The notes under the pieces were generated by a model. It was not told the DNA's origin. It worked only from the letters and a program-made list of their open reading frames with translations, and did no database searches. From Eledone cirrhosa (lineage: Eukaryota): a DNA stretch of 64,000 nt. Position 1 is the stretch's first letter; every line of letters begins with the position of its first letter. The stretch spans positions 317,812,001 through 317,876,000 of the forward strand of contig OZ024741.1 in assembly GCA_964016885.1 (NCBI GenBank). The letters are read 5' to 3'. This document shows positions 1 to 64,000 of this stretch, in pieces. Made by a program: the position numbers and the translations under genes.

Positions 1-511
1 ATATGTATATATATGTATATATATATATGTATATATATATATATGTGTATATGTATATATATGTATATATATATATGTGTATATGTATATATATATGTGT
101 ATATGTATATATATATATGTGTATATGTATATATATGTATATATATATATGTGTATATATATGTATATATGTGTATATGTGTATATGTATATATATGTAT
201 ATGAATATATATGTATATATATATATATATATATGTGTATATGTATATATACGTATATATATATATATGTGTATATGTATATATATATGTGTATATGTAT
301 ATATACGTATATGTGTATATATGTATATATATGTGTATATATATATATGTGTATATGTATATATATGTATATATATATGTATATGTATATATATATGTGT
401 ATATGTATATATATATATGTGTATATGTATATATATATATGTGTATATGTATATATATATATGTATGTGTATATGTATATATATGTATATTTATATATAT
501 ATGTATATGTA

Positions 512-549
<38 letters not shown>

Positions 550-793
550 TATGTATATATATATGTATATATATGTATCTATATATATATCTAGATATAT
601 ATATATATATGTATATGTATATATATATGTATGTATATGTATATGTATGTATATATATATATCTGTTTATATATGTATATGTATATATGTATATGTATGT
701 ATATATATATATATGTATATGTATGTATATATACATATATGTATATGTATGTATATATACATATCTATATATGTATATGTATATGTATATATC

Positions 794-827
<34 letters not shown>
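1..827. repeat. (TA)n microsatellite array with TG interruptions
   Basis: Direct reading: TATATATG-type units throughout. Confidence 0.98.
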
Positions 828-2823
828 AGATTACTAAATGAGGAGAATGCATGGCAAGAAGAGACCCTACCCCAAGTAGACCCTATAGAGGGACCAACAA
901 TACAAGTCAGCAGCAGCGTAGTAAGTAAGGCAATCAAAGATATGAAGATGGGGAAAGCAACCCGGACCATCGGGTATAGCTGCCGAGATGCTGAAGGCAT
1001 CTGGGTCTGTAGGTCACACTATAACCACACGTATCGTTAACCAGGTAATTACTAGAAGGTGCCATACCAAAAGATTGGTGCAGTAGCATCATTGTCAACT
1101 GCTACAAAGGTAAAGGTGATGCACTAGATAGAGGAAACTATAGAGGTATTAAGTTGATGGACCAGGTCATGAAAGTAACAGAAAGAGTTATAGCACAGCT
1201 GATTAGGGACCGGGTGAAAATAGACGAGATGCAATTTGGGTTTGTACCAGGAAGACGCACCACTGATGCCCTCTTCCTTGTGAGGCAATTACAGGAAATG
1301 TACCTAGCTAAAAGTAAGCCACTCTACTTTGCATTTGTCGACCTTGAGAAAGCCTTTGACAGAGTTCCACGTGCTGTAATCTGGTGGGCTCTTAGAAAAC
1401 TAGGAGTAGATGAATGGCTTGTGAAAGCGGTACAAGCCATGTATAGGGGAGCAGTCAGCAAAGTTAGGATTAGCAATGAGTATAGCGAGGAATTTAGCGT
1501 ACAGGTTGGGGTCCACCAGGGCTCTGTTCTTAACCCCCTCCTGTTCATCATAGTCTTGCAGGCAATAATGGAGGAGTTTAAGACCGGATGCCCATGGGAA
1601 CTCCTGTATGCTGATGACCTCGTACTCATAGCTGAATCTATGGTAGAACTAGAGAATAAATTCCAACTTTGAAGCAGGGACTAGAAAGAAAGGGTCTCAA
1701 AGTCAACATGACAAAGACTAAGGTCCTTGTAAGTAGACGAGAAAACAGACCCAGATCCCCTCAGGGAAATGGCCTTGCTCAGTATGTAGAAAGGTGAGGG
1801 TAGGAACTCCATTCTCTGCTCCAAATGCAAACAATGGGTACACAAGAGATGTAGCGGGATCTCAGGAAGCTTAATAAGAATGTAGGCTTCACATGCAGCA
1901 GCTGTGCTGAGACAGCAGGGCAGCAAACAGCCACAGGAAACAAGTACCACCAATCTCTGGGAGGGCCCTGTAGAAACAGTAGACAGCTTCTGCTACCTAG
2001 GTGACCGAATTAGCAGCGGCGGTGGGTGTTCAGAAAGTACAATAACTAGGGTAAGAACCGGATGGAAGAAGTTTAGGGAACTACTACCACTGCTAGCTGC
2101 AAAAGGCTTCTCCCTCAGAATGAAAGGCAGACTGTATGATGCGTGTATCCGAACAGCGATGTTGCATGGTAGTGAGACCTGGGCGCTGAAGGTGGACTTA
2201 CGTAGATTAGAGAGAAACTAAGCTTGCATGCTCCGATGGATGTGTAACAGTAATATACGTGAACGACAAAGCATAAATGAATTGAGAGAGAGACTGAGCA
2301 TAAGAGGAATCAAATGCTGTGTGCAGGAGAGGCGGTTGCGCTGGTATGGACATGTGATGCGTATGAAGGATGACAGCTGCATAAAAAGGTGCAGAGCACT
2401 AGAAGTTGATGGAAACCGGGAGTGGGAGACCCAAGATGACCCTGGGATGAGGTGATAAAAAGCCGACCTTACCCAATTGCACTCTCAAAGACAATGACAC
2501 ACGACTGTGACTTCTGGCGTCACGCAGTAATACAGAGTACCCCGACCTCCCATGGGTACAAGCTGAAGCATATAGACAATATGCCCCACACCCTCCCACT
2601 GCAAAGTGGTCGTGGAGGTGCCACGGCAAAAAAGCACCCAGCCCACACTGTAAATGAGGTTGGTGTTAGGAAGGGCATCCTGCTGTAGAAATCAAGCCAA
2701 ATCAGTTCCTGTATGAGCAAGGCATGGTCAGCCGACCAGACACTGCCCACCAACAGGACAACCCGTCTAACCCATGCTAGCGTGGAAGAACGGACGTAAA
2801 ACGGTGATGATGATGATGATGAT
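828..2823 (+). mobile_element. 5'-truncated RTE-clade LINE (RT pseudogene plus 3' tail ending in (GAT)n)
   Basis: ORF pieces with RT motifs QFGFVPGR, FVDLEKAFDRVPR, GVHQGSVLNPLLF, LLYADD, FCYLGD, MLHGSETW, RLRWYGHV; frameshifts and stops; ends ...cggacgtaaaacggtgatgatgatg. Confidence 0.93.
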
Positions 2824-2847
2824 GGTATATGTATATATATATATATT

Positions 2848-2960
<113 letters not shown>

Positions 2961-3064
2961 GTATATGTAACGTTACCACGAACCAAAGTATCGTCTTCCT
3001 GTCTTCCTCCGGTTGCAACGTTTTTTGAAATATCCAGTTCTGCATTTACAGATTGACTTTGTTA

Positions 3065-3100
3065 GTTTCAGAAGATCCCGTTAAGGGTGAAAGCAGCGAT
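3065..3100 (+). ncRNA. Degenerate hammerhead-ribozyme-like motif
   Basis: CAGAAGA-t-CCC-gttaa-GGG-t-GAAA; first box has T>A relative to CUGANGA; stems I/III unclear. Confidence 0.35.
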
Positions 3101-3133
3101 TCTTTGCTTAAACTTTAATCTGTTATTTTAATA

Positions 3134-3167
3134 AATATATATATATGTATATATATATGTATATATG

Positions 3168-3209
<42 letters not shown>

Positions 3210-3291
3210 TATGTATATGTATATATATATATATGTATATATATATGTATATATGTATATATATATATGTATATATATATATATGTATATA

Positions 3292-3385
<94 letters not shown>

Positions 3386-3531
3386 TATATGTATATGTAT
3401 GTATATATATATATATATGTATATGTATATATATGTATGTATATATATATATATATGTATATGTATATATATATATATGTATATATATATGTATATGTAT
3501 ATATATATGTATATATATGTATATATATATG

Positions 3532-3566
<35 letters not shown>

Positions 3567-4133
3567 GTATATATATATGTATGTATATATATATATGTAT
3601 ATATATATGTATATATATATGTATATATATATCTATATATGTATGTAAATTTTAGTACAGCATAGACGAAGCTCTAGTATACGGCCAAGCTAGCGTGTAT
3701 GCTTATTCGGTTTGTAGCTTTCGCACTCAGATGAGGTAAGACCCCAGAGTATAACATTATGTTCAGACAGCTTAGCAAATTAGATATAGCAGTCAGCAGT
3801 CCGACCGCATCACTAGAGCAACGAAAATACAGGACCCAGGTAAAGATTTTTACTATATGTATGTATATATATATATATATGTATATATATATGTATATAT
3901 ATATATATGTATATATATATATGTATATATATATATATGTATATATATATATGTATATATATATATGTATATATATATATGTATATATATATATGTATAT
4001 ATATATATGTGTATATATATATGTATATATATATATATGTGTATATATATATGTATATATATATATATGTGTATATATATATGTATATATATATATGTGT
4101 ATATATATATGTATATATATATGTATATATATG

Positions 4134-4178
<45 letters not shown>

Positions 4179-4335
4179 GTATATATGTATATATATATAT
4201 ATGTATATATGTATATATATATATATGTATATATGTATATATATATATATATGTATATATGTATATATATATATATGTATATATGTATATATATATATAT
4301 GTATATATGTATATATATATATATATGTATATATG

Positions 4336-4366
<31 letters not shown>

Positions 4367-4460
4367 GTATATATATGTATATATATATATGTATATATAT
4401 GTATATATATATATATATGTATATATATGTAGATATATATATGTATATATATGTATATAT
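3134..4460. repeat. Two (TA)n/TATG arrays (3134-3646, 3855-4460) separated by ~200 bp of unique sequence
   Basis: Direct reading. Confidence 0.95.
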
Positions 4461-6373
4461 ATTCTTTTACTCTTTTACCTGTTTCAGCCATCCGGCTGAG
4501 GCCATGCTGGGGCACCGCCGTTGTTGCTACACATTTTATCTCCAGCCTGTATAGGTTGGCCACTGGTGTAAGAGGGAGTTTGTTGCTGCTGCCCTTAGGT
4601 TTCCCTCGTGTCTTGCTGTGGGCTCATCCGGGATCCTGGATAACAAGGTGTCGAGATGTTTCTTAAAGACATCGACCTCCACGTCATGCAAGTCTCTCAG
4701 ATGCCTCGGTAGCCTATTGAAGAGTTGAGGGCCCTTGAATCCCAGGCTATTGCAATACCTGCTCCTTATTCTAGATCTGGAAGACGTGACCTTTGGCACC
4801 ACACAGTGACGTCCTGTTCGACGGTTGGTCCAGCTCCCAATGCCAAAGTTTGGTGCTAGTGCCTCCAGGATTTTCCACATGTAGATCACTGCGTATCTCT
4901 CCCGTCTTCGCTCCAAGGAGTAGAGGTTCAGTTCCTTCAGCCTCTCCCAGTAGCTTGTCTCCCTCATCTTGGCAATCCTCTTTGTGTAGCTTCGCTGGAT
5001 TGCCTCAAGCTCTGTGGTTAGTTTGACACTATGGGGTGACTACAACTGGCAGCAATAGTCCAGGCGGCTTAGGACAAAAGTCCTCCACAGTGTCAACATG
5101 GTGTCTCGATCTCTTGTCCGGAAAGTCCTCAAGATCCAGCCAGCGAGTCGTCTGCACGTTGTCGCCACTTTCATGATGTGTGAAGAAAAAGATGCATCAT
5201 CGCTCATGTCTATGCCCAGGTCTCGTATCGATTTTGACACGGGGATATCGGTCCCTCCTGGTCCTGTGTAGCTGTGTTCCACTATATTTGTGTTTGCAGG
5301 TTTGTATTGTAGGGCTTGGTATTTGCCAGCATTAAACTGCATGTTGTTTTCTTCCGCCCATCTGTATATGGCATCCAGATCCTGCTGTAAAAGGGCAGCG
5401 TCAGCCGGGTTTTTGATTGCCTGTGCTACCTTAGTGTGATCAGCATAGCTAGTGAGGGATGTTGTTGCATGCACCACAGAGGGCATGTCCGAGAGAGCCA
5501 CCAAAAACAGTAGTGGTCCCAGGATTGTCCCCTGGGGCACCCCACTTGTTATCGGTGTTTCCCTCGAGAGGGCCCCATTTGCTGCAACTGCCTGGCTTCT
5601 GTCCCTTAGGAAGCCATGCAGCCACTCACCTACTTTTCCAGTTATGCCGAGTCCGTGTAGTTTGTGACATATCATTCCGTGGTCGACCTTGTCAAAGGCC
5701 TTCGCAAAGTCAAGATATATCACGTCCACATGTGAGCTGTCTAGTAGTTGTCTCAGTACCCAGTCGTAGTGATGTAGAAGCTGTGTAAGGCAGCTTCTTC
5801 CTGGGCGGAAGCCATGTTGCGTGCTAGTCAGGCGGTCATTTTCTTCGAGGAAAGTGATTAGTTTCTTTCTGACGACTCGCTCCATGACCTTACTGATATG
5901 CGACGTCAGGGAGACTGGCCTATAGTTCTTGGCCTCCGCTCAACTACCTCCTTTATGGATAGGGCATATTGTGCCTTCTTTCAGCTCCCTGGGTAGTACA
6001 CCGCTAGCCAAGGAGTTTCTGAAGAGCATCTTCAGTGGAGTTGCTAAGGCCCGCTTACATATTTTTAAGAGAACTGCTGGGAATCCATCAGGTCCAGCAG
6101 CCGAGTCTGTTCTAATTTCATCAATGGCGTACACCACATCCTCCTCTGTTATGTCAATGTGGTTGATGGTTGCCATTTCTTGATGTGGTGTTGTGGCATC
6201 AAAGAACTCCTCTGGCTTCGTTATTTGCATGTGCCTCAGTGGACATGTGAAGACACTTTTGTACTGTTCGTTCAGTATTTCACATATCTCTTGGGGGTTT
6301 TCGGTTAATGAACCGTCCGTGTGGAAGTGTGGCCCAATCTTGCAGTGTACTGAGGCAGTTTCTTTTGCAAATT
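4461..6373 (-). mobile_element. 5'-truncated CR1-group LINE (RT pseudogene)
   Basis: Minus ORFs: SAAGPDG, QHGFRPGRSCLTQLL, YLDFAKAFDKVDH, SGVPQGTILGPLLF, YADHTK (YADD mutated), RDLGI, SYWERLKELNLYSLERRR; 3' end ...gctgaaacaggtaaaagagtaaaagaat. Confidence 0.92.
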
Positions 6374-6374
6374 T

Positions 6375-7724
<1,350 letters not shown>

Positions 7725-8280
7725 GATTGGGAATACGGAAGATGATGTGGTTGAGAGGAAGAGCAAGGCCTGGGCGGCGTGTCACAGCTTGAGATCGGTG
7801 TGGAAGTCGGACCTTCGTAGAGACCTGAAAATCCGCCTCTTCATTGCTGTAGTGGAGTCTGTGCTGCTGTATGGGTCTGAGACTTGGACACTGACCAAGA
7901 AACTCACTCAGATGGTGGATGGGTGCTACACGAGAATGCTGAGGATGGCTCTAAACATTAATCAGTATACACTGAGGATGAAAAACTCAGAGCTGTATGG
8001 GAGCATCCCAAAAGTCAGCTCAAAAGTGACACAGAGGAGACTGAGGTTGGCTGGACATGCTCACCGAAATCCAGAGTTGACATTGCACTCAGTGCTCCTT
8101 TGGGAGCCCCTACATGGACACACTAGAAGAGGAAGACCAAAGTTAACATATGTTGATGCCCTAAGGACAGACACTGGTCTGTTGGAGATGCAGGATATGG
8201 CAGCGATAATGAGGGACAGAGACCGCTGGAGAGAACTCGTCCATGGATCTCGGGAATTTTACCCGCCTTAGATAGATAGA
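7725..8280 (+). mobile_element. 3' fragment of an RTE/RTE-X-type LINE ORF2
   Basis: [22 protein letters not shown]...RRLRLAGH...[17 protein letters not shown]; ends in (TAGA)n. Confidence 0.88.
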
Positions 8281-8377
8281 TATGTATATATATATGTATA
8301 TATATATGTATATATATATATGTATATATATATGTATATATATATATATGTATATATGTATATATATATGTATATGT

Positions 8378-8410
<33 letters not shown>

Positions 8411-8739
8411 TATATATATGTATATGTATATATATATATGTATATGTATATATATATGTATATGTATATATATATCATCATCAACGTTTAACGTCCGTGT
8501 TCCACGCTTGCATGGGTTTGGACGGGGGTTTTCCCACTTGAGGCAAGAATGATTGTCTTGCTCGCATAGGACTGTCTGGCGGGTTTTCTACAGCTGGATG
8601 TCCTTCCTAACACCAACCACATTTACAGTGTGGGGCTGGGAGGTTTTTACCGTGTTGCCTACATATATATGTATGTATATATATATATGTATGTATATAG
8701 AGATTACAGTAATCAAAGTTCAGTTTAAGTCATTTATTT

Positions 8740-8784
8740 GCTTACAATTGTTTCCTCCAAACCGAGGTTTGGATTCTTCGGAGC
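8740..8784 (-). ncRNA. Minimal type-I hammerhead ribozyme (core CCGAAGA, one substitution)
   Basis: Minus strand: gct-CCGAAGA-a-TCCAAAC-ctcg-GTTTGGA-g-GAA-ACAATTGT-A-agc; 7-bp stem II, palindromic stem III, GUA site. Confidence 0.7.
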
Positions 8785-9126
8785 AGCTATTATATGTATG
8801 TATATATATATATGTATATATATATGTATGTTTATATATGTATGTATATATATATGTATGTATGTATATATATATGTATATATATATGTATGTATATGTA
8901 TATATATATATATGTATATATATGTATATATATATATGTATATATATATATGTATATATATATATGTATATATATGTATATATATGTATATATATATATG
9001 TATATATATATATGTATATATATATATGTATATATATATGTATGTATATGTATATATATATATGTATATATATATGTATGTATATGTATATATATATATA
9101 TATGTATATATATATGTATGTATATG

Positions 9127-9197
<71 letters not shown>

Positions 9198-9378
9198 ATG
9201 TATATATATATATATGTATGTATGTATATGTATATATATATATATGTATGTATGTATATGTATATATATGTATGTATGTATATGTATATATATATATATG
9301 TATGTATGTATATGTATATATATATATATATATGTATGTATAATATAAGATCAAAAGATGGTTAAAGGAGTTCAATAT

Positions 9379-9447
9379 ATTTTATTATGCGCATTTCAAA
9401 AACAAACATCATCAAACAATAATATTTGTGTTTTCATCAGATAAAAC
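9379..9447 (-). ncRNA. Type-I hammerhead ribozyme, intact core
   Basis: Minus strand: gttttat-CTGATGA-[long stem II]-GAA-ATGCGCAT-A-ataaaat; palindromic stem III, AUA site. Confidence 0.8.
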
Positions 9448-9619
9448 AGGAGAACATGATATGAAGGCTAAAAAAACACTTGTTGATAGTGCAGTTTTAA
9501 ATCAACATATGAAAAGTGGTTTTAGATTGATGTGTGATATTGGGAAAAATATATTATTTAGAGAGGGGGGGAGAGAAAAGGATGAAAAGGGAAGGAGATG
9601 AGAGGGAGAGATGGGTGAT

Positions 9620-12477
<2,858 letters not shown>

Positions 12478-12478
<1 letters not shown>

Positions 12479-12890
12479 GGGAGAGATGACCCCTTAGCCT
12501 TTGTCAAGGCAGAATTCTAGGAGAAGGAAAACTCTGATATAACACCTGCAACCCTGATGGTATCCAATGATGTTGACTTGTTCTTCTTTTTGGTAAATAT
12601 CCTCTTGGTTAAGAGAGTGGGACTGGCTTTGTGCAGTGCATTTGCTCACTATAAAAGCTTCACAGCACAGGCATTGCTTTATATCTGGAGATCTCTCTGC
12701 ACTTGTCGTCTCATGGTACCATGGGCCCAGCACTATGCGTCAATAATTGTCACAAGTGTAGTGTTTGTATCAGAGTTTTCAAGTCGCTGGCTGGACTAAG
12801 AAGTCACACTCGTTCAGCACATCGGTGGGGGTTCTCCTACATGGATATAAAGTAGTGGCCATACTCGAAAACGAGTTGGCAGCAACTATA
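12478..12890 (+). mobile_element. Probable RTE 5'-UTR-like / non-autonomous retroelement fragment
   Basis: Contains ctaggagaaggaaaactctga, which I recall from RTE 5' regions; flanked by TA arrays; no ORF support. Confidence 0.35.
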
Positions 12891-12909
12891 TATATATGTA
12901 TATGGATGC

Positions 12910-13046
12910 ACATGGCTTAGTGGTTAGAGCATTGGCCTTGCAATCAAAAGGTTGTGAGGTCAATTCTCAGACCAGGTGATGTGTTGTTTCCTTGAGCAAG
13001 ACACTTTATTTCACATTGCTCCAGTTTACTCAGCTCTAGAAATGAG
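12910..13046 (+). mobile_element. tRNA-derived SINE head fused to an RTE-type tail
   Basis: A-box-like tggcttagtggtt, degenerate B-box, gtgttgtttccttgagcaagacactt; related copies at 55385-55455 (+) and ~61990-62245 (-). Confidence 0.75.
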
Positions 13047-13282
13047 ATGATAGGACTGGGTTCCCTATCATTCCACTGCAAAGTGGTCGTGGAGATGCCA
13101 CGGCAAAAAAAGCACCCAGCCCACACTGTAAAGTGGACGTGTAGGCACCACGAAAAAAAAGCACCCAACGCTCACTGATGATGATTATGATGATATGTGT
13201 ATATATATGTATATATATATGTGTGTATATAAAATACAATATGTTGGAAGGGTAACACACTAGAGAGAGAGAGAGATAGTGT

Positions 13283-13491
13283 ACCATCAATAAAACAGGG
13301 AAAACCACCAGTGTTTGGAATCTACAACCTATGGAAGGCTGGGTAGACAGACAATAATTAAAATGCATATACGCACCTCTAATACTATTATATAGTTATA
13401 GAGGTGCGTATATGCATTTTAATTTATATTTTTAATTATTGTGTGTTATAGATTGCATACACTGATGGTTTTTCCCTGTGTTATTGATGGT
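13283..13491. repeat. Fold-back inverted repeat (~210 bp)
   Basis: Inner arms aattaaaatgcatatacgcacctct / agaggtgcgtatatgcattttaatt; outer arms accatcaataa..cagggaaaacca / tggtttttccctg..ttattgatggt. Confidence 0.85.
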
Positions 13492-14149
13492 TCATCATCT
13501 TAGGAGATGGTTCATCATCTTCCTGACTGTAAAGTGTATGCCATTGCATAGAAGTAGCAGGTCCATGTTTTTCAAAAGGATGATGGAAGTTCAAATCCTT
13601 TATATTATATGTAGATATAGATAATTGTGTGTGTGCATCTGAATCGTATGTTTAATTCTCTGTGTATCTGTTTAAGTATTTACGTGAAGACGTGTGTGTA
13701 TGTAACTTACTAAGGCGCAAACACACTCACACACTCATATACAAAATGTGACGTGGTCATCATGTTATAAATTATCCGTTTACTTGTCTATAGTAGATTA
13801 TTTTAGATAAAGTGTTATATTGTTTTAATCCAAATGAAAATAAAAAATTATATGTTGCTACTCTGGGGTCTCATACTATTACCTTGTAAAATTTTATTTG
13901 ATTTGGTCAAGCCATTTTGGAATGCATAAGGATAAGACAGACAGAGAGAGACAAAGAATTTGTTTTTTTTATGGTGTTGCACGACCACTTTACAATGTGG
14001 AATGGGCACTTTTCTTGTGACACCTACATGACCACTTTATAGTGTGGGCTGGGCTCTTTTGTCGTTGCTCATGGAGGGGGTTGGGAAGATGCTTGGGGAA
14101 TTGGGAATGTAAGTATAGAGGTGGGATGATTACAGCAAGGGAGATGGCA

Positions 14150-15660
14150 GGGGAAGGTGTTGCCTACTAGATATATGCCTCAGCTTGAGCATATGGGAGG
14201 GAAGGCCTTATGCAATACTTCATTGCGCCAGAGATCACTGTCATGTGAGGTGTAATTGTGCAAAGTCAGCTTTTATTACCTCTTCCCAAGTCTTCCTAGC
14301 CTGCCCACTCCATGGCTACCATCAACTTTGAGCACTCTGCACCTTTTTATACATCAGTCATCCTGCATATATATATATGTGATGCATGGGTTAAACCAGT
14401 TGTCGGGTTATGAGACTAATCAGGTCAGCTGACTAGTCTTGCTCATATGGATCTGTATTTTGGCTTGGTTTTTATGTCTGGATGCCCTTCCTGATACCAG
14501 CCATTTTATAGCGTTGACTGTTTGCTTTTTATTGTGGCACCAAATTGACCCTCTAACAAGGTCGACTGGGTGCTTTGCCATCATGTCACCAGCACGACTA
14601 CCTTACAGGTTGAACTGGGTGTTTTTGTTGTTGTGGCACCTGCCCCATAACCATACAGGGTGGACTAAGTGCTTTTTGTTATGTACCCATAGTTTGCATT
14701 TGGCACATAAGATGGAATTTCTACCCACTCCTTTCCTAGACACTGGGCAAAGCCATTTTGCTATGTTAACTTTAAGACCTTTTGCTTCCACGCTTCTTCC
14801 AGGTTTGGAATTTCTTCTCTAATTCTACCATAGATTCGGCTACAAGGGTTAGATCATCTGCATATAGGAGTTCCCATGGGCAGCTAGCCTTAAACTCTTC
14901 TGTTATTGCCTGGAGGATAATAACAAAAAGGAGAGGGCTAAGAACAGACCCTAGTGGAACCCCATTTGCATACTAAATTCCTCGCTCACAATAATCATTG
15001 TAAATTCTAACCTTGCTGATTGGTCATCCACCCTTAGTTTTTTTAAGAGATCACCTGGTTATGGAGCAGGGTACTCTGTCAAAAGCTTTCACCAGGTCAA
15101 CAACTGCCAAGTAGAGTGGCTTACTTTTAGCTAAGTACTTCTGCTGTTGCCTCACAAGGAAGAGGGCATCACTGGTACTTTTACCTGGCACAAATCCAAA
15201 CTGCATCTCATCTAGGTTAACTTGATCCCTAATCAGCTGTGCTATAAATAACTTTTTCTGTGACCTTTATAACCTAGTTTATCAACTTGATGCTTTTGTA
15301 GTTTCCTCTGTCTATTGCATCTCCTTTGCCTTTATCAGTGTTGATAATGAGGCTGCTATGTCAGTCATTGGGTACAACACCATTTTGTATTACTTGGTTT
15401 ACGGTATGTGTGGTGAAAGTGTGACCTACGATCCCAGATGCTTTCAGCATCTCAGCAACTATCCCTGATTGTCTCTCTGTTGAGTTGACTTGGGGCACTG
15501 ACTGTCTTCCTCCCATGCATTCTCCCCATTCAACATTCTCTCGTAATGGCACTTCCATGTTACTTTCTTTTCAGCATCAACGAAGGCATGTCTTCCACTA
15601 TCATCTTGGACATACTACCTTGTAATCCTGAACCCCTCATGTCTTTGGTCCTCACATCTT
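14150..15660 (-). mobile_element. Degenerate RTE LINE fragment with an inserted RTE-tail copy
   Basis: Minus strand encodes [33 protein letters not shown]; same family as 828-2823. Confidence 0.85.
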
Positions 15661-16243
15661 AAAACATGCATAAACGTTTTATTTTCTGCTTCCCTCCTTG
15701 CAAAGTATACTTATCACTTAGCTTTTTCGTAATGTTCTTTGCTTTCCCCTTTTTGCTATTCTTTCCATACCTGTTTCTTGGCCTTAACTGACTTTTTTTT
15801 CTATAACTATATTGTGTTTTAAAATAATTTCTTCTAACTTTTTTTTCAGATTTACTATCCCCAGAATAAGTAAACATTCCAACTGATTAAGTGAACATGG
15901 CGTGCTCCACCAACTTGAAATCAAGTTTAATTCAACTTCATTACTGAAGCTTCTTCTCCTTTCTATGTCAGTCCTTTGAAATACAAGTCAAACTGGATTA
16001 TTAAACAACCAAACAAAAGTCTTTTTGCAGGTGGAATTAGCCAGACAAATTTTTAAAAAAAGATTGCAGCATTTTTGTTTCATTTTTATTTCTTTGTATG
16101 ACTTTGTAATTCAAGTAGTCACAGTTCTTGGCTTCATGTGTTCCTCTCTTTATAAACAAAAAGACCCAAAGAAAAACGGTGATGCCTGTTCATTTTTAAA
16201 TCCGCACCCTTTTTATTTAAGTGCCCCCAATTTTCCATTCAAA

Positions 16244-16479
16244 ATGAATACGCCACACCACCACCATTACAATATGCCTCCCAATCATCATCATCATCAT
16301 CAAATGAATTTTGATATTTGTAACCGCAGCTGCAGTAACAGCAACAACAATAGCTGCAGCAACAACAGCTGTGGTAACAACAGTTGCAGCAACAACAGTT
16401 GCAACACCAACAACAACAGCTGCGGCAACAACAACAGCTGTGGCAACAACAGCAATACTGCTCCCATAAATAACTGTCG

Positions 16480-16513
<34 letters not shown>

Positions 16514-18094
16514 AGTAATAATAATGGTAAAAAGCTTTTGCCCCCCAACGATCACCATCATCATCACCATCACCATCATCCGCATCCACATCAACATCAA
16601 CATCAACATTTTAATCATCATTTGATACCAAAAAATAATATTGGTCGACAGAAAAATTTTCAACCAAACAGCAGAAAATCTCCTACACCGTTACCAATAT
16701 TGACTACAGCAGCAGCAATATTGACTGCAGCAGCAGCAACAACAACAACTACAACAACAACAGCACCTTCGAATGTTTCTAGTAAAACTGCTGTGACATC
16801 ATCAGTAGCTACCCCCCTAGCAACACTTCCTCCGACAACAACTACAGCTCTAGCAAATAAAACTACACTTCCATTCTCTATGTTGACTCCACCACCAGCA
16901 GATAAAACCAAAGACAAACCATATAAGTGTGAGACGTGTCGCAAGGCATTTTCCCGACAATCAAATTTATCTCACCATGAGGAAACTCCAGCGGAGCGTA
17001 AACATTTCCACTGTACCTACTGCTGGAAAGCATTCCCTGTAAGAGCCCGTCTTCGTGACCATGAACGTTCTCACACTGGTGAGAAACCCCATAAATGCCC
17101 TGTCTGTCCTAAAGCATTTAGTCATCAAACTAATTTGAAAAATCATCTAAGAGTCCACTCAGGAGAAAGACCATTTGTATGTGGAATGTGTGGTAAACGC
17201 TTTAGTCATCTAACCAATCTCCGCAATCACGAGAGGACTCATACTGGAGTAAAACCATATATCTGTGGTCACTGCGGAAAGGGTTTTGGTCATATGACTA
17301 ACTTGAAAAATCATCGTCGAACGCACACTGGGGAGAAACCATTTGTTTGCACTCATTGTGGTAAATCTTTCAGTCACCAGACCAACTTGAAAAACCACCA
17401 GAAAACTCATGCATCTTTAGAAAATTATGTAATGCTGGTAGGTCAGTCGAGTGCTTCTAATACTGTAGAAGAACTTGAGAGGCTTTCTGCTGCAGCTGCT
17501 GGTGCCTTGATGCAGGCTTCTAGTACTGATGGTTCTTCTGAACATCAACAGACTGATCCAAATATGAAAGAACAACCACAACAACAACAGCCACAACAAC
17601 CACAACAACAAAAGGAGCAACCAAGAGATTCGCAATTAACGTGGCAGCCAGCCTCTACTCTCTCTTCATCTAACATTGCTTCCAATTCTGTTGCTGCACG
17701 TACAGTTGAAGAATTACAGCAGCTATCATCATTATCTTCAGCAAGCGCCACAGCTGCACGCACTGTTGAAGAATTACAAAAGCTATCTTCACTGTCCAAC
17801 TCCTCAACAATTACACCATTAAGTTCACCACCTGCCTCCAGTGTTCACATGCCTACACTGGAACTAATGAAGCACTCTCAATCTTCTAGGCGTATGACAG
17901 ATACGCCTCATAGGTTTACCCCAACTAACGTATGCCAAACAACAACAGCAGAAGAGGACTTTAACAACAGAATGTCTGCACAAACTTCATCAGCGACGAA
18001 TCGCATGGTTGAAGAACTCCACCGACTATCTGCTCAGTCATCTATACTTAGAATGCAACCATTAAACAAACTTAAGGATTCTCGTCCAAACTAG
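16244..18094 (+). CDS. C2H2 zinc-finger protein (ZNF-A): 1 degenerate + 5 canonical fingers, His/Asn/Thr/Gln low-complexity tracts
   Basis: Uninterrupted ORF 16025-18094 with TGEKP-type linkers. The ORF-track start is a TTG overlapping an acceptor-like tttgcag (16030). Likely ATG is 16244 (aaaATG) or 16136. Confidence 0.92.
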
Positions 18095-18517
18095 TCAGAT
18101 CAGATCAGAAGAAAATAATTATTGAATAAAAAAACATCTCGCCACAATTAGCTAATTTTTAGATGTGGGCCGCTCTTCACTTTTATTTTTTTAAGACTTC
18201 ATGTAATTAGCTGGTCTCTACTGAGGTTTTGATGGTTTTATTTTATCAATTTATGTAGACTAAATTATAATGAATTAATTATTCATTTGCTTTCTGATCT
18301 TTTTATTTCATTTTATTTTTTGTTAATTTCTTCTTTTTTTTATTATATACATATATATATAATTTTCTCTTTAGAGAAAAAATAAGCTCTTCAAAATTTT
18401 GAAGCTAAATATCTTTATTTTTGTTTTATTTTTATTTTTTATTTCTTGATATTGTGCAAATGCTAAGATTTATAAAACAAAAAAAAAAGAATCAAACAAG
18501 ATTTATAACTAATTATC

Positions 18518-18551
<34 letters not shown>

Positions 18552-20443
18552 GATTTTTATGATTTATGAAATATATTTTCACATTTGACATATATGCAAT
18601 ATTTATTGATTGATATTATTAGCCCTGCCCCTCCCCCTCTTTTAACAATCTGAAACTCATTGAAAACTACAGTACTACTACTACTACTACTACTATTACT
18701 ACTACTACTACTACTACTAAACATGAATAAATCCTGGCCTATGACTTAAGGTTGTTGTTTTTGTTTTTTTTAACCTCTCCACCACCCCCTCCATCTGTTT
18801 AAATGTGTATTGGTTTGTCACTGGAAGTTAGGACAGTTGAAGAATTATCCAACATGCACCAAAGATATGAAAACATTATTACACAGAAATACAACCATCA
18901 GTTCTTTTATCTTGTCTTCTATGTTTCAAATGTGGCCAGTTTAATCATATCAGCTTACAATGGGACATATTTTTCAAAACAAAAAAAAACATAACTTTTA
19001 AAAAAACAATTTTTAGTTTTACATCAGAGCTATCCTTCTACAGGTGGTGATATCACTCTAACAGGAATAAAAAAAAAAGCTAACCAGGCTGTTGTATCAA
19101 TGTTGATTCTTTCTAAGTTCCCAAAACCTTGTGACATGACTGTCAAGTGTGCTAGAATACTTGACAGACTATGCAAATTTAGAAGTATTTTTTTAGATTT
19201 TTAAATGTTTAATAATTAAGAAAAATTATTAAAATAATTATTGAATAAAGATAAGTTTCAACAATGTGAACATTTCGAAATCTATTTATTCTATGTATTT
19301 ATAAATATATTTATATATATATTACATGAGCGAGAAGAGTAGATTATATGATGCATGCTTATAAAGTGTGATGTTGTATGATAGTAAGTTATGAAAATGT
19401 AATGTGGAGAGGATGTGTGAAAGTTAGAATAAAATGTGGCTAGCATACTACTCTGGATATGAAATACTACTGTACATGAGCAACAAAGTAGAAAAACTGG
19501 GTATAAGAGGAATTGTGGAGCTGATTTGCACTGGTATGAACATGTCATAATTGTTTGGTGAAGAAGTGCCAGGAATTAAAATAGGAAGACTGAAGGAAGG
19601 TATAAGTGGTGAGAGCTGATCTCAAAACATTGGACGTTGCGGATGAGATGAAAAAGGAATATGATAAATTGAGGAAAATTGTGTTAGAGAAGACAGTCTA
19701 CCCATGCCAGTATAAAAAACAGACAAAAATGATGGTGGTAATGATGTTTGTAACTTTTATTTATATTGTCATCTAATCCGGTTTTTTTTATAGGGAAAAA
19801 TGGGAGATAAAAAAAATTAAACCAAAAGGTATTGAATGCATTTTTATTTTTATTTATTATTTTTTTAATAATCCCAGTAGGTGACCTGACCATTCATAAT
19901 TATCATTTTAGAAACGTTTATCTATGCTGGCAATAGTTTGATAAGTTGATAAAGATTAAGTAAATATTTAAATGAATCTGTTGAATCTGATGAGTCAGGT
20001 GACCATGTCTTACTCAAATAGATTCCATTTTAGTATGGTTTCTACAGTTGGAGTCTTTTCCTATCAATTACTTCTTTGCACTGTACTAGGTGCATTTCCT
20101 CATGATACAACCACTAAAGAGGTTGTTTTGTGCTTGATGCAACTGAAGAGTCCTTTTAATACTTTTTGGGACACAGTTTCTTCAGCTGGATGCCGTTTTT
20201 AACTACAACCACTTTACATAATGTGCTGGGTGCATTTTATTGTGCACCAACACTAGTACTTTACAGGCACATTTTATTATGGCACAAAAACTAGAAAAGT
20301 TATACCTTGTTCAATTGATATATTTCAAGTGTTTCGTATCAATTTTCTCCCAGATGGTTGGTCTTGACTGAAAAAATAACTCCATTGATACCAAACCTCC
20401 TGAAACTGCTCCTGGTTCTACAATGCAAAACTGTTGATTTCAA

Positions 20444-20655
20444 CCCTTTAGCATTTACATTACTTTATATATACTATTGTATTTTTGTGGTAAAGGCTTT
20501 ATCTTACATAATTATTTCACATAATATCGAATGTACAAGATTTTGATGTTATTTATTTTGAAACAGTACCATAACGTCAGTATGAGCAGCCAGTTTGAAC
20601 CAGAAAGAGGTGAGAGAATTTTAGTCAGATACAGCCCGTTTAAAATGCTAAAGGG
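20444..20655. mobile_element. piggyBac-type MITE
   Basis: TIR ccctttagcattt / aaatgctaaaggg, T(C)AA...TTAA flanks; homologous to 23258-23477. Confidence 0.75.
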
Positions 20656-21742
20656 TTAAAGTGTTTATATTTATCTAAAAACCTATCATAGGTTTGTTAG
20701 AATCTTTATGTTCTAAACACCAGCTTAATGAGGAAGTCAGTTATATTACTAAATGTATTGTAACAAAAGGATTATTTTCAAAATGGTTTAAAAACAATAA
20801 GTAATGTCTTTCATTAGAAATATGGTAACAAAAGGATTATCATGCTTGTTTTTGTTTCATTTAAGTGTGTTCCTTGATTCTCATTTATTTCAATTCATAG
20901 ATTGAATCCACATTGATAATCAGGCTGAGGTTTGGAACTTTCCACAAATATCAACAGTACCATGGAGACTTCAACTGATAGTACAGTTGTGGACAGGGTT
21001 TCTCTTCAGCTTTGATGAAGGTAGTTGACTTCTTTGGGGAATGGTGGTGTTATTTGATTGGCTATGCTCTCCAATAACTGCTTGGAACACCTTACCATGG
21101 TACCAACAAAACTAGCATTGATTTCAGAATGTAAGGAACTGCCTCAAATACCACAAGACATTTTAATACTTTTGCTAATTTATCTGATGTGAATTTGTTG
21201 TTTCTGATCCTGTGAAGCCCAACTTTTAAAGATTGGTAGTGAGCCACTTAGACAAAGAAGTCCCCCAACCAATTACATGTGATTTAACCCTTTTGATACC
21301 AACTCAGCCAAAAGTAGTGTTGTTTTTATGAAACAAAATTGTGTAGAAGTCTATCAAATGAACTGTACCTGTAATTCAAAGTTCAAGTCTTGTCACATGC
21401 TGTCACACTGATTCTGCCTGTGCATTAAGTTAAGGGTACACATGCCTATGGAATACTCAACCTCTTACACATTAATTCACAAGTCAGACCTTCAGTTGCT
21501 CAGACAACTGGATAGTTATCATTGAAACCAACTAAGGATCCAACATATACATGTAGTATGAATGTATGTACCTGGTACACTGTTTTGGTTGGTAAACGGC
21601 AAAGGATGGGTGCAGTATATCCAGCGGGCTTCCCCACAGTTTCAGTTTACCCAATTTCACTCACAAGGCTGCAATCAACCTAATGCCACGTGTTGGGACA
21701 AATCATCACAGACCAAGTCAGAGGTTTTTATTGATTAGGCTC

Positions 21743-21827
21743 AGTTACAAACATTTTACAGATGGTTGACTCAGGATCCATATTTGTGTTATAGATTCAA
21801 CTGCACCCCCAATCTGCTCATCGGACT
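21743..21827 (-). ncRNA. Degenerate copy of the 30880-30963 hammerhead
   Basis: Aligns by eye with 30880-30963; cores read CCGATGA and AAAA. Confidence 0.55.
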
Positions 21828-23257
21828 TGTTAATCAAGAAAAACTAAGATCTCTTCTATATATATATATACTACCCAGTATACACTGTAAAGTGGTCATT
21901 TGGTGCCACAACAAAAACTGCCAGTCCACATGGTAAATGTGGTTGGCGTTATGAAGGGCATCCAGCTGTAGAAACAGTTAAGTATGAGAAAGACACAGTC
22001 ATCTGATCTGTCTTGTCTTGCAACCGGACAACTCGTCTAGCCCATGCTAGCATGAAAGAATGAATGTTAAAGGATGATGATATATATATGTAGAGGGTTA
22101 TATGAGAGATATGATTTAGAGCAGGACCATTTTGTTACGGTATTGGTTAGGAATTTTATTTATTTATATCACTGGTGGTTCCATTGATTGCGGGATTTAT
22201 TTGATTATGAACATGTCCCACATTCCTTTGTGTCTTATGTTGGTATGTGAATACATTATTATTTCAGGTTTTAATGACTTCCAAAGTGAATATGCACCCC
22301 CATATGATTTATGTGTGTCTGGGACATATTTGATTGTACTATCAAATCAAGCCCTATGATGCGCAGCATTCTAGTAGTGCATGTGCTCTTCAAAGGTGGT
22401 TTCATTCTCGGAGAGTCTGGAGATCCTTAGAGATATACTTTTTACAAAAGAGTTAATTATAGATCATGGGTGATTAGAGTTCTTGTTAACATATGTGATG
22501 TTTGCATTATTTTTTTTTTTTTTTTTTTTTTTGAAGGGTTTGAAAAGACTGGAATATAGTTCAAGGGTTAAATCGAGGAATTTGGCCCTCCTGATAGTTG
22601 TGCTCAAAGTATATTTTTAGGCCCATGTACTTAAAGAAGGATTGTATTTTTTCTACATTCAAGGTGGTGCTTGTTGACATGTTTGACTAGTAGGGGAGCG
22701 TTTAATGTCTCTGACTGACCACTGATTGGCCAATGCCAACTAATTAACTATCCACCTACCATGTACTGTATTTCATCAAATTTCTATGACCACTAATGTC
22801 AGTATAAGTTTATACCCGTAACCACTCCCCATATACTGAATAATCTGTCCACACCACTCATTGGCACATTGCCCATCCCACTAACATCTCACAATTCTGA
22901 AATGACCAAATCAGATTTACATGTATGGTGATGTGTATTTATATGCGTGGTTGTGAATACAAATGAATATATACATATATAGGTGTGCATGCATTTGGAA
23001 ATGAAGGTGTATGTATGCATTTGTGAGAGGATATGTATGTGGGTATACATGTAAGAACTGCTCTATAAGCTAGTCTCTACGCATTAATAACATCATTTTT
23101 CCCTGAACAGATATGTTGAGTACTATCGAGTAGTGAGGGATAATGCATTATTTAATAATACAGATTTCATCGGCAGACTACGTAATGAAGTGAAACATGT
23201 GTAAGACTGTCCAGTATTTAATAAATGAATCAGTGGATACCAGCTAAAGTGCCTTAA

Positions 23258-23477
23258 CCCTTTAGCATTTACATTATTCTATATTTATGATTGTATTTTC
23301 ATGGTAAACACTTTATTTCACATAATTATCTCACATAATATCAAATCTATGAGATTTTGATATTATTTATTTTGAGAACAATACCTTAACATAAGTATGA
23401 GCAGCTGGTTGTGGCCAGTTTGAACAGAAAGAGGTGAGAGAATTCTGGCCAGACATGGCAGTTTAAATGCTAAAGGG
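23258..23477. mobile_element. piggyBac-type MITE with TTAA TSD
   Basis: TTAA-ccctttagcattt ... aaatgctaaaggg-TTAA. Confidence 0.82.
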
Positions 23478-24299
23478 TTAATTTTTTCTATTAATATGAA
23501 TAAGTATATAAAGTACCCAGTCCATCCTGTAAGGTGGTCGTGTTGGTGACACGACAAAAAATACCCAGTCAATCCTGTAATGAGGTTGAGCTGGTGACAT
23601 GATGAAAAAGCACCCAGCCCACATTGTAAATGTGGTTGGCATTAGGAAGGGTATCTCGCTATAATCAAGTGAAAATACAGATCCATATGAGCAAGGCACA
23701 GTCAACTGACTTGACTTATCTTATAGCATGACAACCTGTCTAACTCATGCAAGCGTGGAAAATTAGATGTTAAATGATAATGATGATCATAGGTATATAT
23801 ATATGTATATGTGTTTTTTCTTGAGTGTCTGCCAATGATCACCACATAAACTACAATTACCTGTTTCTCTTGGAGCTAGACTCCTCTTGATCCGTTGTTT
23901 AGCTCTACACTATTGGATTGCCATTGACTCACCCAAGTTCTTCCTTCCTTTGATGAGTTTTGATTTTCATCCACAGATTATCAAAAGAAAAGTCACCCTC
24001 CTCATCAAGCAAGTTTGGTGGGAGTTTAGTCACCAACAACCCATCCATGTAACAGGTTGTACTGGGTTATATATATAGGGGTTGAGAGGATCCTTTATTC
24101 ATATCATGGTATGGCAACCTCTTTAGTGTTATCTTCATGATAAATGCACGCAGTACACACTGTAAAGTGGTTGGTGACCTCTTAGAAAGGGCTGGACTAG
24201 GTCTACATAGACTAAGTCAGTACTGAAGCAGAGCTACTGATCTTGCTTACATACAGTCTCATGGTCTACCAAGTATACAGAGGAGGTTGTCATGATAGG

Positions 24300-26063
24300 A
24301 TGGCAAGGAACTTCTTCATGACTCACAAGGAATTCTGTGAAGGTGGCAAGAGCACTTTGATGAACTTTTGAATCAGCCGTCTGTCGTCAATGAAGATTTC
24401 CTCAATCTCATTCCTGAAAAACCTGTGAAAGTAGCTCTCGCAGAACCACCGACACTTGTGGAGGTTGCAGTAGCTATCTTGAAGCTGAACAGTGGACGGT
24501 CTCCAGGTATGGATGGCATACATGCAGAGCTCTTACAATATGGACGCGGCATTACTGATATGATCTCAGCTAGACAGCTCCAGGAGAAGTGCATGGAACA
24601 AGGTTTGGATCTGTATCAGGTTTTTGTCGAGCTGACAAAAGCTTTTGATACTGTTAACAGAAATGCATTGTGAAGGTTCTCCAGAAACTTGGTTGCCCTG
24701 ATAAGTTCTTTGCTTTGGTTAGGTCTTTCCATGACGACATGAAGGCTTGGGTTAATGTCAGAGGTAACATGTTGGAGCCTATCTCAGTAAAACAGGAGGA
24801 TATTCCAGCACTGACCCTGTTTGCCATATACTTTGCAATGGTTTTCTATATTGCATTCAGGACTTGCGAGCATGGTGTTTACATCCAATATCGAACCTCT
24901 GGCAGCATATTTAACATCAGGCGCTTTGCTGCAAAAACAAAAGTATTTACATCAATCATAAGAGACCTCTTGTATGCAGATCATTGCGTTTTACAAGATC
25001 GCAATGATCTGCATACAGCACACACAGCGATATGCAGCACATTTTGAATGCATTTTCTGATGCTTGTATTGCCCTAGGATTGACTGTCAAGAAAACTGTT
25101 GTCATGTACCAACCTGCCCCTGGTAAACAGTACAGTGAGCCAAATATCTATGTGTATGGTAAACGACTTGGAGTGGTTGATCAGTTTGTCTACCTGGGAA
25201 GCACTGTCAATCGATACAGCAACCTTGATAATGAAATTCCACTCAGGAAAGTAAGTGATGCTTTCGGAAAGCTAGAAAGGCGTCTCTGGGGTTGGTGAGA
25301 CATGCAAGAAGACAAAGGTAAAGGTGTACAAGGCATGTGTGCTCTCTTCTCTTCTTTATGCCTGCAAGACCTGGGTCACATATCAACACCACCTTAAACA
25401 ATTGGAACGTCTCCATCAGATGTATCTCAGACGGATCCATGGCGTTCACTGGAGGGACCACATCAGTGATGTCAAGATTTTGGAAAGCTCTATGTGTGAC
25501 AGTATAGAAGCTCGTGTGTTTAAGCAAAGACTCCATTGGAGTGGTCACCTTGTCAGGATGAAGGATTCTAGAATACCAAAACAACTCTTTTATGGAGAGT
25601 TAGTTAAAGGAAAACGACCTCCACATAAACCAAAAAAGAGGTATAAGGATTTGTTGAAAGACGCTAACATCTCTGCTGATACATGAGAAAATGTTGCTGC
25701 TGATCATAATAAATGGAGAAAGACTGTATATGAGGGGAAAGTTGCCTTTGAGGCATCTCGAATCACATACAAGAAAGTAAAGAGGGATGTGAGGAAGGGC
25801 ATCTGTGCAAGACTCTGCCTCAGCAAAGCTGGACTCAAAACTCATCTTCGTAGCCATAAAGTGAGACCAGGGGTTGACTACCAGGCTGCTGTTGGAGATG
25901 CTACTAATCATGCCTGCCAAGCATGTGGTAGAGAGTGTAAATCTGCAGGAAGGCTCAAATGACAGCCGGCTATTCCCAGTGAATGTTTTGGTTGCCAACT
26001 CTGTGCAAGACATTTTAGATCATTGGCTGGGTTAAAAAGCCACATTCGATCACAGCATAGTTA
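24300..26063 (+). mobile_element. RTE-BovB-like LINE pseudogene with C-terminal C2H2 fingers
   Basis: DMISARQLQEKC, ELTKAFDTVNR, LLYADH, FVYLGS, YKACVLSSLLY, RLHWSGHLVRMKDSRIPKQLFYGEL; three CxxC...H fingers at 25800-26060. Confidence 0.9.
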
Positions 26064-26127
26064 ATTGTTACTGTGTGTGTGTATATATATAGATATGTAT
26101 GTGTGTATATATATTTTATTATTATTA

Positions 26128-26232
26128 ATCCCGCCGAGGTTCACTTTGCCTTTCATCCTTACAGGGGCGATAAAATAAAGTACCAGTAATGTACTGGGAT
26201 AATTGCTGTCCTTGTGCCAAAAGTAGAAACAA
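26128..26232 (+). mobile_element. SINE central-domain fragment (gccgaggt..actttgcctttcatcc..gataaaataaagtaccag)
   Basis: Same sequence recurs at ~34950-35115 (-), ~38700-38820 (+), ~45525-45710 (-), ~60808-60893 (-). Confidence 0.75.
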
Positions 26233-26324
26233 TTATTATTGTTATTATTGTCGTTATTATGTTTTTGTTTCGTGCAATGGCCATACTCGATAACGACGGG
26301 GCAGCCATCATTTATATATATATA

Positions 26325-26838
26325 AAAGTAAGTATGCATACGTACATATATATATTTATATTCACAGACACACATATGTACGTATAGGCTATATCGAACA
26401 TTAATGATACCATTTGATTCGTTTGTAAACAAACGAGCCCAATTAGAAGCTGTGCCGTGCCAGTGACCAATCGTCACCTGTTTGTTCAACACTGGCTTTG
26501 AGGAACAATCAACATATTCTGGGTCATTACCCTTCATCAAGACCGTATACCTCTCTGTCAATGTGTTGAACGGTTGAAAATATATAGTATTTTCTTAAGT
26601 ATACATTGACTGAGTAGCCTCATTTGCATACCGAGCGAGTTGCGGCTGGCTTTGCCGATCGGTCAGCTTCTGATCGGGCTCGTTTATTTACAAACAAACC
26701 GAACATTATTATTAATGTTCGATATAACCCATACGTACATATATGTGTATATATGTGCGTGTGTATATATATATATATATATATATACAGATATGTATCC
26801 ATATATATGTGTGTGTGCGTATGCATACTTACTTTTAT
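26325..26838. repeat. Diverged inverted repeat enclosing a degenerate hammerhead (26505-26548, -)
   Basis: aaaagtaagtatgcatacg / cgtatgcatacttactttt and tatatcgaacattaat..gagccc / gggctc..attaatgttcgatata; spacer on the minus strand reads TTGATGA-a-GGGT-aatg-ACCC-agaa. Confidence 0.75.
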
Positions 26839-26896
26839 GTATCAGCTGTGCTAAAGCGAGAAATTAAATTCTTATTTTATATATATCTAAGAAAAG

Positions 26897-26996
26897 AGTC
26901 AGGACCCCGACGGCTGAGCTTCGGCTGTTTCGACAGCTAGAACCGTTCGTATCTAGCTGTCGAAACGGCCGGAGCTCAGCCGTCGGGGTCCTGACT
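26897..26996. repeat. Near-perfect hairpin built from a hammerhead 3' half
   Basis: 45-bp arms, 10-nt loop; right arm GTC-GAA-ACGGC..GCCGT-C-ggggtcc. Confidence 0.9.
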
Positions 26997-27069
26997 ATTA
27001 CCCACTCTACTACCCTAAATATCGAGTACTCTGGTGCGTTATGGTCCACCTGGTTTCTTACCACACTTT

Positions 27070-27111
<42 letters not shown>

Positions 27112-27425
27112 ATATATGTATATATATATATAACAAAGGAGGTGTGGTAAGGAACCAGATGGACCATAACACACCAGAGTACTCAATACTTAGGGTAGTA
27201 GAGTGTGTAATAGGAAAATTCTAATTTAGTCTAGAAATAGCCGTCGAAACGGCTTCAGCTCTGCCGTTGGGGTTAAACCTTTTCCTATATATATATATAT
27301 ATTGTTATGCTTTGGGAGGGTCATGTTGCCAATAAGAAACACACGCACCAGTTGCTTTCACTCCAATTTATTATAAATTTCCGGTTGGTTGGTTGGTTCT
27401 ATAACCGGACGGTTGTTCATATATT

Positions 27426-27468
27426 GTGAAAGTTCTTTCGTCACACATTATATGACCTCTTCAGTGAC
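27426..27468 (-). ncRNA. Hammerhead ribozyme (left arm copy)
   Basis: Minus: gtca-CTGAAGA-g-gtcata..tgtgac-GAAA-gaacttt. Confidence 0.6.
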
Positions 27469-27577
27469 TGGGATTATTTTCTTTGTTTTTGTGCCTCTCC
27501 TTTGTTCTGTCCTACGCATTCAAGATGGCGTAGGGCAGAACAAAGGAGAGGCACAAAAACAAAGAAAAGAATCCCCA

Positions 27578-27620
27578 GTCACTGAAGAGGTCACAGAATG
27601 TGTGACGAAAGAACTTTGAC
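27578..27620 (+). ncRNA. Type-I hammerhead ribozyme
   Basis: GTCA-CTGAAGA-g-GTCACA-gaatg-TGTGAC-GAA-AG-aa-CT-T-TGAC; stem I GTCA/TGAC. Confidence 0.75.
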
Positions 27621-27800
27621 AATATATTAACCGTCCAGTTATAGAACTAACCAACCGGAAATTTATTATAAATTGGAGTGAAAGCAACTGGTGCGTGTGT
27701 TTCTTATTGGCAACATGACCCTCCCAAAGCATAGCATTATGGGTTTCAACCCACGTTTTCAGAAAAAGAATCTTGCTAAAAAAAAATTTATATATATATA

Positions 27801-27913
27801 TAGGAACGAGTAGGACCCCGACGGCTGAGCTCAAGCCGTTTCGACGGCTAATTAGTCCAGAATTAGCCGTCGAAACGGCTTGAGCTCAGCCGTCGGGGTC
27901 CTACTCGTTCCTA
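27801..27913. repeat. Perfect 53-bp-arm hairpin built from a hammerhead 3' half
   Basis: 27801-27853 is the exact reverse complement of 27861-27913; loop agtccag. Confidence 0.95.
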
Positions 27914-30132
27914 TTACCCACTCTACTACCCTAAGTATTGAGTACTTTGGTGCGTTATGGTCCACCTGGTTCCTTACCACATTTCCTTCGTTATATATAT
28001 ATATATATACGTATATATATAAAAGCAGGGAAAAGCGGACGTAAAATGATGATGATGATATATATATGTGTGTGTATATATATATATATATTAATTAAAA
28101 GACAAATTACATAATGATATATTTATTGCTCCGAGAAGAATGGAAGAGGTAAACTATAAGAGAGAAAAGCTTTCAAAAATATATTTCGGTGTGGATGTTT
28201 AAAAGTTGTCTATGATAGATTGCCCGGCTTTGTGTCTGTAGCTGATCTTCCAAAAAAGTCATTTTTTTCAACTTGAGGTGAAAATAATCACAGATATTAT
28301 TTAACTAAAATGAAAAGAAAAAAGAAGAAAAATTAAGGCAAAAAGAAAATTGCATTTCTAAGTACTTATAATTATATAAATATATATATATGTGTGTGTG
28401 TGTATTTTTAAAGAATTCATTGATGAAAGAAAGTCTGTCTATATATTGAACGAATTACGATGAATTCCGCCAACTCCCTATTCATTGTTTAGTGGACGGA
28501 TACAAAGTGAGGGATCCAAAGCAAGTTTTCCCTCAACGATCACCACTGAATTCCAATGTCATCATCTCATGGAAACATAGACTTCGTTGAAGCTAGAGGT
28601 GGGTGTCCAATTCATTTCTTTCTTTTATAAAACATCAAATGGAACGGTTTTTCTCTCCCTTTTCACGCTGTTATTTCTTTCTTCTTCATTCGTTTGTCTT
28701 TTATATATATATATATATTTTATTTATATTTATATATTTTTCAATGTGGAGAGATTTCTGTTTATAATGAAATGTAGTGTATAAGATGGTGGGGAGAAAG
28801 AATAAGGAGAAATGCAAGTCTAATTATGTATGAATGTTATCGATGCTGCTTACTCGTTCGTTTGACTTCTCTCTCATCTCCTCTTTCCTTACGATTCTCT
28901 TTTATATATGCACAAACATTACCGCCTCTTCCTCCACCTTCCTTTTCTTACTATATATATATTTTTTTCTTTTTTAATCTCCTAATGTGATTGTTTATTT
29001 CTTATTCTTTCCCATTCGGATTAAAACATTGGCTCACGTTTATGGTGCTTTTGCTGAAGATTATGTCTGCAATTATTATTACGATTGATGGCTGTACCTT
29101 TGTAAATATATATATATATATATATATATAGATATTTATTTTAAAATGATAAACCAAGTCATATTTTCAGAAAATATATAAATAAATATATCAATCATTT
29201 TATCTTTATTTTGATTTAGATTGGAAATAATTTCTACGGCTTTTGCTCTTGCAAGCAATGGCCAGCTAGGCTTATTTCATCTGTCTGTGCGTCACATACA
29301 CACACACAAACCATGTCTGGGTTGACCGCATATTTTTTATCTTGATGTGCTTTTCTTGTGGTTAGTTGCAGGGTCATTAATTAATATATATCGATAAGAA
29401 GGGGCAATAAAATCTATCACTCCCCTCTCTATACATCGATAAATTTCTACAAATTTAATACAATTTTATTTCCATAAACCATGTTTGGGATAACTATAAA
29501 TATGTTCAGCCCATCTATGGCTTGAAGTGCTTTCCTTGCATGTGAGTTGCAGGGTCTATCTATAATTAACATATTACGGTAAATAGGGATAAAAAATACA
29601 TATCACTTCCCCCTCTTACACATCGATAAATCTCTGTAGAAAGATTAAATACAATTTCATTCAGTTTCCTTAGAAATTAACCCCCACCCATCCAAGTAAT
29701 TATGTCATAAATTAGCCGTCCTTTAAAATGTCGAAACTCCTAAATAACAAATACAATTTTTATACTTAATGCAGTTGTCAACAAATTTAGTCTTTCTTTT
29801 TAATCATTCGAAATATATGGAACATTCTCTTTATTCCTCTAAAACATTTAAATAAAACATGAAAGGAAATGGAAATTACCAAACAGGTGGTAATATGTGG
29901 ATGCCGTTATGTCTTCGATAGGAGAACCACTACTTTATTGTAACATAATCAGTTGTTCAATACTGAAGTAATACTATTGAAGTAATGTTACTGTGTACTA
30001 TTATAACATACGACACAATGGTCGTGGGTGATGTGTATACATATATACATACATACATACATACATATCCATACATTCATATATACATATACATACACAC
30101 ATACCTACACATACACGCGCACACACACATAC

Positions 30133-30163
<31 letters not shown>

Positions 30164-30879
30164 AATATGTATATTATTAGTCAATTAAATTTCAACACAG
30201 CTGTCGTACTAATACTAATCTGTGTGTGTGTATGTGCACCGTCTATTCTCGTGGATAAGTCGCACTGGTGGATAGGTCGCAAGCTGGTTTTTAATGAGGA
30301 AACGTGCGACTTTTATACGATTATTTGAGTGCATATCCATAAATACATACGTGTGTGTATATATATATATATATGTGTGTGTGCGCGTGTTTATATATAT
30401 ATATATATATGTGTGTGTGTGCGCGTGTTTATATATATATATATATGTGTGCGCGTGTTTATATATATATATGTGTGTGTGTATGTGTATCATCATCGTT
30501 TAACATCCATTTTCCACTATTGCATGGGTTAGACGAGTTGTCACGTTGTAAGTCAAGTCAGGTCAGGTGAGCACGTCTTGACATACGAATCTGTATTTTG
30601 GCATGGTTTCTACAGCTAGATCCCGTTCCTAACACCAATCATGTTACAGTGTAGACTGGGTGCTTTTTATCGTAGCACTAAAACCACTATCTAACTGGGT
30701 GGAGTTATCGTGTCACCAGCACGACCACCTTACAAGGTGGACTGGGCACTTGTTATAGTGTCACCGACACGATCATCTTACAGTGTGGACTGGGTGCTTT
30801 TGTCATGTCACCCGCACGTGCACCTGTAAAGGGTGGACTAAGTGTTTTTTCTCCTGTCACTAGCAAGACCCTCTTATAC

Positions 30880-30963
30880 AGTTACGACCGTTTCACAGAT
30901 GAGCGGCTCAGGATCCATATTAATGTTATAGACCTGACTCCAGCCCAATCTGCTCGTCAGACT
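30880..30963 (-). ncRNA. Type-I hammerhead ribozyme with extended stem II
   Basis: Minus: agt-CTGACGA-GCAGAT...ATCTGT-GAA-ACGGTCGT-A-act; GUA site. Confidence 0.75.
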
Positions 30964-31039
30964 TGTTAACGACAAATTTACTGAACCAGAAGAGATTGCG
31001 TTGGTATGGACATTTGATGCTTATGAAACATGGCGGCTA

Positions 31040-31646
31040 TATAATAAGGTGCAGGGCACTCAAAGTTGAAGGTAGCTATGGAGTAGGAAGACGTGGGATG
31101 AAGTGATAAAAACTAAACTTGCACAATTGCACCTCTCTAAGTTGATGACACAGGGTCAAGATCTCTGGCCTTATGCAGTTATACAGAAGACCTGCCTTCC
31201 CCTATGTACAGGCTGGAGTATGCACAACTTTCCCCTACCTTCCCCACCCACGTCCTAAACATCCCACCCTTAACCTGGTAAGTCTCCCATCCCTAGATCT
31301 ATGTCTCCTATCCCCATGCATCCCCCTCCAACCCACACTGTAAAGTGGTCGTTTTGGTGCCATGACAAAAAGAACCCAGACCACATTGTAAAGTGGTCGT
31401 TTTGGTGCCATGACAAAAAAGCACCCAGCCCACACTCTAAAGTGGTCATGTAGGTGTCATGACAAAAAGTACCCAGTCCACACTGTAAATGTGGTTGGCA
31501 TTAGGAAGGGCATCCAGCCATAGAAACCAAGCCCAAATCAGTTCTATATGAGCAAGACATGGTCATTTGATCTGTCTCACAATGTGACAGCTCGTCTAAC
31601 CCACGCTAGCATGCAAAAATGGGTGTTAAACGGTGATGATGATGAT
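31040..31646 (+). mobile_element. RTE 3' end and tail ending in (GAT)n
   Basis: gtaaatgtggttggcattaggaagggcatccagc...cccacgctagcatg...gatgatgat; many other copies in the window. Confidence 0.8.
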
Positions 31647-31763
31647 TTATATATATATAAATATGTATGTATGTATGTAAAAGGTAAACAGATATAACAA
31701 CACAATCGGTACAGTATATGGAAGGTATATATTAGGTTAATGCTTGATATAGCAGGAAGAGGG

Positions 31764-31800
31764 TCTTAACGTTTCGGACACTAGTCCTTCATCAGAAGAA
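31764..31800 (-). ncRNA. Minimal type-I hammerhead ribozyme, Penelope-type
   Basis: Minus: tctt-CTGATGA-a-GGAC-tagt-GTCC-GAAACGTT-aaga. Confidence 0.85.
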
Positions 31801-32009
31801 AGAATGAGAAATAAAATAGATTAAGGGGATGGAATTGGAAAAAATGTCTTTAGATAAAAATAATAGGTCCATTCATGTTGACATCTTTTGTTAGTTAGGT
31901 GTGTAACAACAGTTACAGGCGATGTGCCGTTTGAAGCACTCAATGCTGTTACGAGGTTCATTTCGTTTGGGTTGTATTCCAGTGTTACAGCTGTAGTGTG
32001 CAGAGTGCA

Positions 32010-32524
32010 AATAGATTTAAAAGAGTCAAAGTCAGTGTTGCAGCATATGTACAAACTTTATTTGCATTAGATGTGTGGGCCCCATCACCTTGATTGTACC
32101 CTGAGCTGATCGATATCAAAACAATTGTTTTGATATCGATCAGCTCAGGGTACAATGAAGGTGATGGGGCCCACACATCTAAACTTTTAGATGTGTCTTT
32201 GCACATATAAGCTTGCATATCTGACAAGATGTCGAAAAAGAGTCGGGCCCCATCACCTTCTTTGTACTCTGAGCTGATCGATCACAAAACAATTGTAATA
32301 TGCAAATAAAGTTTGTATATATGCTGCAACACTGACTTTGACTCTTTTAAAACTATCTATCTATATATAGTTATGTAATAAACAACATAAGATAATTATT
32401 TCATTTACCAGTGGTTTCTTGAAGGCAGAACTTACATCTGTCTTCAGTCGTCAGATATAACTTCTGCCTTCAAGAAACCACTGGTAAATGAAATAATTAT
32501 ATTATGTTGTTTATTACATAACTA
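32010..32524. repeat. Nested/tandem fold-back palindromes
   Basis: Inner palindrome 32068-32181 centred on aaacaattgttt; outer arms ~32015-32067 / ~32300-32350; second palindrome ~32368-32524. Confidence 0.9.
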
Positions 32525-32583
32525 ATAAGCTCTGTAGCCTACACAGAGCACTCTTTTTTCCTGTACCTTTCCGGCGGAAATAC

Positions 32584-32626
<43 letters not shown>

Positions 32627-32822
32627 CCAGATATATACCTATTTTTTCTTCAAAGTTCTGACTGTACAATTTCGCTGGTCAGTTTGCAACAATTGCACAT
32701 TATAGATGTGCAATATTGTTGTGAGGCACACCAGCTTTTCAAGGAACTCCTCAGGGAAAGAACGCTTTCCAGAAAGAATGCTTTCCAGGGAAAGAACGCA
32801 TTCGTAGCAAGTGAGAAAGTCC

Positions 32823-33302
32823 CCTTGAGGGACCATACGAGCCACGTATGGTCCCTCAAGGACTCAGGTATAGACTACTCCATTCAATGGAAAGCCATCT
32901 CTAAGTCCAAGCCATACGCAAGGGGCAATCCGTGTTGTGGACTGTGTATAAAGGATAAATATTCTAAGGAGATTACGTAATAGCGATTACCTAAATTCAA
33001 GAAATGAAATCTTCTCACGTTGTCCACATGTCTGGAAACACCTCTTGCATAACTACAAAGCTCCGGATTGAATAACAACAACATTCTAATTTTCTAATCA
33101 ACTCAAACACCTTTTCCGGACTCTCGCAGTTATCTCCCTTATACCTTTCGCCCGTGGCTTTGTATCGCTTGGGTGAAGTGACTGTTTCTGTGCATGTGCG
33201 TTCATACAGTTGTTCTTCCTGTTCCATATAACTATGACCAGTACGAGCTGAAGATCTGCTAAGGTGTTCTTGGTATGGTGAACTAACTGTTGTGTTACCA
33301 CT
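32823..33302 (+). mobile_element. Penelope-like element 3' fragment (GIY-YIG C-terminus plus deleted hammerhead)
   Basis: SHVWSLKDSGIDYSIQWKAISKSKPYARGNPCCGLC then LNSRNE..CPH; gagCTGAAGAtctgctaaggt at ~33246 lacks gaaacaatt relative to 62675; homologous to 62312-62745. Confidence 0.8.
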
Positions 33303-33672
33303 TATATATATATATACAAAATGACAAAAGACCAAGGTTAACAACTTAAATTCATTCTTTAATTTCTATATCCATTTCAATACAGTTACAATAGTATATG
33401 CATAGCCAAACAATCGGAAATAATTAATATTCATTAACACTATACATAATACATATAACTGCATTTCTTCAGGAAATGTGAGAAGAAACAAAGTTTACCA
33501 AATTCAAAAAGTAACAAGAATAGATCTCATATGAAACATTGTTTGACAGGCAGTATTAACAGGATAAACACCGCCAGGCTAGAATAACACTGCTTTACTA
33601 ATTTTAAATTTACCGCGTGAAGTCAAATCATAGAAACCATACCAAAAGGAGTTGTGAGGACTCTTCTCTCAT

Positions 33673-33958
33673 GACTCAACCTCTCAGTTGTAATTGACAC
33701 AACAATCTCTCAGTTGTTTCAAAGCCACAACAACCTCTCGTTTATGTCAAAGTCATGACGACCTCTTATTTATGTCAAAGCTATGATAACCTCTCAGTTG
33801 TGTCAAAGATCTGACAAGCTCTCATTTGTGTCAATGACATGATAACCTCTCAGTTGTGTCAAAGACCTGACAACTTCTCATCAAAGACGTGACAGCCTCA
33901 CAATTGTATCAAGATATGACAGCCACTCAATTGTGTCAAAGATGTGATGACCTCTCTA
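33673..33958. repeat. ~28-bp minisatellite, ~10 diverged copies
   Basis: Consensus acaacctctcagttgtgtcaaagacatg. Confidence 0.85.
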
Positions 33959-35334
33959 GTTCTGCTGTCATAGTAAAATGCACACAGTAGAGTGTGGGAA
34001 TAGATTTAAGCAAGATACATCCCCCCCCCCCCCCGTCACATATCAGAGAGGTCAGTGGCTCTGTTTAAGTACTGATTTGGTCTGTGATGACCTTTCTAAC
34101 CTTTGTTAGCAGGGAAAGCAAACTGTACATGGTAATGATGATATGTGTGCGTGTGTGTGTATGTGTGTGTGTAGATATCTGTATAATGTTCTACTCCCCC
34201 TTTTCATCTCATATATACACACACACCTCTTACAACATTGGTCTTTTACCCCAACCACCTCCACCCCCTCAAGAATCCTGTCCTGTGTACCTCCTATGGC
34301 CAACAACTCCCTGAGTTCTTTATAAAGTTGCTCTTTACTGTGAATATTTAGTCACCTGAGGATTGGTAACAAGAAACTCAATGTAGTGACCAGGGCCTCC
34401 AAGAGAAATTTTGCAAGGCTGTACAAGACCCCTTTGGGGCTTGAAGCAGGCAAAGATTTTTCTCAAAATGGATGTTGCATGGTTGCTGTGGGGCCTTCTT
34501 AGCTCTTGGGCACTGGAACAAAGTACTGCCTGGACCCTCCTCTCATATGCCCCGGTAGTGACACACTAAACCTGAGTTTTGAATAAATATAATTCTATTC
34601 TACTATGGTATTCAGTATTTTTCACTGCTTTGCATTTCACTCCAGGGTAAAACCATAATCACACATACATGTATGTGTGTTTGCCTGCATCATCACATCT
34701 ACATTATATTTGTCTATGACATGAAAGCCCTATAGACAACATATCCAAAAATACATAGAACTGAACTTGAGAAATAAAAACACATAAAAAGGCTGATATA
34801 TTGAAACAACTATAAGGAATATTGAATAAATGCAACTTTGAAAAAAATCATCTTCTGCTTACTATATCATCATCATCATCATCGCTGTTTAATCTTCAGC
34901 ACACTCTAGGCACCTTATGTCGCCAGTAGAGTAATCGCCCCTTAATACTTAATTGTTTCTACTTTTGGCACAAGGCCAGCAATTAACCAGTGTATTACTG
35001 GTACTTTATTTTATCGACCCCGTAAGGATGAAAGGCAAAGTTAACCTCGGCGGGATTTGAACTCAAATCATAAAGGGAGGTGTCCGACCCTCTACCGATA
35101 CTGCCAATCCACCACCCCTTAATACATAATGCAGTGTCAAGGGAAGCAATTCATAAAAAAATTCAGTGTGTTAAAGGTTAACGTCTATTTTCCATACTTG
35201 CATGGGTTGGATGGGTTACCCTGTTATCAGGTTAGACAGGACAGTTGACCATGTCTTGCTTGTACACTCTGTTTTTAGTTAGGTTTTCTATAGCTGAATG
35301 CCCTTCCTAATGGCACCTATTTTACAGCTATATG

Positions 35335-36582
35335 TACGAGGGTGGATTGAAAAGTTCATAGGCTGACTATGAAAGAGTGATGTTAGAGCTGTGAAATCTT
35401 GCATTAATTTCAACTCTTCTTATTAGTAAATGCATTGTTCTTTTCATGTAAACTGACATGTGACTGTTCAAAGATTTCAAAAGTAACTAGTAGTAACCTC
35501 TCTTGAAAGTAGACAAAATTTGGCATTGTGGTGTCATCATGTACCTGCAGAAAAAAGGTTTAGCCCCCAAGGACATTCATGCAGACATGGTTGCTATATT
35601 AGGGGATGACAACCCAGTTTTATCAACAGTGCAAACGTGGATTGCTGAATTTAGGAGGGGAAGGGAGAGTCTTGAAGATGATTGATGGTCTGGATGTCCT
35701 GCAACTGCAACCACTGAGGAAAACATTGATTGAGTTCACCATATGGTGATGGATGACAGGTGATTGACTATAAATATAATAGCCTATGCTATTAGCATAT
35801 TCCGAGAGAGAGTTGAGAATATTCTGCACAATGAACTTGGCATGATGGAGGTTTCTGCTTGGTGGGTGCCACGTCTTCTGACACCTGATCAAAAGCGCAC
35901 CAGGCTGATCACATCACGGAAAATTTGACATTGTTTGAGGCAGATCTAGGTGGTTTCCTTGAATATTTCCTAACCCAGAATGAGTGTTGGCTTCATCAGT
36001 TTGAACCAGAGACAAAGAAGGCCAAAGTCGTTTCATCTACAGGGAAGGTTTTTGGGATGCAAAAAGCATTGTTTATTGACCATCTTCAAAAGGAGTGTAC
36101 TATGCCAGTTTATACTATCCCAGTACTCTCCATTAAGCCAGTTTGTTGAGGCAGTTACAAAAGGCTATCAAGACCAAACACCCAGGAAAACTGATGAAAA
36201 GGGTCTTATTTCATCAAGACAATACTCCAGCAAACAAGTCCTTGGTTTCAATGGCTGCTGTGCATGTCTGTGGCTTTGAACTGGTTGATCATCCTCCCTT
36301 TTCTCATGATTTTACCTAATCTGACTATCATTTCTTCCCCAACATGAAAAATCACTTGGCTGAGAGCTTGTATCACAGTGATGATGATGTCATATCTACT
36401 GTTGATGACTTTTTTTTACCAACAGAATGAAAGCTTCTTCACCAATGGGATCCAAGAACTGAAATGTAGATGGAAGAAGTGTGTGGACTGCAAAGATGAT
36501 AATGTTGAAAAATAAACCTCATTTGGTTACATTCCGTGAGAGTGTCTTGGTCAGCTTATGAACTTTCCAGTCAACCCTTGTG
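35335..36582 (+). mobile_element. Mariner transposon, degenerate transposase
   Basis: TIRs tacgagggtggattgaaaagttcataggctgac / gtcagcttatgaactttccagtcaacccttg; HTH region, WVPRLL, FHQDN, HPP..SDYHFFP. Confidence 0.92.
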
Positions 36583-37026
36583 TGCGAAGTGTGATGCTGC
36601 AGGGTAGTAAAACATGGGCAGCGGCCGCAGAAGACATGCATAGACTGCAGAGAAATGAAGCAGCCATGCTTCGTTGGATGTGCAATGTAAACATGAGAGA
36701 CAGGCAGAGCTTGAATGAACTGAGGGAGAAACTAGGTCTAAGAGGAATCCAAGGAGAGAAGACTGCATTGGTACAGATATGTGATGTGCATGGATGATGA
36801 TTGATGGGTGAAGAAGTGCCAGTGGAAGGAAGTCACAGCAGAAGTATACCAAAAAAGACCTGGGCAGAGGTGGTGAGAGCTGACCTAAAATCACTGAGAC
36901 TTACAGAGGAGATGACAAAAGAACGCCATGAGTGGAGAGATGCAGTACTGAGAAGGACTCGTCCAACCCATGCAAGTGTGGAAAAATGGATGTAGAAATG
37001 ATGATGATGATGGTGATAATGATGAT
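36583..37026 (+). mobile_element. RTE 3' fragment with (GAT)n tail
   Basis: MLQGSKTW..RNEAAMLRWMCNV..LREKLG. Confidence 0.82.
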
Positions 37027-37034
37027 GCATATAT

Positions 37035-38340
37035 AAGATTCATGATCATAGGTAAGGGTTGGTACCAATACAGAATTGAAGATAGCGAGTTTGGCTTTTA
37101 CACCTACCTCCCTTCTGATGACCAATTGCTGAAGCTGATGCGTTACTGATCCAGCACCTGCAACCCAATTCAGCCTCTTGCTGTCCATCACTCATGAACA
37201 CGGCCCTGAGATACTTGAACTTCTCCACCTGCTACAGTAGAACTCACATGTAGAATGCACAGTGCAGGCTTCCTTAAGAGGACTGGTGTTTCAATCATCA
37301 TAGCACAGATTTTCATTCTAACCATGCAGCACTTGGCTATCAAGTGAATGTCAGAGATCACCTTCTGACAAGTTGAGTAATACCATGTCACCTGCAAGTT
37401 CCAATTGACTAATCCTGCACCCTCCAGTCTCGATATCACCGCCAACTCGGCTGTTAATCCTGTTCATGAAAATTATAGACAGGAGAGATGACAGTATGCA
37501 TCCTTGGTGGGATCCATCACCTAAATTGAAAGGTTTTGATTTAGCACCATTTATCTAGATACAAATACTAGGGTATTCATATAGAGATATCAGGTAAACA
37601 AGAAGCTTTACATCAATCTTATACTCCTGTGAAACGCGGTTGTATGCGTTTTCAAGGTCTATGATACAGGCAAACACCTCTTGGCAATACGTCCATGAAT
37701 TCTTGAAGACTTGCCACAGAGTGAATATTTGGTCAGCTATGCTATGTCCGGGGTGAAAATCACACTGTCAACTAACTTGGACTTAACAATATCCCTACAT
37801 CTCTTTGCTTAACACTTAGCATAGACTTTACCTGAGAGGCATAACAAGGAAATCCCTCTATAATTAGAGCAATCTCTTTTGTCACCCTTTTTGAAAACAG
37901 ATTATCACTCCCGATTGCCATTGCTTAGATGCCTTTCCAGAGATCCAGACCCCTGGCATACCTTTGATAATTACCAAAAGAATACGATCACAAATATAAG
38001 CGGCCAAACTGGAGTTCCTCTGAAGGGTCTTTGGCATTACATTCCTTGATAGAGTGCAAGCTTAGAGATCAGGAAGTTGCCCCAGGTGGAGCCACTATTT
38101 GTTTGAATCGAGAGATCTCAACGCCAATACTAAGGATATGTGGTCAGAATGTCTCAGGAAAGAATCGCTGGACAGATTTTACGAACAAAACCAGCTGGTA
38201 GGAGACTCAGGAGTAGACTCCGACTAAGATGGTTGGATATCATCCATGAGCTTGGCTGCTACAGCTTGGGGACCCTGCCGGATCAGTTGAAGAGCGAGCT
38301 TGAGAACTCTTTCCCCAGGAATAAGTCGGCAAAGAAGAGA
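37035..38340. mobile_element. RTE-clade LINE with 5' inversion (minus 37035-37965, plus 37966-38340)
   Basis: Minus part ends VLVPTLTYDHES; plus part begins with its expected continuation IITKRIRSQI*AAKLEFL*RV. Confidence 0.8.
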
Positions 38341-39093
38341 TACTGGGATCGTTGCCCAGATTCTCTATGTGTTAAGTTTTCTTTTGGCGTTAGGAAAAAA
38401 TCAGTTGTGTGAGCAAATCATGGTCCCCTGACCTGATCTCTCACAAAGGGACAGCCCATCCTAACCATGCTAGTGTGGACATTAAACAATGATGATGATG
38501 AGGATATATATATATATATATACATATATGGTTATAAGAAGTACTGGTGTATAAGAGGCACACCCTTATTTTGAAGATAATGCATTGAAAAAAGTTACCT
38601 ATAATTTGAAGAATTAGTAAGTTATGGAACTAGTCTTTTTATGAGAAAAATATCTATATTAGTGGGAAAATAGTATACAATTCTGGCTCTTTACATTCTG
38701 ATTTCAAATTCCGTCAAGATCAACTTTGTCTTTCATTCTTTTGAGGAATGAGTCGATACAATAATGTACCAGTCAAGTACTGGAGTCGATGTAATAAAAT
38801 TTCCTCGCCCTTGTGCCCAAATTCGGCGTATAGGTCGCACGCAGATTTTCACGTTAAATTTGTAGTTTATAAAGTGCGTCTTATACGCCGAAAAAAAATC
38901 ACTCTCACACACATCCATACATACACACCTTAGGATAGTGTAAGACTTCCCTTCTCCCACTGCACGCTCACACATCACACACAAATCGCCAAAATCGCAA
39001 TGTGTTATGTAATAAATTCATACTACCCTCCCAGGCACTTAAAATGTGTTCATCTACGACTAAAATAGAGGTGGGAAGGGGGCTGTGGTAACG

Positions 39094-39267
39094 TATATAA
39101 AAGGGAAAACTAAAGGAATAAGAAAGGTATTTGTAAGGTCCCTGATACCTCTCACATCTTCCTTCCTCTTGTGAGTGAAACTAACTTTTATTCGGATCCG
39201 TTTCTCATTACTTCGAAGAAATAAAGCCGACAGATGAGAGTTGACAAAAAATTATTTCTGTGTAAGT
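39094..39267 (+). promoter_or_regulatory. Candidate TATA box and non-coding first exon of ZNF-B
   Basis: TATATAAAAG at 39094 in unique sequence; donor-like gtaagt at 39262; strong acceptor at 44267. Speculative. Confidence 0.25.
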
Positions 39268-39308
39268 GCAATATGTATGTATGTATGTATATGTATATAT
39301 ATATATAT

Positions 39309-39348
<40 letters not shown>

Positions 39349-39900
39349 ATATATATATATATAATGTATATGTTAATTTTTTGTATTAATTACGTACGTG
39401 TGTATGTCTATGAGATTAATTTAAGGTATGTGTATATATACATACATGCACACACCTTAAATTAGTCTCATGTGTGTGTGTTCATTCATTCATACTTATA
39501 GCCAAATGTATGTATGTATAACCAAATGTATGCACGCATAGACATGCATATATATATACCTAGATATACAGATTGTCAACATCTTTACTCAAAACAGACT
39601 AAATGTTGTGTGTCTTATACATATATATTTATATGTGTATATATAAATCTGTGTTTGTATTTATTCAAGCCTGTACTATTTATGTTTATAGCCAACTGTA
39701 TATATAAATACCCGATAAAGAGTGTGTATACATATATAATGTGTGTATATAAACGTATATGTGTATATATAAAAATGTGTCTGTGTGTATATTTATTCAT
39801 ACCTGTAGTATCGGTGCCTATAGCATATATTATCGATTAGACATATCTTTACTTGAGTCCTATATATATATATATATTTCTGTGTGTATATAAATATAAA

Positions 39901-39963
<63 letters not shown>

Positions 39964-41732
39964 TTATATACTTGTGTAAGTGTGTATTCATTCCTATAAT
40001 ATCGATGTCTATAGCCAACTGTATGTATGTATATACACCCAGATCTGGCATCTTTTTACTCAATAACTAAGTGTGTATATATCTACGATTATCTATCGAA
40101 GGTGTTGTGTATTATTGTCTGCATATAATGTTATATTAAAAATATAGAATCATTATTTGGATTATTAGTGTGTATAAACATATAACAACAATGAGAATGT
40201 TTTCTTACCATTTCATATCTAATAAATATAGGTACATTTAGATCATATATACAATTGATATTTGTATGTCCGTGTTGGTGTTAAATACGTCTTATGTATA
40301 AATACGTGATACAATTTATTAATATAACAATACCCGTCGATAACTCATATATTATTTACACTCCACACCCTCTATTTAACCTGCTATAACACACAATACT
40401 TCGATTTGTGTTATTATTATTATTCCAGTAGTAGCAGCACTAACAGAAGATATATGTGGGCTTTGAACTGTTAACATGTTATATATCAATTAATTACGTT
40501 TTTGTAGCTTGCTGACCTTTATTTCATTTTAGTTTGGTTATAAATCAAGCCAAGACATTCATGGCAATGCAGCGGGTGATAGCGAGACTAAGACTATGGC
40601 ATAGCCAAGCACGCTTACCGGGAGCATCATCTGATACTTGGGTAAGACGAACCACCGAAAAACGTCAATGTCAGTGGCCCAGCTCCCCCTTTCAACGTCT
40701 CGAATGTTAATAGCAAAAAAAAAAAAAAAAAGAAGAATTTGCTGATAAACCATGGTATTTTAGTAGTTTATTCTTTTTGGCTATGGATGCAGTGACACAC
40801 ACCTTCGCCATGGCAGCAGTTAATTATTTCAGCTAATCTATCCAAAATTATAATTGTCTATGATGATTATACGAAACCGAGAAGTTAGTATATAGAAGAA
40901 TCCAATACACGCATAATTATATTGGTAGGAACGATTCCCTTGGAACTAACTAGACTGGGTTAGTAAGCCTTATGTTAAACTATTTACTAGTAATGGACTA
41001 ACTAGTCAGAATTAGTAGACCTTATATTAAACTGTCTATTTCTAGTAGTGAATTAACTAGACTGGATTAGTAGGGCTTATGTTAAACCACTTTTTGCTAG
41101 TAATGTACTGAATTACTAGGCCTTAGGTTAAACCACTGTTTGCTAGTACCGTATTCGGTATAACCTCCGTTTACTGCACCCAACGCACCGACTTTCTTTC
41201 CCCATAACTTTCTTAATGAAAATCTGCAGCGATATATTTTTAAAAGTGTATATTATGATTATATTGATGAAATTTAAAAGAAAGGTTTATTATTCATAGA
41301 TGTAGAAATGATATTACGCTCCTGTATAAAATCTATGACATTATCTTGATGGATAATTATTTATTAACAAGAAAATTTTCAAGTTTATGCTTATTCTACT
41401 ACAAACAGGAATTGAAAGTATTCAGTATATGAAAACATTAACGAATGAAACTATATACAATAATGAAAGTATCTTTTAAAAAGTAAATTTTTTTTTAATT
41501 TCATCAGCCTAATGGTAATCTATAGCATCGAAAACGTATCTTCGCAATTTTTTTTTATACATGCATTATTAGGAAAGTTATGAAGAAATAAAATCTGAAT
41601 GCCTTAAACTGTAGTTATGTTCCAGAACACAGACCTGCCAACCTCTAAAAACCCCAACGGGAGTACTATGAATAAAAGTGCCCCAAAACGGGAGAAATAA
41701 GGCAAAATAGGGAGATTTTACATAAATCTAGA

Positions 41733-43495
41733 CTAGCTCTACAGTGTGTACCTGAGTATCTATTGCCCTAGGCTACCTCTACAGTGTGTACCTGAGTATC
41801 TATTGCCCTAGGCTACCTCTACAGTGTGTACCTGAGTATTTAGCACCCCACGCTAGCTCTATAATGTGTACCTAGCTATTTAGTGTCCTAGGCTAACTCT
41901 ACAATGTGTACCTGGGTATTTAGTATCCTAGGCTAACTCTACAATGTGAACCTATGTATTTAGTACCCTAGGCAAGCTCTACAGTGTGTACCTAGCTATC
42001 TAGTGTTCTAGGCTAGCCCTACAGTGTGTACCTGGGTATTTAGCACCCTAAGCTAGCTCTACAATGTCTACCTAGGTATTTATTGCCCTAGGTTAGCTCT
42101 ATAATGTGTGCCTGGGTATTTAGTGCCCTAGGCTAGCTCTAAAACGTCTACCTGGGTATCTAGACCCTAAGCTAGCTCTATGTGTACCTAGCTATTTAGT
42201 GTCCTACGTTAGCTCTGCAGTGTGTACTTGGGTATTTAGTGTCCTATGCTAGCTCTGCAGTGTGTACCTGGGTATTTAGTGTCCTACGTTAGCTCTGCAG
42301 TGTGTACCTGGGTATTTAGTGTCCTACGTTAGCTCTGCAGTGTGTACCTGGGTATTTAGTGTCCTACGTTAGCTCTGTAGTGTGTATCTGGGTATTTAGT
42401 GTCCTACGTTAGCTCTGCAGTGTGTACCTGGGTATTTAGTGTCCTACGTTAGCTCTGTAGTGTGTATCTGGGTATTTAGTGTCCTACGTTAGCTCTGTAG
42501 TGTGTATCTGGGTATTTAGTGTCCTAGGCTAGCGCTATAATGTGTACCTGGGTATTTAGTGTCCTAGGTTAGCTCTACAATGTGTACCTGGGTATTTAGT
42601 GTCCTAGGCTAGCGCTATAATGTGTACCTGGGTATTTAGTGTCCTACGTTAGCTCTGCAGTGTGTACCTGGGTATTTAGTGTCCTAGGCTAGCGCTATAA
42701 TGTGTACCTGGGTATTTAGTGTCCTAGGTTAGCTCAACAATGTGTATCTTGGTATCTAACACCCTAAGCTAGCTCTATAATGTGTACCTAGCTATTTAAT
42801 ATCCTACGCTAGCTCTACAGTCTATACCTGGGTATTTAGTGTTCTAGGTTAGCTCTACAATGTGCACCTGGATATTTCGGACCCTAGATTGGCTCTACAA
42901 TGTGCACCTGTATATTTAGAGCCCTAGGTTAGCTCTACAATGTATACCTGGATATTTAGTACCCATAGACTAGCTCTACAATGTGTGCCCAGGTATTTAG
43001 TGCCCTAGGCTAGATTTACTATGTGTACTTGGGTATGTAATGTCCTAGGCTAGCTCTATAATGTGTACCTAGGTTTAGTGCTTTAAGCTAGCTCTACAGT
43101 ATATGCCTAAGTATTTATCACCCTAGGATAGCCCTACATTGTATAACTGGGTATTTGTTCCCTAAGCTCGCTCTACAATGTGTACCTAAGTATTAATGCC
43201 ATAGGGTAGCTCTACAATGTATACCCTAAGCTAACTTTATAATGTGTACCTAGCTATTTAATGTCCTAGACTAGCTCTACAGACTAGCTATTTAGTGCCC
43301 TAGGCTAGCCCTATTATGTGTATCTAGCTATTTAGTGCCCTTGGCTAGCTCTACAATATGTACTTGCGTATTTAGTGCCCTAGGCTATCTCTACAATGTG
43401 TACCTAGGTTTTTATTGCGCCAGGCTAGCTCTACCATGCGTGCCTGGGTATTTAGTGTCCTTGGCTAGCTCTATAATGTGTACCTGGATATTTAG
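41733..43495. repeat. 40-bp minisatellite, ~44 copies
   Basis: Unit agctctacagtgtgtacctgggtatttagtgtcctaggct; homogeneous core 42210-42720; preceded at 41630 by a MITE end homologous to 45431. Confidence 0.96.
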
Positions 43496-43930
43496 CCCCA
43501 AAATGCCCCCCCCCCCCCCCTGCCTCTCTCTCAAATAAAATAACTTTAACTTAAAGGTTTGGTAACCTAGTTTTTGACACTTCTGCTGACCGCAGTAATA
43601 AAATTTCTAAGCCTGCATTTTACACCACACAGTTCACACCCACCCACTCTAGGTCGTAACACCATTTAACCCTCTCCACTATTTTAGATATTACCACAAC
43701 ACTGCAATGCGGCAGAGATATTTAGTGATTTATATATTAGTGGCAGGAAATTATTATATATTTAATTTAATTATAGAAATTTGTATAAAACTGATACACC
43801 TTTCTGAGGTTTGCACCCTAGGTGGTTGCCTAATTCACCTTAATGGTAGCGTCAGCCTTGATGTTGTAGTTTATTTGAAGCATGATATCACGTTCCATTT
43901 CCTTTCTTTTGAAAAAAAAATGTCCTAACC

Positions 43931-44067
43931 AAGTGCTGGATTTACCATTGTGCTGGAGGGGGAGGGTAATTTCCTGCCAAAAAAATGTTTTACGATAAAT
44001 TTTTCAAGTGTAAGGGGCCTCATAACTTAACTAACACAGGGCCACATTTGTCCTAAATCCGGCACTG
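43931..44067. mobile_element. hAT-type MITE with 8-bp TSD
   Basis: TSD tcctaacc on both sides; TIR agtgctggattta / taaatccggcact. Confidence 0.85.
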
Positions 44068-44635
44068 TCCTAACCCTCAAATATGAAATATAAGGTAAAA
44101 ATGGGAATTGTTGTTTTGTTTTGCTTGTTTTACATTACTCTACTCTGGCTTTCACTATTGTATTTCTAACTTGCGTTGCACTGGTTTTCACCACCATCCA
44201 AATTCTAACCAAATGTGTTATTTTTTTTTTTTTTTTTTTTATCGTTGTTTCTCTTCTTTTTTTGTAGGTTTTAAAATCTTTTTACTAAGTCTACAGAAAT
44301 AGTGGAATGAAACATTCTACAGGAAACAAAATGACACCAATGTTGGGTTGCATGTTTCTCCCAAATGTTGTGATGCCATCTATAAAGGCGACTTCATATA
44401 TCTACCTGTTGATTTCAAGCACATCTGGAATGTCTATGGATTACTGAAAGCTGACATGAATTGTGTTATAAACCAGTTATTGTATGTATACGTTCGTACT
44501 TCTTCAATTTTCTGTATTTAAAGAATAGAAAGTGAGAAAAATTGAAGGGGAATAAAATTGGCCAAACTCAGCTGATAAATATTTCTATTGAAAGAAAATT
44601 CCAAATATATGGATGAGAAAAGAACAGTATAAGCC

Positions 44636-44716
44636 ATGCATTCTTCAAAATCTTTATACCATACTAGAATATAAACCATGTATTCTTCAAAATCTCTGTA
44701 CCGTACTACAATATAA
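44636..44716 (+). promoter_or_regulatory. Two tandem 12-codon uORFs duplicated from the ZNF-B start (42-bp repeat)
   Basis: ATG at 44636 and 44678, each ending in TAA; the third unit's ATG (44720) opens the main ORF. Confidence 0.6.
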
Positions 44717-44719
44717 GCC

Positions 44720-45395
44720 ATGTATTCTTCAAAATCTCTATACAGTACTTCGATGCTGGACCACAGCAACCACCATCTTGATAAGTCCCTGTATAATACT
44801 TCAATGTTAGATGATAACTGTCGAAGAATTGATCATGATATTATTGAGAAAAGCCACTTAGACCACCACTCAAATCTGAAAATGGGTGTTATCCCAAGGA
44901 GTGAGGATTCACATCATGACACCCTAAAGTCCTATAACAGTCACTATAGCAGTAATAGCAACAATAGCCTTAAAATGAAAATAATAACGACAGGCACTTC
45001 TGGGTTTCCATACATTGCTGAGAATGACATGAACAGAAACAGTAACATTGATGATACTGATTCTGAAAATATCACTACCACCAACAACAACACCAAAAGC
45101 AAGCTAGGGTTTATTCCTAACTCTCCTTACATTGGTATCAGCCTTAGTATGAAGAAACCGTACAAATGTGGAACCTGCCGTAAAGGTTTTGCTCAACGCG
45201 GCCATTTGATAAATCATGAGTTAGGTGGCCGGAAGCATTTTTTCTGTACGTTCTGTAACAAAGCCTTCTCGCAGGAGATTATACTGCGCAATCATGTAAG
45301 AACCCACACTGGTGAGCGGCCATTTCACTGTAGCTACTGCACTAGAACTTTTTGCCAGGTCACTGAATGGAGGAACCATGAAAGAACACATACAG
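44720..45395 (+). CDS. C2H2 zinc-finger protein (ZNF-B), coding exon 1
   Basis: ORF with KPYKCGTC.., FFCTFC..HVRTH, TGERPFHC..HERTHT; donor ACAG|gtaagt, phase 1. Confidence 0.9.
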
Positions 45396-45430
45396 GTAAG
45401 TAACAACAGGATTTCTCATCATCATTTAAT

Positions 45431-45808
45431 CAGACCTGGCAACCTCTAAAAACCCAAACGGGGAGTACCATGAAAACGTGTCCCAAAATGGGGAGAAATG
45501 AGGCAAAATGGGAGATTTTACATAATTGTTTCTACTTTTGGCACAAGGCCAGCAATTACCCAGTGCATTACTGGTACTTTATTTTATCGACCCCGTAAGG
45601 ATGAAAGGCAAAGTTAACCTCGGCGGGATTTGAACTCAGACCGTAAAGGGACGTAACTATGCTGGAAAGCATGGCATCCGACTCTCTACCGATACTGCCA
45701 ATCCACCATAATGAAAGCTATACCCATTTTCACAAGAGAAGACATCTCTCACTCACTCAAAAGTGGGTGGGAGATTTCCCTGTCGGATGGGGAGAGTTGA
45801 CATGTCTG
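45431..45808. mobile_element. MITE (hAT-like) carrying a nested SINE, intronic
   Basis: TIR cagacctggcaac / gttgacatgtctg; SINE at ~45525-45710. Confidence 0.7.
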
Positions 45809-46054
45809 ATTTAAAGCCTGCTTTCCATGCTGATATGTGTTAGACACAATGCTGTATCAGGTTAATGTAGGGTCTGGAGCATATACTGTAAAGGGATCCT
45901 AAATTAAGACCAAAAAAAAATAACAAACATTAAAGGCAATATATCACTATAGAATAAAGCATCAAGCATGGGGCCTCTGAAAATGTGGAGTATGTAGCAA
46001 ATGTTAGAGTTGCTACAAGGTTAAACTGGCACACAACCTTTATCCAGCCATTCG

Positions 46055-47180
46055 TCATCATCATCATCATCATCATCACCGTTTAACGTCCATTTTTCAC
46101 GCTGGCATGGGTTAGATGGGTTGTCCCATTGTGAGACAAGCCAGATCACATGACCATGGCTTGCTCATACAGATCTGATTCTGGCTTGGTTTCTACAGCT
46201 GGATGCCCTTCCTAACGCCAACCACATTTACAGTGTGTACTGGGTGCTTTCTGTCGTAACACCTACATGACCACTTTACAGTGAGGATTAGGCACTTGTT
46301 GTCATGGCACCAAAACAACCACTTTACAGTGTGGACTGGGGACTTGGGTGGGGGAGGTGCATGGGAATTTGGAAGGTAGATTTAGGCATGGGTGAGGTGT
46401 GGGGTGATGGAAGGGTAGGTGAAGCAAACTAGATATATGCCTCAGCTCCTGCACATGGGAAGGCGGGTTTTCTGTGTTACTGCATAATGCTGTATCATCG
46501 CCTTCGAGAGGTGCAATTGTGCAAGGTCAGCTTTTATCACTTCATCCCATAGCTTCCATCAACCTTGAGCATTCTACACCTTTTTATACAGCTGTCATCG
46601 TTCATAAGCATGACATGTCCATACCAACACAATCTCCCCTCCTGCACACTGCACCTCATCCTTCTTATGCCCAGTTTTTCTCTCAGTTCATTTATGTTTT
46701 GCCATTTATGTATTACATATCCATCAAAGCTTGGAAGCTTCATTTCTTTCCAATATTCGCAGGTCCTCTGCACACAGTGCCCAGGTCTCACTACCATGCA
46801 ACATTGCTTTTCATATACATGCATCATACAATCTGCCCTTCATTTTAAGGGAAAAACCTTTTGTAGTTAGCAGCAGTAGTAACACCCTGAACTTTTTCCA
46901 ATCTGTTCTCACTCTGGTTACTGTGCTTTCGGAACACCCTCCTTCACTGCTAATTTGGTCACACAAGTAACAGAAACTATCAACTACTTCTACAGAGCCC
47001 TCTGGGCATTTGAAGTAGCTTGTATCCTGTGGTTTCTTGTTACTTACTTGCGACTTTGGTCCTCACACTGCAAAACATGCTTAAATTTTTTAAATCACAG
47101 CAGTCTTGGGGAATATGGAAGAGGACTTTTAGCAAAGGTTACTCTTCTTGCTACTAGGTTAATTTTGTTCATACATTCCA
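46055..47180 (-). mobile_element. Intronic RTE 3' fragment with tail
   Basis: Minus: NINELREKLGIRR..RLCWYGHV; (CAT)n at 46055 is the tail. Confidence 0.85.
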
Positions 47181-47741
47181 TATTTTGACAATGTTTCTAC
47201 AGCTGGATGCCATTCCTAATGCCAACTACTTTACAGAGTCTACTGGGAGCATAAATTTAATGGTACCAGCACAAACACTTTACCGAGTGTTCTGGACGCA
47301 TTTTATAATAGGACCAGCACTATTACTTTACCAAATGTAATGGGTCATTTTATCATGGCACCAGCACTAACACTTTACTGAGTGTATTGGGTGCATACTA
47401 TCATGGTACCAACACTAGAGACGTCAAGTCCCCAACATGACCAAGGAATACCTTTTACTTTATGTTGCCTTGCAATAGATTCAAAACTTTGTTTTAAAGT
47501 GTTTATATCTATCTAAAAACACTTCATTATAATTCTATGTAAGAATCCTTGTTATATTCCAAACCCCAGCTTAATAATGAGTAAGCTAGTAATATTACTA
47601 AATCACTCTAAATTCTTGCTTATTTTCAAAATTATTTCAAGCACATTGGTAGTGTATTTTACTAGAAATGTCAAAATGAAAGGATTAATTTTTATCTGTA
47701 TGAAATCTTTTTTCTAACAGTTAAATTTTATTTAATTACAG

Positions 47742-48619
47742 GTGAGAGGCCTTTCAAGTGTGCTCTGTGTCCCAAAGCTTTCTCTCAACAAGGCAATATG
47801 AAAATCCATATGAGAACCCATTCGGGTATAAAACCATACAAGTGTGACACTTGTGGAAAATGTTTCTCTCAAAAGAATAATTTGCGCAACCACATTCGCA
47901 CCCACACAGGTGAGAAGCCACACAGGTGTGCAGTTTGTCAGAAATCCTTCGCTCAGGTGACGAATCTCAACAATCATGAACGGACACACACTTTGGAGGA
48001 GTTACAGAGAGTTTTCATCCAGCAGCCTCCTGCTCATACGCAACCCATGAACCCACATCAGAACATGTCCATGACATCATCAATCCCATCCTCGCCGTCA
48101 TCATCTTCATCATCATCTCCTATTGCAGCAGGCAACAATGCTGTAACAGGGGGTGTCGGCATCTCATTACCATCATCATCGTCTGGTATCTCCTCTTCAG
48201 TGCCAACTACTGTCCGGCCACAGGTGTTGAAAATCCCCACCACATGGATGATGTCCATGGCAAACTCCACACCATCATCTTCCTTGCCCTTGTCATCAGT
48301 TTCGTCAGCCATGTCGCCATCTTTGACGAACGTTTCCTCATATGCCCACCACCCTTCACATACACACAGCCATCCTTACCAAACATCAACAAATACACAT
48401 CTGCCCCCTTTACCTACCATCCCCATGCCTCCTAGCTGGCAAAACGGCTATGCCGCATGTTCCCCGACCATGATCCCAAACCCATCTTCACGTTGGGGCT
48501 CCTCTGTAATGATGGCAAATCAGTCGGCATTCCCAGGAATGTTGCTCCTTGATGATGCTAGAACAGATATTCAAGACTCTCCTGAAAATTTAACCCAAAG
48601 ATGGCAAGTGAACACATAG
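47742..48619 (+). CDS. ZNF-B coding exon 2 (three fingers plus Ser/Pro-rich tail); spliced product 517 aa
   Basis: Acceptor ttacag|GTGAGAGG restores the TGERPFKC linker in frame with ORF 47798-48619. Confidence 0.9.
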
Positions 48620-48689
48620 GGCTAAAGCCAAAGAATTCAAATATATCTATATATGCAAGAGAGTGTGCATATACACATACATACATGTA

Positions 48690-48767
<78 letters not shown>

Positions 48768-48782
48768 AAGGATATATAAATG

Positions 48783-48818
<36 letters not shown>

Positions 48819-48896
48819 TATAAATGTATATATATATATATATATATATAAATGTATATATAATATATATAAATGTATATATAATATATATAAATG

Positions 48897-48943
<47 letters not shown>

Positions 48944-49169
48944 TATATAATATATATATAATATATATATAATATATATATAATATATATATAAATACAC
49001 ACACACAAAGAGAGGGACAAACAGACAGATGTATTATTTAAACATTAAGATTTAAAAACCTCTTAGTTTCATCATTGCACAAATTATGTATCAGTCAGTC
49101 AGCTGGTTGCGGACACCAGATGTTCTTTTTTCTATTTTGATACACACATACACATATACAGATATATAC

Positions 49170-49215
<46 letters not shown>

Positions 49216-49325
49216 TTATCATCATCATCATCCTTTACAATCACTATTTAATCAGAGCTACTGACCTCCCAGATGGGCAAGGGACCTGCTTCTCTCTTAC
49301 ATACATTCCTACAGTCTACAGAGTG

Positions 49326-49365
<40 letters not shown>

Positions 49366-49450
49366 TAAATGATTATTTAATTTATTAACTCTTCATTGAG
49401 CCACAAAGTGACCCGTTGCAAAACACATATATATATATATATGTAAACCT

Positions 49451-49503
<53 letters not shown>

Positions 49504-49507
49504 CACG

Positions 49508-49567
<60 letters not shown>

Positions 49568-50321
49568 AATGCTTGGATTTATGAACACAAGGCAAAAGTA
49601 CCCAGTTCCAAAGTAGAATATAATAATTATTTTTATTATATTACTGAGGCTACTCGTTGCTGCTACTCTGAAGTTTGATGATAACTGTCTGATCACGTAA
49701 ATCTTGTGTCATCATCAAGTAATCATGAAATTCAAAATAGAAGGTGAATAAGCTCAGTAATATAATAAATACACACATGCGCACACACATATATTTCAAG
49801 AATAAACGAGACAAACACAGAACTGTAAAAACATAAAGTCTTATTAGTTTTACGCTTGAGAAGAGGTAAATGAGGGTTTGGGGCAGCATGCTGTGTTCTT
49901 TAGAAAAACTTTTTACTTCATTTTTCTCAAGTCTACTCAGTTGAAAATGAGTATCAATAGCAAGCTATGGGTTAACCCTGTGATAGACGTATACTCAAAC
50001 ACATAATCCTAGCTCATTTCATAGTTCAAAAGCGCCATATTATGTTCTCTTATGAAAACTACTCAAATTAAACATCCATTGTAAAAATCATAGAGTTGTA
50101 CTAACACAACATTACAACAGATAATGTAATAATTGAACACTAGTAGATAAGTATGAGTCCTGTTCTGTGATGGCTAGCTGTGAACACATTTCTTTTGAAC
50201 AGTGAAATCACAGAACATGCTGTCCAGTTATTTTCTGATAACACCTATATATATATATATAAACACAAGCATAGAAAAACATGTAAAACGGTGATAATGA
50301 TGATGATAATTTATATGTATG

Positions 50322-50393
<72 letters not shown>

Positions 50394-50396
50394 CAC

Positions 50397-51815
50397 ATGG
50401 GATGCCCCAAAGGTCACTAGATGATTTCGAAATATAATAACCCTTTATTTATTAAATATTCACATTTATTGTTTTATAAACAATAAATACACTTCTTGGA
50501 AAACATTTTTAATTAGTTTTGAAAAATACGTCTTTTGAATGCCCACCATTTTGTTCTTGACAATGGTGGATTCTTTCTAAAGAGTGTTCCATCACCGCTT
50601 GTAATGTTTTGTGACTTATTCCTATAATTTTTTCTTGGACTTTGGCCTTCAGTTGCTAGATCGTCTGAGGTTTGTTATGCTATATGCTGTCTTTCAGGAA
50701 AAGGTCTGGAGCCGTTAAATCGGGTGAGCATAAAGGCCAATTGAATTTAGAGTTTCTCAAAATTATCCTCCTCGAGTTCTATGGGCTGTAGCCCCATCAT
50801 GCAGCCACCATATCTCTGGTGTGTTCTCAACTGCAGGACACAAAATGTTCCAGCATGTCCTGATACCTTTCTCCTGTGACAGTTAGTGTGTTTTCTGTCT
50901 CAGCCTCAAAGAGGTAAGGACCAAGAACACTTTCCACACTTACCCCCACACCAAACTTTTATTTTATGTGGTGTAGCTCATGTGGGTTTTCTGTCCTTCT
51001 AAATCAGATATTTTGTTTATCGATACTCTGTAATGTGGTTGTTTTGCTGTCACGATAAAAAGCAGCCAGTTCACACTGTGACGTGGTTGGTGTTAGGAAT
51101 GGCATCTAACCATAGAAACCAAGCCAAAATACAGATCTGTATGAACAAGATGTGGTCTCCTGACATAAATTGTCTCATAATGTGACAACCTGTATAACCT
51201 ATCTAAGTGTAGAAAAAGGAACGCTAATCGATGATGATGATGGCAAAGCCATTTAGATGAAAGTGAGCCTCGTTACCCATAATGTGATTGTGAATGAAAT
51301 CACCTTCTTGCCTTGCCTTATTTTTCAATCTGTGCAACATACACTAATCATACCCAATATTCTGCTGGCTTTATTTTATAGCTGCACTTTGTACAGGAAT
51401 ATATTCAGCATCCGTTGAATCTTCTGTAATGAGCTTTGGGATATGCTCAGCTAGTGGGACCTCCGTTGGGTTGACATTGAAGGCTCTTCTTCAATGCTCT
51501 GTTGTACACACTGATTGTTGTCCGATGGGCTTCCTGCATGTGGTGAGTCACTCACAGCCCCCTGTTGTTCAAACTGCTGAAATAAGTTGAGTATCACTTG
51601 TTTAGATGATGGTTGTCTGACTCTAGAATAACGAATGTAAGTTCTTTGAGTTAGCACAATTGATCATTGATTTTGTTTTGTAGATTAAATTATTTTTGCT
51701 TGCTGCTCTGTTGTGAATTTCTCCATGATTGTCTTCCAAGAATTACATGTCAATAATCTAAAACAAAAATGTTTTTTAAATTTATATTTTAAAATTGTCT
51801 AGTGACTTTTGGGCC

Positions 51816-51822
<7 letters not shown>
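50397..51822 (-). mobile_element. Tc1/mariner-superfamily transposon (DUF4817-like HTH + DDE), degenerate, interrupted by an RTE tail at ~51030-51243
   Basis: TIRs gggatgccccaaaggtcactaga / tctagtgacttttgggccaccc; minus-strand FQQFEQQGAVSD, NEAHFHLNG, DGATAH, WP..SPDLTAPD. Confidence 0.85.
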
Positions 51823-51872
<50 letters not shown>

Positions 51873-52368
51873 GCATATATGCACATATGTATGTACACAC
51901 ACACACACACACATATTAAATACAGTTATGCTACAGATTTTTCAGCCTCCATGATTCCAGATCCATGCTAAATGATCTATTTTATGGGATTATATAATTC
52001 CCTAGAAATATATTACGAAATAGGAAAGACAGTCTCTAGGCCGCAACTATAATGATATGAAAGTGTATATTGTACATATTTAAAATTAAATCTAATGTCA
52101 TCTGGTAGTAACCTCTTAACAGGAATTGACTAGACTGTCTGGTGGGTTGTTGGGAATTAAAATGTCCATCCATGATTATATCTGGATAAAAATAGGTGCT
52201 GGACCATCAGTTGCTGGAAAATCAGTGTTGTACCTATATATTTATATATATGTATGTATATATGTGTATGTAAGTATATATATATATATGTATGTGTCTA
52301 TATACATATATATATAAGAGAAAGAGAGAGACATATATATAGTGTGTGTATGTGTGTGTGTATATATG

Positions 52369-52401
<33 letters not shown>

Positions 52402-52657
52402 ATGTATGTATATATGTGTATATACAGTAGTATTAATTAGTTTATAAACAAGTGTATACTGTTGATTAAAAACAATTATTTCTGTTTATTTAATCACTTG
52501 TGATTCAAACTATATTGTTTGTATGAATATATATATGTAGAAGCATATATATAGAAGTGTGTGTGAGGATATACGTTTACGTGTACATGTTTATGTGCTC
52601 TTCAATACCTCACACACACTTATATATATATTTATGTATATGTATGTAATATATTTA

Positions 52658-52705
<48 letters not shown>

Positions 52706-52708
<3 letters not shown>

Positions 52709-53115
52709 GAGGGTAATCCCAAAAGTAAGGTCTCCAAAGCGATGGGAACATAGAGAAACTGTTCGTACGGCTGTTGCCAACACTGTTCTGATTGGTGCTT
52801 CCTTCACTCCCAAACAAGCATGCGGGCGCTTTGCTGGGATGCTCAATCTTGGCTTGGCAGCCGTTGAGAATGGAGCTGCCGTTGAACGCTACCGCCAAGT
52901 GCAAATTTCGCGTAGTTATTATATAGAGGGCAATCCCAAAAGTAAGGTCTCCTTCCGAGGAAAACGTGTAAAGATCGGCGGATCATTCTGGATGCTCTCT
53001 GCATTTTGGTTCCTGAGGTTTCCCGAAGCACCATCCACAGGATTTTAACAGAAAAGTTGCAATATCAGAAGTTGCAATATCGGAAGGAGACCTTACTTTT
53101 GAGATTGCCCTCGTA
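52706..53115. mobile_element. Mariner-type MITE with an extra internal TIR
   Basis: cgagggtaatcccaaaagtaaggtctcc / ggagaccttacttttgagattgccctcg; third TIR copy at ~52925. Confidence 0.82.
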
Positions 53116-53120
53116 TATAT

Positions 53121-53800
53121 ATCATCATCATCATCATCATCATCACCGTTTTACGTCCGTTCTTCCACGCTAGCATGGGTTAGACGGGTTGTCCTGTTGT
53201 GGGCAGTGTCTGGTCGGCTGACCATGCCTTGCTCATACAGGAACTGATCTGGCTTGATTTCTACAGCTGGATGCCCTTCCTAACACCAACCTCATTTACA
53301 TGTGGGCTGGGTGCTTTTTTGCCGTGGCACCTCCACGACCACCTTGCGGTGGGGGGGGGGCATATTGTTTATATGCTTCAGCATGTACCCATGGGAGGTC
53401 GGGTACCCTGTATTACTGCGTGACGCCAGAAGTCACGGTCGTGTGTCATTGACTTTGAGAGGTGTAGTTGTATATATGTGTATATATATATATCATCATC
53501 ATCATCATCATCATCAACGTTTAACGTCCGTGTTCCACGCTTGCATGGGTTTGGACGGGGGTAGTCCCACTTGAGGCAAGAGTGATTGTCTTGCTCGCAT
53601 AGGACTGTCTGGCAGGTTTTCTACAGTTGGATGCCCTTCCTAACACCAACCACATTTACAGTGTGGGTCTGGGAGGTTTTTACCGTGTTGCCTTCACGGC
53701 CACATTACAGCGTGGACTGTGTGTTTTTTTTGTCGTGACACCTACACGATCTCATTTGTTTCGGCCTGGATGGCGCGGCACCAACATAACTTTACATAGA
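53121..53800 (-). mobile_element. Two RTE-tail copies
   Basis: 53121-53450 is a close reverse complement of ~2495-2823; 53492-53690 matches 8476-8660. Confidence 0.85.
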
Positions 53801-53809
53801 ACGGGGTGG

Positions 53810-53887
53810 TATATATGTATATATATATTGAGAGGTGTAGTTGTATATATGTGTATATATATATATATATGTGTGTATATATATATG

Positions 53888-53952
<65 letters not shown>

Positions 53953-54033
53953 GTATATATATATATGTATATATATATATGTATATATATATATGTATAT
54001 ATATATACATGTATATATATGTATATATATATG

Positions 54034-54064
<31 letters not shown>

Positions 54065-54065
54065 G

Positions 54066-54150
<85 letters not shown>

Positions 54151-54241
54151 GTATATATATGTATGTATATATATGTATATATATGTATGTATATATATGT
54201 ATATATATATATGTATATATATATATGTATGTATATATATG

Positions 54242-54279
<38 letters not shown>

Positions 54280-54283
54280 TATG

Positions 54284-54321
<38 letters not shown>

Positions 54322-54397
54322 TGTATATATATATGTATATATATATATGTATGTATATATATGTATATATATGTATGTATATATATATATATATATG

Positions 54398-54435
<38 letters not shown>

Positions 54436-54547
54436 TGTATATATATATGTATATATATATATATGTATATATATATGTATATATATATGTATATATATAT
54501 GTATATTTATATGTATTTATATGTATATATATATGTATATATATATG

Positions 54548-54580
<33 letters not shown>

Positions 54581-54832
54581 GTATATATATGTATATATAT
54601 ATGTATATATATATGTATATATATGTATATATATATATGTATATATATGTATATATATATGTATATATATATATGTATATATATGTATATATATATGTAT
54701 ATATATATGTATATATATGTATATATATATGTGTATATATGTATATATATATATATATATGTATATATATGTATATGTATATATATGTATATATATATAT
54801 ATATGTATATATATGTATATATATATGTATAT
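53810..54832. repeat. (TA)n/TATG array
   Basis: Direct reading. Confidence 0.97.
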
Positions 54833-55298
54833 AACATCATCATCGTTTAACGTCCATTTTCCACGCTAGCATGGGTTAGACGGGAGTTGTCCCCCTTGAG
54901 GCTAGGTTGGTTGGGTGACCATGTCTCGCTCGTATAGGACTGTCTCGTATAGGACTTTCTAACACCAACCACATTTACAGTGTGGAACTCGGAACTTTTT
55001 ACTGTGTTAGCTACACGGCCACATTACAGCGTGGAATGTGTTTTTTTCTCGTGACACCTACACGATCTCGATCTCGATATCATCTCATTTATCTCATTTA
55101 TTTGGACTGGATGTTGTTGTACCAACTTTATAGAGAGAGGGTGGTGTTGGTGGGAGTGTGAGGATGGGGTAGGGGTAGTGGATAGGGGTAGTATATTTGG
55201 TTAAGAGGTACCTACTTGCTGTAGGTTTCGCTTTGTACATAGGCAAGGCGGGTCTTCTGTATTACTGCGTAGAGCCAAAGATCTCGGTCCAGTGACAT

Positions 55299-55329
<31 letters not shown>

Positions 55330-55336
55330 ATATATG

Positions 55337-55372
<36 letters not shown>

Positions 55373-55652
55373 CATATATAAGAGTGATGTGTTGTTTCCT
55401 TGAGCAAGACACTTTATTTCACATTGCTCCAGTTTACTCAGCTGTAGAAATGAGATGATAGGGACTAGGGTCCATTTCATTCCACTGCAAAGTGGTCGTG
55501 GAGATGCCATTGCAAAAAAGCACCCAGCACTCACTGTAAAATGAGGTTGGTGTTAGGAAGGGCATCCAGCTGTAGAAATCAAGCCAGAATCAGTTCCCGT
55601 CCCACCCTTGCAAGCAGGGAAAAAGTGGACGTAAAATGAAAAATATATGTAT

Positions 55653-55686
<34 letters not shown>

Positions 55687-55750
55687 ATATGTATAATATA
55701 TATATATGTATATATATATGCATATATATATATATATATATGTCTTAGTC

Positions 55751-56320
55751 TTAGATTCTTCCGCGCCGTTCGGCGCATCGAGCAGTAAGTGCTCGCCAAT
55801 GGTCACAATCAGCGGCAACTTTTTCGAGACCGTGCCAGGTGATGTTGGCTACCATCAGGTCCTTCCGGAACGTTCGTCGCCAAGTGATCCTTGGGCAACC
55901 CCGCCTCCGTTTACCACCAGGCAGAGTCCAGTTCATTGCTGTTTTCGAATGCCGTTCATTTGGCAGACGCAGAATATGGCCAGTCAGACGGCACCTACGC
56001 TCCATGACCACTCTCTGTAGCGTCCACGACTCGGCTCTCCGCAGGATCTTCTCGTTTTGCACTCAGGACACACGAAGGATCTTTCATAGGCACCACTGCT
56101 GGAAAGCGTTCAGTCATCTCTCTATTTTTGCCGTACTCTTCCAGGTCTCGCTCTCATAAAGCACTGTCGGCAGCACGATGCTCTTGTACAGGCGGAGCTT
56201 GGTCTTGGTGCTAATGCATGAAGACGACCAGACGGCACTGCTGCTCCTTTGCCGATCCGACAGTTGATGTCGAGCTCCGCCTCGCCGCTGCTTGTCAGGA
56301 TGCTGCCCAGATAGTGCAAT
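55751..56320 (-). mobile_element. RTE-type LINE 3' fragment
   Basis: HYLGSILT..DINCRIGK, KLRLYKSIVLPTVLYESETW, RLTGHILR..W...GKRRRG. Confidence 0.85.
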
Positions 56321-56372
56321 AAGGATAAATGTGAAGTTCAGTGTAGATGTTTAAAGATCCTTTATTTATAAA

Positions 56373-56453
56373 GCTGTGATACATATTTCAATGGCGATCA
56401 TAGCTATGTGATAGCTCAATCATGCAACCAGTCATGCTACATCATCAGACAGC
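56373..56453 (-). ncRNA. Type-I hammerhead ribozyme with extended stem II
   Basis: Minus: GCTGT-CTGATGA-...-GAA-ATATGTAT-C-ACAGC; AUC site. Confidence 0.72.
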
Positions 56454-56746
56454 ATCTTATGTAATAAGGTTATGTTTCTGAGGCTATCTAAAGACAAGGG
56501 AACAGACAAATATGATGTCCATTCCACTGAATATTTGTATTGAATAATGAAAACAAAGGGTGAAGACGGAACTGATTAAGCACCAATCTTCACCTTTTGT
56601 TTTCATTGTTCAACACACACAAACACACACACACATATATATATACATATATATATATAAATATATAAATCAAAATGGATGCAGTAAAAACCTGTTAGAT
56701 CATTACTCACCAGAGTACTCGATACTTGGGGTAGTAGAGTGTGGTA

Positions 56747-56859
56747 ATATGAAAGAGTCGGGACCCCGACGGCTGAGCTCTTGCCGTTTCAACAGCTAGT
56801 TCCAAAAGCGTTGTTGAAACGGCAAGAGTTCAGCCATCGGGGTCCCAACTTTTTCATAT
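56747..56859. repeat. Third hairpin of the hammerhead-half family
   Basis: ggaccccgacggctgagctcttgccgtttcaac...gttgaaacggcaagagttcagccatcggggtcc. Confidence 0.85.
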
Positions 56860-56870
56860 ATATATATATG

Positions 56871-57062
56871 TCATTGCACTCAGTGCTCCTGTCGGAGCCC
56901 CTATATGGACACACTGGAAGAGGAAGACCAAAGTTAACATATGTTGATGCCCTAAGGACAGACACTGGTCTGTTGGAGAGGCAGGACATGGCAGCGATAA
57001 TGAGGGACAGAGACGGCTGGAGAGAACTCGTCCATGGATCTCGGGAATTTTACCCGCCCTAG
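56871..57062 (+). mobile_element. Short 3' copy of the LINE at 7725-8280
   Basis: Near-identical [18 protein letters not shown]...HGSREFYPP. Confidence 0.9.
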
Positions 57063-57437
57063 AAGATATTAGACTAGCTTGTTTAGAATACTCAGCTGAA
57101 TCTTATATGATGAAAGTCGACTACAAAATCAAGAACTCTCATCACTTGATCTTGAAGAATTATTTGTTCAAGACTGCATGGAGTTCTAACAGTGTTATTG
57201 GCCTTGCCATAAATAAGTAGATACCAGTATATATATATATACATATATATATATATACATATATAATTATGGGTGGGTTCCCAATGAGTATCGGGAGGTG
57301 ACCATTGTTAAAAAAGGTACCCAATACATTAGTAGTGTATAGGCAACTTTATTTTATATAGAAATGACTTCTACAGCACTAGAACTGTTTCATTCTTATG
57401 AAATCATCATCCTGATGATTTCATTATATATATATAT

Positions 57438-57475
<38 letters not shown>

Positions 57476-57495
57476 TATATATATATAATATATAT

Positions 57496-57527
<32 letters not shown>

Positions 57528-57560
57528 ATATATATATATATATATAATATATATATATAT

Positions 57561-57595
<35 letters not shown>

Positions 57596-57967
57596 ATATA
57601 TGTAAACACCACATGATTAAAAGATGGCGGTAGATTTTGAAAATTGAATTAAATTAGTAACATTTGCCGTATTCTTTACTACTGGGGAGCAAGTTGATGT
57701 ATTCAGCTAGCATTCTTATCGCAAAAATAAGAGGTGCGTCTTTGATTCTCACACATGCTGATGTCCAGTTACTTATTCAATTCAATATACATATATATAT
57801 GTGTGTGTGTATGTATATATATGTGTATGTATATATATATGTATGTATATATATATGTATGTATATATATATATATATGTATATATATATGTACGTATGT
57901 GTGTATATATGTATATATATAATCAATGATATTATATAAATGGAAACTATATTTATAAAACCATATT

Positions 57968-58031
57968 TATTTTATTATATATATTTCAAGGGTACCAAAA
58001 AAACTTTGGTACGCTTTCATCAGATAAAATA
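57968..58031 (-). ncRNA. Hammerhead ribozyme (left arm)
   Basis: Reverse complement of 58178-58241. Confidence 0.8.
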
Positions 58032-58177
58032 CAAAGAGTGTTTTATAAATTTTGACATAGCCAAGGAAATCATACTTTATCAGTTGAATTTTCTTGGGTA
58101 GTATATACCACCCAAGAAAATTCAACTGATAAAGTATGATTTCCTTGGCTCTGTCAAAATTTATAAAACACTCTTTG

Positions 58178-58241
58178 TATTTTATCTGATGAAAGCGTAC
58201 CAAAGTTTTTTTGGTACCCTTGAAATATATATAATAAAATA
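58178..58241 (+). ncRNA. Type-I hammerhead ribozyme, intact core
   Basis: TATTTTAT-CTGATGA-aagcGTACCaaag..ttGGTACcctt-GAA-ATATATAT-A-ATAAAATA; 8-bp stem I. Confidence 0.83.
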
Positions 58242-58379
58242 AATATGGTTTTATAAATATAGTTTCCATTTATTTAATGTCATTGAATATTTACTCCAGA
58301 AATCTGGCAAGTGCTCTGAATCAGTTATAAACATTTATATTTGTTGTATTTCCAACAAATTAAATATCCCTTCTGCTTA

Positions 58380-58499
58380 TATATATATATGTATGTATGT
58401 ATGTGTGTATATATGTATGTATATATATATGTATATATATATATATACGTGTGTATGTATATATATATATATATATATATACGTGTATGTATATATCTG

Positions 58500-58538
<39 letters not shown>

Positions 58539-58657
58539 ATATATATATATATGTATGTATATATATATATGTATGTATATATATATATGTATGTACATAT
58601 ATATGTATATATATATATTTTATATATATATATATATGTATATATATATGCATGTAC

Positions 58658-58694
<37 letters not shown>

Positions 58695-58778
58695 TGTATG
58701 TATATATATATGTATGTACATATGTATGTATATATATATGTATATATATATGTATGTACATATATGTGTATATATATG

Positions 58779-58809
<31 letters not shown>

Positions 58810-58934
58810 GAATGTATATATATATATGTATATATATATATGTATATATATATATGTATGTATATATGTATATATATATATATATATATGTATGTATATA
58901 TATATATGTATGTATATATATGTATATATATATG

Positions 58935-58989
<55 letters not shown>

Positions 58990-59174
58990 GTATATATATG
59001 TATATATATATGTATGTATATATATGTATATATATATGTATATATATGTATATATATATATATGTATATATATGTATATATATATATATAAATATATGTA
59101 TGTATATATATGTATGTCTATATATGTATGTATATATATGTATGTCTATATATGTATGTCTATATATGTATGTC

Positions 59175-59224
<50 letters not shown>

Positions 59225-59558
59225 TATGTATATATATGTATATATATATATATGTATGTATATATATATATATGTATGTATATATATATATATCTATGTA
59301 TATATATATATATGTATGTATATATATATATATCTATGTATATATATATGTATGTATATATATATATGTATATATATATATGTATATATATATGTATGTA
59401 TATATATATATGTATGTATATATATATATATGTATATATATATGTATATATATATGTATGTATATATATATGTATGTATATATATATATGTATATATATA
59501 TGTATGTATATATATATATATATGTATATATATATGTATATATGTATGTATATGTATG

Positions 59559-59633
<75 letters not shown>

Positions 59634-59653
59634 GTATGTATATATATATATGT

Positions 59654-59694
<41 letters not shown>

Positions 59695-59723
59695 TATGTA
59701 TGTATATATATATATGTATGTAT

Positions 59724-59763
<40 letters not shown>

Positions 59764-59846
59764 GTATGTATATATATGTATATATATATATGTATGTATG
59801 TATATATATATGTATATATATATATGTATGTATGTATATATATATG

Positions 59847-59915
<69 letters not shown>

Positions 59916-59990
59916 ATATGTATGTATATATGTATATATATATATATATATGTATGTATATGTATGTATATATATATATATATATGTATG

Positions 59991-60039
<49 letters not shown>

Positions 60040-60046
60040 GTATATA

Positions 60047-60091
<45 letters not shown>

Positions 60092-60092
60092 G

Positions 60093-60123
<31 letters not shown>

Positions 60124-60126
60124 ATA

Positions 60127-60165
<39 letters not shown>

Positions 60166-60182
60166 ATATATATATGTATATA

Positions 60183-60229
<47 letters not shown>

Positions 60230-60236
60230 GTATATA

Positions 60237-60315
<79 letters not shown>

Positions 60316-60518
60316 GTATATATATATATATATATATGTATGTATATATATATGTATATATATATATATATATGTATGTATATATATATGTATGTATATA
60401 TATATATATATGTATATATATATGTATGTATATATATATATATGTATATATATATGTATATATATATATGTATGTATATATATATATATGTATATATATA
60501 TGTATATATGTATATATA

Positions 60519-60570
<52 letters not shown>

Positions 60571-60583
60571 GTATATATATATG

Positions 60584-60632
<49 letters not shown>

Positions 60633-60727
60633 GTATATATATATATGTATATATATATATGTATATATATATATGTATATGTATGTATATATATATATAT
60701 GTATGTATGTATATATATATATGTATG

Positions 60728-60792
<65 letters not shown>

Positions 60793-61000
60793 GTATATAT
60801 ATATATAATTACCCAGTGCATTACTGGTACTTTATTTTATCGACCCCGTAAGGATGAAAGGCAAAGTCAACCTTGGTGGGATTTGAACTCAGATCGTATA
60901 TATATATATAATAGTATATATATATGTATGTATATATATATATGTATGTATATATATATATATGTATGTATATATATATATGTATGTATATATATATATG

Positions 61001-61039
<39 letters not shown>

Positions 61040-61059
61040 GTATATATATGTATGTATGT

Positions 61060-61093
<34 letters not shown>

Positions 61094-61095
61094 GT

Positions 61096-61143
<48 letters not shown>

Positions 61144-61145
61144 GT

Positions 61146-61179
<34 letters not shown>

Positions 61180-61194
61180 GTATATATATATATG

Positions 61195-61225
<31 letters not shown>

Positions 61226-61230
61226 GTATG

Positions 61231-61325
<95 letters not shown>

Positions 61326-61466
61326 GTATATATATTTATGTATGTATATATATGTATATATATATATGTATGTATATATATGTATATATATATATGTATG
61401 TATATATATGTATATATATATATGTATGTATATATATGTATATATATATATGTATGTATATATATG

Positions 61467-61501
<35 letters not shown>

Positions 61502-61512
61502 ATATATATATG
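58380..61512. repeat. ~3.1-kb (TA)n/(TATG)n array with a SINE fragment at 60808-60893
   Basis: Direct reading. Confidence 0.97.
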
Positions 61513-62311
61513 AGCCTTGCCTGACGACCCTGTGATTGTGCAGGTGAAACTCCTGAGTAACAAGACACACTATTTAGCCTAATAAATGAATATTTAAACT
61601 CTACTTCATTATTGAGTACTCTTTTCTCTCTTCAATCAACTACATATATATATATGAGTGTGTGTGTGTTTGTCTATGTATTTATATGCATGTAGTAAAA
61701 AATACGGCAAAAGTTACTGATTTCATTCAATTTTAAAATTGCACCACTGTCTTCTAATCCTGTGATGTTTACATATATATATATATATATATATGAGTGG
61801 GTGTGTATGTATGTATATATGTGTATATACAGTAGTGTTAATTAGTTTATAAACAAGTGTATACTGTTGATTAAAAACATTTATTTCTGTTTATTTAATC
61901 ACTTGTGATTCAAACTATATTGTTTGTATGAATGCATGCATACATTCATGTATATATGTATCTATATATGTTTATTTGTGTGTGTATATATTTATTTTTT
62001 CTTTGTCATGAGCCCAAAGGCTCACCTGGCCAGTGATTATCCTGGTTTCTGTGGTATTAAAGCAAATGAAAATACAAAACACCGTCCTGGACAGGATGCC
62101 AGTCCATTGCAGTGTTAAACTCTGGTACTTGTTTTCAGCTGAGTATACTGGAACAAGGTGTAATGAAGTATTTTGCTCAAGTACACAAAAAACAACCCAG
62201 TCTGTGAATCGAATCCACAACATTATGATTGTAAGTCGAACATGCAGTTATATCTATATACTGTATATATATATACAGTATATATATATATACGGTATAT
62301 ATATATATATA

Positions 62312-62745
62312 TAGTGGTGGAACACTGGCAGGTAATATCCGGAGTCCAAGCCATACGCAAGGGGAAATCCGACATGTGGCTTATGTTTTGACGAACGAAT
62401 AACTATTCTAAAGAGATTACGCAATAGTGATTGCTTAAACACGAGAAATGAATTTTTCACACGTCCACACGTCACCAAACACCTATTACATAACTACAAG
62501 GCTCCGGACTGATTCTTTGTAAATTTATTTTCAACCTAAAAACTTTTCGGACCTTCGCAGTTATCTCCCTTACACCTCTCTCACGCAGTCTAGTATTGCC
62601 TGTGCGAAGTGACCGGGATTCTGCACATGCGCGTTCGTACGGTTTTCTTTCCTGTTCCTATAACCATGCCCATTCCGAGCTGAGGATCCGCTAAGGTGAA
62701 ACAATTGTTCTCGGTATGGTGAAGTAACTGTTGTGTAACCACTTC
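62312..62745 (+). mobile_element. Penelope-like element 3' fragment (GIY-YIG C-terminus plus 3' region)
   Basis: SKPYARGNPTCGLCFDERITILKRLRNSDCLNTRNEFFTRPHVTKHLL; flanked by (TA)n. Confidence 0.83.
62675..62714 (+). ncRNA. Minimal hammerhead ribozyme of the Penelope-like element
   Basis: CCGAG-CTGAGGA-tCCgctaaGGt-GAA-ACAATTGT-T-CTCGG. Confidence 0.82.
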
Positions 62746-62909
62746 TATATATATATATTATATATTATATATATTATATATATATTATATATTTATATTA
62801 TATATATATATATATATATATTATGTATATATATATATATATTATATTTATTATATATATATATTATATATTTATATTATATATATATATTATATGTATA
62901 TACTTACAC

Positions 62910-63775
62910 CTCTCCAAGACAATGTCACTGGACCGAGATCTTTGGCACTACGCAGTAATACCGAAGACCCGCCTTGCCTAAGTACAAAGCGAAACCTACA
63001 GTCAATAGGCACCTCCTAACCAAAAATACACCCCCACCCACTACCCTTACCTCCACCCCCATCTACACCTAAAGTTATGTTGGTGCCACAATATCCAGTC
63101 CTAAATAAAGGAGGTCGTGTAGGTGTCACGACAAAAAAAACAACAACACAGTTCACGCTGTAATGTGGCCGTGTAGGTAACACGGTAAAAACCTCCCAGT
63201 CCACACTGTAAATGTGGTTGGTGTTAGGAAGGGCATCCAGCCGTAGAAAACCCGCCAGACAGTCCTATACGAGCAAGACAACCAATCTTGCCTCACGTGG
63301 GACAATTCCCGTCTAAACCCATTCTAGAGTGGAAGATAGACGTAAAACGACGATGATGATGATGATATATATATTTATATTATTTATATTATATATATTG
63401 TATATATTATCATCATCATCATCATCGTTTAACGTCTATCTTCCACGCTAATATGGGTTAGACGGGAGTTGTCCCAATTTGAGGCAAGATTGGTCGGGTG
63501 ACCGTGTCTCGCTCGTATAGGACTGTCTGGCAGGTTTTCAATGGCTGGATGCCCTTCCTAACACCAACCACATTTACAGTGTGGACTGGGAACTTTTTAC
63601 CGTGTTACCTACATGACCACATTACAGCGTGGACTGTGTTTTTTGTCGTGACACCTACACGATCTCGATCTCATTATCTCATTAATTTGGACTGGATGTT
63701 GTGGTACCAACTTTACAGAGAAAGGGTGGTGTTGGTGGGAGTGGGGGGATGGAGTAGGGGTTGTGGGTTGGGGTG

Positions 63776-63814
<39 letters not shown>

Positions 63815-63857
63815 TATATATATATATATAATATATTGTATATTATATATATATATA

Positions 63858-63903
<46 letters not shown>

Positions 63904-64000
63904 ATATAATATATATATATATATATATACATCCAGTCCGAAATAAATGAGGTGGTGTAGGTGTCACGACAAAAAAACACAGTCCACGCTGTAATGTGGT
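62910..64000. mobile_element. Cluster of RTE-tail copies in alternating orientation
   Basis: + copy ends (GAT)n at ~63364; - copy starts (CAT)n at ~63409; further + copy from ~63930. Confidence 0.82.

Follow-up and report, generated by a model that had tools for sequence, protein, structure and literature searches.

A short repeat family, designated family A, occurs in four copies (A1 to A4) in the 64-kb window, i.e., the whole stretch of 64,000 nucleotides of Eledone cirrhosa DNA that was analysed. Three of these copies are symmetric fold-backs with the shared architecture that a preliminary description had assigned to them, and their coordinates, together with those of the neighboring features, are collected in Table 1. 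None of 200 shuffled sequences folded as stably as these hairpins; the predicted energies, folded as DNA, were −59.5, −74.5 and −50.1 kcal/mol for A1, A2 and A3, respectively (z −15 to −25). One arm of each of the three reads GAAACGGC..GCCGT(C) followed by GGGGTCC, and then continues into a common tail and (TA)n, so that the GAAA box, the GCCGT helix and the GUC are all found on one arm, as previously described. The subfamily letters agree between the two arms of a copy (CG/CG, TT/TT and AA/AA in A1, A2 and A3), the outer ends are not identical among the window copies, and the tail lies outside the inverted repeat.

Table 1. Family A and neighboring features in the window (strand: +, −, or a dot where none applies).
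Feature	Position	Strand	Description
Copy A1, CG subfamily	26890..27073	+	Short arm 26890-26941, spacer 10 nt, long arm 26952-26996, tail to long end; hairpin 26897-26996, 45-bp arms, 2 mismatches
Junction hotspot (A1 spacer)	26942..26951	.	Centre 15.5 nt before GAAA; non-folded copies continue upstream from here
A1 GAAA box	26962..26965	+	Likely relic of hammerhead G block; compared with Naiad by eye
A1 CUGA-like block, CTGACTA	26991..26997	+	25 nt after GAAA; core G8 and A9 missing
(TA)n/(TG)n tract	27074..27134	.	Separates tails of A1 and A4
Copy A4	27135..27285	.	Long arm and tail (minus) 27135-27218; short arm (plus) 27215-27285
Neighbor B, another family	27306..27778	.	Head-to-head fold-back, centre 27522
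Neighbor B, full minimal type I hammerhead	27582	+	Motif scan
Copy A2, TT subfamily	27800..27992	+	Hairpin 27800-27914, perfect 54-bp arms (0 mismatches), spacer 7 nt, centre 15 nt before GAAA at 27872
A2 tail	27915..27992	+	On long arm only, between short end and long end
Copy A3, AA subfamily	56669..56859	-	Hairpin 56747-56859, 48-bp arms, 4 mismatches, centre 13 nt before GAAA (56790)
A3 tail end, Naiad-like terminus	56669-56681	-	Sequence comparison

The Penelope-like context proposed earlier was borne out in that all four window copies consist of head-to-head arms with the tail on one arm only, inserted into (TA)n, further runs of which border every copy. An inverted 5' copy, a tail on one end only and a (TA)n bias are the hallmarks described for Penelope (PMC8557442; PMC3846280). 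The tail of family A measures 80-90 nt, as opposed to the 30-40 bp of a typical Penelope-like tail. Two outer ends are fixed, namely a short end at the arm base and a long end 80-90 nt beyond; in A1, about 7 nt have been lost from the base of the long arm. The symmetric axes fall 13.0 (A3), 15.0 (A2) and 15.5 nt (A1) before the GAAA box, and the short arm of A1 stops exactly 13 nt before the GAAA complement.

A4, formerly taken for a partly deleted copy, reads instead as an uneven head-to-head join, in which the two arms meet at a 4-nt overlap (27215-27218). Its short arm goes beyond the usual axis in the 5' direction by about 15 nt and contains 31 nt of parent-type upstream sequence that matches the loose ends of non-folded copies. 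Alternatively, A4 could be a symmetric fold-back that later lost one arm. For A3 and A4, a loop flip-flop was weighed but abandoned, since both can be read as parent-type sequence. Neighbor B, inserted between A4 and A2 into the (TA)n tract that they also occupy, possesses a tail hairpin (27740-27753) as in Hydra-type elements; no such hairpin was found at the corresponding place in family A. An 895-bp ‘giant palindrome’ (27115-28009, 74%) was rejected as a single event, since A4 is unlike A2 and every unit is bordered by (TA)n of its own.

That the palindromes might be fold-back read artefacts was ruled out by three observations: the arms differ from each other in two of the three symmetric copies, raw Illumina reads from a different individual contain the fold-back joints (18 and 3 reads, with two start places each), and a contig from a second species contains one as well. 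The family A contigs aligned to 147 nt numbered 20,964, 21,607 and 23,147 in three runs of a single sample, and 3,761 of the 20,964 were 99% alike. The depth across the A1-type spacer into the left arm was 3,683, against 72,051 just 3' of the spacer (X1); the same ratio was 63/855 in another species (X5) and about 25/2,545 in raw reads (X21). At the spacer, 69% of 10,369 raw reads continue unlike the window stretch. Fold-backs are a minority among the family A copies in the read data, where most copies continue upstream with one arm, although in the window itself three of the four copies are symmetric fold-backs. The minority share, which counts only copies with an A1-like spacer, is probably an underestimate. 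It is to be noted that hairpins get lost from short-read libraries.

The junctions were found to vary around one site. Alternative letters at the A1 junction occur at 26942 and 26944 (72 and 67 contigs), and other A1-type junctions carry inserts of 5 and 2 letters or are joined as 26951/26951 and 26945/26955, several distinct junctions thus falling within about 5 nt. The short end followed by (TA)n was recorded in 98-112 contigs per run at each of two places (X1-X3). The subfamily shares at 26970 in X1 were about 54% C, 44% T and 2% A, and by hand calculation independent draws would give three concordant copies of three kinds in approximately 0.5% of cases. Since both arms of each copy share its own subfamily letters, the fold-backs arose independently, in agreement with the original suggestion.

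The preliminary description had further interpreted the GAAA box as part of a hammerhead whose stem II sets the axis of inversion and whose catalytic core is removed by it. GAAA, stem III and NUH do stand in the type I register (GUC in A1-A3, GUU in A4), and CUGANGA, in accordance with that description, adjoins none of the four window copies. The half motif had 12 matches in the window versus a mean of 2.1 in 30 shuffles, of which five are in family A and two at one other site; alone, it is weak evidence of a hammerhead. The window is rich in full type I hammerheads (7 core sites versus 0.03 in shuffles). The letters of the half motif in family A also form a GCCGT/ACGGC tetraloop hairpin, and folding prefers this competitor over the hammerhead helix. 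The one-arm forms folded no better than shuffles (z 0.83 and 0.09), and an alignment of the three copies, being of three sequences only, contained 1 compensated pair of 33. The parent predicted earlier, with ggacccc-CUGANGA before stem II, was sought in the non-folded copies: among the loose-end rows listed (43 of 709), none of the 19 upstream consensus rows, at 30 letters per row, contained CUGANGA, and none of the upstream sequence offered a 9-11-bp partner for the axis helix; the best-supported row has CTGCTGG, a 5/7 match. Thus, no intact type I hammerhead parent with stem II was found, and neither the claim that stem II sets the axis nor the claim that inversion removes the core is supported as stated. 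The clustering of axes expected at a stem II loop was indeed seen at one site, but the axis helix could not be identified as stem II. A type II reading, with the core downstream between the stem I and stem II partners, gave no fit to the tail. In Rfam, no hammerhead family was among the best 150 of 363 matches, nearly all of which were miRNA models on hairpins and (TA)n, below the gathering score.

A resemblance was found to the Naiads of octopus (PMC8557442), in which, by eye, a scrambled-order hammerhead has its CUGA downstream of GAAA. By eye and post hoc, the octopus Naiads, of which the two compared are close relatives, match family A at four points in the same order, including the 3' terminus. 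The match around GAAA is 11/12 (rough chance 1.6e-4, post hoc); that ending in CTGA is 11/15, at 25 versus 23 nt after GAAA (rough chance 1.7e-3); that of the 3' terminus comprises 12 aligned letters with one gap, in A3 (rough chance 5.8e-4); and that with a motif near the Naiad 5' start is 15/18 (rough chance 5e-3, rising to a non-significant 0.4 when the motif may lie anywhere in the element). The central part of the tail is unlike Naiad. In the portion of the Naiad supplement searched (584,131 characters; PMC8557442), the 8-letter GAAA context of family A occurs three times, twice at the 3' ends of octopus Naiads; four other family A motifs and their complements had no match in the same portion. 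A complete CUGANGA was not found downstream of GAAA, the register reading CTGACTA, CTACTCG, CCGACTC and AAACCTT in the window copies, and a descriptor of the scrambled-order hammerhead gave no full match in the window. Between the 6 nt at the register upstream of GAAA and the 6 nt that precede the CUGA-like block, stem I-like pairing involves 5, 4, 5 and 3 of 6 positions; stem III pairing is absent. From these sequence comparisons, family A likely descends from Naiad-type Penelope-like retroelements as a non-coding derivative. Its GAAA box more likely derives from a Naiad-type scrambled hammerhead, the downstream CUGA of which is already disrupted both in folded and in non-folded copies. This ribozyme relic is predicted to have no activity, in which case the fold-back removes no working core. 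Against the Naiad link, cephalopod Naiads were inactivated long ago according to Craig et al. (PMC8557442), yet family A looks young, considering the perfect arms of A2 and the large number of nearly identical contigs.

Taken as a whole, the data are best explained by a high-copy, Naiad-derived mini-element residing in (TA)n, two cDNAs of which join at a hotspot; we place the probability of this reading at about 0.52. Two cut target strands would each prime one cDNA, at two start points on one RNA, such that every fold-back would take two priming events, and both cDNAs would end, and be joined, at a fixed hotspot lying 13-18 nt before the GAAA box, possibly owing to a 3-7-bp local hairpin or to short overlaps. 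Mobilisation would occur in trans by a Penelope-type RT/GIY-YIG enzyme. The descent from Naiad would have proceeded by interior loss, in which stem II lost its 5' strand and the cleavage strand disappeared too, leaving GAAA and a decayed CUGA downstream. What was observed directly are the many copies, the upstream continuation, the two outer ends, the arms of one subfamily, the varied junctions and the uneven A4 join. A purified Penelope-like protein has been reported to cut both strands of the target and extend each of them, beginning at two sites on the RNA between which the tail lies (PMC11167929).

A snap-back without any ribozyme, in which one cDNA pauses at a native template hairpin (3-7 bp around the spacer) and copies itself back until an endonuclease resolves the product at the short end, is unlikely but has several points to its credit. 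Within a copy, the two arms invariably belong to one subfamily, the right arm can be paired by eye with the best upstream consensus around the same loop, the A2 junction overlaps parent-type sequence by 5 nt, and at least 11 uneven opposite-strand joints could be snap-backs onto the tail; moreover, self-priming has been proposed for Penelope from junction palindromes (PMC3846280), and snap-back junctions are known with R2 (PMC11371274). However, in A4 the 5' reach of the short-end arm exceeds that of the long-end arm, for which a single cDNA needs a later deletion; the commonest A1-type junctions have an overlap of 0-1 nt and a loop of 2-4 nt; and a fixed stop at the short end requires an extra cut. 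Snap-back alone, as originally envisaged, explains neither the uneven A4 join nor the fixed short end, both of which are accounted for by two primed cDNAs. It is very improbable that the family is a MITE-like palindromic DNA element, or that it goes back to a small number of palindromic masters, conversion or template switching having maintained the similarity of the arms and the non-folded copies being decayed hairpins. The main upstream row is, by eye, complementary in part to the right arm in three places, like a decayed left arm, and the uneven joint 27855/27948 recurs in 3, 2 and 5 contigs (depth 93-215), so the folded form was copied at least a few times. Nonetheless, the outer ends differ between copies, the tail is outside the inverted repeat, many junction sequences exist, most copies in the read data have one arm, and the conserved terminal inverted repeats expected at both ends of most copies of a MITE were not found.

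Two remaining explanations give the ribozyme a role. The hotspot may correspond to the cut site, 13-14 nt before GAAA, of a Naiad-type scrambled hammerhead that was ancestral, belongs to an unseen subfamily or acts in trans, so that cDNAs run off and join; this is distinctly unlikely, even though the predicted cut of octopus Naiad is, by eye, 13 nt before GAAA. The three axes, the stop of the A1 short arm and the stem I-like pairing agree with such a site, and some non-folded copies start at the spacer directly after (TA)n (27864 in X3, 27860 in X4). On the other hand, the core is broken in all four window copies and in the loose-end rows listed, the strand before the site is without stem III pairing, the scrambled order has no full match in the window, the long arms retain 4-5 nt from upstream, and most copies read through; furthermore, insertion in vitro by another Penelope-like element needed no cleavage (PMC11167929). 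Even more doubtful is a type I hammerhead parent, present or past, the cDNA of which snaps back at stem II such that the inverted arm replaces CUGANGA. In its favor are the register (GAAA, a 5-bp helix and GUC in three copies, GUU in the fourth), the clustered axes, the abundance of full type I hammerheads in the window, the CTGCTGG of the best upstream row, a vote over three runs at that register of C-T-G-x-T-G-A and, by eye, a possible GGGGTC partner 12 nt further upstream. Besides the missing CUGANGA in the 19 upstream rows listed, this look-alike has no stem I beside it, and the next letter is C in the place where G10.1 is required, G10.1 and C11.1 forming a conserved pair in the hammerhead (PMC4209133). 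In addition, stem III is usually 1-2 bp in animal Penelope hammerheads, and the two hammerhead-bearing fold-backs in the window have their axis 60 and 82 nt before the core, outside stem II.

At its far edge, the upstream row is similar to the last part of a B-box-like motif found in the SINE of the window; ARAGORN found no tRNA genes, and pattern scans for family A yielded 0 matches in metagenome contigs, prokaryote genomes and viral contigs. In L1 twin priming, inverted sequence at the 5' junction also arises during reverse transcription, but the inversions are rare or scattered. The R2 snap-back 5' junctions (PMC11371274, PMC11331408) are similar in their origin during reverse transcription, and are likewise rare or scattered, whereas in family A the inversions share one recurrent site and terminate at a second fixed RT start. 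Naiad (Naiad_Obim, Naiad_Ovul; Craig et al. 2021, PMC8557442) shares with family A the (TA)n targets, the inverted 5' copy, the one-end tail, the lack of a canonical hammerhead and a very high copy number, as well as, by eye, the sequence around GAAA, the register of the CTGA downstream of it and the 3' terminus; family A differs in having no ORF seen, an 80-90-nt tail with an unrelated middle, a broken core, a fixed hotspot and young copies. The inverted pLTRs of Adineta vaga Penelope (PMC3846280) similarly have junction palindromes with the tail on one of two arms, for which self-priming was proposed, but they are coding elements with 190-220-bp pLTRs; in the non-coding family A, hundreds of junctions, as estimated from depth, would fall at one site, for which two primings are the better fit. 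In vitro, Poseidon PAc (Frangieh et al. 2024, PMC11167929) resembles family A in the two RT starts bounding the tail, the cutting and extension of both target strands and the AT-rich targets, but has an intact type I hammerhead and an ORF, and its 5' junction formation was not resolved. Type-SGC hammerheads (Eckert et al. 2023, PMC10085705) also place the GAAA block before the CUGA block; with the cleavage block, G8 and A9 missing, family A would be a relic rather than a member. Animal non-LTR retrozymes (bioRxiv 10.64898/2026.07.22.740005) are, like family A, short, non-coding and proposed riders of Penelope-like elements, but they are tandem units with a full type I hammerhead each, in contrast to the dispersed family A, which has none. 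No description of family A was found in the literature located on Penelope twin priming and on non-autonomous Naiad or Penelope; an O. vulgaris repeat library (PMC13282606) may already include it.

Overall, family A is likely a Penelope-type mini-element with a junction hotspot. How inverted 5' ends are made and what role the ribozyme plays in Penelope-like elements are stated as open questions in PMC8557442. A short family with thousands of copies, two outer ends and a hotspot offers a large natural data set for distinguishing snap-back from double priming, as well as a small template for an in vitro test, and may be a fossil of the scrambled Naiad hammerhead. Since the inverted structure itself is already known, only a modest gain is to be expected unless a ribozyme turns out to cut at the hotspot. 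If that reading were true, the ribozymes of Penelope-like elements would acquire a visible job, namely that of defining the 5' junction, and one genome would preserve hundreds of its dated footprints.

The preliminary description had claimed three hairpins of common architecture, and these were indeed present in copies A1, A2 and A3 of family A, a short repeat sited in (TA)n, with arms of 45, 54 and 48 bp and 2, 0 and 4 mismatches, respectively, in the window sequence. Folding z-scores, from 200 shuffles per hairpin, were -16, -25 and -15, i.e., in the range of -15 to -25. In each, one arm reads GAAACGGC..GCCGTC GGGGTCC and continues into a common tail and then (TA)n, and the centre lies 15.5, 15.0 and 13.0 nt upstream of the GAAA box, respectively. 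Over a 35-nt core, mismatches between the arms of one hairpin number 2, 0 and 2, and the window hairpins differ from one another at 3-7 positions. The dinucleotide 3' of GAAACGGC marks three subfamilies, whose shares at position 26970 in run X1 (X1-X3 being three runs of one sample) were about 54% C, 44% T and 2% A, values biased towards the reference sequence used. By hand calculation from these shares, independently drawn arms would yield three concordant copies, each of a different kind, with a chance of about 0.5%; therefore, both arms of each hairpin were derived from a single template. In X5, another species, the AA subfamily, which is rare in X1, accounted for about one-half of the depth. 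The palindromes are not read artefacts, since the arms differ in two copies and fold-back joints were found in raw Illumina reads of another individual (26951/26951 in 18 reads, 26945/26955 in 3), as well as in a contig of another species.

Contigs placed on the A2 arm and tail numbered 20,964, 21,607 and 23,147 in X1-X3 and 557 in a second sample, and the copy number is likely in the thousands to tens of thousands, depth itself being no copy number. The family is common to at least two other species (X5, X6). Between 27875 and 27960, the arm had about one-third of the tail depth in run X4 (17,000 vs 47,000), against near 1.15:1 in X1-X3, either because hairpins were lost from the library or because tail-only copies are numerous. 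The majority of family A copies do not fold back, as measured by placing four runs on the A1 centre: left-arm depth relative to that just 3' of the spacer start was 3,683/72,051 in X1 and 63/855 in X5, and in raw reads about 25/2,545 in X21, where 69% of 10,369 reads continued unlike the A1 stretch. The fold-back share is a lower bound, because only A1-like spacers were counted and hairpins get lost from short-read libraries; in the window, three of the four copies are symmetric fold-backs. Contigs crossing the A1 centre differ in their junction sequences: 72 have an alternative base at 26942 and 67 at 26944, and there are also insertions of 5 and 2 nt and a 3-nt deletion. Fold-backs have therefore been formed repeatedly in this family, within a span of about 5 nt. 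The earlier suggestion of independently made fold-backs thus stands.

The 3' end of the octopus Naiads (Craig et al.; the first octopus sequence there is inferred to be Naiad_Obim) contains, by eye, the cleavage strand, which is followed at 13 nt by GAAA, and CTGATGA lies 23 nt downstream of that GAAA. Family A resembles this end by eye in a 12-letter stretch about GAAA, with 11 identities (rough post hoc chance 1.6e-4), in a 15-letter stretch that has 11 identities and ends in CTGA, 25 nt downstream of GAAA in family A (post hoc 1.7e-3), and at the 3' terminus, where A3 has 12 aligned letters with one gap and A4 is similar (post hoc 5.8e-4); the central part of the tail is not related to it. 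An upstream row agrees in 15 of 18 letters with a motif close to the 5' start of the Naiad (post hoc chance 5e-3, or 0.4 if any element position is allowed). The 8-letter GAAA context of family A occurs three times in the whole Craig et al. supplement, twice at octopus Naiad ends; the remaining family A motifs tried against that supplement gave no match. Cephalopod Naiads are described as long inactive in PMC8557442. Overall, these sequence likenesses lean towards a link between family A and Naiad elements. If that link is right, the GAAA box would be a real hammerhead relic, as had been proposed, and the CUGANGA counterpart, previously sought on the wrong side, would lie downstream, just after GGGGTC, where it is broken in all four window copies; a scrambled-order hammerhead descriptor gave no full match in the 64-kb window.

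The preliminary description had instead placed the axis at stem II of a type I hammerhead, with CUGANGA upstream in a non-folded parent. No CUGANGA was found in 19 upstream rows of 30 letters each (8 from the A2 and 11 from the A1 placement), which come from 43 of the 709 loose-end rows listed, with agreement down to 0.37, so that a rare parent could hide. One upstream kind was represented by 1,959 and 1,296 raw reads (agreement 0.78 and 0.77), with 27 X5 contigs beginning alike, and a second by 81-87 contigs per run in the A2 placement, and also in X6; some loose-end rows of that placement have (TA)n directly 5' of the spacer. By eye, the best upstream row can base-pair with the arm to form an imperfect hairpin that has the same loop. 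This row contains CTGCTGG, 5/7 of CUGANGA, at which register a vote over three runs gives C-T-G-x-T-G-A, with a possible GGGGTC partner 12 nt further upstream; however, stem I must adjoin the core, and the look-alike is followed by C, whereas G would be needed there for the conserved G10.1-C11.1 pair (PMC4209133). A type I parent of the proposed kind was thus not encountered in these rows, and its existence is improbable. The window has 7 type I core sites, compared with 0.03 in shuffled sequence, and in the two fold-backs with full type I hammerheads (27582 and 58186) the axis lies not at stem II but 60 and 82 nt before the core.

All four window copies consist of two head-to-head arms, of which one bears the tail, a layout published for Penelope-like elements (PMC8557442 and PMC3846280). 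The short end, the outer end at the arm base, is fixed: it occurs at two places, and at either one about 100 contigs per run stop and give way to (TA)n. With a purified Penelope-like protein, both strands of the target were cleaved and extended, and synthesis began at two positions on the RNA that flank the tail (PMC11167929). In A4, 31 nt of the short-end arm are upstream sequence of the parent type (28/31 alike by eye to the second upstream kind), and this arm joins, with a 4-nt overlap, a long-end arm stopping at the arm base. This favours two cDNAs, because one self-folding cDNA would need a later deletion of one arm, and it makes snap-back at a small native hairpin unlikely. At least 11 further uneven opposite-strand joints in the A2 placement, with sides at 27852-27870 and 27907-27952 on a reference stretch started at 27850, fit two primings or snap-back alike. 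The joint 27855/27948 (3, 2 and 5 contigs) has a depth of 93-215, well above single-copy depth, and is a folded chimera that may have been copied in turn. The junction hotspot, the spacer point where the arms meet, is within 2 nt of the register where the Naiad ribozyme would cut, and also coincides with the point at which a 5' Naiad fragment would have been joined to a 3' one; that it is an RNA end made by the ribozyme is nonetheless doubtful, even more so than snap-back, as the core is broken in family A and many copies run through the hotspot. We favour, with a probability of roughly 0.5 for the whole account, two cDNAs primed on one RNA, both of which would be joined at the hotspot.

The window is (TA)n-rich animal DNA with zinc-finger exons and LINE fragments; its features are collected below.

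Features of the window, with strand where assigned
Feature	Position	Strand	Remark
Family A, A1	26890-27073	+
Family A, A2	27800-27992	+
Family A, A3	56669-56859	-
Family A, A4	27135-27285
Family B fold-back	27306-27778		92%, head to head; short and long ends; centre 27522
Family B type I hammerhead	27582	+	full, minimal
Family B hammerhead	27464	-	mutated copy
Family B hairpin	27740-27753		5 bp, just past short end
Palindrome	57916-58293		97%, no spacer
Its type I hammerheads	58186; 58023	+; -	minimal, one per arm
Type I hammerhead motif	31795	-
Type I hammerhead motif	30960	-	long stem II region, ~58 nt
Type I hammerhead motif	9440	-	resembles 58186 family
Type I hammerhead motif	34356	+
Palindromes	32067-32182, 32368-32524		adjacent, AT-flanked; probably further Penelope-type stumps
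Palindromes	13274-13500, 63023-63781		probably further Penelope-type stumps
Common SINE-like repeat	34946-35114, 45519-45708, 60807-60898, 26127-26236		B-box-like motif
C2H2 zinc-finger open frames	15980-18094, 44717-45403, 47666-48619		likely host exons
LINE reverse-transcriptase fragments	1049-1672, 4536-5939, about 7800-8271, 24658-26019		several broken by very long (TA)n tracts
Tandem array	41727-43502		~1.8 kb; offset steps near 40 and 120 bp

Junction palindromes at inverted 5' ends have already been published, with self-priming proposed for them in 2013 (PMC3846280). No published description of family A was found, the O. vulgaris repeat library lying outside this comparison. The novelty lies in a recurrent junction hotspot within a very abundant non-coding family, which likely also holds a relic of the scrambled ribozyme.
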